NCBI GenBank assembly: GCA_964187785.1
Contig: OZ076409.1
Span: forward strand, 3,846,001-3,910,000
Direction of reading: 5' to 3'
Length of the DNA: 64,000 nucleotides
Origin: Amphiscolops sp. MND2022
Lineage: Eukaryota
Part shown: one piece after another, positions 1 through 64,000 of the stretch
Numbering within the stretch: the first letter of the stretch is position 1
Layout of the letters: each line of letters begins with the position of its first letter
Notes under the pieces: generated by a model
Told to the model about the DNA's origin: nothing
The model's database searches: none
What the model saw: only the letters and a program-made list of their open reading frames with translations
Made by a program: the position numbers and the translations under genes

Positions 1-259
1 CATCTATATTCAAGGGACGATTAATCAGAGAAAACTCTTCGTCGTTTTCGGCGATTATCACGCGGGGAACGTCGTGAAATGACACGTGCGGCCGATTTCT
101 ATTGGCTTGGGTTTCTGCCGAAGTAGGGCGGAACACATGATACGGTCTATTTTTGGTTTCTTGATCGGATGAATCGGATTCATCTGCGACTTCTTCATAA
201 CTCGGTAGCGTTTTTGTCGCCACTCGTTCGGATCGTTTCGGGAGGGATTCACCAAGATA

Positions 260-1543
260 CGGTTTAAGACGATTAAAATGGATATTTTGCCACTATTCCG
301 GGCAACCTGGCTTGCAAATCTGATAGTTCACTTCACTTGTCTGACTCAATACTTCGTATGGACCGTGCCAAGGGAGATGGAACTTTCTGGATTTCGCTTT
401 GTGTGGCTCGAATAGCCACACTCGGTCCCCTATTTAAAAACTTTCTCCATGGACCTTTTTCTGATAATAATCTTTTTGACGACGTTGTTTTTTCCCCATA
501 GTCAGTTGCGCATGACTATGCACTTCGAATAGTTTATCACTCAACTCGGCTCCTACCTCGCCTAATTCTAAACGGGGGTCGCCAGGAGGTTTCGGATAGA
601 ATAAGTCGATCGGATATTGTGCTTCTCTCCCGTACAACATCGAGAACGGGGTCGTACCGAAGGTCTTATGTACAGTGGTATTGTAGTGGGGCAGGTAGAG
701 ATCCCATTCGTGTGGTTTTTCGGCACAAAACTTAGAGATAGTATCGGCAATGACTCTATTGAATCTTTCTACTTGACCATTTCCTTGAGGATGGTATGGA
801 GAAGTTCTAGGTTTATCGATCATGAAAACTTGGCAAATATCTTTCATTACTTCACTGTTGAAGTTAGTTCCTTGATCCGTATGTAAAGTATCGGGAGCCC
901 CAAATTTCAAAATCCACTCTTCGACTAAAGTCGTGGCCACCGTCTTAGCCGTCATGTCTTTCAAAGGAACGGCAACCGCATACTTTGTATACAAATCCGT
1001 TATGACTAAAATGTATCGCGCCTGTGACTTTTTCGCTAGCGTTACGGGTCCCAAGATATCTGCTGCAACAATACGAAACGGCGCCTTTGCTTCAATTGTT
1101 TGCAAATGAGCTTTTCGACTTTTTCCCGCCGTTGATCTAGCCGCGCAACGCGTGCATTTTGCAATATACTTTTCTACAGTTGACCTGAGACCAGGCCACC
1201 AAAATCTCTGTTTAATCCTTGATAACGTTTTCTCGGCTGCAAAATGACCTCCGCTAAGAGGGGAGTCATGTAACTGATGTAACACTTCGGCTCTCATAGT
1301 CGAAGGAACTACTGCCTGCCATATTTCACGTTCACGATTGCTAGGTTTCCATTTTCGATAAAGGACTCGATTTGCCAGCGCAAGCTGGTCCCAATTACTC
1401 CAAAGTTCTAGCGCCTCTGGACAACTCCATCCTAATGCTATTTCTCGGGGGATGGGGTTGGGCCCTAAATCTTCCAATGTACCATCTATCCGAATTCCAC
1501 GTCTAACCATTTCACGGAAGAGTAATCCCGTACTACGATCCAT
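260..1543 (-). pseudogene. pol: Integrase of element 1 (H2C2 zinc finger, DDE core, GPY/F C-terminus), frameshifted
   Basis: ORF 434..1543: HDSPLSGGH...CTRC, ADILGP, TDQGTNF, YHPQGNGQVER. After a frameshift near 434 the frame reads DRVWLF...WHGPYEV...HFNRLKPY. Confidence 0.93.
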
Positions 1544-1557
1544 TCTCTGACCATACG

Positions 1558-3873
1558 CTAGGTCGCTATCCGATCTAGTCCATGAGATATGCCCCCCCCC
1601 ACTTGCTCTGATACTAACATTTCTTCAGGGGTAACGACGGAACAGGCGAAATCTACACTTGATGAACGCGGGGTACCTCGTCTTGTCGAAGTCGAAGGGT
1701 ACAATTGCTCTTGGTCTCTCGGTGTATACACGGAGATCACAAAATACGAATCTTGAAACACAACCTCTAGACAAATAGCTACATTCACCCACTCCAATTC
1801 GTCATCGACGAAACCTATTCTAGGCATTGCAAGTTTGGAAAATCCATGGGAACTAGCATGTTCTTTCACTCTCAATAGACTTTCTTTTAGTACATCGTAT
1901 TTAGCAACTTCTCCGTGGCAATGCTTGGTGATCAATATATACAAATATTGTCCTTTTGTGACATCTCGGTACACTAGAGAGCCTCCAACACGATTTACCG
2001 ACTCAGCAAGAGGGGGTAGATACGAATACGTTCTCACAAACGATTTCATGGGAGTAGTGGCTACTCTCATGTCGGCAGATACACACAAAACTAAGGAATC
2101 GGGGGATTCGAAAAAATCCCCTTCTCGATAACGGACTACCTCTCTAGGTGGGTGAGAAATTTGCATTTTCAAATGCCGAGCTACATCTTCTGAGTTTTCC
2201 AATTTCTCACGAGCTTTGGATCGGGCGGCTCGAAGATCGCGTTCGGCTTCAAACAAAGCACTATCAAATTCGGTGAATTCGGGAATCGGTCCTCTTAACG
2301 CCTCTTCTTCGCCGGGGAGCCATTGGGGTACGTCATTCGGTCGTCGACTAAGGCCGTCCGCATTACAATGTTTATCACCTGGACGATGTACTATTTGATA
2401 GTCATACTTCTGAAGTTTCTGAACCATTCGAAAAGTCATTCCATCCGCATTTTGCCTAAACAACCATTGAAGACTTGCATGATCTGTGCGAATAATACAT
2501 TTGGATCCGTAAATGTACGGTCTGAACCACTGGACGGCTTGAACTACACCTATCGCTTCTCTTTTGGTTGTTGCATAATTTACCTCCGTTTTAGTTAGAA
2601 CTCGCGACTCAAAGGCAATTGGATACTCTATCCCATCGATCACTTGCGACAAAACTGCGCCGAGCGCCGTATCACTAGCATCGGTATCAATAATGAACGG
2701 CAGTTCAAAATTTGGAAATGCCAAGATTGGAGCTTCTAACAATCTTTTCTTCAGCGTTCGGGACGCTTTGTCATGTTCTTCGGTCCATAAGAATTTTAAT
2801 CCTTTGCTCGTCAACAAATAAAGTGGCCTAGCCACTTCCGCGAAATTTTGGACAAACTTCCGATAATAGTTGCAGAAGGCAACAAATGAACGAACTCCGG
2901 TGACGTCGGTCGGGGGCTCCCATTCGCGTACTGCCGCTAACTTTTTCGGATCCGGTTGGATCCCTTCCTTGTTAATCACATGACCTAGATAGTGGACCTC
3001 GGTGCGGAATAAGTTGCATTTCTTCGGTTTAAGACGTAAACCGGCTTTGCGCAAAACTATAAACACCTTTTCTAAATGCTCCAAATGTTCTTCTGGAGTT
3101 TTGCTAAACGTTAGCACATCATCTAGGAATATGAGCACATGTTTATATAGATCTTCTTTAAAAATGTCGTTCATGTTCCGTTGGAAAGTTGGCGGGGCGT
3201 TCGTTAAGCCAAAAGGCATTTTCAAACACTCATATAACCCTCCATCCGGAGTACAAAATGCCGTTTTGTGCCGGTCTTCGGCCGCGACTGGAATCTGCCA
3301 ATAGCCACTTGCTAAATCGAGAGACGAGAAGACTCCCGCCCCTTGCAGTGCATCAATCGTTTGACCGATCCGAGGCAACGGATACGCGTCCTTTACAGTA
3401 AGGTCGTTCAACTTTCGATAATCTATACACATTCGGTTTGAGCCATCTTTCTTAGGTACCATTACTATGGGACTGCTGAAAGGACTTTTACTCGGTACTA
3501 TGACTCCTTTCTCAAGCATCTCACGAATTTCTTCGCGAACGGCTTCTAATTTATGCGGAGCAATTTTGTAGGGCGAAATTTTGAACGGTTTTGCATCGCC
3601 TATGTCTATGCGCTGTTCTAATTCTACAGCGGTTCCTAACGGGTCTGAAGGCAGTGAAAACACATCTCTGTAATCACGAATCAAATCTCGCAATTTTTCC
3701 TTTATTTCGGCATTCTCGAGTCCAGGGGTGGCTAAATTTAAAATTTCGTCAACTTCCTGTTCGAATTTTTCGTTAATTTCGGAGGCCGCTGATACTGTGT
3801 CAAGACCGGGTACCGTTTCGCAAACAAATGCGTCATCTTCCGGCGGGGGAACATGACCGCTTAGGACTTGCAT
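1558..3873 (-). CDS. pol: Pol fragment: reverse transcriptase + RNase H + TARG1/OARD1-like macrodomain
   Basis: 771-aa ORF. RT (CIDYRKLN, LDLASGYWQ, FLDD), RNase H (TDASD...E...TDH...ADGLSR), then a macrodomain-like segment at about 1726-2139. Confidence 0.95.
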   Translation of the reverse strand: MQVLSGHVPPPEDDAFVCETVPGLDTVSAASEINEKFEQEVDEILNLATPGLENAEIKEKLRDLIRDYRDVFSLPSDPLGTAVELEQRIDIGDAKPFKISPYKIAPHKLEAVREEIREMLEKGVIVPSKSPFSSPIVMVPKKDGSNRMCIDYRKLNDLTVKDAYPLPRIGQTIDALQGAGVFSSLDLASGYWQIPVAAEDRHKTAFCTPDGGLYECLKMPFGLTNAPPTFQRNMNDIFKEDLYKHVLIFLDDVLTFSKTPEEHLEHLEKVFIVLRKAGLRLKPKKCNLFRTEVHYLGHVINKEGIQPDPKKLAAVREWEPPTDVTGVRSFVAFCNYYRKFVQNFAEVARPLYLLTSKGLKFLWTEEHDKASRTLKKRLLEAPILAFPNFELPFIIDTDASDTALGAVLSQVIDGIEYPIAFESRVLTKTEVNYATTKREAIGVVQAVQWFRPYIYGSKCIIRTDHASLQWLFRQNADGMTFRMVQKLQKYDYQIVHRPGDKHCNADGLSRRPNDVPQWLPGEEEALRGPIPEFTEFDSALFEAERDLRAARSKAREKLENSEDVARHLKMQISHPPREVVRYREGDFFESPDSLVLCVSADMRVATTPMKSFVRTYSYLPPLAESVNRVGGSLVYRDVTKGQYLYILITKHCHGEVAKYDVLKESLLRVKEHASSHGFSKLAMPRIGFVDDELEWVNVAICLEVVFQDSYFVISVYTPRDQEQLYPSTSTRRGTPRSSSVDFACSVVTPEEMLVSEQVGGGISHGLDRIAT
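1726..2139 (-). other. Macrodomain (TARG1/OARD1/Poa1-like ADP-ribose-processing fold) within Pol
   Basis: VRYREGDFF...DSLVLCVSADMR...YLYILITK...YDVLKESL...KLAMPRIG..DELEWVNV...VF....ISVY is colinear with the TARG1 pattern YVKGDLF..DSLAHCISEDCRM..YIYYLITK..YENLQKSL..LSMPRIGCGLDRLQWENV..VF..ITVY (recalled from memory). Confidence 0.88.
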
Positions 3874-3962
3874 GGGTACTTTGATATTGAAACCATCATC
3901 TTTGGGGATCGTTAGGTTTGTTCGACTAAGTCAGTCGAGCATTGATTTTCCATCATGAATTT

Positions 3963-4628
3963 TTAGCCAATCATGATCTCAGGGTAGAGATCTTCCACAA
4001 CCACGAATTCATCGGAAGCGACGCACGTTCCGATTTTAACGTCTGCTTTTACGATACCTTTGGTAGGCATCTCGTTGGCTATTGGGCCTGTTAAACGACT
4101 GGGATTGGGGGCTATTGGGTTACCAATAGTCTTAGCCAATTCCAAACTCATCAAACTTCTACTCGCACTAGTGTCTATCATGGCCCAACACCGTAGGCTT
4201 TCTACTTCATAGGGGATTAAAAGCGTGGCCCCTGGAATGTATTGACTATGGGTCAGTTTTCTCGATTTTACCTCATCAGACCGGGCCTGATTTGGGAATT
4301 CTGGCTCTTTCTTGGACAAAATTTTCACGGAGCCAAGCTCAGCTTGTTTATCCTCAAAAAGATTTCGTATGGGGGGACTATTTACAACAGGGGTATGGGA
4401 TTCTTTTGGGAAAAAACCTCCTGGGCCAAACTCATCACTCATTTGTTTCCAAGTTTCGGAGTCGATCCGCCTACTGCGATTGCGCTGTCGCAAACGGCTA
4501 TCGTTACTCCTAGATCTAGAACGAACACGATGACTTGTTTGTGGAAAATTTGTAGCAGCTGGGGAAGGGATGGAATCCCAAGCGCGAGTAGAGCCTGCTA
4601 CTGCATACTCGGCTGTCGGTAGTTTAAA
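3963..4628 (-). pseudogene. pol: Aspartic protease region of element 1 (-1 frame after gag; DTG changed to DTS, frameshift near 3963)
   Basis: AMIDTSASRSLM...EIMIG. The frame is open from the slippery site at 4628 to the stop at 3963. Confidence 0.85.
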
Positions 4629-5998
4629 GAATTAGACTGCGGAAGACTTGGACATTGCTTAGCGTAGTGACCTATCGCCTTACAATTAAAACATTCCGCT
4701 TCTTCGGGGGGAGGGTGCGAAACATTCAGCTGACCCGACGATCCTGCCCTATTTAGAGGCGCACGGTAACTAGGATTGAAAGGGGCTTGAAAACGGGGAG
4801 GTTGCCAACTCTGAGGCTGCCCACCAACCGGCCGTTGCGAACTTCCTAACGCTCCTACGATCGCAGATGACATGTCTGTTATACTTTGTACTAGGGTTTC
4901 TGTTTGTCTGGTCGTCAGCTCGGCTTGTTTCGAGGAACTTTGTTCTAAGTGTTTTGTCATTTGATCGGTTTGCTTGGAAATTTGCTGACAGATGGAATTT
5001 TCGAAGCGATCAAAACGATTCGCCACATTGGTAAGTGATGTTTGGATGGCGGCGAATCTTTCTTCTATTTGACTACTATTCGAATAGCCAGCTCTCACTA
5101 GATCGGGATCCTCATATTCGTCATACGAATAACGCAATTTATCAAGTTTCCGCTCTCTTTTTGATTCGTGAGTCTTGTGGATTATTTCGAGTTCCTGTGC
5201 TCTTTGCAAAGTTTCCCCGAAATCACGGTCACGCTCGTCTTCATACAAACTAAGTTGTATTCGCGAATCAAAAAGCCCTTCAATAAATTGATCTCTCATA
5301 TCGCGTTCTTTTTCCCGGAGCGAATTTTCAGGAAAGGCTATATCAGCGAGTTGACGTACTCTTCTCGAGTAGTCTCTTAGGTCTTCATTTTCCCACTGTT
5401 TAACTGCTTTAAATTCCGACCGCGTAGCTCGCTGGCTGCGATAATGCTGCATTTTGGGTTTCAAAATTTCAAGTAGTTCATCAAACCGTGGAGGATAAGA
5501 ACCTGGTTCTTTTTCAATATATCTTTGGGGGACAGTTTCAAATTCTTCAATAGCCCACGATGTTAAACAAGTAGGCATTGCTGCAATTTTTTGACTATCA
5601 TTCCACCCATTTGCTTTAGCAACTGCTTTGAAGTGTTTTACCCAGCTTTCCCAGCGGTTGTAATCTTTGCCGGGTAACTTTTCTGGTTTTATTGGCGACT
5701 TTTCATATAAAGGTTTTTCTCTTCTTTTGGATTCAATTTTCAGAACCATGGAGTCGTCAGAATCTAGGTCTGCTTCAATTCTGAATCTTTTAATTTCTTT
5801 TTCCATTTCTTTCAATCGCCGATAAGCTTCTCTTTTACACTCCTTTTCCGCGTCGGCCAACCCTACGAAGGAAAATTTAGTGGACTTACTGAGGAGTGGC
5901 TTACTACCACCTGTGACGGGAGTATGGGTGCCGTTGGGATCTTCTTGGGTGACGGGGGAAATCTGCTGATCGTTGTCGTCGTCTCCAGACATCGTCAA
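4598..5998 (-). CDS. gag: Gag (capsid + coiled coil + CCHC zinc knuckle) of element 1
   Basis: 466-aa intact ORF. WESWVKHFKAVAKANGW capsid-like motif, RDQFIEGL, CFNCKAIGHYAKQC knuckle. Confidence 0.93.
   Translation of the reverse strand: MTMSGDDDNDQQISPVTQEDPNGTHTPVTGGSKPLLSKSTKFSFVGLADAEKECKREAYRRLKEMEKEIKRFRIEADLDSDDSMVLKIESKRREKPLYEKSPIKPEKLPGKDYNRWESWVKHFKAVAKANGWNDSQKIAAMPTCLTSWAIEEFETVPQRYIEKEPGSYPPRFDELLEILKPKMQHYRSQRATRSEFKAVKQWENEDLRDYSRRVRQLADIAFPENSLREKERDMRDQFIEGLFDSRIQLSLYEDERDRDFGETLQRAQELEIIHKTHESKRERKLDKLRYSYDEYEDPDLVRAGYSNSSQIEERFAAIQTSLTNVANRFDRFENSICQQISKQTDQMTKHLEQSSSKQAELTTRQTETLVQSITDMSSAIVGALGSSQRPVGGQPQSWQPPRFQAPFNPSYRAPLNRAGSSGQLNVSHPPPEEAECFNCKAIGHYAKQCPSLPQSNSLNYRQPSMQ
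4622..4628 (-). promoter_or_regulatory. -1 ribosomal frameshift slippery heptamer T-TTA-AAC at the gag/pol overlap
   Basis: In the gag frame the codons read tcT TTA AAC. The -1 frame is open without stops into ORF 3963..4493. Confidence 0.85.
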
Positions 5999-6084
5999 GA
6001 GGGGTTCGGCAACTCAAAGGGGTGAAGGGAAGATAAGGGAGAGAAGTAAGCAAAGAAAGAGGAACTGACAAAGACGCAAAGAAA

Positions 6085-6102
6085 GCCCACCCAGGAGCGC
6101 CA
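6085..6102 (-). promoter_or_regulatory. Primer binding site TGGCGCTCCTGGGTGGGC (tRNA-Asn-like)
   Basis: Starts 1 nt after the LTR-terminal CA. Its complement GCCCACCCAGGAGCGCCA resembles the 3' end of animal tRNA-Asn (GCCCACCCAGGGACGCCA). Confidence 0.8.
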
Positions 6103-6103
6103 A

Positions 6104-6903
6104 TGTAAGATTTTTAGTTTTCCAGTAGCTTTAACTATTTGTTGAGAATAGCTCCACTACAACTCAATTAAACCCGTAGGTACCACGCACGAGACAAGAA
6201 CTGGCTGAGTAGCTACATAAATTTTTATTAACTCCGAAGAAGAGACGAATCAACTTAATCGAAGGCGGTGGGGGTAAGTGTGACAAGGAAATCTCGATCT
6301 TTACAACTTTGCTAATTTTCCCTCTTTCAGGGGTTTGTCTCGCTACTCTTGGACTGTTTGAAATTCTCTTTTCGCTGATGAAAAGAAGCAGGTTGAACTT
6401 TAATTACTATACATCAAATAAATAAGTCGAGTGATAGACACAAATACAATTTCACATCCACGAATAATAGAATGAATAATATGATAACATCGATAATAAC
6501 GGAGAATATTACTGAGTATATTAGGAGGCATATTAGGAGGCATATTAGGAGGCATATAACACAAGAGAACAGTATACAAGAATTTCAGCAATTTTAAGTT
6601 TTTTTGTATCCGTAAGGATGAGGGTGATATCGAAGATATCGGAAGAATCAACTCGCCGCAAAATCTCTATCGGTCTTGGAGTGAAAACAACAATCCGTGT
6701 ATTATCAGCCCACTTAGGCTTAAACCGTGTATTATCAGCCCACTTAGGCTCAACCGTGTATTATCAGCCCACTTAGACTCAACCGTGTATTATCAGCCCA
6801 CTAAGGCTCAACCGTTTATTATCAGCCCACTTAGGCTCAACCGTGTATTATCAGCCCACTTAGGCTCAACCGTGTATTATCAGCCCACTTAGGCTCTTTT
6901 ACA
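6104..6903 (-). repeat. 5' LTR of element 1 (800 bp, TGTAA...TTACA)
   Basis: Inverted termini TGTAA/TTACA, adjacent PBS, AATAAA on the minus strand at 6224-6229. The partner LTR is outside the window, so the outer boundary is inferred. Confidence 0.75.
6695..6896. repeat. Tandem array, 7 copies of a 29-30-bp unit CCGTGTATTATCAGCCCACTTAGGCTCAA, in U3 of the LTR
   Basis: Units start at 6695, 6725, 6754, 6783, 6812, 6841 and 6870, with no spacers. Confidence 0.97.
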
Positions 6904-9900
6904 TGTAATACGATAGACCAGCAGTCCACCCTACTCCCGGGTCGAAATCCGTACTAGCGAAGAGCGGGGTAGCAACAAATCAGGCAACTTCAGGTTGTTA
7001 GGCTGAAGGCACGGGCTAACCGGCCAGACGAAGTAAATCTGCAATTTCGATAGTCCGGCGTCCGATGCGGGATGCTATCGGACGCAAAGCAGCAAACCGT
7101 TCTCTAGATTTCAACTCACTTTGTGTGTCTCTGAATTGACACACAGTTCGGCCTAAGTTACTTTTTCGGCAGTTTAGTCATATCATTATTCAAAGTTTAT
7201 CATCTTTCCTTTTTCGGGTTCTGACAAAGTGTTGAGCAATACAGTTTTTTCCTACTTCGGTACTGAAAGTTCATTAGAAGTACATTTTCTCAGCACGAGT
7301 CGGTCCTAGTTCCACCTCCTTGTCAATCATGACTGATGGTTTTACTTCGTTTTCAATAGAATTTAAGGGGTGGTGCTACTGACTCAGTTTTTCCCACTTT
7401 TGTAAGCACGACTTTAACTTCGGCTTATTGATTGACATTTGCATTTTTTGCCAAGTCTCTTTTTCCCACGCGGTTCCTGACAACTCTCTCCAGCTAAATC
7501 TGGCTGAAGGAAATAATTTTCTACAATTTACAATGACCTAAAAGGCGATTTTAATTCATATCTAAAAAAAGTCGATTTTCGTGTTACAACTTCTAAGGAC
7601 AAAAACTAGGTATTCCGATCACGGGGGGTTAGAACCAAGTACAACATTTGAAAGTACTATCCAAGGGCTACAAAAGCTTACTTCATGGTTTTTGTTCTAT
7701 GTCAACTCCTTCACGGTGAAAAACGCCTTTGAAATAAAGTAGTCAAAAATCACATATTGACATTTGCAAATTTCTCAAATATGGAGGGCTAGTACTCATT
7801 CAATTTGAAAGGTACAGCGTAGGTGCTTATATACATCGCTAGCCCAAGTCATTAGGAGTATTTTCCACTTTAGATGAGGTCTCTAGCTTGTTTCAACAAA
7901 ATTTGATAGCACTTTTACTGAAAGTAGTCATTTTCCCGATTTTTATGTCTAGACTTTCAACTTTGGAGGCCAATATCTCAAAACTAAGGCAATTTTCGGA
8001 AAAACGCTCCTGCTAAACGCTGAGTCTTGTGCGCCTGAGTCTTGTGCGTCTACCCTGAAAGTTTCAGCTCGATTTCGCCCAAAACGTGCGGGGGGGAGTT
8101 AGCATTTTGGTAGGTCGACATCCCTATCGGCAGAAAGAAATCACAACTTTAAATTCTTGGGGGTTCTTCGCTAGCGCGCCGCAGCACTCTATTTATTATT
8201 CTATTCTTTCCTCCACTTCAATTCGCAAGTACGCTGTGAAGGGGGCGGCTTTTGTGCGCTTACTCGTTGAGTACTAAGCGATAACATGCGAAAAACAGCT
8301 AATTTGGCCATTTTAGGGCTGTTTTTAACGTTTGCTGGCTCAGTTCTCAAAAACTACTGAATATTATTTGTTTTCCAATTGACACAAGTTAGGGCATTCC
8401 TTTATCTTTAATTTAAGCCATATCCGAACATTTTCTGACAACTGTAGCGATCACAGGAAATTTATAAAGGAAACTCAATTTTGGAAAGTCGTCAAAGATT
8501 TATACGCACTTATTTTCAAAGCTTCCCCCGATATGTTCTCGTCATTGCACGGGGCTCATATTCTCAACTTAAGCTCTCCTTTGGATGGGCTTTCGAATGC
8601 TGAAAACCGTTTGTTGCTATCTTTTTTCATCTTCGAGAAATTGGGTTTTGATTTTTAATTTCTATTAAGAGGGGGGATTAATTCAAAGTGTGCGGCGGCC
8701 GTTTTCTTATTAGCTACGCGTACAGCCACTCACATCGCGTTCTAATTTTCATTCCTTTCGCTTTCTGACACGCTTAGGTGAGTTGTATTCTATGCTGTTC
8801 ACGCACACAGCGGAGTTTTCACTCTCGCTTACCCTCAAACACATGTATTAACATAGTAATTTGACTGAATCTCTATTCACAGTCAACGATGACTTTAGGT
8901 TCAATTTTTGTGGGAATACGTTGGTTTAAAGTTCTTAATTGTCTACTCAACACGTAGTCAGGTCAAACAGGAACATTTCGGTGGTTTAATTTGTCTTGTA
9001 TTGGCAATAGTTGCCGAGAAATTCGATGTCAAAGTTTCTTTCCGATTAGAATTTTCATACATAGTTCTGAGTGGTGGCGGCCGTATTACTGCATTAATAC
9101 GTTGCGCGGTCGCTTCATTGTAGCTAAGAATAGTTATTTTGGTTGTCAACGGGACTAAAGACAATATTATTGACATTAAACAATAGTGCGAGGTACTTGA
9201 AGTACTTGTTGTAATCTTTACTTTTATACGATATCACCCCCGGAAAATCTACCTTGCTGATGAAATAAAATTTAATAAACACCATAACATGAGCGAAAAG
9301 TCAAAAATCCTACAGTTTCCCACCTGTTCACCCTAGCGGTTAACACCGATTTCCAGACCTATTACTAAACAAATAGTAGAGCACCGTCCGAAAAGTCCAG
9401 TCGTTGGAGTTTTTTTGGAACTAAGCGAAATTGTTCCAGTGTTTTTTTTGCCGATGCTCTCAATTTTTGGTAGAAACAAAGCGATTTGAGATTATAGAGG
9501 ACCACTGAGCGTTTTTCGGCACTGTGAGACTTCTCGAAGAATCTTTTAGAAAAAAAATGTTTGGAGATTTGTTCCACAAAATTCAATTTATTTGACGTCA
9601 ACATGATTGGTTCTTCTGGAACTCAAAGAATATCTTTTCACTCTTTGAAAAACTTTCGGCTTGAAAAAAGTGTTTTGCCTGTTTGATTGGTCCCTTTTTG
9701 TGTTTTATGTCACTTTGAGATGTATCCACAAAAAGGTTGGTTTCAAAAATCGGGTTTTTTGATGTTTCCAGCTCATATGAAAATTTTGATAAACATTTTT
9801 AAAAAGAGTGTGCTTTATTGCGTAGTTTTGTATGTAGTTACAAAAGTTTACTGAGCTTGAACCGTGATTGACGCGCCGCTTTGTGATTTTCCCAGCTTGT

Positions 9901-10115
9901 TTAGAGTGCACTTCAATAATAGCCTGGACAACTCAGTCATCTACTTTTTTCCAACGTTCTGAACTAGGCCAGCCATGAGGGTTCGGAGCTTGAGGCAATG
10001 ATTTTTTTCTACTTTGCTAATAATGATGAAGTCATGTAAGGCTACAAATTGAGAAGATTGATGAATAACCTATCCTGACAACTTTTTCGAGGGTCGTATA
10101 GTTCCTAATATGGGT

Positions 10116-10618
10116 AACAAGACGAGAACGTCTAAAGTCGGCGCCATATCTAAGGCTCAAAAAGCGTAAAACACTTTTTTGGAAAAAAATTGAAATTTTT
10201 GAAAAAATTTTTTCTTTCAAAAGAAGTTGCATAGTGCCGAAAAATGTAAAAGGGGGGACCCTTCTGGATTTATTAACAAACATTCCGTTGCAAAATATCA
10301 AAAAACTCAAAGGGGGGACCCTTTGGGGACATTAAAAAATTTTCGAAAAAAAGTCGCACAGTGCCGAAAAAAATCCAAAGGGGGGACCCTTTGGGCACGT
10401 CCGGTTTTGTATGTTTCCTTGAAAAAATAAAAAATGAAAGGGGGGACCCTTTGGAGTAAAGTTTGCCTTGGGCGGATTTGGCCTCAGGTGCTCTGCTCAG
10501 GATTGTAAAAAGTGGACCGATCAGTGTGAGGATTGTAGTCTGAAGAAAAAAAGAAGAAAAAAAGGTCACTGCTATAGTCGGGCATTTTTCCTTAAAAGGA
10601 AAACGCGCCGACTAAAAA
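10116..10618 (-). mobile_element. Non-autonomous Helentron-associated element (HINE/DINE-1-like), copy 1
   Basis: Minus strand: TTTTT-AGTCGGCGC subterminal inverted repeat with adjacent hairpin ... GCGCCGACT, then stem-loop AGACG-TTCT-CGTCT and TGTT. Internal ~60-bp repeats contain AAGGGGGGACCC. A second copy lies at 26429. Confidence 0.75.
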
Positions 10619-10978
10619 TAGGGATGAGCTGTATGTTCAATAGTTAAGCAAAGCAGTTTGGGAAGATATACCTTGAATTCAAATGAGATGTAGTTTCTGA
10701 ATTGTTATCAATCATGATGGAATCGTGCGTGGAGGAAATGTTAGGTCAGTGTTAAGTTGGGAAGAGCCAAGTTAGAATACGTTTCATTTTAGAATTGATT
10801 TCATACTCAAAGATTTGAGGTGTATAGAATCAACATCGAAAAGGCACTGTTGTCTAACAGCATTTCTGGTTGAGTTGGATGGTTCCGGTGTTGATGGTTT
10901 AACAGAAAAACCCATGACACAGTCGAACAGCTGAGTAAGTTCAATTGTATGATGGAATAGAGTTATCCGTGGAGTTTT

Positions 10979-11181
10979 TTACTTTTCGTTGAGCCCTTCC
11001 GCATAAATTTCAATGTCGCATACATCCAGCACTCTGCCAAGACTTTCCTCGGCGGTGACGAAGGTACCGATTAGTCCTTCTCTGGGACAGAAAACAGTCA
11101 TCCAGTTACCTTTGTCTTCCACAGTTCCACATAGAAAGCAATCCTGTCCCTTAGCACGGCAAACTTGAAATACGTAGATAT
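10979..11181 (-). CDS. Terminal exon of a small host gene with an F-type-lectin/F5-8-type-C-like C-terminus (paralog A)
   Basis: Acceptor ttttgtag|. Splices in phase 1 to the 11455-11682 exon, giving ...GQYNGNIYVFQVCRAKGQDCFLCGTVEDKGNWMTVFCPREGLIGTFVTAEESLGRVLDVCDIEIYAEGLNEK*. Not in the ORF track. Confidence 0.55.
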
Positions 11182-11454
11182 CTACAAAAGATCAATGTTC
11201 TACTAATGCAGACGTATATACTCTTTATCTCCTTTATTATCCAATCAAATGTAAACATCACTATACCTACAATTTTGATTTAAAGACAACCTCAGAAGCA
11301 CGATACAACCTTTTCCTTCAAGTTGTTATTTACAAGATCTTAGACTGAAAACGTTTTTTACTATCCATTTCATAGTCCGAAGTTCATGTATCATTTGAAA
11401 CAAGCAAAACAATATGTAACTTTTTTCTATCAACTTTGTTTTACAGCTTCTTAC

Positions 11455-11682
11455 TTCCATTGTATTGGCCGGTGGAAAAAAACTTGATGTGATGAACTAC
11501 TGAAAGTTCAACTTTGAATAGGAGTCGTTTGTTTGGGTGAATACAATTTGTAAATTGCTTGATTTCGATTTCATCAAATGCAGGGATTCCTGGTAGGTGG
11601 AAAGGATTCTTGATCTCTTCAACTGGTTCCACGTAATATGAATTGATAGGCACTCGATTGATAATTGCTCTCATCTTCCCCG
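11455..11682 (-). CDS. Internal exon of paralog A
   Basis: Acceptor ctatttcag| at 11683 and donor |gtaag at 11454. Open frame (ORF 11441..11674) containing NCIHP...FKVELSVVHHIKFF. Confidence 0.5.
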
Positions 11683-12598
11683 CTGAAATAGAGTGATCAA
11701 AATAATACTATTTGACATTGTTTTGCACCAAACTCAATTTTTAGTGTCTTAACAGCAATAAACAGCAAAAAACACCGTAAAATTCCGACACATTTCTCAT
11801 AGAATGTGTCGACTAAAAACCGGAAAAAAATTTTGACATTTTGATTTTTATTCGCGGGAACGGTTCCGCGATTCGAAACAACTTTTTAAAGTCTGTATGC
11901 AACAAACGTTTGAACAAAAACTAGAAGCTTCTCTTGAAAACAATTGTTTTTAGTTTTTTTTCTAACAACCGATATAGTATATACTCCATATACAACTCCT
12001 TTTACGAACTTTCGAGATTCAACATGCCTCATCCAGTTAGTAAACTTTATTAGAATTTCATCATTCCTTCTTATACCCGCAAAATTAACATGCAGATATT
12101 ATTGTCGTTTTGAAAACATTCCCACGCGTTGTTATCAAACGAACCACAATCAACTACCAGGTTCAATCTACCGGTCGATTTGTCTGGAAGAACTCGAAGA
12201 AGACCAAAGTTTCAAAGTTTCGTTTTTGGTGTTTTTGGTGATTCGTGCATTTTTTTAGTTCAGCTATTGGTTGCGCTCTGATTTTCAGCAACAAAAAAAA
12301 TCGCCATCGGTATCGAGTTGATCCGTTACCGTCTAGAACGCAACACTGCTGGGAATCTGTTCTACCAGGTTTTTGGTTTCGCACCAAGTAGTTCACGAAA
12401 TTATGGAAGTATTCGTGTTAGAGGTCGAAAATTATCCGTAAAGTAGACTCTTTGTACAGATCTTTTCGCTACAAAAGGGTGTATTCGAAAGGGCGCCGGA
12501 TTAAAGCAGGAGAACTGTTTATTTGCAACCACGCCAAAATGGAGAATGAACGTTTCTTTTTTCTTTTATTGAGTGTGAAAGCGTATACACCCTAGTCA

Positions 12599-12807
12599 CT
12601 AACCAACAGTGTAGCCGATTATCTCGACTTCACAAAAACCCAATATGTGGTACTTGTGTCTGATTTGAACTTCATTGCCAGCTATGAATCCACCCAGACA
12701 GTAGACTCCTGCCCAGTCACCGGGTTTTGTTGACGTCATCACCCCACAAGGTAGGCATTGAATGCCGTGAGAACACACATCAATCCAGAGTCCTTCAGCT
12801 TCAAAGG
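12599..12807 (-). CDS. Terminal exon of paralog B (F-type-lectin-like C-terminus)
   Basis: Acceptor attctag|, same phase as paralog A. VCSHGIQCLPCG...GDWAGVYC..GFIAGNEVQI...LGFCEVEIIG shares the Cys spacing and CEVEI ending. Upstream exons not resolved. Confidence 0.5.
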
Positions 12808-13363
12808 CTAGAATCACAAGCATTTCAAGACAAATCTTCCCAAAAAAGGACGATTTGATACTGAAGTGAAATAAAAAACGGGCTAAGAAGAAACAATTAT
12901 TGTAAGAAAAGCAATATGCCCAGATTTTCTTTCAATTTCTCATTGAATCAAATTGATACAATATACAGTTAAAACCGTTTTCGCATTACCGCGGGAGTTA
13001 TGAATAAACACTGATAAAGACAGATTTGGATCTAACGTCTGATTCCGTCTTTTTTTCTGTGAATCAGACCACATTTCCTCAAGAGCGAACGTGTATCGAA
13101 CAGCTTTGTGGATGACTTCAATATAGAGAAAAAATATTTCAAATCGTGATGCATTCTCGGAGAGTTTTCCATTCAGGAATATGAATGAAGTTTCAGATCG
13201 CATGCAACGATCACCTTTTACCTCGGCGGTCAGAGCAGATACAATTCTACGAAATGATCAGAAACTTCATTCAAACGAGAATGATGTCAACTGCCATGAT
13301 GACTTTCTAACATGTCTCATCTCGTCATAAGGGACAAACAAGCCCTTATAAAAAAGGGACCCG

Positions 13364-13480
13364 AGTAGTAGAAGTACGTGGCATTATATGTGGGGGAGGG
13401 GGGTGTTGAGTGAGTAACCAAATATGGTCATAACGCGGATTCCAAAATGACGTCATGATGACGTAACCAAATTCCAAAAA
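13364..13480 (+). repeat. Probable left terminal inverted repeat/origin of the Polinton
   Basis: Begins (AGT)n as Polinton ends do. G-run, CArG-like CCAAATATGG at 13418-13427 and CRE palindrome TGACGTCA at 13448-13455. Partner TIR absent, so the inner boundary is unknown. Confidence 0.6.
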
Positions 13481-13801
13481 CACTTAAAATAACATCACCA
13501 ATCGTTACATTTCATTGGTTGACGAAAAAGAGCGACTAACATGTGGAATGGTTTTTTCCAATGAGTCAAGCAAAAAACGAGTCTAAATAAAGATCTAAAA
13601 CCCCTAGTGGGATCTGTTGTTATCCAGGTTTGAGCCTCAGCATATCCTCAAAATTCTTTCCTAGTATTTATGCAAGGGCTACTTTTTGGCAATAATAAAA
13701 ACACTGATGGTTCAACGCAAAAAGTGTAAATTCTCTACATTTGTGTTTTCCTGAATGTTGACACGTGAATAATACTTGTTTGAAATTAAAGTACAAGATA
13801 A

Positions 13802-14026
13802 ATGCATATTGAAAATTTGAGCAATGATTCCGACAGTCTTGCAACAGACAGCGATTATAATTCAATGGTTTCATTTGACGAAGATGATGCTGATGATGAT
13901 GACGATGGTCTGATACATCTCAATGTTGAGGTTGTAGAACTGTTTGAACGCTTGTTGTTATGGCTGGATCACGTTCAACAAATTGACGACATTTTGCAAG
14001 ACTGGATGATTGATGATGAGCAGTAG
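13802..14026 (+). CDS. Small very acidic hypothetical protein near the Polinton end
   Basis: 74-aa ATG-initiated ORF, D/E-rich (DEDDADDDDD) with a C-terminal amphipathic helix. Confidence 0.45.
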   Translation: MHIENLSNDSDSLATDSDYNSMVSFDEDDADDDDDGLIHLNVEVVELFERLLLWLDHVQQIDDILQDWMIDDEQ

Positions 14027-14113
14027 GTATGATGATGACGAAGAAACTAGAAAGAAAAATAATTTCATGAATTCTGGTTGAACGACATGAACACCTAGCC
14101 TTCAAAACTTTTT

Positions 14114-14949
14114 TTAACCTTTTAACGAATCTGACGGGTACTTTCTTTTCCGAGACGCTAGTTGAAACTGTTGAGCAAGCGTTTTTGCAGTCTCTAAGTC
14201 TTCCATTGCAAGCAAGGGCTCTCCCGACGAATCAACTAGATCAGGAAACAATTCAGCAAACGTGCAAGTTTTGTTCTGCATTTCGTATAAGGAAAAAAAT
14301 AAAGCTTTTACAAACATTAGTGAACTGATTACTGGCAGGGGACAAAAGGCAGTCACTCTCACTTGTTCCTCTCAATCTGAGGTTGTCTCTTTTGAAATTT
14401 TGTCTTCGAGCAGTTCTACTTTTTTCAGCAATTCAAGCTCCTCCATGTTCAAATTATCAGTGTTCTAAAGCAAAATTAACCTTGTCCATTCCAGAGATTT
14501 TTACAGCAAGAAAAAGCAAAGAGTACCTTTAGACTTTGTTCAAGATAGCTACTTGTGGATGGCTTGTTGTTACAATCAGTTTTATCATCCTTAAAGTACC
14601 ATGCGACATTGTTTTTACCATCCTCTATGAACAGTTTCTCCAAGAGGTTCCTTTCTGATTCGTCAACTTGGTTTTCCGCAGCATCGTCTGGAAACAACAC
14701 ATTATTTTGTTTGTTACTGTTAAGGGCAGTACTTTTTTGACTAACTGTGCTGACATCACCAAGAGGTGTGTCTGAAACATCATAATACAAAATCACAATT
14801 GGACTATATTTTACCTCTAGTTGGATTATGTTCAAAGGTTTACCTAAGCCAATAATTGCTTGTCTCGTCTTCTTTTTCTCTTTGCGATTAACAGTAGGAG
14901 GAACAGTTGTATTTTTTCGAGTCGGTGGTGTCCATTCGTTGTTAGCCAT
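14114..14949 (-). pseudogene. Hypothetical Polinton gene, probably two exons (intron 14465-14526), one in-frame TGA
   Basis: AAG|gtactc...ttttgctttag|AAC joins ORF 14476..14994 in phase 0 to the frame of ORF 14114..14362. Confidence 0.45.
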
Positions 14950-15045
14950 TTCTGAAAAGTTGATGAGCTTTCGACAAAACTGAAAGAAAAACAAAAAAAT
15001 TCAAACTAGTTTTATAATGAAAAAAATTCCGAGTACGCTATACAT

Positions 15046-18000
15046 TTATTGGGGATGTTGTAACACCATTAGCATGCACAAATCGTTTGTAAAAAAATAT
15101 GTAATAGACATTTTGTTTCGTTTATATGTGAACATATTTCCTCGGTAGTAGCGAAATCCTTTGCTGGATCCTTCGTAGGGCACCTTGTTGAATAAAACAG
15201 ATTTAAATCTTTCCAGTGGCGACTCTAGGTTTTTGTTGCTTCCTTTAGTAGCCATTTTCATCTTTTTGTTGTTTTCATTAAATGCGTAATAGGTTTTGCT
15301 GTTGAGGCAAATCATTTCCGTTCCCTTCCATTCAATTTTGAAGAGTCCAGGTGTTCTTTTATCGATTGCAGCGTGTTCTTTACAACAGCTTCGAGTTAGA
15401 AAATTCAGTTGAGCATTTGGTAGATAACAGTCTTTTTGATCATGAAATTGCTTCGAATTTTCTTGCATTTGTGTCTTTGCAGCCTCTGTGAAACACTCAT
15501 GCAGGTCGTTTTCTGTCAGAGCCATGTAGAAAGAGTCTGTGTCCATCTCTATAGCACGAATAGATCTCGGTCTCATAATTCTGCCGAGAAAGTCGTAACG
15601 AAAATCTAACATTCTTTGTTTTCCATTGTTTAGTACTGTAAAACCAACGAGAATGGGTTCATCGTGCACAATTTTTCTTTTAGCCATGGTAATTTCGTAA
15701 ATCTTTTCATCCTCAACATCATAGGTCCGGAATTTCGGTGAATTGATTTTTTGATCAACTTTTCGTTCATCAACAAAAAACGTGTTTTGAAATTTTGATT
15801 GCTTATTAGTTGGATACGATATGCGCTGTTTCCAATAAGTTTGGATGTTTCTGCAATCACACTGATAGACTTGTCTACATCTCCTCGACGTCCAAGAAAT
15901 CTTTGAAGGGCTGTGCTTTTTTATACCGATGAAACTGGTAGCATTTTGTAACAACTAAACTATGTTCCAAACACCACTTGATGTAGTCGGTAGATAACAT
16001 AATCTTTTCTCCAAAGTAGCTGGCGACAAGACATTTCCAACCGTTTTTCATCAAGCCAAACTCTTGGGCATAATCTTGCATTTCAACAGAAAGATGATGC
16101 TTCTCGACAATTGTGTTTTTGAAGATGGGTGGAAGTTCTTTAAAGCATTCCTTTAGGTGATCTGAAACATGGATATCAATTTCAGCTATTCCATGAACTT
16201 GTTCTTTCAGAACTGCATTGAGAAATGTCTCCAACGTTGAAAACTTTGGTGGTAGACTATCAAGTTTTCTCATAAACTCTTTTATTTCGGGGTCTGTTTA
16301 GTTAAGCTGATTCCATTGACACTACCATTGCTCAATCACACGGAATCCTGTGTTTAGAAGAACTTCCTCACGCTCCTTGTCATTTTCACGAATTTTCGTC
16401 GGTGTTTTTCTATGAATTGGAGGCAGCTAAAACATTTAGCAGACTATAGCACCTCATAAGAAAGTGTATGATTCATTGTTTCAAAATTTAAATTTGTCAA
16501 CTATTCAAACTCATACAGTCATGGGCGTGATGATAACATCCCAAAAACTCCCAAACAGTTTTACAGGAGACGCAGATAGCATCGGGAACGAGTGTTCTAA
16601 CTTGGTGGCGCATATTGGTGAAACGAGTGGTCACTGAACCATTTGGATTTTGATCATGATGTTGTTTGGATATAAAGGCAACATACTGTCGTTCGGCATG
16701 TGAAAAGTTACTTTTTTTCGGAAACTAGAGTGTTGTCGCCGTTGCACACGTAATGAGTTAAAGGTCCAGTTGGCATGTTTCCACCAATAGCAGATAAATT
16801 CAAAGCGTTGGCATCATAACCAACTATTGACTTGATTTTTTCATCATTGATTACAGTTTCATTTTTTTTTCGTAACGACTAAAAACTATACTTGGGCCAC
16901 CAACGATGTTGTTTCGAAATCTTTGATACAAATCCTTGTTTTTGTGGTTGAACAAAAAATTCCTTCGCCCTTATTTGATCAATGTAAGGTTTTGTTGGCG
17001 GCACCACTGAATGTTAGAGTTTCCTTCAGCAAGTCAATTGAATGTTGTTCATAGAATTGGGCCATTTTGTTCACAGCTTTGTGGAGGGGAGAATTATCAA
17101 GGTTATTGTAAAACTGCAAATAATCCATCATTGTTTGAAAACCTTCCTTCTCCCATGTTTGTTTAAGGTCCTCATAAACTTCCAACCCCGTCTTTGGTCT
17201 CGTTGGATCGGTGAGACTGCCTCCGTTTCGAACGAAACTGTTAATCTCGCTCTCCAAAACATTTTCATTCTTCAAAGAGGAAAAGAAGGCTTGGTAGGGT
17301 GGTAATGAAGTCTCTTGTAAAACTTCAAAACTGGTGAGATGTTCGTAGGGAAAAAAACTTGCTTATTTCGCTACCAGAGGCTTTAAAAAACTTGTCCAAT
17401 GAAGTACCAGCTGCAACAAAATGACTACAGTTCATGAAGCGCAGGTTTGGTGTCGGAAGAAGTAAGAAGCGAGTATTTCGCTTGATACACTTGATGGATG
17501 ACAAGCTAACGAAACGCTGCAGAGACTTTAAAAGGTATGACTTTGTCAAATTCAAATCGTAAAATCCATTATTGAATCCGGCAATTGGTAGGTGATCCAT
17601 ACATCGCAAGATCTGTGTTCGTGTTCTTTTCAACAATGTGTGCAATCTCTGCTGTGTGCTGGACACATTAAGAGTAGTAGTGGTGGTTTCGGTTGGTCCA
17701 CCCTCTCCATCATCTGAGTGTGTGTTTTCTCCCACGGAGTCATCTGGTTCAAAATCTAATAACATTTCATCAATTCGCTCTAGATAGGGTAAAAACTTTT
17801 GTCGCTGCTGAGAAACATTTTTGAGGGACAAGTCCATTAAATAGTCGACAAACTTGTCTACCAAAACATGAGGGTCTTTTTCCACTAGCCAATGAGCAGC
17901 AGATTTGTCTGGTGTAACATTTTGATATACTGCAACAGATACGGGAATATGTTGATGGGTAAACTCCAATTTCTTCGTCTTGATGAAACAATCATCTTGG

Positions 18001-19253
18001 TTGGTATCAAATCCATTTGTTTGCTGTTGTGATGACGATTTTTGTCTCAAAATGGCTTCAAAATCAAAGGTAGCAAAAGACTTGTAGTATCTGTGCTCAT
18101 GCGGAACACAAACATCAAACACGGTCTCTAACGTTGTGAAAAAAGTGGCAGTGGGCGAATATTTCCCACCTGGATAGGAGTGATCTGACTTTTCCGAGCA
18201 TGACTTTAAATAGCGATTTAATTCAAACAGTCGTGAAAAGTACTGTTCGCACTTGATGCACTTCAATCGTCGAAAAAAGACGTTTAGGTTTCGAATTAGA
18301 CAAGTGTGGTTATCGACTAGAAGCAGGTCAACAAAGTTTGATTGCATGTCCAATGTCAATGTTTTACTACGGTATAACAATTCACCTTGTACAACATTGT
18401 TTACATCTAGCTCAGCTGAAAACACTCGGATGGCACAAGAACAAAACTTTTCAACGTCTGGCAGGTCCGTCAGCTCAATACCGAAGAAATTTTGAACGTT
18501 CTTTTGCACTCCGCGAATGTACCTTTGAAAAAGTTCCACTGTTTTAGATTCCAATCCATGCATAGAAATTCGTTGAAAGGCAGCCAAGGTACGAAATACA
18601 CAAAGATTATCATTAAACTTTCGTTTCATAGATCTGCTCTGGGTAATTGTCCAAACACTCCTTGCGGATTTGATGAAATCCGGAATATCTATTACATCTT
18701 GATCGGCGCTGCCCATTGGCAGGCGTGACAAGTGTGTGGCATGTAGAGAGACGTTGGTTAAACAGAAAAAGTCCATTTTGTGCTGTCGCGAATGTTTGTA
18801 AGTTTTTCAATGAAGTCAGTGTTGAAAATGTCTTGTTTTAATAATTTGAATTGTTCAAAGTTTTCTACTAGCTTTGTATTGGGTAAGACCGTTGTATTGT
18901 CCCTTGAGTAGTAGTACCGATATTCGCCAGTTTCGTTGTTTGAGGGAATGTATCCAAAACTGACTTTCATTTTGGATACCCTCGTTTTTTTGCTGTTGAA
19001 TCACAGAAGCCACATTTGAAGTTTTCTTCTTCACATGCCTCACAGATTTATGAGTGTTGAGATCTTGGCTACTTTTTAAAATGTAGTTGCACTGTCCACA
19101 GTGTAAGTCATCATCCTTGTCATGTGTCTTTTCATGTCGGTTGCGGTTGTACTTGCGCGAAAACTCTTTTCCACATTTACTACAAACAAAAGTTACAACG
19201 GATGGCGAAGTTGAAGGTGTTGTTGTTGTTGTTGCTCCATCAGACGACTGCAT
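15046..19253 (-). pseudogene. polB: Protein-primed family B DNA polymerase with N-terminal C2H2 fingers and a Vsr-like nuclease insert; many frameshifts
   Basis: ExoI FDFEAI, ExoII FNNGFYDL, ExoIII YNNLD, motif A GYDANAL..MPTG (~16770-16830), motif B KLIGNSAY, motif C MDTDSFY, TPGLFKIEW, SKTY, KG. Spread over ORFs 18855..19346, 18758..18970, 17325..18776, 16979..17275, 15875..16273, 15630..15860 and 15046..15954. Confidence 0.93.
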
Positions 19254-19969
19254 CGCGATGAATAAGCAGCAGCAGCACTTGCCGTCGTTCTTTCGGGAGA
19301 ATTTCAATCTAAAACAGTGCCTGTTTGTTACTACAAATCCAAACAATTTTCGAAGTTTTTTAGTAACTCCTGAATTTGCTGTGGGTAAACATCAGACGAA
19401 CAAGTTTTGTAACAAAAATGAACAGTGCAAACATCACATCATGCTTTATGGTTTTGACGATATACAAATTAAGTTGATGCATTTGAATTATGATTTTGAA
19501 AATGTAAATTGTCCCTACAGTTATTTCAAATTCTTCATTATTCTTTCGGAAAAAGTTGTTTGTATTCATGGGAACTTCCTGATGGAACCTTTGTTATTGG
19601 CTACCAGACACAATCGTATACATCGAAGCAAAGAATGTGTCACAAGTCTACTTTGGAGACGGATTGGTCGGAAAAAAGGAGACGACACTCACCAGCAACA
19701 ACCAACAGAGGTCCACAACACACTATAGCGTCGCTGATGAATATTGGTCAAATGCAGATTGTTGTCGTGACTCGTCTATTGGAAATTTTGCAACAACATT
19801 CTTCATCTGAAATTTCCACCATCAACACAAATGACATCAGCACATTAACCGAGTAATTTTCCTTCGGAAGCCTACCTTGCAAATTCAAATCATTACTTTT
19901 GTTCACTACCTGCAGTTCAGCTGTTATTTGCTGATTCAAAAAATTTTGACAAATTAACAAATTTTCATC

Positions 19970-20553
19970 ATGGCATCAACTGCTGTCATCAACCCTGTTG
20001 ATTGTAAAGTGTTGAAATGTTTTGAAGTTGAAGTTAGTACAAAACGTTACCCTTTAATTACCGTTAAAACCTATCCGTCTTCTTCAGAAAACAACATAAG
20101 TATTCAACTGTTCAAGTTAGATGAAGAGAAAAAAAATACTCACTACAAAAGTGTTTGACTCTCAAGTTTCAAGAAATAAACAAAATTCCTTGGGACGACG
20201 TTTACACCAATGTTGTCAATGTCTTCGACTTTCCACTAGACATTCGCATGCCCTACCACAAATACGATATGGACTACTTTGACTTCATCTTTGATGTTCA
20301 AGACTTTCTCGCAAACAAGTCGAGAGTCGTCAGAGTAGCTTCCAAGCGTTATCCTCAAGCTACCTACTTGTACTTAAAACTCTTTATTCAACATCAAAAG
20401 CGCTGGAAAATGCAACAAACAATAGACATTTCTTGGATGGAGCTATCTCATTTATTGAGCGTTGTCAGAGAGATTCAGAGCTACCCAAATGGAATACCTA
20501 AAGAAGGAAGTCCAATCACAGATACTGGCTATTTCGTCCAATCGCAACATTGA
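19970..20553 (+). pseudogene. Putative tandem PC4-like ssDNA-binding protein, frameshifted at an A-run near 20130
   Basis: Two similar repeats (KRYPLITVKTY..ISIQLF..LTLKFQEI and SRVVRVASKRY..YLYLKLF..IDISWMEL) with a PC4-like strands-then-helix pattern. Confidence 0.45.
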
Positions 20554-20566
20554 CTATCCCAAAAAT

Positions 20567-20597
<31 letters not shown>
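20567..20597 (+). repeat. (CAG)10 microsatellite
   Basis: Directly visible perfect triplet repeat. Confidence 0.97.
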
Positions 20598-20598
<1 letters not shown>

Positions 20599-21308
20599 TC
20601 AGTAGCAATAGCCATTAACAAATTTTTGAGTGCTTCATTACCTCTCTTACTCTTACAGAATTTGGTTGCTTGCTAGCTTGGCTGATTTCAACTACATTAT
20701 CTCGTTTGTATTGGATGTGGAGTTTTTAGAAGTTGACGTAGTTAAAGAAATTAGTGTAACCACACCGTATCACTCTGTTTCTTTATCATTTAAACCTCCC
20801 AGACAATGGAATGATCTACCCCGTGAAGAACAACTGTAATACAACAACAACAACATTCTCAATATTCCGTGGGTTGAAGGCGCTATTGAATACAAAGAGT
20901 CGAGGAACGCTGTATACACCCTCATTCCACCAGGAGTCATGAAGTATGCAAAAAGAGGGCAAAAGTATGACTTTTTCTCTCGTTTTTTCCTTTTCAAAGT
21001 TCACAATTTGGAAGACATGGGCTGTCCCGACGCACGCCTCTGCAATCCAACATTTGATAAATAAGAACATTAAGGAGAACAACGACGACGACGACAAGGA
21101 GAACAGGCCATTGTTTCCCAATTTCCCCAAATATCCCAATCATTATGAAAAATGTGTTGCCATCAAGAGTAAGCTTTATCTCAAGTGGTTAGCCAATAAA
21201 ACTGAAGAAGACCCTGCTGCTGCGGAAATGGCGCGAAAGACTTCCCCGCTGCATAACAATGCAACACTCACACATGTAATTATCATCGTAATTTGTTAAA
21301 TCTGCAGC

Positions 21309-21572
21309 ATGACTGATCAGCCGGATCTTGCATTGCAAGAATTCGTTTTTGACAAGAATAACCAAGAACGCAAGCCTTGGACAATTTGCGGCAAGCCTAT
21401 TGCACGGTCCGAAATTGTCTTTTTCAGTCAATTACTTGTCATTCTTATGGTTATATCGTTTTGTATTTTCAAACGTTCTGTATCATCTTCAAACGATAAA
21501 GACAAGCCGGTTTGGATTGCCTTGCTGGCCAGTGCACTGGGATCTATTCTACTCAATCCAACACTGAAATGA
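21309..21572 (+). CDS. Small two-transmembrane Polinton protein upstream of the ATPase
   Basis: W.ICG...RSEIVFFSQLLVILMVISFCI...VWIALLASALGSILLNP. Its stop overlaps the ATPase start (ATGA). Confidence 0.7.
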   Translation: MTDQPDLALQEFVFDKNNQERKPWTICGKPIARSEIVFFSQLLVILMVISFCIFKRSVSSSNDKDKPVWIALLASALGSILLNPTLK

Positions 21573-22296
21573 ACAAGGTCATTTCCACTGACAACCATGT
21601 GTTTATGTCTCTTGTTGGTCCATCCGGCTCTGGAAAGACTGCTCTTTGTATAAACTTTCAACCTTGCCAGTGTTTCAACCAAGGCACCAATCTGTAATTT
21701 TTTTCTATCAACATTATCAAGAAGCGCACGAAAATTTGAAGCGCGACGTTGCAGAAATTGAATTCATACATGGACTAGACTTTGGTTTGATCAACCAATC
21801 ATTTACACATGACGGCAAAAAACGCTTGCTAAATGACTTTTCAGAGGAACTTTTGAGATCTAAAGATTTCATATGGATTGCTACCGCTGGTATACACTTG
21901 GGCTTGCATGTTTTGTATATTAGGCATAATTTATTTCATAAATCACCCGTTGGAAGAGACGTAGAGGTGCAGTTGACTCATATTGTGCTTTTTCAATCTC
22001 CCCGTGACATTAATCAAATTGAACGACATGGGCAACAGTTGGGCAAGCAAAAGTTTTTACCTCTATGCTATAAGGATGCCACATCCAAACCTTTTGGATT
22101 TCTCATGATTGATCTGTCACCCAAAACATTGGACCTTTTACGATTTTGTACAAATTTGGAGCCAACAGTTTTCCATATACCCAGTGAAAAGGCCCGCATT
22201 ACAGAAATTGACGCTGACTACACAACGAGTTATTACCGTGCAGCATTTCAAGAGTCTTCCACTGGCCGACCGGTTGGACATATTGAAAAGATGTGA
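21569..22296 (+). pseudogene. A32/FtsK-like genome-packaging ATPase, frameshifted after Walker A
   Basis: MSLVGPSGSGKT (Walker A), a damaged Walker B LLND, ATAG.H.GL.V.YI.HNLF, HIVLF.SPRD..QI, YKDATSKPFGFLMIDL. Confidence 0.9.
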
Positions 22297-22513
22297 GGAC
22301 AAATTCATTGAGTGTCTGGCCGAATCAGTTGTAAACATTTTGCAAGGTGTAGTGCCGGAATCAGGCGGAAAGACATTGAAAAGTTCAAGCCATAAATTGT
22401 GCGAATCATTTCGACCAAAGCAACTCTTGCAGAACAGCGGCCCATTTTCACTTCCCGAAAGGGGCTCTTGTTGCTATATGTTATTATCGAGCATATTATT
22501 CAATACTTTTTAA
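22230..22513 (+). pseudogene. Conserved small Polinton protein following the ATPase, frameshifted
   Basis: ILKRCEDKFIECLAESVVNILQGVVP matches the i..i.E...NiL.G.vP pattern recalled from Maverick/adintovirus small ORFs. Followed by a decayed KKFVFIP ORF near 22531. Confidence 0.55.
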
Positions 22514-25429
22514 GTTAGTAGTAACGGAATTGAAAAAGTTTGTATTCATACCTTTTTCGCAGTAAAAGAGTCAATTGGCATCGAGTAGGCCTGTCAGCAC
22601 AGTACTGAACGATTCAAAATTGACCAATGAAGAAAAGACCAAAATTTTGTTAACGTTGGACCGAAAAAAAGGAGAGCTGCTGCTGTTGTAAGCACGCCTA
22701 CCACCACCACTACGGAGGCCGCTGCTAGCACCGTACCTGCAAGAAGCAGTAGTTGTAGTACAACAAAGACTATTGATCGTCGAAAGGAGGCAATTTGGTT
22801 TGATGTGGGTGGGAACGAAACCACTCAGAGACGAAGCGCTTCCTTGTGCGACAAATTTTTTCTAATCCAAAAATAGAACTGACAAGTGAAGGTACTACAG
22901 ATTTGCTAATTGAGTCTTCACGGGTGCATTCTGGATTTTCTTCTCGAATCGCTCTCTGTCTGTGTATGGTGGCGATATGACATTCTGTTCCTTTGCAATT
23001 CTTTGGAGAGGTCTTTTTAAAGACACGGAAGCGATCAGCGGCAACTGATTGAGAGTCGCAAATTCTAGTTTCTTGAACGAAATTTCCAGTCGCTGATAGG
23101 TAAACGTTACGATTTTTTCTTGATAATTAATGGAACTTCCCTGCTTTCATTATCGAGCATTTCAACGAGTTTTTTTTCAAAAAATGACCGAACACCTCGT
23201 CGTGATAAAGCAAACCAAAAATTGCTGAACAATGATTAGTGAGTTTCGCATACTATTGTGCGAAGTGCTTCATGGTCAGATTCAAGGTTTCCATTGTCTG
23301 ACAAAACTCAATAATGGGTGCTGAGGTACATGTGCACTTTCTTGTTTTGTTCCTATCGGATCAAAATTTTCAACACAGGGCTGGGTGTTATCTCTCGAAT
23401 ACTATTGTTCAGAAAAATTTTATGTGGCATCAAGTTAGTTTCAGTTTGGGTTTATAATAATTTTACTTGTCACGTATATGCATGTAGATTATAATATTAA
23501 TCAACCTATAAAATAGGCATGAAATTTGAAACAGTGAAATGAAAACTACAAAATACACAATATATATTAAACTATTGAGAAGTTTGGTTTTTGCAGTTTC
23601 AATATGCTGAAAGTTTTGAATATTTGCTGAAACTTCAGTTTTGATGCAAGTCTCACCTGGAGTTTAAAAAACACTTTTTTCTTTCAATTCCGCTTTCAAA
23701 TTACAGAGACTCCGTCAGCTTGGCTTCGAAAAAAAACAAAAAAAGAAAACGAAGAATATATATCTTAATTAGCTACGTTTCCGTAGGTGTTTTTTTCAAA
23801 ATTCGTTACTTCAGCTATTATCAATTTTTTTTAATTTTCAGCTTTTTGAATAATAAACGATGTTTCGTTTCTTCCACGTTGCAAACAAAAAATTGTCTCA
23901 GCTTAACGCTGAAGAGGAGGAAAAATAATTAAAGGAGACGTGAATTCAAAGTAAGATTTGTTTTCATCGTCTATGACATCTGCAGTTACTATGCGAAAAG
24001 ACGAGTGACCACGAAGTTATTGAAAGTTGATTCATCTCGAAGCTTTGAAACATCATCAGTGCAACGAAAATTTGTTTTTCTTAGAAGAGTTGAATTGCTG
24101 AAACTTTTTGCTAGGTGGTGATTCTTTTTCTACAATAGATTTCAGAATAATCATGCAAAGTCAACATTTTCTCTTGTAAGAATTTGAATTGTTCAGATAT
24201 CTAAGAAGTCTCAGAAAATTCGAGATTCAGTCAATCCTTCGGAACAGAAAGAAACTACAAAAGATATATCACACGGCTTATTTAAGAACTTTGGCATGGT
24301 TTGAATTACGTCATGAATCTATTCCCAAACACCCAGGCTTATCACGAAACAAAGAGCATCATGGAGCCACTTGATATTTTGTACTCTAACTTTTGAACAA
24401 AGTTTTGTTCCTCAAACGCTGCAAAACCTTGACATATTCCCCCTGCAAAACCTTGACATAGTCAAAACCCAAATAGTCTAAGAAAAAAATCCTAAAATGA
24501 GACCATCAGAAACTATTGTCCGTACAAATTTTCTTTTGATGAAATTTCAGCTGGTTTTTTTTCTACTGGTTCAATCAATTGTTTCTTTTCCTGAGCCTAC
24601 TAGTCACAATCAAAGAATCTGCCAAGTTGTTTTGTAGCGCATTTGACCTTTGACCTAGACGTGTCAACTTCTCTAGACGTGTCACGTAATGACATTCTTC
24701 ATCTTGAGCGACTTTCAAGTGCAAAGAATGTGATCAGATTAGATGCATAAGGAGACTAACATGCTCTAACAAGGCCATTGAGTGCTGACTCGAGCTCAAG
24801 TTTGAATATAAACCACAAATTTAGCATACTTGTCTCGGCTATGTATCGGTGAGGTAATGCCCAATCCTGATTTGATGACTTGTTTCGGTTTTTGTTCTGC
24901 TCGATTCTGATTAGCTGACGATCCGTCGATATGTTTTAGGATATGGATTTAGAAACGCTAAGAAATTCGTCAATGTCATAAGGTACGCGCCAGTTTCGGC
25001 AATGTGTTTTGTGGAAGAGTGATTTTGGGATTCTCAGATTTACTGCCATCAAATTTTTTGGGGATCCGACAGCATCACCGAGTTAATTTGTTCAGCTGGA
25101 GCACTTTATCCACTTGAAGTTCTATCGTCTTTCTCCTGAAATAAACTTTTTGGTGGTTACATCTTTTTTACTGTATAAACTACCTAAAAACTTTTTAAAA
25201 TTTTATTGGAAATATTCAATTAGAAATACATATAAAAACAGAAAAGTTGATGCAATGAAAATGTTGTTTACATGCAAATAATAAGATAAACGATGTATTC
25301 GACATCTTTATTACATGTTCTTTGAGCTCGCTGGAAACTGAAATCTGAAGCGCTGATTATATTGAGCACTATACGGTGAGATACTTTTCAAAAACTTTTT
25401 TGCCAGTCTTTTTGGAAACATTGGGTCCT

Positions 25430-25985
25430 AAAGTACTTTTTGTTGGGTTGGTTTGGAAGTTATCAGATTTTGAACAGATGATTTGAGAGGAACAGTACTT
25501 TAAGGAGACGCTAACAGAGCGGCAGTGTTAGGTCTTAAGGGAAGACAACGTGATAGTGAAGAGTTATATTCGTTGTGTCAGAGTATAAATCAGATTGATG
25601 CTGTACAGTATTGAGTATGGTTCTGAATACAAATTAGATATAGCTTGAATACATTAATCTTCAGAGTACATAGATCTGATCTAGACATCAAGCAAAGAGA
25701 GGAGGGTGAATGATCGAATATAGATTATAGGTAAATGATCGAATATAATTTACGAGTATATTATCCGACCGGGCTTTGAAAAAATTATCATATCAAGGTA
25801 GGTTATCATAAGATGGGTTAGAGGTTTGTTTAAATCAGTTGATGTGGTTTTTTTAGTTTCTAAGAGAGTTGGTTTTAAGGTGTACAGGTTTGACAGAAAT
25901 TGTATGAATAGGAGTATATATTCAAATTTTTCAACAAGTTGTAGGGTATCAAGTTGTATTATTCTTTCCTTACATGAGTTTCGGG
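25430..25985 (-). repeat. Unclassified interspersed repeat, homologous to 62220-62815 in opposite orientation
   Basis: Shared colinear blocks GAAACTCAYGTAAGGAAAGAATAA, CCRGTCGGATRATATAC, TATTCGATCAT, ATGTCTAGA, TCTTCACYATCACG, CTTAAGAC, AAGTACTTTA. Confidence 0.7.
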
Positions 25986-26428
25986 CTACTATGCAATTTA
26001 CATCTTGAGATCAGTTAAAAGGAACAAAATTAGGTTGTATTGTTCATATGGAGTGGGAGTGAAGTTTAAAAGGTATAAGGACTGCAATAATTATAGTTCT
26101 TTACATGTTAATTTAATATTTTGTCATGTGATTTTCATGGAGTTCTGTTCATTTTTTATCGTTCATCTTCCGTGGGGGTTTTGAAAATATTGAATGAGGA
26201 GGCATTGATTAACAGGTGAAAGCGAGGTGAGAAAAAATGAAGAGCAGCGTTAAAATAGCAAAAGTCAAAAAGGGTCGGCCTCGTTGACAAACATGAAGTT
26301 TCTTGAGAGGCGAAGAATTCTCAGTTATCATGTCAACGTAAGCATTTTTCTTGGGCGTCTTTTTGCGTGAAAAAAACATAATTAATTTGAGAATCTTTTG
26401 CGCGAAAGAACCGGTCTGAACAAAGTCA

Positions 26429-27048
26429 AACAAGACGGGAACGTCTAAAGTCGGCGCTATATCTAAGGCTCAAAAAGCTCAGAGTTTTCTAAATATGCCC
26501 AGGATGTATTCATGAAAAGCTTTGAAAACACTTTCGAGACACCCAAAGTGTGCCTTTCAGGCTCGATATGACTGGAAAATCACTTTTCCCGACTCGACTG
26601 GAAACAAAAAAAATTTGAAAAATTTTTTGAAAAATTTTTTTTTGAAAAAACTTCGAAAACGTCGCATAGTGCCGAAAAATGAAAAGGGGACCCTTTGGGA
26701 TTCATTAACATACTTTTTGTTGCAAAATATCAGAAAATCCGAAGGGGGGACTCTTTTGAAAAATTAAAAATTTTCGAAAAAAATCGCACAGTGCCGAAAA
26801 AAATTGAAAGGGGGGACTCTTTGGAGTCTTCCGGTTTTGTAGGTTACGTAAAAAAGGTAAAAAACGAAAGGGGGGACCCTTTGCAGTAAGTTTGCATTGG
26901 TCGAACTGGCCTGAGTGAACTTATCAGTTTCTGTAAAAAGTGGTACATACGCGATGAGCTCTGTGGTCTGACGAAAAAAAAAGAAAAAAAAACTAGCCAC
27001 TGTAATATTCGGGCTTTTTTCCTTAAAGGAAAATGCGCCGACTAAAAA
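26429..27048 (-). mobile_element. HINE/DINE-1-like element, copy 2 (longer subfamily)
   Basis: Same termini as 10116-10618 (AACAAGACGRGAACGTCTAAAGTCGGCGC...GCGCCGACTAAAAA) with roughly 120 bp of extra internal sequence. Confidence 0.75.
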
Positions 27049-27339
27049 GGTTTAAAAAGAAGTCAAGAGTTAGTCAATATAAGTTTAAAATTTGATATGT
27101 TTTCACGCGCAAAAGTTATTTGCCATTTCCGGTTTTGTCTTCTGAAATGTCCATACTAATCTAAATACCAAAATAAGAACGTTTTCTAAAGCGGGATCAT
27201 TTCTTTCTTCTCCACACTAAAATGAAAACATTGAAAATAACATTTAACTCCGAGATCCCAGCAGAGTTCATACAACCTAAAATGAAAAAGAACATACAAA
27301 ACGATATAGCGGAGGTGGTTTTCCGATATTAAAGGTAGT

Positions 27340-27491
27340 TGTCAATATCCACTTAAAACCCCAGTCAAGTGATTTTAAACAAGTGTTTACAACAATATGA
27401 CAGCGTCACTCAACTAAGCTAATAACGAGTGTTTCTATTTTTACCGACCAATAGCTTTCCTCTCTGGCAGAATTATTTGAGCTCAAGCTAA
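27340..27491. repeat. Left part of a probable older solo LTR interrupted by element 2
   Basis: Starts TGTCAAT; the matching ATTGACA end is at 46363-46369. No clean target-site duplication. Confidence 0.4.
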
Positions 27492-27764
27492 TGTGCTGCT
27501 TTTTATAGTTGGTTTATTTGATGGTGGTGGTGTTATTCACAACTTACTAAAAAGCGGCTAAGAGACAGGCTAGCTAGCTAACTTTATTACAACTAGTTCG
27601 AGGTGGTAGAAGTAGAACAAAAAGGAAGTCAACCAAATACTGATTATTAGTTTTCTCTCTCTGAGGGAGTAGAGACTTACAGTCATTCAATAGTAAATAA
27701 AAGTACATTCTAGAACATTTTATAAACATCTAAATACTATTGGTTATTAATGTAGGTCAGTACA
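27492..27764 (-). repeat. 3' LTR of element 2 (273 bp)
   Basis: Direct repeat of 45769-46039, with about 6 substitutions and one 2-bp indel by eye. Preceded on the minus strand by the purine-rich tract AAACCGGGATGGA. Confidence 0.97.
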
Positions 27765-28809
27765 TCCATCCCGGTTTTTAAATAAAATAAATTTTTAAAG
27801 TAGCATCATTAATTAAAATGAAGAAAAAAGTTTTTGTTTAAATGTTCTTAGCGTTTCAGCTAGTTAACATTTTTCATTTGATGGATGATTGGCATAAGTC
27901 TCTTTAAGAGTGGTGTAAGTTCGACTCATTGGTGTACCTCAAATTGTCAAAATTTTGATTGACACCTCGTAGGTGCGACTACAGTTCAAAAAGCGTCAAA
28001 GTGTTCTTTTTCACTATGCCTTCGTCGGCTTGTTTTTTTGAACTGGTAGTTGCTCAATTTTATGCCTTTGTTGAAGTCTTTGTATGAACTTCGCATTTAA
28101 CAAACGTGAGCAAACATCATACGAGTTAAAGGTCAGAGAGTCATTAAAAGAAGGAGAAAAATTTTTTTGTTGATAAGATTTTTTCATCGAGTGTGAAAAC
28201 TGTCTGAAAAGATATCAGGTTGTGATCAACTTTGGCGGGTTTGTTATGTAACAAATGTTGAAAACTTTGAGAATTTGGATCTGTCATTATTCGAATCTGA
28301 TTTGAACGGTGTGCTTGATCTATTTTTTTGAACTTGTTTTGTTGAAATGTTGAAAAGATTTGTGGTTAACATATGTGAATTTTGGATAGGATAGCACCGA
28401 AAAATAATAATTATAATTATTCTTTAAAAATAATGCAAATAAATATCGGTAAGGGTATGAATCAAATGATTTTGAGGGCAAATAAATATGGGTGGGAATG
28501 ACTTTTGAAATAAATACATCGCAAGTGTTTTCGATGTGAGTTTGTACTTTTTTAAAAATTATCATGCACAATGTTTTTTCTTCAAGTTTCTTTTATTATT
28601 GATTATTATTCATCTTCTTCGGCTGAGAACTAGATGGCTGAAGATTGACGATTGGATGAAGATTGGATGAAGATGGGTCAGCTGTTGGGCGGCGGTGAAG
28701 TTGTGAAGAATGGGCGCTGAGTTGTGACGAGCAGTCGTTGTTGATGGAGTTTGGATTGGAAGATGTGTTGTCATCTGAAGAGTGCTGGTGATGTCATCTG
28801 TTGATTTTA

Positions 28810-29286
28810 TCAAAAAGAGACGTAAGTGTACGTTTTGTATGGGGAATTAACATCTAGAAATGTTTCTGGAGGGTCTTTTTGAAATTCTTCATCTGTATCG
28901 TCGTTATTGTCTGAAGGCCAATAGGAATATAGGTTTTGTTTTTCCATTTCAGAACGCATTCTGTTAGATAGATTTCGTAATAAATGTTTGGGCTTGATGG
29001 TAGTATGCTCTGTTTGGGTAGTGGCGTCTCGTTGGGTCGAATATGTATCAGTATGCTTTTGAATTTGAAGATATTGATCAAAGTTGATTCGTGTAATCTG
29101 AAAGATTTGAAACATATTGAGCAATATCAGTCTTGTAAGATGAGGATCTGCCTTTTGATCTATTTTGAGCTGTGCATTTATTGTTGTTAAATGCTTTTTC
29201 AGAATCAGGGATCGCAATCGGGCTGAAGGAATTGAGAGAAGAGGAGCTGTTGGGCAATCGATGTCACCAGAATGGAGTGTCGTCAT
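28810..29286 (-). CDS. Accessory ORF of element 2, unknown function
   Basis: 158-aa ATG ORF in element sense. Preceded by branch point/acceptor actaatctatttttag|G near 29402. Overlaps a further 67-aa ORF at 28610..28813. Confidence 0.55.
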   Translation of the reverse strand: MTTLHSGDIDCPTAPLLSIPSARLRSLILKKHLTTINAQLKIDQKADPHLTRLILLNMFQIFQITRINFDQYLQIQKHTDTYSTQRDATTQTEHTTIKPKHLLRNLSNRMRSEMEKQNLYSYWPSDNNDDTDEEFQKDPPETFLDVNSPYKTYTYVSF

Positions 29287-29804
29287 ATTGAAGAATATGA
29301 AGAAGTTGTTGATAATTGTAGAGAATTTCGTTGGAATTCTTTTTGGATGGACGGCTTGAGAGGAGAAAAGAATGCTGATGAAGCAGTTGTGACGATATTC
29401 ACCTAAAATAGATTAGTTTGTTTACAATAAAGTTCCTTTTAAAATAGAGTTTCATAGTTGACATTTTTGGATGTAATTTGTTATATTATAACTTTTTAAT
29501 TTTAAGAATTAAGTTGAGATATTTTGGAAATCTTTTGAAGGGTATTTAAATATCTTTCATATAAGTACTTATTTGTTAAAATTGGTCCATTAAAAGGAGG
29601 AGCAATTGAAGAATTTTGTTAAAAATTTTTATGTCGCGATTGAAATTTTTATATTATTTTATTTTAAAAGAGTATTTTAATATCAAACATGTAATATAAT
29701 CATGCATAGCAGGCATATGCGTGTAGACCCAATTAATTTTGACAGGTTGTTAAGAGATTAAGTGATGTGTTAACCATTTAAAGTTATTATCCCATAATTA
29801 CCAG

Positions 29805-31090
29805 TTAAGATCGCTGTATTTTTTCAAGTGTATAGTTGAATTCGTCCAAAGATGTGCGAATACACAAAGCTGATTGGCTAATTCTTGTCGTATCAAATAC
29901 GATATTTTGTATTATGCTTCGTGCTTGTTCAAGAGTATTTACGATTTCGGCGATTGTTATAAGAATATCTCGGTTCGGATGATGATAAAGTTTTATGATG
30001 TTCAAAATTTCTGTATATTTTTGTAATTCGTCCGTTGGGCGAAAACTTTGTGGTTGAGAAATGTCACTTTTGGTTTTCTTTGGCGATTCTTGTTTTTGTC
30101 TTTTTGTGTTCTTTAGTATTTCCGTTTGTAAGAAGTGAAAGTAAATGAAAAATAATGAAAATTAATTCATTAATTGAATATCCGTTTTTGGTCATTGCGT
30201 AAAAATAAAATTTTTCACAGACTCCCAGAGGTTGAGAGGCTATATGTTGAAGTGGAGGGAGAGGATCAGATATATTTTGAGGTATATCTTCCTGTAGTAG
30301 CGAATCGTCGTTCAAAATGAGGTATTCTTGTGTTACAATGATTGGTCTTTTTGGATTATCTTTTGGAAGGAAAAGAAAACTTTGTTTAAGCGGGTCATAA
30401 TTTCTAAGTTTTCCTTTTGTTTTGGTATGATCTATCAAATATTCTGAGTTGAAAGTGAATGGCGACGTTTATTTGGAGTTGAAGAATATATAATTATCGG
30501 GCTCTTTGTATTGAAGAAACTTTTGATAAGTCAAGTGATGAGCCTTTTTGATTTGGTATTTGCAAAAAATTTGCATCATTTTCTTCGGTTCGAAGATCAT
30601 ATGGAGATGGTCTGAGAAAGTTGTATTGGAGTGAGAAAATTTTCACTTTATTGTTTAACCACCAATCATATTGGGTAATCAATGTTGAAGCGATTGAAGT
30701 ATGATAATCATTTTTAAATTCTCTGATGATGAATTTGTATTTTATTGGAATCATGTATAACGAGGTTAACTGAGATTGAAAGGCAAATTTTTTTGATGAG
30801 AGAATAGGAACTAATTCACAATCTCTATCTTCATCTTGTTTAACTGGTTTTGTGAAAGGAGGGCAAGCGCCAGATTCCATAAAAGGTTTGTCTGCAGTTA
30901 TATCTGGATACTTTCTTTTTTGAGATCTTGCGTTAACATGATCTACTTGTTCAATAGGAATAGTTTCCATGGGATCTTGAGAATTTGAAGATGAATTATT
31001 ATCTTCGTTAACATTTTGTTGAATAGTTATATTCAAAGGGGATGCAAGCAATTCAGAAGGGTTAGAATTAACTACATCAATTTCGGGCAA
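29805..31090 (-). pseudogene. Accessory ORF downstream of env, broken into three pieces, unknown function
   Basis: ORFs 30494..31090, 30064..30438 and 29805..30005 are consecutive, on the same strand, with element-like codon composition. Confidence 0.55.
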
Positions 31091-31538
31091 GGATTCCTTT
31101 ATTTAGACTTGCGTGTTTTGTAGAGCTGAAATAATGATTATAACGTTTGGTTATACTGTTTCTAATAATGAGGAAAAATTTTGTTATGTCTTTTCTGTCC
31201 TTTAAATTGTTTGTTAAAAATGAAGTTTAAATTGTACTTACAGTATGAGAATAACTGAGTCAATTGTGGGTTGGAAACATCAACAATCACAGTGGTATCT
31301 ATTCCAGGAATAGAAACTTCTGTAATTTCGGTCTTTTAGATGGACTGAAGATCCAGTTGAAGTCTTCCGGTTGAGTGTTGAGTTGTGATGGGCAAGTGAA
31401 TTTTCAGTTGAGTTGAAAGGAGAGACTTGTCTAAGTGAGAATTTGGGTTTGAATGAAAATTAAACTAAGGAAAATTTTGTTAATAATTTTTTGAACTTTT
31501 TCTGAGGTTAATTTGTTTATTTGGTTATTGCTTTTTAG

Positions 31539-34116
31539 CTAGGAGGATTTAAATTCTATAAAGACTTTAGCAGGACTTTCCGGTACAGCTATTACATTTG
31601 GTAATTTTGTGTCATAGTCCTGAGAGTTAATATCGTTGACATTAGTTCGGTGTGTCTTTTGCAGTGATTGAAATGATGAATACTTACTGGAATATTTAGG
31701 AGGTAAATACGGGAAGTCATTATCAGAGTATCTTCTCAGTTTATTGTGTAATTCTTTTTCCGGCAATAGGATATTATCACTTTCGCTTGTTGTAATTTTG
31801 TGTTTAGTATATATCCGTTTTCGTTTTCCTGTATTGTTCAAATCGGTTATCATTTACGATGTAACTATATTTAAAAATCCATGGGCTATTGAACTCAAAA
31901 TGGGAATGTTGCTTTGGAGATTATATTTTATGCTAATTGTTCTGTAGAATTTGAGTAAAAGTGTTAAAACTTCTCTAATGAAAAGAAATGTTGAAAAGTA
32001 AATTCCACATTGTGTTAAAACATAACATGGATATCCAAAGAATTTAATGAATGCTTGACTGAACCAGTCAGGGTTGAAAAGTGGTAAGAGGTTTAACAAG
32101 TGGTCATGCACTCCAATCCTTAAATGATTATAAGGATTGTATCCTGAGTAGGAATTTATCATTATGCACTGTGTTGAAATCATAGCTTAATGATTTTCCA
32201 AGTAATTGAAGAGTTGTGTCTGAGTGTTTAGCGAATAATACTCTGTTCCAGAATTGATCTAATTCTGCATTTGAGTATATACCGGCATCTTGGGCGGTAA
32301 ATGTATCAGGAGTGATTGTTGTTTTAATTTGGGCAGGTTTAAACATTTGTGGTGCTTCTCGTTTGAGTGGTTCTGGTGTTAACACATAAAAATCTCCGTC
32401 GTTAGAATCTGGGTCTAATTCGATTATATTTTGTGGGTTGTTTCCACATTCAATTGGTGTTGCATAGTTAAAAGTTTGTCTTGTTATAGGATCAACATAC
32501 ATTATAGTTTCTCTATAGTGTATGGGAATTCTATCAAAGCATTTATCTGCCTTGTATAGTGGTGATATAAAATGAGGGCAATCATACAGCCATGCTGTAG
32601 ATCCTTCAACGTAGAGAAAGTTACTACGATTTCCAGTTAAAAGAAAACCGGCTAATTGAGGATTCTTAACTGACATAGCTAAGATTGTTAACAATTGAGT
32701 TCTTTCCATTTCACATATTGTATGAAGGGTGTTTAGTTCTTGTACTGTCATGGATTTAAATACATGATTTATTTTGAAATCAATTTTTGTATTAATGTGG
32801 GCATCGTAGTCTAAAGTGGCGAAATTGTTTGATATATTCAATGCAGGGAATGTATACCTTTTATTTGAGTCATCATATTTTATGTTTCCACTAATTGTTT
32901 GATCATTTATTGAGTGTGGTTTTGGTTGTCCTGTGTTCATATCAAAACCATCTAAGTATGTAACAAAGATGTCATCATATTGTGTTGAGAATAATGGTTC
33001 AGGTTTTCCACAAAAGGTTTGTGCAATTGGGTATATTTCAAATCGAGAAAGGCTTGGATTGCTTACTTTTGATTGTGGTGTTTTCACATTGGGATATCTT
33101 GTTCCTTGTATTCCTTCGGTTTGAAGTTTTTGTGTGATGTTTGAAGTTCCAATGAAGGTATCGGTTTCTATCCAATATCTATCATTAATTCGTGTCATTC
33201 TACCAATGAATTCTTGAAGTTGAAATATGAGGCAAAATTTTTCATCAAACCATGTTAATGTGTATGGAGTTTTTGTTGTTGGTTTACAAAATCAGTCTAA
33301 ATGATAGCACGGTAATACGTGTCCGTCATGTATTAATTGATTGTTTTTATCATCATAGTCTATTGCGGTGTTAACAATTCTAAGTTTCCAACTTTGTCGG
33401 GTAATTAAATGTTCTCGGTCGGCTCGACATCTGGAGTATGTATTTTGTGTAACATTAACTATCCAGTCGGGATATTTTTCATCGAATACGAAGGTTCCAA
33501 TATGCCATGTGTTTAATTTCTTTACTCTAAATGGTTTTTGAATTCGTTCAATTTTGTTTTGATAGTTACTATCGTCGAACAATGAGAAAGAGCTTTGTAT
33601 ATTGTAATTGTTTAATTCTTCGCTATCAGTCGCGTTTAAATATCTTATCATGTTTTTGCATTCAATAGGGTCTAATATTTTTGGAAGTTCTAATGTGTTT
33701 TGTCCCCATTGTTAACGATCATATCGTCTACTAGATGTGAATGTTTGTGAACACCAGACCTTTTCAGTCTTTATATATGCTTCGCATTTAAAGGCTTTTA
33801 TTCTTTTGGCTTTTGCTCTAACATAAACTGTTGCTTGGGTTTTTTTGTGTTGTATATCTGAAGGTGCTTGTTTACATGGTTCAACATTTAATAAACTGAA
33901 TTGTCTTAAGTTGTTTTGTTTTGCACAATCAAAATGGGATACCATTAAGTTTAAAATGTTGGGGTCTTGGTCTGAAATATGATTTTCTGAATTGGTTGTG
34001 TCAACTTTAGGAACAGTTGACGGGTGAACTAAAGAGTGAACTATGTGTATTATATATATGTATTCAACAACATGTATTATGTATACTAGGTATAGGTTAA
34101 AGGTTATGTGATTCAT
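31539..34116 (-). pseudogene. env: Envelope glycoprotein, class III fusion type (herpes gB/chuvirus-G-like), with in-frame stops and one frameshift
   Basis: Hydrophobic leader, HFDC..RQFSLLNVEPC..FKC..WC, ICEMERTQLLTILAMSVKNPQLAG..EGSTAWLYDC, CFDRIPI..YVDPITR..PIEC, TM FFGYPCYVLTQCGIYFSTFLFI. ORFs 33712..34116, 33292..33651 and 32128..33198 share one frame separated by single stops. Confidence 0.88.
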
Positions 34117-34129
34117 GGTTAAAATATTG

Positions 34130-35680
34130 GTTAAAATGTTGTTCTATAATTAAGTCCTGAGTAGGGATTAAAGAAGTTTATATGTCCTGTTCTAATCTCA
34201 GGTAATTCTGCGTCACAAAAGTAAGAAATGGATGTGACTATGAATGGTGAAGGGGTTGTTTTGTGTGCTACTCTTGTTGAAAGACAAAATGGATGAGGTC
34301 CTAACGAATTGAATGTGACTTCTACTTCAGATTTTAATATGAGTTGTTGTTCTTGTAGTCTTCGTAATTCTTTTTGTTTTCTTTGAGTTGAAAGTGAGCT
34401 ATTGTTTATAAATCTTGCAGGTAATACTGTGTATCGAGGGTCTTCGTTAAGAGTACGAACAATTCTTGAATTAACACGGATAGGATATTCGTGAGGGTTT
34501 GGTGTTGGAGGTCTTGAAAAATCTTCTAAAAATATTCAGGTAGTTGTATAGAAGAGTTTGATGTTATTGAACTAGGTGAATAAACTTGTGAAAAATTAGC
34601 TGCGCTATCTGATATAGTTATTGGGTCTTCAGAAAGAAGAGAAGCTGTTTCAAATCCTGATGTGATTTGAAATGGTAGTGACAAAGAAGATGGTATAGTG
34701 GGTTGAGATGAGGAAAGAGAAGGAGTGTCTAATCTGGGTTGGGCTTGCTGTCTAACTAGTCTTGAGTTTGTACTTGAACTAATTAAAGGTTGTAATTCCT
34801 GAGAATTTCTTCGTTGTTGAGATCTAAGGTTATAATTATGTCTTGGTACTCTAGTACTGGCAGTTGAGTCAGAATTTTTATCTTTGTGATATAAATCTGT
34901 TAAAGAAGAGGTAGTAGTTGAATGTACACGTTCTAATTCAAGTTTGGGATATATTTGAGAAAATGTGAATGAACTTAGTTCAGATGGTGATGGAATTGGG
35001 TGTTGTTGTAATTTCTACACTGGTGCCTTTAATGAAGTTTCTGGTAAGAATGTTATTGGAGTATAACTTGTTGATGGTAAGTTGGGGTTTTGTGGTAGTT
35101 TGGGTGGAGTATGACTTGTTGATGGTAAGGTCTTGTGGTAATGTAGGTAAAGGAGTTTTTCTTTTTGTTTTATTGCTGTTGGTATTTTTTGTGGACAAGA
35201 ATTTATGTATTGCAGAACTGAGCTGGGGTCAGGGATATAAACGGAACGAGTGGTAGTAATTGATGGAAGAGGAGGTCTATTTAAAATACTTGAAGTATCT
35301 TGTGTAGTTGGTGTTGTAAGTGTTTCATCATTAGAGTCAGTAACTGGTGAACTTGTTTCTGAAAATACTAAATTTTGTGAAATAGGTTGTGGTTGAGTTG
35401 TTATTACTGGTGTTTGAGTCTGGGATATAGGTGTATTGGTGGGTGTTGCTGGTACTCTATCAGGAGTATATGGAGCGGATGGACTGGGGCTTGAGGATGA
35501 GGAATCCAGAATGTCTGTATCTGAGTTTAAATATGCTGTAAATTCAGGTAATGTTTGGAGTGAATGTGTTGAACTAGAAGATGAATTATTTGTGGTTGAT
35601 GATGGTGAATGAGTATGTCTATCAATTCTGAAATCTTTTGTGTTGTGGTAGTTTGCTTCAAATTGTAAGTTAGTTAGTTT
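34130..35680 (-). pseudogene. Ser/Thr/Pro-rich coding region between integrase and env (largely missed by the ORF track)
   Basis: ATG-less open frames such as HSPSSTTNNSSSSSTHSLQTLPEF..PSAPYTPDRVPATPTNTP and EDFSRPPTPNPHEYPIRVNSRIVRTLNEDPRYTVLPARF..RTGHINFFNPYSGLNYR. Confidence 0.6.
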
Positions 35681-35823
35681 TATATTAATTAGAGTTTCTT
35701 TCTTTTATTATCACTTGTGAAAAAATTTTTTTCATTCAATTTCACATTAAGTTTCAAACTTTCTTTCTTTCTTTCAAATTTTCTTTCTTTCTGTATTTCA
35801 ACAGGATTTTTGAGAAAGTGAAT

Positions 35824-38800
35824 TTATATCCTTTTCACCAAGGAAAAGTCGATAGTCTTTTCTTGGTTGTGGGCGGAAATTGTATCTATTATAGGAGTGT
35901 CTTTTGGGGTAAAAAAATTATCATAGTCATGAATGTCTGATTGGTTATCTGAGTTGGTATTTTTAGAAACTTGTTCTTTTTCTTGGTACGGAAATGAAGA
36001 ATATTGGCTAAATGATTCCGGTTGGAAGTCGATTGTGGATGGTATATCCGTTTCTTTATTAAACTTTGTGGAAGAAAATTGATCTTCGTCACTGAATTGG
36101 TTTTCATCGGAGTCAAAAGATTTTATTGGATCGTTTATATTCGAATAATTATCATTGAGTAAATGAGGATTATACTGTTGTAGGAAAGGAAAAATAATTG
36201 GTTCTTTTGGATAGTAAGGAACTAAATGGTTTCTGTGTATGTGAGATATGTAACTATCTTGATTAACAATTTCATATGTTATATCGGAAATTTTGTTAAT
36301 AATTTCAAATGGTCCAATTCTGAGAGGTTTTAATTTGTCGGAAAAATGAACATGGAGCAAATTTCTTTTTAGTACAAATGTACCAATATCCAAGGGTCTC
36401 GGATTGTGGTATGTTTTGTTAAAATAAGCGTAGGAATTAATTTTTCTTTTTGTGTTTTCATATACTGTGTGGTATAATTGTATCATAGCTGTTTCAGTAG
36501 CTAAGATCCATTGAGGGATCGGTTTAAATAAAATTTTATGGAAGAAGGGGTTTAGATTTGATTTGTCATAGTGTGTATGAAGTGGTAATTCTTGACGATA
36601 TTGGGAAGTACAATTTCTATAGGTATCTCTTTGGAGATTGAGTTCAAAATTGATTGGAATTCTGGGTATATTATGAAATACTATTTCAAATGGAGATAAG
36701 TTCATTTCAGAAAGTGGTTGTGAATTATGTGCATAGGCATACATATGAACTTGAGTAGACCAGTTTTCTCGAGTGGCATGTAAGAAAAGTCTGAGATGAG
36801 TTCCAAGATTTCTGTTTTGATTTTCAACTAAACCATTAGTCCATGGTGCATAAGGAGTTCTTGGTGAATGTCTAATTCCCATTGTGGTACAAAGGTTTGC
36901 GAATTCGGAATTAATGTATTCTGATCCACGGTCGGTAACTAGGTATACAGGAGGTCCAAATTTTGTTATCCAATGATGAAGTAAGGAGTTAACAGCGTTC
37001 TGAGCATTATTTTGTTTTATAGGTGAGTTTTATAAGTGACTAAAAGCGTCTACTATAACATGAATGTATGGGTTTTGATTTGATGGTGGGTTTATAGGTC
37101 CTTTTGTATCCATTGATATTCGGTAGTTGAATGATGAAGCATTTTCTGAAAATGTTTGTATGGATGCAGTTTGTATTTTTTGGTTATTATGTTTATTTTG
37201 TTGACATTCAATACAATCATGGATGAATATTGACATCCATTTATTCAAATATGGTATGAAGTAAAATTGGTTGAAAGCTTTGATGGATATTTTTATTTCT
37301 GAGTGTCCATGAGCGTGAAGTTTGTTAAAAGCTGCATGGAAGAGGTTAAATGGTAAACATATTTTGTCTCTTTGATTCGGGTTTGAATCGTGAAGATTAG
37401 GATAATCTATGTGAAAAATTTTTGTATCATGGTTAATATACAATTGGTTGAAAATTTTATAATATACTAATAAGAAAGAATTTGCTGCAATTGTTGGGTC
37501 TATTTGTAAGGGTCTTTCATTATTAAGTACCCATTGGTAAACTTTTTGTAAAACAGTGTCTTGTTCTTGTTGCGTTTCTATTGTTTCAATTGTTATTTGT
37601 GTATCTTCTGGTAGGAAGAAATAATTAAAATATCTTTCGTATTTGAAGAAAGATGGATCAAAAAATGGAACTTGTTGATTACAGTAATCGGATTTGGTAG
37701 GATATTGTATAGCAAGTGTGTGTTCTTTTAATATGTCTGAGTTTTGATGTTGGATGATATTTGATTGAGTAAGTTCATCGTCATCCCTGAGAATATCAGT
37801 ATCATTAAGAATTGTCGATTGTTGTAAGAGGGATTTTGTTTGGTTTATTGTAGGTTTTTTATATTTCGATTCAAATGTAACAATAGATTGAAAAGAGAAA
37901 GAATCTAAAGGTTTTATGTGGATATCTTCTCCTTTGTTATTTATACAGATAGAGAATTGGTCGTCTCCGTAGTCAGCAAGAATAGGATGACAATCATTCT
38001 TTTGATTATATTTGATTTCTTCGTGTTTTACTAAGTAGTGTACTGGTTTGAGTTGATTATCTTTCATGATAGAGAAATCTATTTGAGGTGGTAATTGTTT
38101 GTGTCGTAATTGATGTACTTGTAATTGTTCTTTTGTAAAAGTTCGTGAAAGCATATCTGCTACAGTTAAGTTTTTCCAGGGGTATGAATGATTTTCAGTT
38201 TGGAGAATTTGGTTAATTGCATTTGTGCTCTATAGAATCTAGGACTAAGATTTCCTTTCTTTGCAAAACAATGTAGTAGAGGTTTGTGATCTGTGAATAT
38301 GTATATGGGATGAGGAGATCCAATGATCAAAAATTCATATATTTGTAATGCGTAAACTATTGCGAGAAGTTCTCTGTCTAAAGTTGAAAGTTTTTGTTCT
38401 TGTGTGTTAAGAATTCTGGAGTTATAAGAGATTACTTTCATTTTGTTTTCTTCGTTCATTTGGAATAAGACTGCGCCTAAACCAACTAACGAAGCGTCTA
38501 CTGTTATGAAAAATGGATGCGTTGTATTGGGTATGGTTAATTCAGTGTCTGCTGTCATTGCATTTTTTACATTTTGAAATATTTTTCCTAATTCAGGTGT
38601 CCATTGGAATTTAACATCATCATGTAGTAATGTATACAATGGTTTTAGGTTTATATGGAGTTTTTCAATGAATTCTGAATTGAATTTAACACTGCCAAGA
38701 AATTGCATAACATCTTTCTTTTCTTTTGGTGATGGAATTCTTTTAATGGCGTCAATTTTGGATGGAATCGGTTTGATTGTGTTATTACCAATTTCGTGTC

Positions 38801-41363
38801 CAAGGAACTTTACTTTGAGTAACATGTAGAATGATTTTTCGGGTGCAAGTTTGAGATTTTCTCGAGATGCTCTTTTATGTAATTCTTTTATAAGTTCAAA
38901 CATTTCTTGTTTTTCATTTGCGAGTAGTAAAATATCATCAATATACACTAACGCAGAACGTTTGTCTTTAAGTGGTCTAAAGAAAGTTGACATTTGTTTT
39001 GTGAAAAAGTTTGGAAGTCCCTTTAATCCGTAAAATCCACGGATAAAGGCGTATAGTTTGTCACCGGATGAAAATCCTGTTTGTTTGATTGTTTCTTCGT
39101 CTAATGGTGTATGAGCATAGGCATACATTAAATCAATAGTTGATTTATATTTTTTAATGGCTCTAGCTAATTGAGGAGCTAAAGGTTCAATATGCCAAGA
39201 ATCAAGTTCTTGGTTGGTGTTTGAGTTTAAATGTCTTGCGTCTAAGACAACTTTTATTGCGTAACCTTTGGGGATAATAATTAAAGGGATTAAAAATGTT
39301 GTTCCAATTGTGTGTTTTTCATCTGAGTTGGAACCATTTTGTTTTATTATTGTATTTTTCGAGTTCTAGTAAAAGTTTATTTAGTCTATCTCTGTAGTGA
39401 ATTGGTACTTTAGAAGGTCTTTGTGTTTGAAGTTTACAGTTATCTTTTATTCTAATTCGAAAGGAAGTAGAAATTTTTCCTACGTCGTTCTTATGTTTGG
39501 CGTAACAATTTTGATTATCAATCAAAATATTGCAGAGGTTTACATTTTCTGTATTGGTTAAATCTGAGTATTCAAAGTAAAACTTTTTTTATGAATTGTT
39601 GGTTTTCTGTAGAATATGGTAATGGAGGAAAATGTTTTCGAATTTTATCTGAGGGTCGAAGATTTCCAGTAACAGAAGGTATAGGAAGTTGAAGTGTTTT
39701 GTCTTTGATTTCTATTTTGTTAATTTCTAATAGGGATTGTGGTATTACCCTAGTACATAAGTTCATATCTGCATATGGATTTTGTTTAATTGGAGTTGTG
39801 GTATCAGGATGATACGCATGTTTTACAGAGTGAATAAGTGAGTTTACATCATTAACTCTAAGTGAGGAGGAGTTGTTTGAGTAATAGGGATTTCTATGTA
39901 TCCAATGATTCCTCGTGGTAATGTAGCTGGGTAAAATGTAAAGTTTTGAATTATGGTTGCACAAGAGTCGTTGCTTTTTTCATTGACTATCATATCCAAG
40001 AAATGAAAGATATCTTTAAATTTTTGTAAGAAGAATGTTTATGGGTTTGTTGGATAAAATTTTGTATTATCTTCAAGTTCAAAATGTAGATTTGAATAGT
40101 TTTTAATTGGGAAATGTATGGTTTTTCCTGACCTTGGTTTAAAGTGAATTGGTTCTTTACATTTAATAGTATAGATGTAAGAATTATATGGGTAATCTTT
40201 TTCTGTAAATGTGGAAAATGTTGTTTTTGTTGAAGCTTTGGATGCTGTTCTATGTAAGTCATAATATTTTGTTGAAAATCGATATTTTGGATGTGTGTTT
40301 TGAAAAAGGGTGTCCCAAGAATGTTGTATTTGATATTGGCTACAGCGAAATTGATATCGAAGGATCGCGTTTGATGGTTTACTTCAGTAAAACAGGTCAT
40401 CGAAATATAGTGTATTATTGGTACTTCAGTTTGGTTTGCAACTGTAAGAGTTTTGGCTCTTTTGTTTTCAAGATTGGTTGGAACATTGATGTTTAAATGT
40501 TTGGAAATTACATGAATTGGTGGTAAATTCAAAACAGATATGGATGCTCCAGTATCTAAGAGGAATAAGATTTCTAATTGTGAAGGTAATATGTTTTCAT
40601 TTGTTTCAGAAGCACGAACATATAGTGGGTAAAACCAACTATAAGGAGTAATTGTATTAGCGATTTCAGTTATTTGACAGGTGTGGATTTCAAATTTTGT
40701 ACTATCATTGTCTTTTGTAGATTTAACGTCTACTTGATTTATTCTGTTTTGTTGTCTGTTTCGTGAGGGTGTTCTAGATGGTGATCTAAAATCTCTAGGT
40801 CTTGATGGAGATCTATATGGATAATTATATCGTTTAAAAGAGTTTCCTTGTGATTGAGAACGGGATCTATATCTTGAGCGAGAGTTATATCTGTAATTTG
40901 AGTTATTTCTGTATGGAGATCTATATGGAGATCTAGATGGAGTTCTTCGTTGATAATAATTATCAAATCGAGATCTATATGGACTTCGAGTTCGATTGTA
41001 ATATCTTTGTCGAGAATTTATTCTATAGTTGTTTTGCGAATATTCTCTACTATAGCTACGATATCTATCATTATTTCTGTATCCATAGTAATTTTGATTA
41101 TATTTGTAACGATCGTTATCTGAGGAGTAAGTATTTGTATTGTCATTTCGAGTTTCTTGTGAGTTATTAGGTTTACTGCGAAAATATTGTACAAAAGATT
41201 GTTGAGGAGTTCGTGATCTTTGGTTTTTGTATTTCTGGTATTCATCATCACGTTGTTTTTGATAACAGTTTGAAATACCATGATTATTTTTGTGACAAAA
41301 GGAACAATATTTTTTATAAGCTGGTTTGCTTATGTTATTTGGGTCTCCAGATTGAGTAACCAT
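35824..41363 (-). pseudogene. pol: Gag C-terminus and Pol of element 2 (CCHC, RS-rich tract, protease, RT, RNase H, long linker, integrase), several frameshifts
   Basis: CSFCHKNNHGISNC, LLDTGASIS, YIDD, VDAS..RELLA..TDHKPL..ADMLSR, HAHGH..CIEC, MDTKGP, TDRGSEY, PWTNGLVE, GPFEI. Confidence 0.95.
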
Positions 41364-43512
41364 TATATGATCTCCATGTTCAAATTCTCTTTTGTTTGTA
41401 TCATCTTCAGGGGATACTTTGTTTATTTCTAGAGCTAAGTCGTTAGTTCTAATTTTTTCATTAGCAATGTCTTCAGAATCGACATGTCTAACAAGTGTGT
41501 GAAATGATATTGAAGGTTCAAGTAATGTCGATGCATGTTTAACTTGTCGTTTATGAGCAAAATCTTTCAGTTCTTTGGGTAATCCTTTTGTAAAGATTTC
41601 ATTATTTTTGAGGTTTATGGTAGCTGCATTTTCATTGCACCATCCCTTTTTAACTAATTGTTGTACTCTAAGGGCGAAAGGCGTACTGTTTCATTATCTT
41701 TTTTCATGAGTGACATAGCTTCTACTTGGGCGTAGTAAGCTGTTTTTTGAGATGAAAATTGTTTTTTGAATAATTGTACGAAGGAGTTCCATTGTTGTGT
41801 ATATGATATATGAAGGTTAGTATACCAATCGAGAGCTGTTCCAGTTAAAGAACATTGTATGTAAGCCTTGCGTCTATTATGCCAGGATTTGTATTTTATA
41901 GGATTATTCTGAGGTTCTTCACCTATGGCGAAGGTTAATCTAGCTTCGATTTGTTGTAGATATTCTTCTGGAGTATAAGAATGGTCTAAACCATCAAAAG
42001 GTTCCATAGATTCTGGTATTGAAGCGGGCATGTTCATAAAGGTATCTTGTGGTATTGGTAAGTATTGGAGTGGAGGAGCTACTTGTTGTGTGAGTTGAGG
42101 AGGTATATGTTGAGTTGTATTTTGTGGTAATGGACTTGGATTTAGATTAGGATTAGGATTTGTACTTGGATGCATTTGATATAAAGGATCAATTGGTATA
42201 TGTGTAAGTGGAGGGTTTTGAAGTCTTCTTTGAGAAGGTTGTGTGGTATGAGAATAAGAAGTTGAAGGATACGAAGTTCCTTGATTTTGAGAATATATAT
42301 TATTCTGTGAGGTACTGGTTTGTGATAATTGTATGAAAGGGTTTTGTGTTGTTGAATTCGTATTAAATTGAGAGTGATTTTGGTTGATATTTGTATTAGT
42401 ATTTGTATTTGATGGAGGAGAAAAGTTATAATTGAATGGATCGTAATATTGATTGGAAGTTTGTGGATTATCTTTACGATTATTGTTTGAAAAAATCGAT
42501 CTATCTGAGCGGAAAGCAGAATAAATTGATGGAGGATTGTATCTAGGTCGAGTAATATAACTTTCAGAATCAGGAATAGTTCTTGTTGGAGATGCAACGT
42601 TAACAGAAGTATTCTGAGCATGAGAAGTGGTTAGAATATCTTCATGTAATGTATTATGAGTTTCGTCGTGTGTTGTTTCATCTGTGTGTGGATGGTAGAA
42701 AGTTATATTACGGTTTGGAGATGCATCTAAGTAAGATTGAGGATTATGTGTATTTTGTCTTTGATTTACAACTCTAGTTGGAATTTTAAAGGATTGAGTG
42801 TGTGTTGATGTTGACGTTCCGGCTTGTGATGCATTTTGTGTTGAAATTGTAGATTCTTGAGTAGTAAACTCACTCGCATTGTTTTCAATGGTCTGATTAT
42901 CATCATTATAGTTTTTTGATTTCGATTTTGTTGTTGGAGTGTATTTTCATTATTGGTATTATCATCTTCAGTATAGTTATTAGTGTTAAAATTTAAGTTT
43001 TGTTGAACTTGAGAATTTTGCTCATAGTGATAAGGTCTATTGTCTGCAAATAGATCATTTTCTGTAATTAATAGAGGATCAAAACGTATGTAATCTAAAG
43101 TTTGTTTTGTAATTAGTTGTGGTTTACGGAAATAAGGATGTTCATTTTGTTCACTGATGATGAATAGTAAACATTCGTCAGCTGTAAAATGATTTGGAAA
43201 TGCTGTAAAAGCAGGTTGATCTTGTTGTGACCATAATAGTTGGTAATTGAATCTGAAGTATTTTCTGAGGTATAGAGATATTGCTTGGATCTGAGGAATT
43301 GTTTGGTCATTTTTTATTAAGTCTTTGGAATAATGGTAGAGGAAATTTTGTATTCGTAATATATCAGTTTGTAACCAATGATGAGGATTGTCTTCAGGAT
43401 TAACTAATCTTTCAATAGTTTCTACTTCGAAATTACTGATGTATCGTTGAAGCTCGTCAAGTGCATTTGGACTAAATTTTGGGGTTTCAAGTGCTATGTT
43501 GTGGTCTTTCAC
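41364..43512 (-). pseudogene. gag: Gag capsid region and long N-terminal extension of element 2, frameshifted
   Basis: PFDGLD..PEEYL..L.G.ALDWY..W..F...F..QFS..MKKDNETVR capsid motif in 41654..42175. Upstream Q/N/P-rich linker and a 248-aa ORF at 42766..43512. Confidence 0.8.
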
Positions 43513-45259
43513 ATGGTTTAAAAAAGCATGAAAAACTTGTTTAATAGGAACGTGGAGGTTTATTGGATTTTTTGTTCTTCTGTATATATGAGATGAATTA
43601 GGTCATTGTTGAGGAAAGGAGACTTGAAAAGCTGGGTATTCTGTAGTGATGGTTAGAACTTTGTATCTGATCTAGAAGAGGTATGTGTCCAAATGTTCTC
43701 TAATAAGAGGTATTGTTTCAATTGAATGAGGTTCATTTTCAAATGGGAGTGGTTTAGTATAATGGGAAATAATGTTTTGTAGGAATGGGTTTAGTTCTAA
43801 TTTTACAACTTTTGCATTTTCAATGACGGGAGTTTGAAAAGGTAGAGGGGTTGTTGTTGAGAAGTTCGTTTTTAGATTTTATCTCATCTCACTGTAAGTA
43901 TTTTTTCAAAGAGGATACTAAATAGAAATAAGACACAAAACGTGTATGTTGTAATGAGCACTACTGTGGTAACTTTTTCCCACATGTTATAATATGAAGG
44001 TTGAAACGTTGAAAATAATATTTAATATAGATCCTTTTAAGTTGGAGCTCTTGGATAATATCTTTGTTGATTTATGAAGAAGAAAAAATATTGTTGATAT
44101 TGTTCAATTAATCTTTCAAAATCGTCTGGTATAGGGTTTTGAAGTGAGCTAATTGGTTGTAAAAGAAAGTGTGAAGAAGCAGGTGTTACAAAAGGAATGT
44201 AAAAATTTAAAGAGTGAACTGTTTGGTTGTATACGTTAGAGTTCATATAATTTGTGTTCTAACAAGAATTTGAAGCTATTTGGGATGTTAATAGTTTTGG
44301 ATAGAGAAGAAAGAAGCGGATGCAATAGAATCTGTATTCAACCTCAAAGGATTGCTAACAGAAAATAAGTGTGATTTTAAGCCTGCATCACTTCAAAGTG
44401 TCTAACATAAGGTTATTGACACGTCCAGAAAAGCTAAGGTTGTTTTAATTTTATGTGGGTTGTGTGTTTTAAGACTAAGAGAGTGGAGCTCTGAACAATC
44501 AACGTCCATTTTCCAAAGTCTGATCAATACTGATCAAGATCAAAGTTTGATCTTTGTCTCTTTTACTTTTCTTCCTGAGAATTTTGAAGATTCGAACGTA
44601 GTTCGGTGTCCTCTTCGATTCTCCTTAAAGACGTTTTCACTTAACTAAGGTTTTCAGTCAGCCTTAGAATCAGAGTGAGCTGGGAAGCTGTCTGATTGTC
44701 TAAGTCTTACGGGAGGGGATAGGAATTGTGGGTGCCTGAAAGTAGAAAACTACCTTTACAGTGTTCGTGTTAGTTACATGCCTTATTTTAGGTTTTAGGG
44801 CAAAAGAGTTGTAGGAATTGTATGTGGTAATTTGTCAAAATAATTGTTTTGTAGGATTATGTTAAAATTATTGCTGTTGAAAGTATCAGATATAAAGGTA
44901 AGTGTAGATTGTGTTGTTATTTTTCTTGTGTTGTTTAAGTTTCTTGAAATTATTTGTGTTGTTTGTCGACAATTGGAAAAGAAAAGGAATAGGGCGTGGA
45001 TGCTTTTTATAGATAGTCTTGGTTGCCTTTTTTTGCATTCAGAGTCTATTTCTGAAAACTATTTTGTAGAAATTTTTTGTAGAAAATGCATCCGAAACGT
45101 ATAAGTAGAAAATCCAGGTTTTCTGCCAACACGAAGTTGATCTTGAGACGTATGTGCTTATAGGTGAGCGGAGCTGGACATGCACTCAGTCAACTCTAAC
45201 ACCAGGAGTCCACCTGACGTTCAAGATAGCAGGATTGAAAAAAGTTGCTGTGTTAAAGG

Positions 45260-45535
45260 TGTTAGAAAACCTTGATAAACCAGACAAACATCAAAGAACT
45301 GTTTCAACAAGCGTCCGGATTAGCTGTGATAAATCAGTATAGAGAAGAGAACTGTGTCACTTGTGGACAAATCAGTCTGGAAAGAGAAGAGAAACAGAAC
45401 TGTGTCACAATGGATAAATCAGTCTGAAATGAAACCGTTTCGACGTGTTAGAAAACGTGATAAACCGGTATGGCAAGAAGAGCAGAAAGAAGAACCGTGT
45501 CAACGTATTAGAAAACGTGATAAACCGGTATTGAA
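45260..45535. repeat. Imperfect tandem repeats (about 6 units of 40-60 bp) in the 5' leader of element 2
   Basis: Recurrent GATAAAYCRGT core with AGAACYGTGTCA and TTAGAAAACGT blocks. Confidence 0.75.
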
Positions 45536-45753
45536 GAAAATTTGTTATATTTGAATTGATTGTTGTAGTGGAGACATTGTATGTCTAACGATGATGTATT
45601 TAGTGATGAAATTCAGAAAGTCACAGACTAAATTTTCAAGAAATTCGAGAAAGATTTCACTGCAATTCCAGAGAATTTCAAAGATGGAGAGGGGTATTTG
45701 TATTATTGTTGAGAGAAGAGAAATCATTCAAGAGAGAAAGGCAAGAAATTTTA

Positions 45754-45765
45754 CAAGTCGCACCA
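45754..45765 (-). promoter_or_regulatory. Primer binding site TGGTGCGACTTG of element 2 (tRNA identity uncertain)
   Basis: TGG begins 3 nt inside the 5' LTR end. Confidence 0.7.
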
Positions 45766-45768
45766 AAT

Positions 45769-46039
45769 TGTGCTGCTTTTTATAGTTGGTTTATTTGATG
45801 GTGGTGGTGTTATTCACAACTTACTAAAAAGCGGCTGAGACAGGCTAGCTAGCTAACTTTATTACAACTAGTTCGAGGTGGTAGAAGTAGAACAAAAGGG
45901 AAGTCAACCAAAAACTGATTATTAGTTTTCTCTCTCTGAGGGAGTAGAGACTTACAGTCATTCAATAATAAATAAATGTACATTTTAGAACATTCTATAA
46001 ACATCTAAATACTATTGGTTATTAATGTAGGTCAGTACA
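45769..46039 (-). repeat. 5' LTR of element 2 (271 bp)
   Basis: Direct repeat of 27492-27764, TG...CA ends, followed by the TSD CTAA. Confidence 0.97.
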
Positions 46040-46043
46040 CTAA

Positions 46044-46369
46044 TAGAACTGTGCTTGTTTGCACCTAGCAACGCCAATTAGCTGAGAGAAAGAGAATGAA
46101 TCTAATCAAGCTCTCTGCTCGCTTTCCGTCAGCCGGCACTATTCAGCTATACCTAATCTTAATACGTACGGAGCGCTTACGGAGCAAATTGTTGATATCA
46201 TGAAGGGAGATCATCACGAGATCATTATTGATATCATCACGTGAAGAAAGGAAATTATACCTAATCCTAATACGTACGGAGCGCTTACGGAGCAGATAGT
46301 AAAGAAATGAAATTATACCTAATCTTAATACGTACGGAGCGCTTGCGGAGCGGAAGGTAAAGATTGACA
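46044..46369. repeat. Right part of the probable solo LTR, with three copies of a 38-bp motif
   Basis: TATACCTAATCYTAATACGTACGGAGCGCTTRCGGAGC at about 46149, 46256 and 46314. Ends ATTGACA. Confidence 0.5.
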
Positions 46370-49300
46370 CTACTCTAGTTCATGGCAGTATATTCTAAAA
46401 TGCACGAAACCATTACGAAATAATAGAATTTTGGAATAAAGGACTTATTGTGCCAAGTATTTTCCCGTCTTATCAGATATGATTAAAATAGTCGTGCTGC
46501 AGGTTAAGGTCAGGAAAATTATCACATGAGTGCTTTGTGAGCATATAAGAAAGGTGCTTTTTCTACCTTTGGAAAAGATGTTTTGGATTCTGCTATTTTA
46601 TATTGTTGCGACCAAATAATTTGATCATCATGAATTTAAGTATGTAAAGTTGATCTGTTGTGGGTAAATAATCTGATAAATATAATCTTTGTACTTGTAA
46701 AATTAGTTCAGATTAGCATTGCGTTTTTGGACACGAACTTTCAACCTTTAATCCGTACTCATCATTTTCTGGCATCATTTGTCCCTTTCATAATGTGGCT
46801 CGAATATTTTCAATAAGTTAGTTTGAATTTCCCCGCAATATCTTCGGAGTTATTTTTGCTTGTCATTTTTTTTACCGCGGAAAGGTGATTTTCAATAGTC
46901 CTGCGCTGAATCATTGTTGTCGCCAACGTGCTTTCTGCGGTAGAAATCTAACTAGACTTTTATTTTGCCGCCTTTTGAGATTAAATCGGAAATGAAATTT
47001 TTGAACGAAAATGATATCAACAAGAGCACCGTGAAGAAGTAGCAACTAGGAGTTTTTAGTTGTGAAATAATTGCTGAAGTATTGAAATAATAAGGATGAT
47101 TAAGCAGTTTTCATGAACTAAACAGTTTTTTAGGATTCCTAGGAATTTTTAGGTGAAGAACAAATGATGCCAGGAAGGTGTATATATTCAGGATTTGCGA
47201 GATGATTCATTCAATTTTCTGTTGTGAGAATACTTCGTTTTGAAAAACCTAAAAATTTTCTTTGAACAATTTCAAGTTTCCAAAGAACCTTTCTCTCTTC
47301 CTGAAAAGACTAAAGAAGCCATAAAAAGAAAGCTGTAGAAAAACTAATTTCTGTTGAGATTGAAACTCCGTTAGCTGGAAATAGCCAAAGTGTAAACCCG
47401 TAGTAGGGACGAGCAAATCTCCTAAGGTACATACCGAAAATCTGGAGGAAAAAAAGTCTGCCCTTACAAAAAAGATAACGTCTGATCTCGCTAAAATCTT
47501 AGCCGAAAACCAAAAGGAAATGTTGAAACTAATTGCCTCATCGCTCCAGTAGCTAAAAAACATCCTGTTTTAACTGTTCCTGAGGAAACTGACTCTGAGT
47601 CCGAAAACAGCCCGGCAACTGCAACCTCAACACCTGTTAGAACTAAAACTACTACGGTTAATCCAAAAATCACACCAGTGAATAGTCTTAACACGGGGAG
47701 AGGAGTCCTCAATGACTCCACCAATCTGGGGAAGAAGAAAACGCGACTACAACGCCGACAAAGCCTGCCACCCAACGAACTACCTTCGACATCAAGACTA
47801 CTATTCGCCCCGCAACTGGAGATCTACCAACCGCCTCACTTGCCTCCCAATGCCAAAAGCACTCAAAGCATCACTACCAGTGTTCGATGGTAAATCTGAA
47901 AAGATTGAGCTTTTCGAAGACTTATTCAGGAACAATATAAAAATGTACCCATACCTAACCGATAAACAAATCATCAATTACTTCCACTCACTATTACGGT
48001 AACTCACTCCAAGCGTACTGCAACCAAGACGATTCCAAAAAAGATAATCTCGAGGAAGTAATAACAGCATTCAAACGGCGCTTCGGAGACTTCCAATCAT
48101 CTGGCAGAGCTAGATGGGAGTGGGACTCACTCCACTTCGATCCAACTAAACAACAACTACACGAACTTTTGGATACACTGCAAAAACAGCTGAGGAAGCG
48201 TTAGGTCCAGAGGCGCAAAAATTCATCGATAAGGCTACACTACATCTCGAAAAATAGATGCGCCTCAACGGCCTGGGCGGTCCTGATGAAATAACTCTAG
48301 TACCGTTAAACACAGTTGACGCCGCCCCTCCGGAAACACAAAAAGAACCCAACCAGCGGGGAAACTGCTTTCAATGCGGCAAATACGGTCATTACAAAGC
48401 ACAGTGCCGTGAACTACGAAAAGACAGATACTATGAGATCAAAGCACAGAATGGCGTCCCCAACACAACTGAACCGACAAAACCAAAATGTGACACTTGT
48501 GGATAAACCCATAAAACAGAAAACTGCTGGAACGGAGCCAACGCGGCAAATGACCCTAGAAAACGACGACACGAGTTTGCCATACCCACAAACCAGATCA
48601 GCGACCGGCCGATTCCTACCATCGAAATCCAGCCAAAATCTGAGAACGCCGCGCCTACGCTTTAGGGAAACGGTAGAAAGGGAAACGGAAGGACATACAC
48701 AATCGAAGACCCCCCAAATCGCTACGAGGGAAATTTCATGACGGAATGCAACGAAGAACCGACGCAAGACTAGCAGCGACGTTGGAACATCGGCATAGTT
48801 CTCAGACATAATGCCAGACATCCAGACGACCCAATACCACTCCCCTTATGGATAACGGAATCCCCTGACAACTACGCAACACTCAAACGACCACTACCAG
48901 ACTCAAAAACTGACAGAACATACGTCTAAAACACCGATTACCGTTGCGATCCATGGGATGAACCTACCAGCTACGACACTAACCAACTATCCTTCAAAAC
49001 CCAGGTCCCAAACCCACAAAAACAACCTGAAGAAAAACCCCATTATTCCCGCCACCCCCGTCACCAATACTGAAAACTTCCGAACTGCCAACGACAATAC
49101 CTGTCGCCGCCATGTCTACACCGATGAATGCTGACGATATAATTTGCATACAAAAACAAGACCCCGTGGTCTCAGAAATTGAAAGAACACACAATAGACA
49201 ACCACCACGAACCGCACCCGCCAGTGCAGTAACAGAAGACAACGAAGAAGAAATTGAGTGCCCCCAACAGCTACACTATGACCTCAACGTCATCAAAGAA

Positions 49301-49534
49301 ATTATACAGCACGATAAAGAAGACCACTACATTCCGTTAATGTCAGCCACCACTCTCACGTGAAACGTAGGATGCTTTCCATCCCTCTTGAATTCCAGAA
49401 AACAAAAAGAGACGCCCTAGTTGATTCAGGAGCGTACATAAACGTCATAAGCGAAAGGGACATAGACAAAATTACAAAAAGAATGGAAGGCATCCATAAT
49501 AGGGAAAGCTCCACCCCTTTCAAAAAACAATATG

Positions 49535-50378
49535 AAAATCATCAGTCAGCTAAGGACAACCCCATGCAATCATATTTGAAGTATAGGCGATATTATGATA
49601 GAAAATCGACAGCAACGCCTTTGAAAGTCAAAGACTATTGCTACGTCCTGAATCCGAAGGCTGATAACCAGTCAAAGAAATTCGCTTTCAAAGATTGCAT
49701 TTGGACGGGACTATACATAGTGGTCAAAGCCCTTTCTAATAACAACTACGTCGTGAGACGAACGGGAACACGATACACGCAAACCCTCCAAAGAATTCGC
49801 CTAAGGCTATATGCGCCCAATCAACGAGTACCTGACGTAACAGTCAAAGTGGAAGATCAGCTTCCAGATCCTGATGTTAAAACAACCCATGATGATTGGT
49901 ACGCGCAAGCTTGGGAAACCGAATTTGGAGAAGTTCTGTTCGGACAACCAACGGAAAGAGAAAATGAAGAAGCTTCGATTACAGAAGTGCTCACCAATAA
50001 CTGACCTACACCGGAAAATGAAACGGTTAGAACAACTGCAGAAGAGATTCCAATCGAGGATAAAACATCCTCCGAAGATAATACGTCGTTCAGATTGGAC
50101 GTCAGTGTTAACCCGTACATAATGACACCACCACCTACCGAAACTCCTCCAGTGCCTCCAACGCTACCACCTATAGTCGTTGGATATAATCCTAGAAAAA
50201 CGGGAAGATATAACCTACGCCCTAATCCTAAACCTAATGCTCATCCTGATTTCCGGATGCTAGGCGCTGTCACTACGAACGAAGTAATTCAAACTCAAGA
50301 ATAAAAACGAGCAGATATCCAAACCGAACAGGAATTTCGCTTTCATCTATGCACTAAACTACATAAATACAGAAGACA
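49535..50378 (+). repeat. Duplicate of the integrase C-terminus/3' region at 54139-54993
   Basis: ORFs 49360..50004 and 54224..54607, and 50095..50304 and 54698..54907, are nearly identical. Confidence 0.95.
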
Positions 50379-50444
50379 ACGAAGAAATTATACAGCACGA
50401 TAAAGAAAACCACTACATTCCGTTAATGTCAGCCACCACTCTCA

Positions 50445-53400
50445 CGTGAAACGTAGGATGCTTTCCATCCCTCTTGAATTCCAGAAAACAAAAATAGACG
50501 CCGTAGTTGATTCAGGAGCGTAAATAAACATCATAAGCGAAAGAGACATAGACAAAATACAAAAAGAATGGAAGGCATCCATAATAGGGAAAACTCCACC
50601 ACCGGCTTTCAAAATACAATATGCCAACACGGAACTTGAAAAAACTCTTGCTACATACACGATGAAGTTCAAAATCGGAGACTACACGTTTGAAGATATT
50701 TTCATCATAATGACAAAAAATCCTACCCCATCATTGGCCTGGCGTTCTTCCGAAAACATTCCGCAATTCTCGAGAGAGCACAAGGAACAATCGACTTCCC
50801 GAAAATACAAACTACCATGGCCCTAACGGATGAGATGCAGAAGTGAAACCCGAAACCATCAAGACAGAGGGCAAACATACCATCCCAGCACATGCTACAC
50901 AAATCATCCACGAGTCCATAACTGCGAGTAATGATCATCTAATAACTGGGACTGTTCAACCCTCGCCACAGTTCGATGAGACAGCACAACTTATAGTAGC
51001 CCCAGCGATAACTACAGCCCGTGACAAACGCGTGGCTATCAAAGTAGCCAACACAACAGACTTCCCTTACACCATCAACCAGCACACCAAACTAGCAGAA
51101 TTGCAGATACTGAAACCCGGAGAAACGAAACCAATACTGCCCAGTAGACATAGCAGCACTCAATCTCCTCACTGAACATGACGATGTTGTTGAATATGCC
51201 AGTGGCTTAATGTAAATCCAATCTCCAGACAACTCAGAAGAAAAAATTTGGTCCCAACGCCCGAGAATCCCGGCGACGAGTCGGAACACACTCCCATTCA
51301 ACAACGAATACTCAAGGAACTACGAGAACTACAAAAACTAGAACGACTGGACCCTAAACAAGATGAACAATCGCGAACACAATTTCTCTGCATGTTCAAA
51401 TGGAACGACTCAGTCATAACGGGAGAATACCGTGAAAATTTAGAATCAATCATCGTAGAATTCAACGTCATTTACGCCCGGCACCGACTTGATATCGGAA
51501 TGAACACACAGTTCAAAGTATGCCTAACTCCCAAAAACGACAAACCGGTATACACACAGAGCTTACCCGTACCCATAACCCTCAAGGATGACCTCACAGT
51601 GGAACTCGCCCTAATTCCGTAGATACGGTATCATCACAACACTACCATTTTCAAATACGCCAGCCCTATCTTTGCTCAACGTAAACCCAACCGAAAACTG
51701 CGCCTACTTGTGGATTTGAGGAAAATGAACGTCCTCATCTCAGATGACTACATCAACAACAACCGCCCCATCGGCTCCCTTTCAGATGTGGCACAACACA
51801 TAGCAGCGAACAAATGTTCTGCAAACTTGACTGCTCCCAAGCCTACCACTGCCTCCAAATGGCAGACCAAAGGTCAGTGGAACTCCTTGCATTTAATTTT
51901 GCTAGTAGGATGACTGCCTACCGTAGGTTAGCCCAAGGACTTAGTAGAGCCTTGTCAGCATTCTGGAGCTTCATGCGGGAGTTCCTCGACACAGTTATCA
52001 AAGCCGACCATTGTGCCAAACATCTGGAAAATATTGGGATCGCCACCAACACAACGGAACAAATCATAAAGAACATCAGAGCGGTCTTCAAATGTATACG
52101 CAAAGCTGGTCTAAACTCACAATCGAGAAATGCCACTTTGGGGTCACACAAGTAGAAATCCTTGGCAGAACCATCACCCCAAACAGAATAGCCCCGCAAG
52201 ATCATGAAATCACCTAAATCCTATCCAAAATCAGATTTCCCAAATCAAAGAAACAAGTCCAGAAATGTATTGGATTCGTAAAATACTACAGAAACTATAT
52301 TGCCCGACTGTCAGAGAAGTTGATTACAATGTATGAACTCTTGAAAGGAGATGCAAAAATAGTTAGATCTGAAGAACTCATTAAAGATTTCAAAACCATT
52401 AACGCAAGCCTCGCAGAAGCCTGTGGATTAGCACTGAGACAACATGTTGCGGGAAAACAGTACGTACCAATCACAGACGCGAGCTTCCGAGCATCTGGAT
52501 ATGCATTTTTGCTAGAGGAAAGTGACGACAAAAAATTGCTTTTAAACGGAAAATCTTCGCACCTGTTGCTTTCGGATCACGCGTATTCTCACCGTCACAG
52601 TTAAAAATGTCAATTTATTGCAAAAAACTACTTGCAATTTATCACGCGTTCCTAGAATACAGCCACATTCAGTGGGAAAGGACCTTACCAACCCTAGTCC
52701 TCACGGACAACAGATCAGTAACAAGATTCTTCAAACAAAACTACACCACCTACCCTCTGGAATGCCTTTGACTATGTACTACAATTTAAATTCCGCATCA
52801 TGCACGTCGCAGGTTCACAAAAAACAGCAGCCGAATTCCTGTCTCAACTGAAACTAACCCCAAAAGAGAAAGTCCAACTCAAACTACGAAACGACATCAT
52901 AACGGCGCCCATCAAAGTCAACTTAGAATCAACAGATGTTGCAGACGAAGAACAACTCTTTTTCCTACCAGACGAAGAAGAGGAATCAGAACAAGAAATT
53001 TTTGCAAGGAAAGTGCTTAGTAATTAACGAGCCATAGACGTCCAAGAAAAACAAAACCTACTCACGGAAGTAACAGAAACACTACATATACCGCTCAATA
53101 CGGCAGTCTACGCATTTAGAGCCATCAAAAAAACGCACGCATACGCAACGGACAAGATACGGATCCAATTTTAAAGGCATTAAAATTACGCCTACTACAC
53201 GAGGAATATGAAAAACACCTCCACAAAACTGAACCAAGGGGCCGAAACCTACTACGTCTTGAGGAGAGAATAATAGTCAAGGATGGAGTCCTCATGCGTG
53301 AATACTACGGAGAAGACGGCACAGTCACACATCACCAAATCCTAATATCGAAACATATAGTACCGGAAGTACTATCAACCTTACACGAAAAAATGAACAA

Positions 53401-54607
53401 ACATCTGGGAGTAACCAAAATGATTCAAGAACCAATTCAGCCGAACTAAATATTATTACCCGGAACTAGCTCGGAAAATCTGGGCTTGAGTTATCAACTG
53501 CCCTGACTGCAAAGCCAACAAACGCATAGACACGCGCCAAATACTACCAAAAATGCTAAGCAATACAGAGTTCACGTATGGCCCAGAAGATTGCCTAGAA
53601 GTCGATATTCTACCAAACATACCCTCATTAAACGGCTACAAACACATCATAACAATGATGGACGTTTTCTCCCGATATCTCTTTGCATAGCCTACCAAAG
53701 ATATGACTGTCAGAACAGTCGGCCGATGCATAGTGGACGTCATGACACATTATTGCTATCTACCAACAGTGATTCTCACCGACAAAGGATCACAATTCCG
53801 CTCGGATGTCATAAACTAAATAGCACAAACGCTTGACATCCGAATCAGCCACGCATCGACGAAACTCGCCCAAACAATAGGGATACTCGAAAGGACTCAT
53901 GCATCAATGAAATCGTCCCTAAAGATATCGATGGGAGAGCGGTGCTCAATGTGGCACAAATACCTGCAAATCGCGGGCTACAACACGAGCTACCATGAAA
54001 ATTTGGGCTGCAAACCGACAAAAGAGTTTCACGGACGGATACCGTACAACATCCTGGACATCAAACTGGGACTCAATCCAGAATGGAAAAAGGACGCCAA
54101 CGAACACCTAACGGACGAATTACAGAAGCCAATAACTGAAATTCAACAGTCGGCTAAGGACAACCTCATGCAATCATAATTGAAGTATAAGCGATATATT
54201 ATAAAAAAGCGACAGCAACGCCATTGAAAGTCAATGACTATTGCTACGTCCTGAATCCAAAGGCTGATAACCAGTCAATGAAATTCACTTTTCAAGATTG
54301 CATTTGGACGGGACTATACATAGTGGTCAAAGCCCTTTCTAATAACAACTACGTCGTGAGACGAACGGGAACACGATACACGCAAACCCTACATAGAATT
54401 CGCCTAAAGCTATATGCGAACAATCAACAAGTACCTGACGTGACAGTCAAAGTGGAAGATCAGCTTCCAGATCCTGAGGTTAATACAACCCATGATGATT
54501 GGTACGCGCAAGCTTGGGAAACCGAATTCGGAGAAGTTCTGTTCGGACAACCAACGGAAAGAGAAAATGAAGAAGCTTCGATTACAGAATTGCTCACCAA
54601 TAACTGA
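50445..54607 (+). pseudogene. pol: Pol of element 3 (PR-RT-RNaseH-IN), heavily disrupted
   Basis: Fragments in ORFs 50843..51175, 51248..51622, 51814..52155, 52320..52604, 52800..53027, 53907..54179 and 54224..54607. Confidence 0.92.
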
Positions 54608-55104
54608 CATACAACGGAAAATGAAACGGTTAGAACAACTGCAGAAGAGAATCCAACCGAGGATAAAACATCCTCCGAAGATAATACGTCGTTCAGATTG
54701 GACGTCAGTGATAACCCGTACATAATGACACCACCACCTACCGAAACTCCTCCAGTGCCTCCTACGCTACCACCTAAAGTCGTTGGATATAATCCTAGAA
54801 AAACGGGAAGATATATCATACGCCGTAATCCCAAACCTAATGCTCATCCTGATTTCCGGATGCCAGGCGCTGTCACTACGAACGAAGTAATTCAAACTCA
54901 AGAATAAAAACGAGCAGATAACCAAACCAAACATGAATGGCTACGTTAATTTCGCTTTCATCTATGAACTAAACTACGTAAATACAGAAGACACCAAAGA
55001 TACAAACTTCAAAGAATTCAAATACAATAACAACTGACTCCAAATGCCAAAAATTAAAATGTTGTATGAAACAAGGAAGTCTATAATTTTTTCAACCTTG
55101 CTGA

Positions 55105-56954
55105 GCTCGGGCAAACCGATTACTCTTTTGAGATCCTTATAATGAGTTTCGAATGGTTGCGGGCGTTCTGATAAAAATGAATCATACAAGCTGCGATATC
55201 GAGAAACAAATGCCTCAGCGATTCCACCACAAAACTCCGTCCACAAATCGAAATTAGGGGCTAGATAAAACACTCCAGCATTGGCGATCGCCTCTTGCAC
55301 AGCGTCCAACGTAGGGTCAGTAAAAAAGCACTTGTGTACAAATCCGGGGCTCAAAACATAACTCTGCACCAGAAGCAAACACTTTTGAAACTTTTTCGGA
55401 TAGCTTACTTTCACGCAAATCAAAGGTCACAGAAGGATAAGACACTCGGGGCCTGCCCGTAATCAGTACACACAGTTTCAAGACTCGACAAACATGCACA
55501 CGAGCTTGAAAACTAAAGTCTCGCAGCAACCAACTGACCATATCGGGAATCTCGCTAGCTACTCCTCTGGACGCCTCGTGCTGGGATCGTTTCCCTACAA
55601 CATAGCTGCTGAATTCCTCCACTGCTGCCTTAGACTAATCAGGCAAAAGAGCCCCACAAGATTCCAAGACACGGCAAGGATCCGAGAGCAGACGGAAAAC
55701 CAACTGCCCATCACCTTCCAACAATAGTTCTGGGCAAAAGCTGTACAGTCCGTGCGACACCCGGGACGTGACACTTGGGGGGTCATCTGTCGTCAGAATC
55801 GTCACAATCTGTCGGTCAAGAAACTCCCGACAACGTACACGAAACGTACTGAACTCGCACGTCTTTCCAGCTAACAATTCACATTCAAAATCAGATCTAG
55901 CAAGAGAAGATTCCATGGCGATCGTAGGAAACTCTATTCTTCCATTCATTCAAAGTTGGCAAGATTTCAGTTCGACGTGTCTTTAACAGTAAGCAGTGAA
56001 CGAAGTCGCACAATTCACCGTATCCTTGGAATCCGTAGTCACTCCATTGTTGCAGTAACTTTGCACAAATAACGTGAACCGAAACAAACAAAGACCACTA
56101 AGGAAATCATCACAAAATCTATGGAGAATTCACAAGGACAACTAGACAAGCCAACAGTTGAACAGTTATAGACAGGAGAACAGTCACAACACAAAACAGT
56201 TTGCCATGCTATACTCACAGGTATCCAGAACAAGCCGCAACGAACCGAAACGATACGGTGTCGTGTTGTCTGCAATGATATGCCAGTCAGTCCCCTTCAT
56301 CTGAAAACGAATAAACAACAGGACATGCAAAAGGCGAGAGGAAACCACAGAGAAAAACGGCGACAAGACGTTCAAAAGAGAAAGAAGAGAAACGAAATGA
56401 GAGGAAAGGAAAATAACTAACGGTGTCAGCTTCCTCCTTCGCGTCAGAATGACCGGTGCAACCGACGAATGTTCGTATTGAAGGCCACATATCAATAACC
56501 TCGGACAAAAATTGCCGGTAATCTGCAAAGTCAACGGAGCCCTGCCGGATGCATTTACGAAGGATAAGCTTATCCTCCGTCCACTCCTCGTAGAGAGCAC
56601 TCTTGAGACGGTGAACCAAATACTCCACTAGAAAAATTACGCTGACCATTCCGAAGACATCGTGATCAGCCTGCAACACACAACAAAGTAGGTTCTCCTC
56701 ATCAAAACACTGATAGACGCCAAAAGGGCATCCATCAGCACGATTGTCGTCCAAAACACGATTCAGAGACGGACTGGCTCCGAGAATAGACACATGCAAA
56801 TGGCCGCAATTGCTCGGCTCGTGCTCGAACTACCGACAGTCTTTGATAAAGGCACCAGTTCTACAAGGGGTACAACCTGATCCAAGGACTCGCAGCCAAT
56901 ACAATAATACGTAACAGCGCTCATCCTTGCAGTCTTTCTCGAACTGAATTCCAT
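55105..56954 (-). pseudogene. Spliced antisense gene of unknown family, frameshifted
   Basis: Consecutive minus-strand ORFs. Intron 56301-56421 (ACC|gttagt...ttttcag|ATG, phase 0, in frame), an 82-nt exon, and a second donor |gtgagt at 56218. Confidence 0.6.
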
Positions 56955-57404
56955 AACTCTGGAAACCCACGATGCTCCTCAAGACGACCCGCAACACTCG
57001 CGGAGCAAGACCTCGGCACAGTAACGACTAAAAAATGCAAAATTAATCTTACCCTCGCAGTCACCGAACGCAAACAATCGATAAAATTACCCAGCTGTGA
57101 TCACGTGGTCTAAGCTCGTATAAAAAAGAGTATTCAGTGGTAACTATCTTGTGTATTGTTTCAGACCATGTGTGGTGTTGAATCTTTTGGTTGAACAAAT
57201 TGTTCAACGGTGCAGTTATTTTGTCAACCCAATGGTTGCTCTTTTTTGATCGCTAACATATTCCCCAGTTGGCATTTGACGGTTGGGAATTTGCGTTTAC
57301 GCTACAAGTAACAAGAACATAATGTACAAGGTTAAAGAAGTAAGCAAGGTAATAAAATGTCACTACTAAAGAGTTTCAACTATGGAGAGGTAATTTTGGT
57401 TTTG

Positions 57405-58932
57405 ACACTCCATATATGTACACAGGACGACCGTATCGATCTGGTGCCTTCCTGGCCCTTCTTGCCCGTTCCTCTACAGTTGAAGTATCGTGGCAGTGTC
57501 TTGGTTGCAGTTTCTTTCGTCTTCTTCTAGGTCTGCGAAGACCTGGGCTGTTTGCTGTTTCTTTTCCTTATCGATCTCTTCCATCACGTAATTTTTTGGC
57601 TTTCTTGGGCTTCTGTTGTTTTCTCGTCTTCTTTTCGCCTCTGGCCACTTCACTTTTGGATAGGACGATCTCATTTGTTCGTTTCGGCTGGCACAAATAT
57701 GATGGTGTAGCTGGTTTCGCCAGTGATTTTCCCCTTTCGCTTTTTGAATAGTTCTGCCAATTTTCCCTTTCTTTGGCGGTTTCGTACAAATATTTTGCTG
57801 TCATCATCTCTGGGAAATTTCTCCAGTCTTTTCAGATCCACAATTCTGTCGAACTCTAAATCAATTAATTCTTTGTACAGTTTTACAATTATCGATGTTA
57901 CAGTGTTTAGTTTTCTACCTGTATGTCGCTAAAGGAAGATTTTCCGTCTTTTCCCTTATTAGTCCTTAGCACACTTATTAATTCGTCAAACAATTTGTTT
58001 TGTTTCTCAGTTAGTACTTCGGGGTTCGTTCATAGCCTCTCATTTATTGTCCTCACCAATCGTTCAATTTTTTCGTTTCCCCGGTGATCATATATGGGAC
58101 AGACTACGTGCGGCATTCCTAGTTCTTTTCGGAACTGTCTAAACTCATTTCCCATGAATACCGTAGCCTGATCCGTTCTTAATTTTTGCGGAATTCCATT
58201 ATCGCTAATATATTTCCGTAGGAATTCTACTACTTCTTTGATTGCGGTCTTTTTGACAAATTTTAAGGTCGGATATGCGGAAAATTGATCTATTGCTCCA
58301 AGTAAATATTTACTATTTTCGGGTGCGCCAGCGAATGCTCCCTTAAAAGTGAGTGCTACTTCTTCGTTTACTTGTTTTGCTTTCTGAATAGTTCCAAATT
58401 CACTTTGTCTTTTAATAACTTTAATAATTTTACATGCATTTTGGCAACTTTTGCAGGTCTTTGCGGACGCCACACTTGGTCTGTGGACCTGAGGCCACCA
58501 AACTTCCTCTACGGATCCTAACATTGCATCACGTCCCGGGTGTCCCCTGTGGATACTATTTAGAACTGCCTGCCTCATGTCACGGGGGATAACTAGCCTG
58601 TTCTCAAAGAATACTAGTTCTCGATCCACTCTTAGATCTTTGAATACTGGCTTGAACAATTTGTTTTCCTTTCTGAGGCAGCTTATATCTCGGCGTAATA
58701 CTGCCTCTCTGACATTTTGTAATCCAGAATCAGATTGGTATTTTGCCAATAACATAATGTAGTTTATTTCTTTGAATGTCTTTACTTTTGGAAATTTAAC
58801 TTCGGGTAAATGCTCAGTAGATGTAGAATGGTTGTTTTCCTCAATCGATGATATTATCAATTGAATGGGTGAAATTTTCAAATTTTGCGACTGAACCATT
58901 TGTTTATCCGGAACGTTCTTTGAAGTTTTCAT
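57405..58932 (-). pseudogene. pol: Gypsy integrase remnant (element 4)
   Basis: RLVIP..HRGHPG..VWWP..CKSC, RTDQATVF, HRGNEKIERLVRTIN. C-terminal RARKAPDRYG near 57430-57470. Confidence 0.88.
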
Positions 58933-61929
58933 TAAATTGCGTACAGCGTTCTTTTCGCGGCTTGCTTGAAGGCGACTCAGTTTGGAGTGTTTGCTAATCC
59001 GATTAGTGCTAGCGACGTTCTCGCTTTCCGTTCTTTCGCTCTATATGTACAGAAACATTCATTTAAAGTTTGCTTCAGTTCTCAAGCAGCCTCTTCATTT
59101 CCTTTCTTTTTAATGACATCTATTTCTTCTTCAACTCCTCATCCTCCTTCCACGCTGGCAATCCCCCATCTCAACCAAATGTTGCAGTCTCTTCTTTTGT
59201 CACCTAGTTCTTCATTCTCGCCCTGTTTTAAACTCTGCCCATAGCCACTGTCATATCTACGGTGTCTGCAAATGCAATGTCTTCATCTTCGCCACAGCCA
59301 CCTGTCTCGTCACTGCTGACTAGTGCTCCCCAGCATTCGCCTTCTCCAATTCTTCCGCTTCTGCCTCAAGGCGCTGTTGCAACTTCGGCCCATTAGCAGC
59401 AGTTTTCCGCAGTTCGTCAATTGACTCGAGATTCGCAACAAAGCAAACCCGTCATCCGAAGCGCCCACAGTTGCCCCCGGGGGAAGCTGGCACAGCCACA
59501 AAAAGAATCAACACAGCTGTATATAAACAGAAACTGTCTCAATATAATCTTTTTAAAAGTTTATGAACAGTATTTTAATCAACACCTCGCTGAACAAACT
59601 GTTGCACCAAATAAAATGATTATTGATGTAAAATTACCTTACGCATATAAATTCTCTTCACGATGTTATTTGACATAAGATAACCGAAACTACTTTGTTT
59701 TTCACACTTGTAAAATTATTTCTCATTACTCTATTTTCTTTCCTACCCCAATTTTCTTTCTCTCCATCCCCTTTCCATTTTGTTATTATTTACTCAACAC
59801 GATGTTTGGTAAGCTTAGTAATTTTTGTCAAAATCTGAGGTTTTGTTTTTTAAACATCCATTTTTTGATCTCCTCGACCTCATAACGTCAATTCGAACCA
59901 ATGTATTTCCAATTTTTAACATTTCAAACCATTCCTCTTTTTTAATTGACTTCTTAAACCTTCACTCGTTTTTTAAACACACCCTCCAACTATGTTCTAA
60001 TTTTGCTACTCATTAACTTCGGTTCTAAACAACTTTTTCTTTGAAATTTCACTCCTCTTACTTCACATAATGCGCAATGATCACAATGCACAATCCGCGT
60101 TGAACACGGTGCACTATTTGACTAGAAAACACTTCGCTCTCGTGCTACTTCTTCGTTTACTTGTTTTGCTTTCTGAATAGTTCCAAATTCACTTTGTCTT
60201 TTAATAACTTTAATAATTTTACCTGCATTTTGGCAACTTTTGCAGGTCTTTGCGGACGCCACACTTGGTCTGTGGACCTGAGGCCACCAAACTTCCTCTA
60301 CGGATCCTAACATTGCATCACGTCCCGGGTGTCCCCTGTGGATACTATTTAGAACTGCCTGCCTCATGTCACGGGGGATAACTAGCCTGTTCTCAAAGAA
60401 TACTAGTTCTCGATCCACTCTTAGATCTTTGAATACTGGCTTGAACAATTTGTTTTCCTTTCTGAGGCAATTTACATCTCGGCGTAATACTGCCTCTCTG
60501 ACAATTTGTAATCCAGAATCAGATTGGTAATTTGCCAATAACTTAATGTAGTTTATTTCTTTAAATGTCTTTACTTTTGGAAATTTAACTTCGGGTAATT
60601 GCTCAGTAGATGTAGAAGGGTTGTTTTCCTCAATCGATGATATTATCAATTGAATGGGTGAAATTTTCAAATTTTGCGACTGAACCATTTGTTTATCCGG
60701 AACGTTCTTTGAAGTTTTCATTAAATTGCGTACAGCGTTCTTTTCGCGGCTTGCTTGAAGGCGACTCATTTTGGAGTGTTTGCTAATCCGATTAGTGCTA
60801 GCGACGTTCTCGCTTTCCGTTCTTTCGCTCGATATGTACAGAAACATTCATTTAAAGTTTGCTTCAGTTCTCACACAGCCTCTTCATTTCCTTTCTTCTT
60901 AATGACATCTATTTCTTCTTCAACTCCTCATCCTCCTTCCACGCTGGCAATCCCCCATCTCAACCAAATGTTGCAGTCTTTTTTTTGTCACCTAGTTTTT
61001 CATTCTCGCCCTGTTTTAAACTCTGCCCATAGCCACTGTCATATCTACGGTGTCTGCAAATGCAATATCTTCATCTTCGCCACAGCCACCCGTCTCGTCA
61101 CTGCTGACTAGTGCTCCCCAGCATTCGCCTTTTCCAATTCTTCCGCTTCTGCTTCAAGGCGCTGTTGCAACTTCGGCCCATTTGCAGCAGTTTTCCGCAG
61201 TTCGTCAATTGACTCGAGATATGCAACAAAGCAAACCCGTCGTCCGAAGCGCCCACAGTTGCCCCCGGGGGAAGCTGGCACACCCACAAAAAGAATCAAC
61301 ACAGCTGTATATAAACAGAAACTGTCTCAATATATTCTTTTTAAAAGTTTATGAACAGTATTTTAATCAACACATCGCTGAACAAACTGTTGCACTAAAT
61401 AAAATGATTAATGATGTAAAATTACCTTACGCATATAAATTCTCTTCACGATGTTATTTGACATAAGATAACCGAAAATACTTTATTTTTCACACTTGTA
61501 AAATTTTTTCTCATTACTCTATTTTCTTTCCTACCCCAATTTTCTTTCTCTCCATCCCCTTTCCATTTTGTAATTATTTTCTCAACACGATGTTTGGTAA
61601 GCTTAGTAATTTTTGTCAAAATCTGATGTTTTGTTTTTTAAACATCCAGTTTTTGATCTCCTCGACCTCATAACGTCAATTCGAACCAATGTATTTCCAA
61701 TTTCTAACATTTTAAACCATTCCTCTTTTTTAATTGACTTTTTAAACCTTCACTCGTTTTTTAAACACACCCTCCAATTATGTTCTAATTTTGCTACTCA
61801 TTAACTTCGGTTCTAAACAACTTTTTCTTTGAAATTTCACTCCTCTTACTTCACATAATGCGCAATGATCACAATGCACAATCCGCGATGAACACGGTGC
61901 ACTATTTGAATAGAAAACACTTCGCTCTC
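58353..61929. repeat. Direct tandem duplication, unit about 1789 bp (58353-60141 and 60142-61929)
   Basis: Both copies begin GTGCTACTTCTTCG and end CTTCGCTCTC. Paired ORFs differ by scattered substitutions. Confidence 0.97.
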
Positions 61930-62219
61930 GTTCTAGGGAAATTACACTTTACACTGGATGATTAAATCCACTTTTGCGGCAAAAGTATCGTAATGCTGTC
62001 AACACTGCCATTCATTTTCCAAAGGCCACACAGAGCATACAAAGCTAAAATAGTATAACATTTCAAACAGTCCAAAGCACATAAATCACAACGCTGACAT
62101 GTAAATATAAAATCAATCAAATCTTTATACTTCCTCGAACCTTACTCTAACTAGATATAAACTTTAACACCCAACTCCGTTCTTTTTAACCTGACTCAAG
62201 TTAAAAAATGCATTTTCGT

Positions 62220-62815
62220 CGAAACTCACGTAAGGAAAGAATAACTATACACATCTTGATGAAGACTCGACATACAACTTAATGTTGAATTATAAAATTC
62301 ACACAACAAATAACTTTTCACAATCCCTCCTATTCTCCACAGTCTTTGAATCACCTCTTTTATCATATTAACATCATATTAAACGCGACTCAACGTTTTC
62401 AAACAAATTCAGATATTCATTTTACATTTCATCGAACACTCTTCATAATAACTAATTTTGCTGTTAAATATATTTAAAACGTTCAAATCCCAGTCGGATG
62501 ATATACCTATACTCTTGTATTCGATCATAACCCCCATCACCCATTGTATTCGGTCATAAGCCACATCACTCGCTTATTTAATGTCTAGACTTGAATTCTG
62601 TCCCATGAACTTAAATGTATCTAGTTTAAATTCAAAATAATACCGTACCATTTGAAGCACTTATTTGATTTATATTCGTTCACACCTCTGATAAAGTCTT
62701 CACCATCACGCTGTCACTGTTTTCTTAAGACATAATACTGCAGCTCTGATAGAGTCCTAAAGAAGTACTTCGTCTCTAATTGAATAACCATCTAAAACAA
62801 CAAACAAGTACTTTA
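62220..62815 (+). repeat. Unclassified interspersed repeat, homologous to 25430-25985
   Basis: Same colinear blocks in opposite orientation. Confidence 0.7.
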
Positions 62816-64000
62816 ACTAATTGCAATTGTTGCTTTTGTTGTCGACAAATTGTTTCTAACTGAAATTCCTGCTACCATCATCTTTTTTGTTTCAGACAAA
62901 CTTGCCGAAATTGTTTTCTTGATGCTCCTCATTTTTTTCACCCTCAACAGATTTTTTTTACTCGTTCGAAACATTTCCTTTTCCCTAAATCAATCACTCT
63001 CTAATCTTTTACTCTCCAATATCACCTACTTAAAACAAACCTCCACCAACCATACAAGTATCGTTGCTCATCTACAAATTTGCATCTTTCTTTTTCTCTT
63101 AGACTCTAGTCATACGAAGCACCAACATGGATTTTAACCAATACGTCTAGTATCAGTCTCTTCACAATATTCTTTCAATCACACTGCCTCTTATACTATC
63201 AATTTCTCCTCTTTGAAATCCACAGAACTCTTTATCATCTCTCTACTCGACAATCCATTCACCTCGACATAATAGTAGATAGACTTGGGTTATATTTCCA
63301 TCGCCGCTTTCATTCATATTGACAACTCAAACAAATTCTCTTCAAATCCCTAGACAATCTCATTTAAAATCCCACTGTTCCTCTTCCTTTTGAAACGTGT
63401 CACGAAGATCTTTACACCATACCTCTTATTCGTGAACATCATGACTCCTACTTTTACCTTTTCGATAGTCACTCTGTAACAGAAAAAACCAGATAAAGTT
63501 ACTTTTTCAATCCCTTTCACGTCTCCTCTTACTTCTGATGAAACCCTCAGAAACAATATTCACCCTCCCAAAATATACATACCCATTTCTAAAGTTTTCA
63601 TAACGTTTCCCAAAAACCTCTCTAAACAAAATAACCTCTTATTCCAACAGTTTTAATCCATCCGTCATACAGGCACTCCTCCACAAGGACCTTCGTTTTA
63701 ACCTCCCTTATTGACCTCCCTAATATTGAATTACTTCGAGCCACTGAAGATAACCCTCATCTTCGGCTTCAAAGAGATATCCTTCAAATTAATTATTTTC
63801 AATATCACTTTTTTCCAAAACCTTACATTAAACACAGCAACTAAAGAGCAAATCCAAATACACTCCGTTTTCCTTCAAATCTTTTTCAACACAACTTTCA
63901 ACTCCTTTGAGATTCAAAATTCCAACATGGTTGTCTTAATTTGCCCTCCCAGTTACCTCACGATGTTTGCCGCCCATTTATAGCTAATAACGAAAAGAAA

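Follow-up and report, generated by a model that had tools for sequence, protein, structure and literature searches.

A TARG1/OARD1-type macrodomain within the Pol polyprotein of a high-copy Ty3/Gypsy retrotransposon from Amphiscolops

Macrodomains serve RNA viruses as counter-defence, and enzymes of the TARG1/DarG type erase ADP-ribosylation from protein and DNA. The 64,000-nucleotide stretch of Amphiscolops DNA analysed here (the window) raises the question of why a domain of this kind should lie inside the Pol polyprotein of a retrotransposon, and whether it would still act on ADP-ribose there.

The element and its macrodomain

The element is a Ty3/Gypsy (Metaviridae) LTR retrotransposon, and we call the family to which the window copy belongs family A. 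Its order is gag, protease (PR), reverse transcriptase (RT), RNase H (RH), macrodomain and integrase (IN), with an LTR of ~3.2 kb. Gag with a CCHC knuckle and the Pol order PR-RT-RNase H-IN are the features that define Gypsy elements; the Gypsy-type RT_RNaseH and Integrase_H2C2 models both match, and RT precedes IN. The following parts were located in the window, all on the minus strand:

6104..9321 (-): 5' LTR, about 3.2 kb, matching the 3' LTR of copy L031/L064, with no match beyond 9321
4598..6013 (-): gag, 471 aa, with a CCHC zinc knuckle near its C terminus (zf-CCHC match on the equivalent L031 frame)
3963..4631 (-): N-terminal Pol with the aspartic protease; a break at about 3930-3963 divides it from RT
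2974..3459 (-): reverse transcriptase (RVT_1), frame aa 158-319, E 6.3e-36
2404..2787 (-): RNase H (RT_RNaseH / RT_RNaseH_2), frame aa 382-509, E 8.7e-33 and 8.8e-31
2140..2403 (-): 88-aa linker from RNase H to the macrodomain, without a family match; dN/dS 0.115 among 20 intact copies
1726..2139 (-): TARG1/OARD1-derived macrodomain, 138 aa
1558..1725 (-): start of the macrodomain-integrase linker; the frame shifts within about 1558-1624, and intact copies read through
788..1309 (-): integrase, zinc-binding domain at 1133-1309 and catalytic core at 788-1084, in another frame than RT, RNase H and macrodomain
2..292 (-): C-terminal part of integrase/Pol, in another frame again and truncated by the window start

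The window copy is broken: four separate frames (3963-4631, 1558-3930, 434-1624 and 2-292) share its Pol. The window start cuts off its 3' end, and only the 5' member of the LTR pair, which includes a 29-nt tandem repeat at about 6691-6896, falls within the window. Integrase_H2C2 (E 1.6e-21) and rve (E 1.2e-12) match the 434-1624(-) frame. Window positions 3-6867 align at 95.9% to positions 1684-8547 of the intact copy L031, and an intact copy encodes a gag of 471 aa and a Pol of 1610 aa, with the protease at Pol aa 136-233 and the macrodomain at Pol aa 832-969. The LTR pair of copy L031/L064 is 99.43% identical over 2105 nt.

The macrodomain, the only one in the window, is a stop-free translation that shares a single 790-aa open frame (1558-3930(-)) with RVT_1 and RNase H. 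A phmmer search of all PDB sequences returned significant matches to human OARD1/TARG1 only, in five distinct chains (E 5e-16 to 6.9e-16), with residues 2-138 of the query aligned to residues 8-144 of the chain across a single gap of 2 residues. This end-to-end match bears out the first-pass annotation, made from the sequence alone, which had placed a TARG1/OARD1-class macrodomain in frame between the RNase H and integrase of a Gypsy Pol. Its view that the domain directly follows the RNase H ADGLSR motif needs correction, given the 88-aa linker between them.

Structure prediction (AF2) yielded a confident, compact model (pLDDT 93.7, pTM 0.87). Foldseek ranks 1-8 were all TARG1 (E 1.9e-12 to 1.7e-10, TMq 0.82-0.87), the best being 4j5q (E 1.9e-12, TMq 0.86, 34% identity); DarG and Poa1p came next and viral macrodomains lower (9-11% identity). 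The predicted fold and the Foldseek matches thus indicate a macrodomain and not the RNase H-like tether that had been considered as an alternative. The lack of a Macro profile match had also been named as grounds for doubt, and the Pfam Macro model does give no match to the 138-aa segment at E<=1. Given how strongly the segment matches directly in both sequence and fold, we do not count this miss against homology. In a representative library of 1.84 billion proteins the segment has 581 relatives at E<=1e-3, one of which (P0032) carries the NCBI name OARD1. The nearest ESM Atlas clusters are phage-dominated macro-domain clusters, which add nothing beyond the designation "macro". Homology and the macro fold indicate that the segment descends from a TARG1/OARD1-type ADP-ribosyl hydrolase.

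Copy number, selection and binding loops

In the 1.07-Gb genome family A has 911 or more candidate places, and the insert is therefore not a peculiarity of the window copy. All 150 scored places were 88-100% identical and all contained the macro segment, as found by a search seeded with that segment itself; open Pol frames of 1609-1612 aa were held by 52 of the 150. Family A is a young, very high-copy Ty3/Gypsy family whose Pol holds the macrodomain as a fixed, in-frame part between RNase H and integrase.

The macrodomain evolves under purifying selection. Its dN/dS was 0.19 among 20 intact family A copies, all of which were picked for intact frames and 18 also for divergence of the macrodomain from the window copy, compared with 0.012 for RT, 0.16 for the IN core and 0.12-0.19 for linkers in the same copies. 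Copy L051 was excluded because downstream of the macrodomain it aligns out of register, which gave artefactual integrase values of 0.5-0.66. Variants common to at least two copies comprised 12.5 nonsynonymous against 25.5 synonymous changes, with a neutral site ratio of 3.4. Between family A and a sister family, A2, 85 of 140 macrodomain residues are identical (pN 0.26, with pS saturated at 0.78). The insert is thus not evolving neutrally, an outcome that would have counted against the original assignment. The signal is not specific to the macrodomain because dN/dS is equally low in the linkers, and in these 20 copies only the C terminus is under weaker constraint than the macrodomain among the folded domains of Pol.

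Comparison with TARG1 at the level of individual residues uses numbers (K84, D125 and others) that we take to be those of the human protein, fitted to the phmmer alignment. As first described, that alignment contains LITK and MPRIG..D, with VATTP at the GAGIA position. Family A keeps the LITK, MPRIG....D, GD and C[VI]S motifs, and it retains K84, D20 and S35 in 48 of 48 copies and D125 in 47. The Phe of MPRIGF is private to the window copy, with Cys in the other 47. Both glycine loops are rewritten throughout these copies: loop 1 reads R-V-A-T-[T/A]-P-M in 48/48, with the M-G-x-G-I-A of the TARG1 class missing, and loop 2 reads G-C-V-D-D in 48/48, replacing I-G-C-G-L-D, with V at the G123 position in every copy.

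Among 149 TARG1-like segments, M[GS]xGI[AS] and IGCGLD are near-invariant, and RVxxxPM with G[CTV]VDD occurs only in relatives of the window domain plus P0019 and P0020. This loop-changed clade has conserved motifs of its own (MRV..PM..F, G-x-[VI]-D-[DN] and NVAICLE.VFQ). Position G123 is V or I throughout, the three loop 1 residues in place of G-x-G vary freely among members, and the key residues also differ (D20 is D/E/N, K84 is K/R/I, D125 is D/N). In A2, an intact multi-copy family, D20 is replaced by Glu and G123 by Ile, and K84R is present in 4/4 fetched copies, these lying in open frames of 1614-1619 aa. Two further members, P0019 with Ile in place of K84 and P0018 with Asn in place of D125, are short fragments of predicted protein, perhaps from decayed copies, which leaves A2 as the only documented intact member among those lacking K84 or D125. 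We considered whether P0020 might be a divergent copy from the same genome, but its best match there was 48%, and the search instead revealed A2.

A tree of 148 macro segments, built on 138 columns only and with 71 of 145 inner branches unresolved, gives the clade a stem of 0.96 changes per site with support of 100. Its placement outside all other macrodomains is an appearance only, a midpoint-root effect of the long stem. The retroelement macrodomains may go back to one capture or to several, and the tree is compatible with a single origin.

TARG1-like macrodomains are also carried by at least five further LTR-element families (B, C, D, E and F) in this genome, bringing the macro-bearing families to at least six with family A, and they occupy four different polyprotein positions. 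Families B and C share the RH-macro-IN order of family A, and the family A RT is nearest to theirs (44-46%, vs 25-34% to D and F). In D the macrodomain precedes RT and in F it follows IN; E, a non-autonomous family with protease and macrodomain only, has it behind PR. On the frames of these five families Pfam matched Macro in F only at E<=1e-4. Macrodomain identity between family A and canonical LTR-element macrodomains is 30-36%. The B-F domains keep M[GS]xG[IVF]A and IGCG[LN]D and therefore look catalytically competent. The "ADP-ribose eraser" reading appears to suit these canonical-motif families better than family A. The gastropod Nucella lapillus proteins P0147 and P0168 have the order RT-RH-macro with canonical loops. 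Like other LTR-element macro proteins in public records they are labelled "hypothetical protein".

Possible roles of the family A domain

We lean towards the view, drawn from patterns of residue conservation, that the family A domain is a repurposed macrodomain, most likely without ADP-ribose binding or hydrolysis in the manner of TARG1, and kept as a non-catalytic module of Pol. A Gypsy lineage with RH-macro-IN order would have acquired an active TARG1-like hydrolase, and the domain would then have been repurposed in the clade that holds family A. Both loops that hold the ADP-ribose diphosphate in TARG1 would have been replaced (G41A, G43T/A, I44P, G123V and L124D), residues defining catalysis and adenine contact may have been left to drift among clade members, and the domain could now have, for example, a structural or interaction role at its place between RT-RNase H and integrase. 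We prefer this account because the loops are altered family-wide and the adenine-contact Asp, catalytic Lys and catalytic Asp vary in the clade. Substitution of G123 in TARG1 abolishes ADP-ribose binding. The first-pass proposal that this lineage had captured an ADP-ribose eraser finds no support in family A, with its glycine loops replaced in 48/48 copies and key residues variable in its clade; the accompanying caveat, that the altered loop might mark a non-catalytic domain, is the part that the evidence favours.

Retention of the catalytic pair, D20 and S35 in family A leaves room for a hydrolase that keeps the TARG1 mechanism with a changed substrate or binding mode and clears the element's own proteins, RNA or cDNA. 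An intact predicted fold, purifying selection and the fully canonical motifs of sister LTR-element families would agree with this, and a nucleic-acid substrate would fit the TARG1-like macrodomains of the representative library, which frequently occur in fusion with DNA-end enzymes (DNA ligase, LIG3_BRCT, PNK3P, TatD). We nonetheless consider it unlikely, as both phosphate-binding loops are replaced, the loop 1 replacements are variable in the clade, and the intact, multi-copy A2 carries K84R, D20E and G123I, beside the Ile at K84 of P0019 and the Asn at D125 of P0018. The loop changes that oppose hydrolysis oppose ADP-ribose binding too, and make it improbable that the domain is a non-catalytic reader of ADP-ribose or poly(ADP-ribose) guiding the pre-integration complex towards chromatin or proteins that carry ADP-ribose. 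Such a role would be in keeping with a macro fold supported by the model, with the selection on the domain and with its position adjoining integrase, where other Gypsy elements bear targeting modules; chromodomains are named as accessory domains in PMC6338049. The variation of the adenine-contact Asp (D/E/N) in the clade speaks against a reader, as does a net charge of about -1: with a pI of 6.5 the domain is less basic than its canonical counterparts, whose pI is about 9. These values also lend no support to binding of nucleic acid by charge.

A functionless passenger, that is, a captured domain decayed in frame between two essential domains, would account for the loss of canonical motifs, the similar dN/dS of the flanking linkers and the weak constraint on the macrodomain relative to other folded parts of Pol. 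It is the least probable of the readings considered here, since amino-acid identity between A and A2 is 61% despite saturated synonymous sites, new clade-specific motifs are conserved, the AF2 fold is confident and compact, and the segment persists in every scored copy, though in a search seeded with it. Repurposing into a non-catalytic Pol module thus remains our preferred reading for family A.

For the wider set of families, one could speculate that in some invertebrate genomes LTR retrotransposons routinely carry TARG1-type hydrolases against host ADP-ribosylation of retroelement nucleic acids or proteins, with family A as a later pseudo-enzyme stage. This is a conjecture that we hold with considerable doubt. 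If true, hosts would restrict reverse transcription or integration by ADP-ribosylation, which would be the eukaryotic counterpart of DarT/DarG and of the conflict between PARPs and viral Mac1, and the family A pseudo-enzyme could be, for example, a decoy or interaction module. The first-pass annotation had likewise suggested that the captured domain would be packaged with RT/IN and that a host ADP-ribosylation defence might act on retrotransposon cDNA or proteins. A TARG1-type domain in the Pol of highly successful retrotransposons suggests that ADP-ribosylation bears on the replication of animal retroelements, because such domains occupy four polyprotein positions, keep canonical motifs in the five other families sampled and occur at thousands of candidate places in one genome. 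The macro-bearing LTR families are concrete proteins with which this link can be tested. Family A provides a natural contrast, its fold kept under selection and its ADP-ribose-binding signature lost, that can reveal other roles of the macro fold inside a replication complex.

Comparison with known macrodomain systems

Full-text literature searches returned no description of a TARG1-like macrodomain in Gypsy Pol. Human TARG1/OARD1 (C6orf130; PDB 4J5Q/4J5R/4J5S, 2EEE and 2L8R) is the best match in both sequence and structure. TARG1 stands alone, whereas the family A domain is embedded in a retrotransposon polyprotein. The G41-A-G43-I-A and G121-C-G123-L of TARG1 become A-T-[T/A]-P-M and G-C-V-D in family A, with H32 changed to L and KPTY to AKYD. 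The macrodomains of families B-F and of the gastropod proteins belong to the same domain class and likewise lie in LTR-element polyproteins, but have canonical loops.

The bacterial antitoxin DarG (PDB 5M31, 5M3I and 5M3E), which acts on ADP-ribosylated DNA, ranks second among the structural classes (E 6e-8 to 7e-7, TMq 0.77-0.81). It sits on the same TARG1-like macrodomain branch, but shares 16% identity, functions in a toxin-antitoxin context and keeps canonical binding loops. The Mac1 domains of RNA viruses (alphavirus nsP3, coronavirus nsp3 and hepatitis E virus), a counter-defence against host PARPs, also place a macro fold in a replicase polyprotein. They are of the MacroD-like class, with canonical ADP-ribose-binding loops and in RNA viruses rather than retroelements, and their structural matches are weaker (3gqo, E 3.1e-6; 3gpg, E 1.1e-5; about 10% identity). 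Assignment of the window domain to the Mac1 class was rejected, as viral matches rank below TARG1, DarG and Poa1p.

Macro-domain ORFs are also mentioned, in PMC4977317 (citing Basta et al. 2009), for the epsilon-like endogenous retroviruses of ray-finned fish. These are likewise reverse-transcribing elements with a macro domain of cellular origin; as that source describes them, the fish domains are additional ORFs, in contrast to a domain inside Gypsy Pol. Macrodomains without ADP-ribose binding, such as those of the SARS-unique domain, are an earlier example of viral polyproteins that retain the macro fold for a different purpose; according to PMC2674928 they bind G-quadruplexes. The charge of the window domain is close to neutral and lends no support to a nucleic-acid-binding role of this kind.

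Homology, position and maintenance of the macrodomain

The window carries, on its minus strand, a Ty3/Gypsy element whose Pol is divided among four separate frames and whose 3′ end is lost at the window start. Window positions 3–6867 align at 95.9% with an intact copy at another genomic location.

Layout of the window copy
434–1624: integrase zinc-binding and core domains, downstream of the macrodomain segment in a different frame
1558–3930, minus: 790-aa open frame holding the segment, RVT_1 and RNase H
aa 158–319 of that frame, minus: RVT_1 (E 6.3e-36)
aa 382–509 of that frame, minus: RNase H, Gypsy-type models
between RNase H end and segment: linker, 88 aa
1726–2139, minus: macrodomain segment, 138 residues, stop-free translation
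3963–4631: protease-bearing frame, upstream of the segment
4598–6013: gag, upstream of the segment
6104–9321: 5′ LTR

A first-pass annotation had proposed that the segment is a TARG1/OARD1-class macrodomain inserted in frame after RNase H, and the likeness was borne out by sequence and predicted fold. In a phmmer search of all PDB chains, human OARD1/TARG1 was the sole significant family (five distinct sequences, E 5e-16 to 6.9e-16), with query residues 2–138 aligned to chain residues 8–144 across one 2-residue gap. HMMER comparison with 1.84 billion representatives returned 581 proteins at E ≤ 1e-3, 52 of them at E ≤ 1e-10; the matches include P0032, named ‘ADP-ribose glycohydrolase OARD1’ by NCBI. 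An AlphaFold2 model from a 72-row alignment (mean pLDDT 93.7, pTM 0.87) retrieved TARG1 as its top eight PDB entries in Foldseek (E 1.9e-12, TMq 0.86, 34% identity), followed by DarG (TMq 0.77–0.81), Poa1p and viral Mac1 domains. The predicted fold is closest to TARG1. The Pfam Macro model did not match the 138-aa segment; its sensitivity for the TARG1 branch is limited, and the miss is no argument against homology. The in-frame position also held, although the linker separates the segment from RNase H.

A six-frame search of the 1.07 Gb host genome with the segment found at least 911 candidate places for family A, the window's own Gypsy family. All 150 scored places were 88–100% identical, and 52 of the 150 were open frames of 1609–1612 aa, as counted from the search table. 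The intact copy L031 places the macrodomain between RNase H and integrase.

Domains of the intact family-A copy L031
gag: 471 aa, CCHC knuckle
Pol: 1610 aa
protease: Pol aa 136–233
RT: Pol aa 392–553
RNase H: Pol aa 616–743
macrodomain: Pol aa 832–969
integrase zinc-binding domain: Pol aa 1108–1166
integrase core: Pol aa 1183–1281

This Pol also bears a p58 C-terminal motif. The LTRs of L031 are ~3.2 kb, and the pair is 99.43% identical across the 2105 nt compared, indicating recent family-A activity. A 29-nt tandem repeat of ~6–7 units lies in the family-A LTR (window ~6691–6896; L031 8372–8576).

Nei–Gojobori dN/dS was calculated for 20 family-A copies with uninterrupted Pol frames, a sample picked for intact frames and, in 18 of the 20, also for macrodomain divergence from the window copy. 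Copy L051 (G000:C3:74822225-74827077; 1610-aa open frame) was removed from the original 21 because its alignment with the others loses register past the macrodomain; position by position, 164/174 of its integrase core residues differ.

dN/dS across Pol in 20 family-A copies
RT: 0.012
RNase H: 0.040
protease: 0.068
linker before macrodomain: 0.115
integrase core: 0.157
linker after macrodomain: 0.190
macrodomain: 0.194
C terminus: 0.293
whole Pol: 0.135

Macrodomain variants common to at least two copies comprise 12.5 nonsynonymous and 25.5 synonymous changes, against a neutral ratio of ~3.4 to 1; dN/dS in the linkers is as low as in the macrodomain. Comparison with the sister family A2 (frames of 1614–1619 aa) is a stronger selection test than within-family dN/dS. 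The two macrodomains share 85/140 residues, with pN 0.26 and a saturated pS of 0.78, so that the domain has been kept through the long A/A2 divergence. The capture is thus genuine and under selection.

Replaced loops and the reading of family A

Two loops, M-[GS]-x-G-I-[AS] and I-G-C-G-L-D, are near-invariant among 149 tabulated TARG1-like segments. Among these, R-V-x-x-x-P-M together with G-[CTV]-V-D-D occurs only in P0003–P0014, the window's close relatives among library proteins, and in P0019 and P0020. The altered glycine loop is not private to the window copy, being found throughout family A and in relatives of its clade. TARG1 residue numbers below are fitted to the phmmer alignment.

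TARG1 positions in 48 distinct family-A genomic copies
G41: A, 48/48
G43: T or A, 48/48
I44: P, 48/48
G123: V, 48/48
K84: K, 48/48
D125: D, 47/48
D20: D, 48/48
S35: S, 48/48

In the macro-segment tree the stem of the clade measures 0.96 changes per site, and its support is 100. Members replace G-x-G of loop 1 variously with ATT, LNL, STA, KTP, KLL or TTA, and share the new conserved signatures MRV, PM..F, G-x-[VI]-D-[DN]-x-L-x-W and NVAICLE.VFQ. Retention of the lysine and aspartate, reported in the first-pass annotation, holds in family A but not across the clade: K84 is K, R (A2, 4/4 copies) or I (P0019), and D125 is D or N (P0018), while D20 is D, E (A2, P0017) or N (P0019). P0018 and P0019 are fragments and possibly decayed; A2 is the solid case for changed catalytic residues. 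The sequence pattern is one of constraint on fold and surface, combined with freedom or change at the residues for ligand contact and catalysis, which looks like a repurposed pseudo-enzyme.

We consider it somewhat more probable than all other readings combined that the family-A domain would no longer handle ADP-ribose as TARG1 does, and would sit between RT–RNase H and integrase as a module without catalytic activity. Retention of the K84/D125 pair in family A speaks for a hydrolase with altered substrate, which we regard as unlikely beside the loop replacements and the changed residues of A2. That the domain reads ADP-ribose, its glycine loops being replaced, is a good deal less likely, and a mere passenger, in a domain kept under selection, slightly less likely again. 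The window copy is a broken member of a derived, probably non-catalytic lineage. The eraser role first proposed for this element is unlikely in its own family, given the loops and catalytic residues, but plausible in neighbouring canonical families, where the motifs are kept.

Macro-bearing elements in this genome and beyond

With a toad OARD1 protein as query, at least 988 further candidate places were found, of which 150 were scored (41–51% identical); representatives were fetched and scanned.

Macro-bearing LTR families B–F
B, L059: Pol 1646 aa; macro 855–992, order RNase H–macro–IN; followed by an 808-aa third ORF
C, L062: Pol 1617 aa; macro 832–969, order RNase H–macro–IN; also a 788-aa third ORF
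D, L060: Pol 1853 aa; macro 312–453, upstream of RT
E, L061: single 834-aa ORF; protease 377–468, then macro 606–743
F, L063: frame at least 1737 aa; macro 1535–1677, after IN

The loop motifs M-[GS]-x-G-[IVF]-A and I-G-C-G-[LN]-D are retained in each of the five families, and TARG1-like macrodomains occupy at least four different polyprotein positions among the LTR elements of this one genome. The RT of the window's family is nearest B and C (44–46%, versus 25–34% to D and F), and its macrodomain is 35–36% identical to theirs. In the simplest history, an RNase H–macro–IN lineage with an active-looking domain would have given rise to the window's clade.

The third ORFs of B (L059 7067–9490) and C (L062 387–2750) encode ~800 aa after Pol. 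A Baculo_F match in that of C is sub-threshold (E 3.6e-5, 23.0 bits versus a cut-off of 24.1), and both families may be envelope-carrying. Family E (G000:C1:97799000-97808900) has 1.96-kb LTRs at 848–2800 and 7564–9521, 99.2% identical, around an ORF at 2993–5494 with a 376-aa N-terminal part, before the protease, that has no family assignment. A domain scan of this ORF found no RT or IN; family E, a non-autonomous LTR element, has kept the macrodomain. Dozens of copies with 833–837-aa open frames occur among the listed toad-OARD1 matches. The single-copy 315-aa frame L058 (G000:C1:46433556-46434500, minus) ends in a canonical macrodomain (aa 178–314, 51% identical to toad OARD1) behind a 176-aa part with no family match, and is a candidate host paralogue or domesticated copy.

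Retrotransposon sequence makes up most of the window. Other retroelements are represented by integrase fragments (Integrase_H2C2, rve) at 58030–59040 and 60122–60847 (minus), and an unrelated second Gypsy-type element at 32128–43602 (minus) has no macrodomain.

Second Gypsy-type element
41654–42946, minus: gag
38166–39365, minus: RT–RNase H
35824–38229, minus: integrase
32128–33291, minus: ORF with Monjiviricetes-type viral fusion glycoprotein match (E 1.7e-19)

Retroelement domains occur in 5 of the 64 library matches of at least 240 aa. The macrodomain follows IN in P0115 and P0116, and in P0121 an RVT_1 match falls below threshold. P0147, with RNase H then macro, comes from the gastropod Nucella lapillus, as does its cluster mate P0168; both are named ‘hypothetical protein’ and are ordered RT 479–637, RNase H 702–830, Macro 883–981. 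P0117 (1651 aa) runs RT–RNase H–IN, macro 1178–1310, then a Tpt1/KptA (RNA 2′-phosphotransferase) match at 1353–1513 barely over the family cut-off (E 3.1e-6), which, if real, would place an NAD-dependent nucleic-acid modifier and an eraser within one Pol. In cellular proteins, TARG1-like macrodomains also recur in fusions with modules that act on DNA ends or in repair, and they occur as two or three tandem domains in P0021–P0024, P0028 and P0029.

Library fusions with TARG1-like macrodomains
DNA ligase: P0047, P0141
LIG3-type BRCT: P0030, P0084, P0085, P0162
PNK3P and FHA: P0166
TatD DNase: P0129
NADAR: P0043

ADP-ribosylation and known systems

TARG1 and DarG cleave off ADP-ribose attached to acidic residues, to phosphorylated nucleic-acid ends and to thymidine in ssDNA. 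From their motifs we infer that the canonical families encode working TARG1-type hydrolases; these activities and the DNA-end fusions suggest that their substrate may be nucleic-acid ends or replication-complex proteins. A host ADP-ribosylation defence, as first proposed, is a reasonable hypothesis.

No description of a macrodomain in a Gypsy/Ty3 Pol was found in the full-text literature searched, a collection without Repbase, Dfam and most subscription journals, and an earlier account may exist elsewhere. Specialists of either field would be surprised by a set of retrotransposons bearing TARG1-type domains across one genome, which makes testable the question of whether ADP-ribosylation restricts retroelements. 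The relevant portion of PMC6338049 names a chromodomain and a DnaQ-like exonuclease as accessory domains of retrotransposon polyproteins, with macro unnamed there. The nearest precedent, as summarized in the review PMC4977317 (citing Basta et al. 2009), is macro domain proteins as additional ORFs in some fish epsilon-like endogenous retroviruses. The finding belongs with two known kinds of case, LTR retrotransposons that capture accessory domains and viral polyproteins that contain macrodomains.

Follow-up and report, generated by a model that had tools for sequence, protein, structure and literature searches.

Positions 27492–46039 of the window (the whole 64,000-nucleotide stretch of DNA analysed here, from Amphiscolops sp. 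MND2022) very likely hold one defective, fairly recent insertion of an endogenous retrovirus-like element of the Ty3/Gypsy type, native at 18.5 kb. The element forms a single unit of 18,548 bp on the minus strand (Table 1), and it carries, as complex retroviruses do, conserved accessory open reading frames (ORFx, ORFy and ORFz) besides gag, pol and env. Its layout departs from the three-gene arrangement of gag, pol and env in that gag and pol share one frame and three further constrained ORFs are present. Every long frame is encoded by the minus strand; the first-pass annotation gave no strand.

Table 1 Features of the element, in window coordinates
Feature	Position	Strand	Basis or remark
Target-site duplication CTAA, 3′ side	27488–27491	.	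Repeated at 46040–46043
3′ LTR, 273 bp, TGT..ACA	27492–27764	-	265/273 positions identical to 5′ LTR
Candidate polypurine tract, short purine-rich stretch adjoining 3′ LTR	27765–27779	-	Position alone
3′ untranslated region	27765–28809	-	ω 0.77–0.85, all three frames
ORFz, 200-codon frame, first Met at codon 42	28810–29412	-	ω 0.27
ORFy, 431 codons in intact copies	29805–31102	-	ω 0.10 and 0.20
env, ~860–900 codons in intact relatives	31539–34143	-	PF24664; AUG at 34116
ATG-free stretch, ~1.2 kb, all frames, up to env start codon	34119–35325	-	Shuffle test
ORFx, Ser/Thr/Pro-rich, pol–env interval, ends inside env start	34134–35704	-	ω 0.34
gag-PR-RT-RNase H-IN, ~2,700-codon single frame in intact relatives	35824–43860	-	Pfam; start approximate, by homology
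Leader, ~1.9 kb, non-coding	43861–45768	-	ω 0.65–0.99, all frames
Primer-binding-site-like TGG, 3 bases past 5′ LTR	45754–45765	-	Sequence reading
5′ LTR, 271 bp	45769–46039	-	Direct-repeat match to 3′ LTR
Target-site duplication CTAA, 5′ side	46040–46043	.	Sequence reading

The unit is delimited by direct repeats with TG..CA ends that are 97.1% identical and flanked by a 4-bp duplication, in agreement with the earlier description of a provirus with a target-site duplication and very short LTRs. No tRNA occurs within the 64-kb window, and the 9- and 10-base 3′ ends of the complement of the primer-binding-site-like stretch are absent from the primer-binding-site table of PMC13524379. The sense strand is 38.4% A, 28.9% T, 21.7% C and 11.0% G, a composition from which a stop codon is expected about every 15 codons, and the long open frames therefore lie far beyond chance.

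The length is native to the family. Five relatives were fetched: three siblings at ~95% nucleotide identity, one copy of a ~78% identical subfamily (C9) and one copy of a sister family (60% Env identity). All five are collinear with the window copy from LTR to LTR, at 18.1–18.55 kb; the siblings align at 94–97% over their full length with only small gaps, leaving no sign of a nested insertion, as the first-pass annotation had held. The C9 copy measures 18,522 bp, and the sister copy (~18.1 kb) retains the gene order at identities of 66% for pol, 53–61% for Env, 38% for ORFx and 40–49% for ORFy. Collinearity at these three distances indicates that the 18.5-kb size is old as well as native. Sibling copies lacking the extra regions, or a match of those regions to independent transposable elements, would have undermined the earlier reading; the three siblings, the subfamily copy and the sister copy all keep them, and the regions match no independent transposable element or Pfam family. 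The window copy and the four relatives with readable LTR ends each have a different 4-bp duplication: the 18-kb unit integrates whole. The family, the subfamily and the sister family thus share one architecture in the same genome, comprising a short LTR, a ~1.9-kb leader, a giant gag-PR-RT-RH-IN frame that is much extended at its N terminus, ORFx, env, ORFy and a small 3′ ORF. Probes for RT, ORFy and ORFz hit shared locations with a constant spacing (on G000:C2, for example, ORFy lies at 84282428–84283714 and ORFz at 84284120–84284719). The family is very abundant: a first look returned 2,336 to 11,873 candidates per probe. Many copies in the genome are near-identical, with a within-family divergence of a few percent. 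The mitochondrial COX1 of the animal host gives its best reading under translation table 5. That misassembly, or a single fusion of an ordinary Gypsy element with neighbouring sequence, produced the unit is vanishingly improbable: its unusual length is all that would recommend such an origin, whereas the same ends, but not the same duplications, recur in five independent copies, each on its own chromosome-scale contig, and the three probes co-locate at constant spacing. We reject it on the collinear siblings, the C9 copy and the distinct duplications.

The gag-pol frame, which reaches 2,715 codons without interruption in the sister copy, comprises an N-terminal domain without known family, a stretch rich in Asn, Gln, Ser and Thr, a capsid-like domain, a CCHC knuckle, an Arg/Ser/Tyr-rich tail, PR, RT, RNase H, a bridge of ~300 residues and IN. 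Pfam domains follow in the expected order on the minus strand (Retrotrans_gag at E = 1.2e-05, RVT_1, RT_RNaseH, Integrase_H2C2, rve and SH3_Tf2-1); the zinc knuckle was seen by eye, without a Pfam call, and the protease was recognized by eye from its DTGA motif, with a weak Pfam match (E = 0.19). The extended Gag reported earlier amounts to ~650 residues ahead of the capsid domain, and a search for homologues of known function returned none for this N-terminal part. The divergent RT strings IDLMYAY and GFYGLKGLP, also reported earlier, are located in the frame at 38166–39365, together with an ordinary YIDDILLL box. The best solved relative is Ty3 Gag-Pol (7q5b, E = 6.9e-48), ahead of the next non-Ty3 match at 1.3e-24 and foamy virus at 1e-13, which are scores and not a phylogeny. 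By sequence comparison, RT and RNase H appear nearer to Ty3 than to retroviral or caulimoviral enzymes, and pol does not appear to be of the Retroviridae lineage. With its TG..CA LTRs, 4-bp duplication, PR-RT-RNase H-IN order and a Gag that combines a capsid-like domain with a zinc knuckle, the element has the hallmarks of Ty3/Gypsy (Metaviridae).

Which parts of the element are coding was judged from ω (dN/dS), calculated by NG86 in all three frames of frame-agnostic DNA alignments between subfamilies at dS of 0.5–0.9; single, partly decayed copies were compared, in which neutral changes since insertion inflate the values. The ω was 0.15 for gag, 0.12 for PR-RT, 0.16 for pol and 0.24 and 0.19 for env, with the N-terminal part of Gag higher at 0.41 and 0.36 (range across gag-pol, 0.12–0.41). 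The accessory frames yield 0.10–0.36, each in one frame only: 0.34 for ORFx versus 0.73 and 1.19 in the other frames, 0.10 and 0.20 for ORFy versus 1.2–2.3, and 0.27 for ORFz versus 0.84 and 1.47, the last from an alignment of low quality at 63% nucleotide identity. Wrong frames of coding stretches range over 0.65–2.33. Neither the leader (0.65–0.99) nor the intergenic spacers and 3′ untranslated region (0.48–0.85) show a frame preference; the long leader of the first-pass annotation is therefore non-coding by this measure, and so is the 3′ untranslated region, where ω is 0.77–0.85 in every frame. These substitution patterns show ORFx, ORFy and ORFz to evolve as would be expected of protein-coding sequence, with ORFy under constraint as tight as that on the protease and RT.

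The same values bear on whether the extra 7–8 kb is a functionless passenger, consisting of captured host or foreign sequence or of transposable-element remnants, with frames that owe their openness solely to the young age of the copies. Such a reading would fit the lack of a homologue of known function for ORFx, ORFy, ORFz and the N-terminal part of Gag, and a divergence of a few percent within the family would leave many frames open through youth alone. We nevertheless regard it as highly improbable, as the low accessory ω between subfamilies at dS of 0.5–0.9 is confined to a single frame, while the leader and spacers have no such preference; ORFx and ORFy are retained in the same order in the sister family at 38–49% amino-acid identity; and ORFy has relatives at ~25–30% identity.

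ORFx is unusual in lacking a start codon. It runs for ~420–526 codons from an opening 120–160 nt past the pol stop and contains no methionine at all, whether in the 526 codons of an intact sibling or in the 418 codons of the sister family. Its relatives reach down to ~40% identity, with a conserved C-terminal block of ~130 residues, and the sister-family frame is open in 79 of 101 scored copies. The ATG-free run before env, ~1.0–1.2 kb across copies, is the longest of the element in all five copies and in the sister copy, and none of 2,000 composition-preserving shuffles matched it. Codon shuffles of ORFx matched it in 13 of 2,000 cases for sibling C2 and in 158 of 2,000 for the sister copy, the latter not significant, so the depletion of AUG exceeds what amino-acid composition accounts for only in part. 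A search for an ORFx splice signal gave none that was convincing, GTAAGT occurring at about its chance expectation. One could take ORFx not for a protein but for an extended 5′ leader of the env mRNA that is free of AUGs, open as a by-product of an A/C-rich, G-poor composition: its sequence is of low complexity and rich in Ser, Thr and Pro, methionine is missing throughout, and in every copy examined the env AUG is precisely where the longest ATG-free run stops. At 38% A and 29% T, however, a stop would be met about every 15 codons, yet 418–526 codons stay open in two families and in most scored sister-family copies, and the in-frame ω, the conserved C-terminal block and the 40% overall identity also speak against a mere leader, which we consider quite unlikely.

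Taking ORFx as a coding frame, we propose from the missing AUG and the AUG-free run up to the env AUG that a single RNA may yield both ORFx and Env. Translation of ORFx would begin at a spliced-in or non-AUG codon, and ribosomes bypassing this start would continue scanning until they reach the env AUG. In rice tungro bacilliform virus, ribosomes reach downstream AUGs by leaky scanning through AUG-free ORFs, and ORF I starts at AUU (PMC5902531). The parallel with ORFs I and II of this virus and with the badnaviruses lies in a long coding stretch cleared of AUGs in all frames before the AUG of the next gene and in a first ORF without an AUG start (PMC5902531); these plant pararetroviruses are no kin of the element, and the likeness is one of translation strategy only, here read from sequence.

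The sense ORF 3′ of pol is an env, as first described. Its pieces in the window match PF24664 (Monjiviricetes_fusion) at E = 1.7e-19 and 6.2e-05, the sibling env at 4.2e-21 and relatives down to 2.5e-27, and scores from 1.7e-19 to 2.5e-27 surpass the curated cut-off. The nearest Atlas clusters carry PF24664, Baculo_gp64 and Rhabdo_glycop, and a profile search of env against solved structures returned no match. A hydrophobic signal-like stretch at the N terminus and a membrane-span-like stretch at the C terminus were judged by eye. In the sister family env is an intact 901-codon frame, open in 49 of 50 scored copies at 98–99% identity. We assign the predicted product to the chuvirus/rhabdovirus-type fusion glycoprotein family. 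The Chuviridae-like glycoprotein of retroelements is described as gB-like, and gB-like fusogens as class III, in a 2026 survey (PMC13524379), so that the class III label given earlier is supported by family membership.

Downstream of env, 81 of 98 scored copies have an open ORFy, which is matched by 315 library representatives at E ≤ 0.001 and has relatives down to ~25–30% identity (40–49% in the sister family). ORFy contains basic clusters, and a helical hairpin is confidently predicted at its C terminus, within a structure model that is poor overall (mean pLDDT 54.8). ORFz is stop-free in ~113 of 150 scored matches in its own genome, nearly all with the 200-codon frame; blastp returned no match for it in the sister family. 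Searches of Pfam, the PDB, the Atlas and predicted folds gave no match for ORFx, ORFy or ORFz, and functional assignments are weak in consequence, the more so given the poor ORFy model.

How these frames are joined in RNA is a matter of conjecture. Full-length RNA would serve as genome and as gag-pol mRNA, and ORFx, env, ORFy and ORFz would be expressed from subgenomic RNAs that most likely arise by splicing. ORFx, ORFy and ORFz might instead belong, as exons, to one or two longer products of splicing, for instance a Gag-Pol with an alternative C terminus or a regulatory protein encoded in several exons, as complex retroviruses have. This has some appeal, as ORFx opens shortly after the pol stop without a start codon, and ORFz is open for 41 codons ahead of its first Met with its 200-codon length kept in most copies; it seems rather unlikely in view of ORFy, in which a conserved Met directly follows a stop in all intact versions, and of the spacers between the ORFs, which have no coding signal.

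Among separate accessory proteins, ORFy would be the best candidate for a regulatory factor, and our guess is an exporter of the very long, intron-containing genomic RNA, like CERV in Cer1 of Caenorhabditis elegans. Cer1, at ~9 kb, is far shorter than 18.5 kb and is not known to carry a fusion glycoprotein. ORFy is likened to CERV by description, not by sequence; neither ORFy nor ORFx has a Pfam family or solved-structure match. CERV is a novel extra protein without known family that is made from spliced RNA and required for the export of unspliced genomic RNA (PMC10309623); Cer1 is thus a Gypsy-type element with a family-less extra protein, and the functional parallel is hypothetical.

The window copy itself is dead. 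Its frame map shows at least six frame changes and one in-frame stop in gag-pol, one stop and one frame change in ORFx, three in-frame stops and one frame change in env, and an ORFy in three pieces through two frame changes, for a total of at least ten frame changes and five in-frame stops. The two or three further sense ORFs noted earlier correspond to these three regions, with ORFx and ORFy broken and ORFz open.

Drosophila gypsy, ZAM and Idefix (Errantivirus) have a Gypsy-type pol, a 4-bp target duplication and an env expressed from spliced RNA, in three ORFs over 7–9 kb with a class I F-type env. The present element is about twice as long, joins gag and pol in one frame, uses another fusogen class and has three extra genes. 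A survey of env-carrying Ty3/gypsy errantiviruses of metazoans (Chary & Hayashi, eLife 2026, PMC13524379), which reports F-type env among them, also describes elements that resemble ours in a Ty3-type pol, a sense env after pol, a chuvirus-like glycoprotein (PF24664 here) and many near-identical genomic copies. As described there, they have gag, pol and env only, in contrast to the three more conserved ORFs found here, of which ORFx lies between pol and env; the main text does not use the word ‘accessory’, and LTR coordinates in part of Supplementary file 1 give spans of 7.4–12.6 kb as against 18.5 kb. In non-insect genomes the survey sought env no further than 3,000 nt past gag-pol (PMC13524379), whereas env here ends ~4.3 kb downstream, and such elements may thus have escaped it.

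The first-pass statement that typical Gypsy elements are well under 18.5 kb holds, although larger Gypsy-like elements have been published, namely Burro of planarians and Ogre of plants (PMC6431247). These are likewise Gypsy-type, clearly exceed the customary ~10 kb, number thousands of copies and have extra coding capacity, and Burro also has mononegavirus-like env homology. Burro, however, exceeds 30 kb and fuses its extra domains and env in frame within one polyprotein of ~4,900 residues, and Ogre derives much of its size from LTRs of 1.9–6.5 kb, compared with ~272 bp here (PMC6431247). The internal region of our element (18,004 bp, the full length minus two LTRs) falls below the 20-kb threshold for giants in that review, and its extra genes follow pol as ORFs of their own. 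LTR elements of bdelloid rotifers have also added ORFs after pol or env, but these captured ORF3s encode recognizable enzymes (GDSL esterase, DEDDy exonuclease, dUTPase), usually one per element (PMC5408684). Accessory ORFs enlarge fish foamy-like endogenous retroviruses to ~17 kb (cited in PMC6431247); those are Retroviridae, in contrast to the three family-less ORFs in a Metaviridae-type element described here.

The accessory frames and the sister-family env are open in many copies, which indicates that the clade was active recently. Three constrained ORFs kept across the subfamily point to a complex invertebrate retrovirus-like lineage with accessory genes, as originally proposed, infectivity not being implied.

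The long frames between the LTRs (direct repeats) of the Gypsy element at window 27492–46039 all lie on the minus strand, defining an 18,548-bp LTR element in reverse orientation. As read from the sequence, the LTRs start with TGT and end with ACA, CTAA stands on either side of the pair, and a global alignment matches them at 265 of 273 positions (97.1%). Pfam domains follow in the minus-strand order Retrotrans_gag, RVT_1 with RT_RNaseH, then Integrase_H2C2, rve and SH3_Tf2-1, and beyond a gap of 1.6 kb two env pieces match PF24664 'Monjiviricetes_fusion', a viral fusion glycoprotein (E = 1.7e-19 and 6.2e-05); a profile search of env against solved structures gave no match. Among solved structures, pol is closest to Ty3 Gag-Pol (7q5b, E = 6.9e-48), with caulimoviral and foamy-virus enzymes far behind. 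The odd RT strings on which the first-pass annotation based a divergent enzyme are indeed present in RT, yet the YIDDILLL box there is normal. The sense strand is 38.4% A, 28.9% T, 21.7% C and 11.0% G, an A-rich, G-poor composition that is uniform along the whole element and differs from its flanks, which argues for a single unit and against nested elements.

Features of the window, gene map from less damaged copies, and omega (dN/dS) by region
Feature	Position or extent	Strand	Details	Omega, in frame	Omega, other frames
Second, more ordinary Gypsy-type element	window 434–6013	minus	Heads to window start; long open frames: 471-residue gag with zf-CCHC, aspartyl protease, 790-residue RT/RNase H (RVT_1 E = 6e-36), 396-residue integrase		
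Frame without Pfam match	window 17325–18806		493 residues; beside zinc-finger frame		
Zinc-finger frame	window 18855–19391	minus	178 residues; C2H2, E = 6e-07		
LTR	window 27492–27764	minus	273 bp		
Purine-rich tandem repeat	window 35752–35792 (element 10248–10288)	sense strand	(GAAA)n-like, 20-nt unit; between pol stop and ORFx		
Gag C-terminal tail	window ~40700–41000		~150 residues, Arg/Ser/Tyr-rich, low complexity; after zinc knuckle		
LTR	window 45769–46039	minus	271 bp		
58-nt direct repeat	window 46133–46356		Three copies, 74–100% alike; just outside 5' LTR		
Integrase fragments	window 58030–59040, 60122–60847	minus	Integrase_H2C2, rve		
Leader	~1.9 kb			0.65–0.99 (all frames)	
gag-PR-RT-RH-IN	2,715 codons		One continuous frame in sister copy		
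Gag N-terminal part	~330 + ~330 residues		Domain without match, then Asn/Gln/Ser/Thr-rich stretch	0.41, 0.36	0.65–0.94
Gag remainder			Capsid-like domain, CCHC knuckle, Arg/Ser/Tyr-rich tail		
gag				0.15	0.93–1.25
PR-RT				0.12	1.50–1.74
pol				0.16	1.08–1.47
Unassigned stretches in gag-pol frame	~290 and ~300 residues		PR to RT; RNase H to IN		
ORFx	418–526 codons		Ser/Thr/Pro-rich, conserved C-terminal block; ends within first env codons	0.34	0.73, 1.19
env	901 codons		Sister family	0.24, 0.19	0.95–1.26
ORFy	431 codons		Begins at conserved Met	0.10, 0.20	1.20–2.33
ORFz	200-codon frame		Codon 42 is first Met	0.27	0.84, 1.47
Spacers and 3' untranslated sequence	3' untranslated ~1 kb			0.48–0.85 (all frames)	

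The 18.5-kb size, which looked native in the first-pass annotation, stands: of the six full-length copies that we read, out of thousands of candidates, the five besides the window element were all collinear with it or kept its gene order, and no sibling lacked the extra regions. Three siblings from the window family align with it from LTR to LTR at 94–97% with small gaps only, at lengths of 18,124–18,550 bp. A subfamily copy located through an ORFy protein (18,522 bp, ~78% nucleotide identity, LTRs 92.6% alike) is collinear throughout. In a sister family of the same genome, whose Env is 60% identical to that of the window family, three env genes recur at intervals of exactly 18,204 bp, whole elements being arrayed in tandem there (G000:C9:7861239-7900349), and one period of this array holds an ~18.1-kb element with 441-bp LTRs and unchanged gene order. 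Perfect 4-bp duplications were found at five of five copies with readable ends, all five different, so that the 18-kb unit integrates as such. A 1.2-kb RT probe gave 3,279 first-look candidates in the 1.07-Gb genome (1,929 contigs), all 40 of those scored being 95–100% identical; with such candidates numbering thousands per probe, these families seem to make up a considerable part of the genome.

At the joint in the sister-family array, two 441-bp LTR copies lie ~100 bp apart. In one sibling (G000:C10:43520503-43530798), a 3,046-bp internal piece (element positions 4957–8002), which reaches from the last part of gag to RNase H, is present three times head to tail, and contig C1136 also has RT matches ~3.04 kb (3,038 bp) apart. 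In the subfamily copy, an old one (G000:C9:2384000-2404300), gag-pol and env lie in many pieces while ORFy is one 469-codon open frame, identical to a protein in a public collection; its intactness may be chance. G makes up only 10–11% and A 34–38% of the sense strand across 18 kb, in the window element and the sister copy alike, a skew reminiscent of lentiviral genomes that may stem from RT bias or from editing of minus-strand DNA by the host. The (GAAA)n-like repeat after pol could conceivably serve so long a genome as an internal polypurine tract that primes the plus strand. The Gag tail, kept in siblings, resembles the RS domains of SR proteins.

The window copy itself is dead. Its frame map contains at least six frame changes and one in-frame stop in gag-pol, one frame change and one stop in ORFx, one frame change and three stops in env, and two frame changes in ORFy. 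An alternative nuclear genetic code was considered for the in-frame stops and rejected: TAA, TAG and TGA are mixed, their sites vary by copy and most copies are without them, so that the stops are read as decay.

Three extra sense frames, ORFx between pol and env and ORFy and ORFz after env, accompany the standard genes. Selection was gauged by Nei–Gojobori dN/dS in the three frames of frame-blind DNA alignments of a window-family copy with the 78% subfamily copy, each value resting on single copy pairs. Earlier values from tblastn alignments were similar and were set aside, protein-guided alignment biasing omega downward. The in-frame values point to purifying selection on all three. Of 98 own-genome ORFy matches that were scored, 81 have an uninterrupted 431-codon frame and the remaining 17 have one to three stops, and ORFz is stop-free in ~113 of 150 scored matches; in the sister family, ORFx is stop-free in 79 of 101 scored matches and Env in 49 of 50. 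Amino-acid identity between the window and sister families is 66% in pol, 55% in PR-RT, 52% in CA-NC, 31–47% in the N-terminal part of Gag, 53–61% in Env, 38% in ORFx and 40–49% in ORFy; ORFz has no match in the sister family. Further afield, an ORFy profile matches 315 library representatives (E ≤ 0.001), with motifs in common and identities as low as ~25–30%, and ORFx has relatives at ~40% identity with the C-terminal block conserved. Given these identities and distant relatives, ORFx and ORFy are old, lineage-wide genes and ORFz, lacking a sister match, is a younger or faster-evolving one. Fusion of ORFx to pol by readthrough or frameshift was rejected, the frames lying 120–160 nt apart with several stops between them.

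ORFx contains no Met codon in either the intact sibling or the sister copy. A start at the Met present in some database relatives was rejected because that codon is TTA in all four window-family copies; in those relatives, the Met possibly reflects an alternative start chosen by a gene-caller. In each of the six copies examined, ORFx holds the element's longest stretch free of ATG in any frame, and this stretch runs up to the env AUG or close to it; its length is 1,212 nt for the window copy, 847–1,213 nt for four other family or subfamily copies and 801 nt for the sister copy. None of 2,000 local-composition shuffles reached 1,212 nt (mean longest run, 502), and codon shuffles of the sibling ORFx that kept amino-acid composition gave an expected 8.6 ± 2.4 ATGs against 3 observed (13 of 2,000 with 3 or fewer); in the sister-copy ORFx, the depletion was not significant by codon shuffle (158 of 2,000). 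In rice tungro bacilliform virus, as described in the available text of PMC5902531, ribosomes get to the next gene by going past a non-AUG start and ~900 nt of ORFs that lack AUG. The ORFx–env pattern appears to be that of such leaky-scanning genes, and we therefore propose that ORFx and Env may be made from one shared subgenomic RNA. The splice-donor strings AGGTRAGT and GGTRAG are absent from the element copies searched, and each copy has two to six occurrences of GTAAGT, roughly as many as this composition would yield by chance.

Against Pfam at E ≤ 1, the accessory ORFs gave chance-level matches only, and ORFy had no usable match in the protein Atlas. Profile and sequence searches of ORFy, ORFx and the N-terminal part of Gag against solved structures returned only designed coiled coils (E = 0.009). 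AlphaFold2 modelled ORFy with a pLDDT of 30.7 from 9 sequences and 54.8 from 102, the latter model being confident only at a C-terminal helical hairpin (residues ~356–429), and no viral model matched it in Foldseek at E ≤ 0.001 (TM ≤ 0.13). A precedent is CERV, the extra protein of Cer1 in C. elegans: in the portion of PMC10309623 available, it belongs to no family, is made from a spliced RNA and takes unspliced genomic RNA out of the nucleus. Together with the strong constraint on ORFy, its basic clusters and its helical tail, this precedent makes ORFy a tentative candidate for an export factor.

The window is a TE-dense region in which no host genes were recognised, and the 58-nt repeats next to the 5' LTR place the insertion in or beside another repeat. 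Arthropod labels predominate in the Atlas cluster nearest to env; searches of the genome with insect odorant-receptor (PF02949) and arthropod cuticle (PF00379) families gave no match, but control families were equally silent, so that this negative carries little weight. Mitochondrial COX1, on the last contig (G000:C1929:11804-13138), has 11 internal TGA codons, and under table 2, 14 AGR codons become stops. Pfam scoring of COX1 under seven mitochondrial codes was best with table 5 (458.4 bits), closely followed by tables 13 and 21 (457.1 and 457.0), and was lower with tables 4 (436.3) and 9 (444.5). Table 5 thus scores best and tables 4 and 9 clearly worse. The conclusion goes no further than that the host is an invertebrate animal with a mitochondrial code that is neither cnidarian-type nor echinoderm-type. 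ARAGORN in default mode found no tRNAs in the 4.3 kb around COX1.

Env-carrying Gypsy elements are known across animals and have been described as three-gene elements of roughly 7–13 kb. In its available portion, a 2026 survey (PMC13524379) reports that intact Ty3/gypsy elements with env occur throughout invertebrates, their Env being F-type or gB-type; it also lists 114 Gypsy elements from beetles, Hymenoptera, Polyneoptera and copepods with a Chuviridae-like glycoprotein, which it calls structurally gB-like. Both this env type and the idea of invertebrate Gypsy 'retroviruses' are thus already known. The same portion treats three genes only, whereas the elements here have three accessory ORFs besides, and LTR-to-LTR spans in part 1 of 34 of its Supplementary file 1 are 7.4–12.6 kb, compared with 18.5 kb for the window element. 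Outside insects, its env search extended 3,000 nt beyond gag-pol, a distance that would cut the window-family env; env surveys with a fixed short distance from pol will miss such elements. According to the text available, larger Gypsy-like elements exist (Burro, at more than 30 kb, and Ogre; PMC6431247), ORF capture between pol and env or after env is on record (PMC6431247, PMC5408684), and fish foamy-like ERVs reach 17 kb via accessory ORFs (PMC6431247). A limited full-text literature search found no paper on an env-bearing Gypsy clade whose LTRs are tiny, whose internal region is 18 kb long and which has three distinct accessory ORFs under selection.

One joint reading, which we regard as possible but rather doubtful, is that these families represent a clade, as yet undescribed, of Gypsy-lineage 'complex' retroviruses in invertebrates, whose regulatory or accessory genes arose independently of those in vertebrate complex retroviruses. 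ORFy would be a putative Rev/CERV-like factor serving a genomic RNA of 18 kb with introns, ORFx and Env would come from a bicistronic RNA by leaky scanning, and the clade would be replicating to this day, its class III fusogen perhaps allowing a cell-to-cell or extracellular phase.

The elements provide testable candidates—an ORF without a start codon ahead of env and a tightly constrained 431-residue protein without known relatives—and raise the question of how RT, capsid and nuclear export machinery handle an 18-kb genomic RNA. As they apparently fill a sizeable share of it, the families also matter for annotation of the 1.07-Gb genome. The 18-kb clade retains three extra protein genes under purifying selection in families that share as little as 38–66% protein identity, with many copies open; because these selected genes are kept across families, gene gain, the step from 'simple' to 'complex' retrovirus, also occurred in the invertebrate Gypsy lineage.
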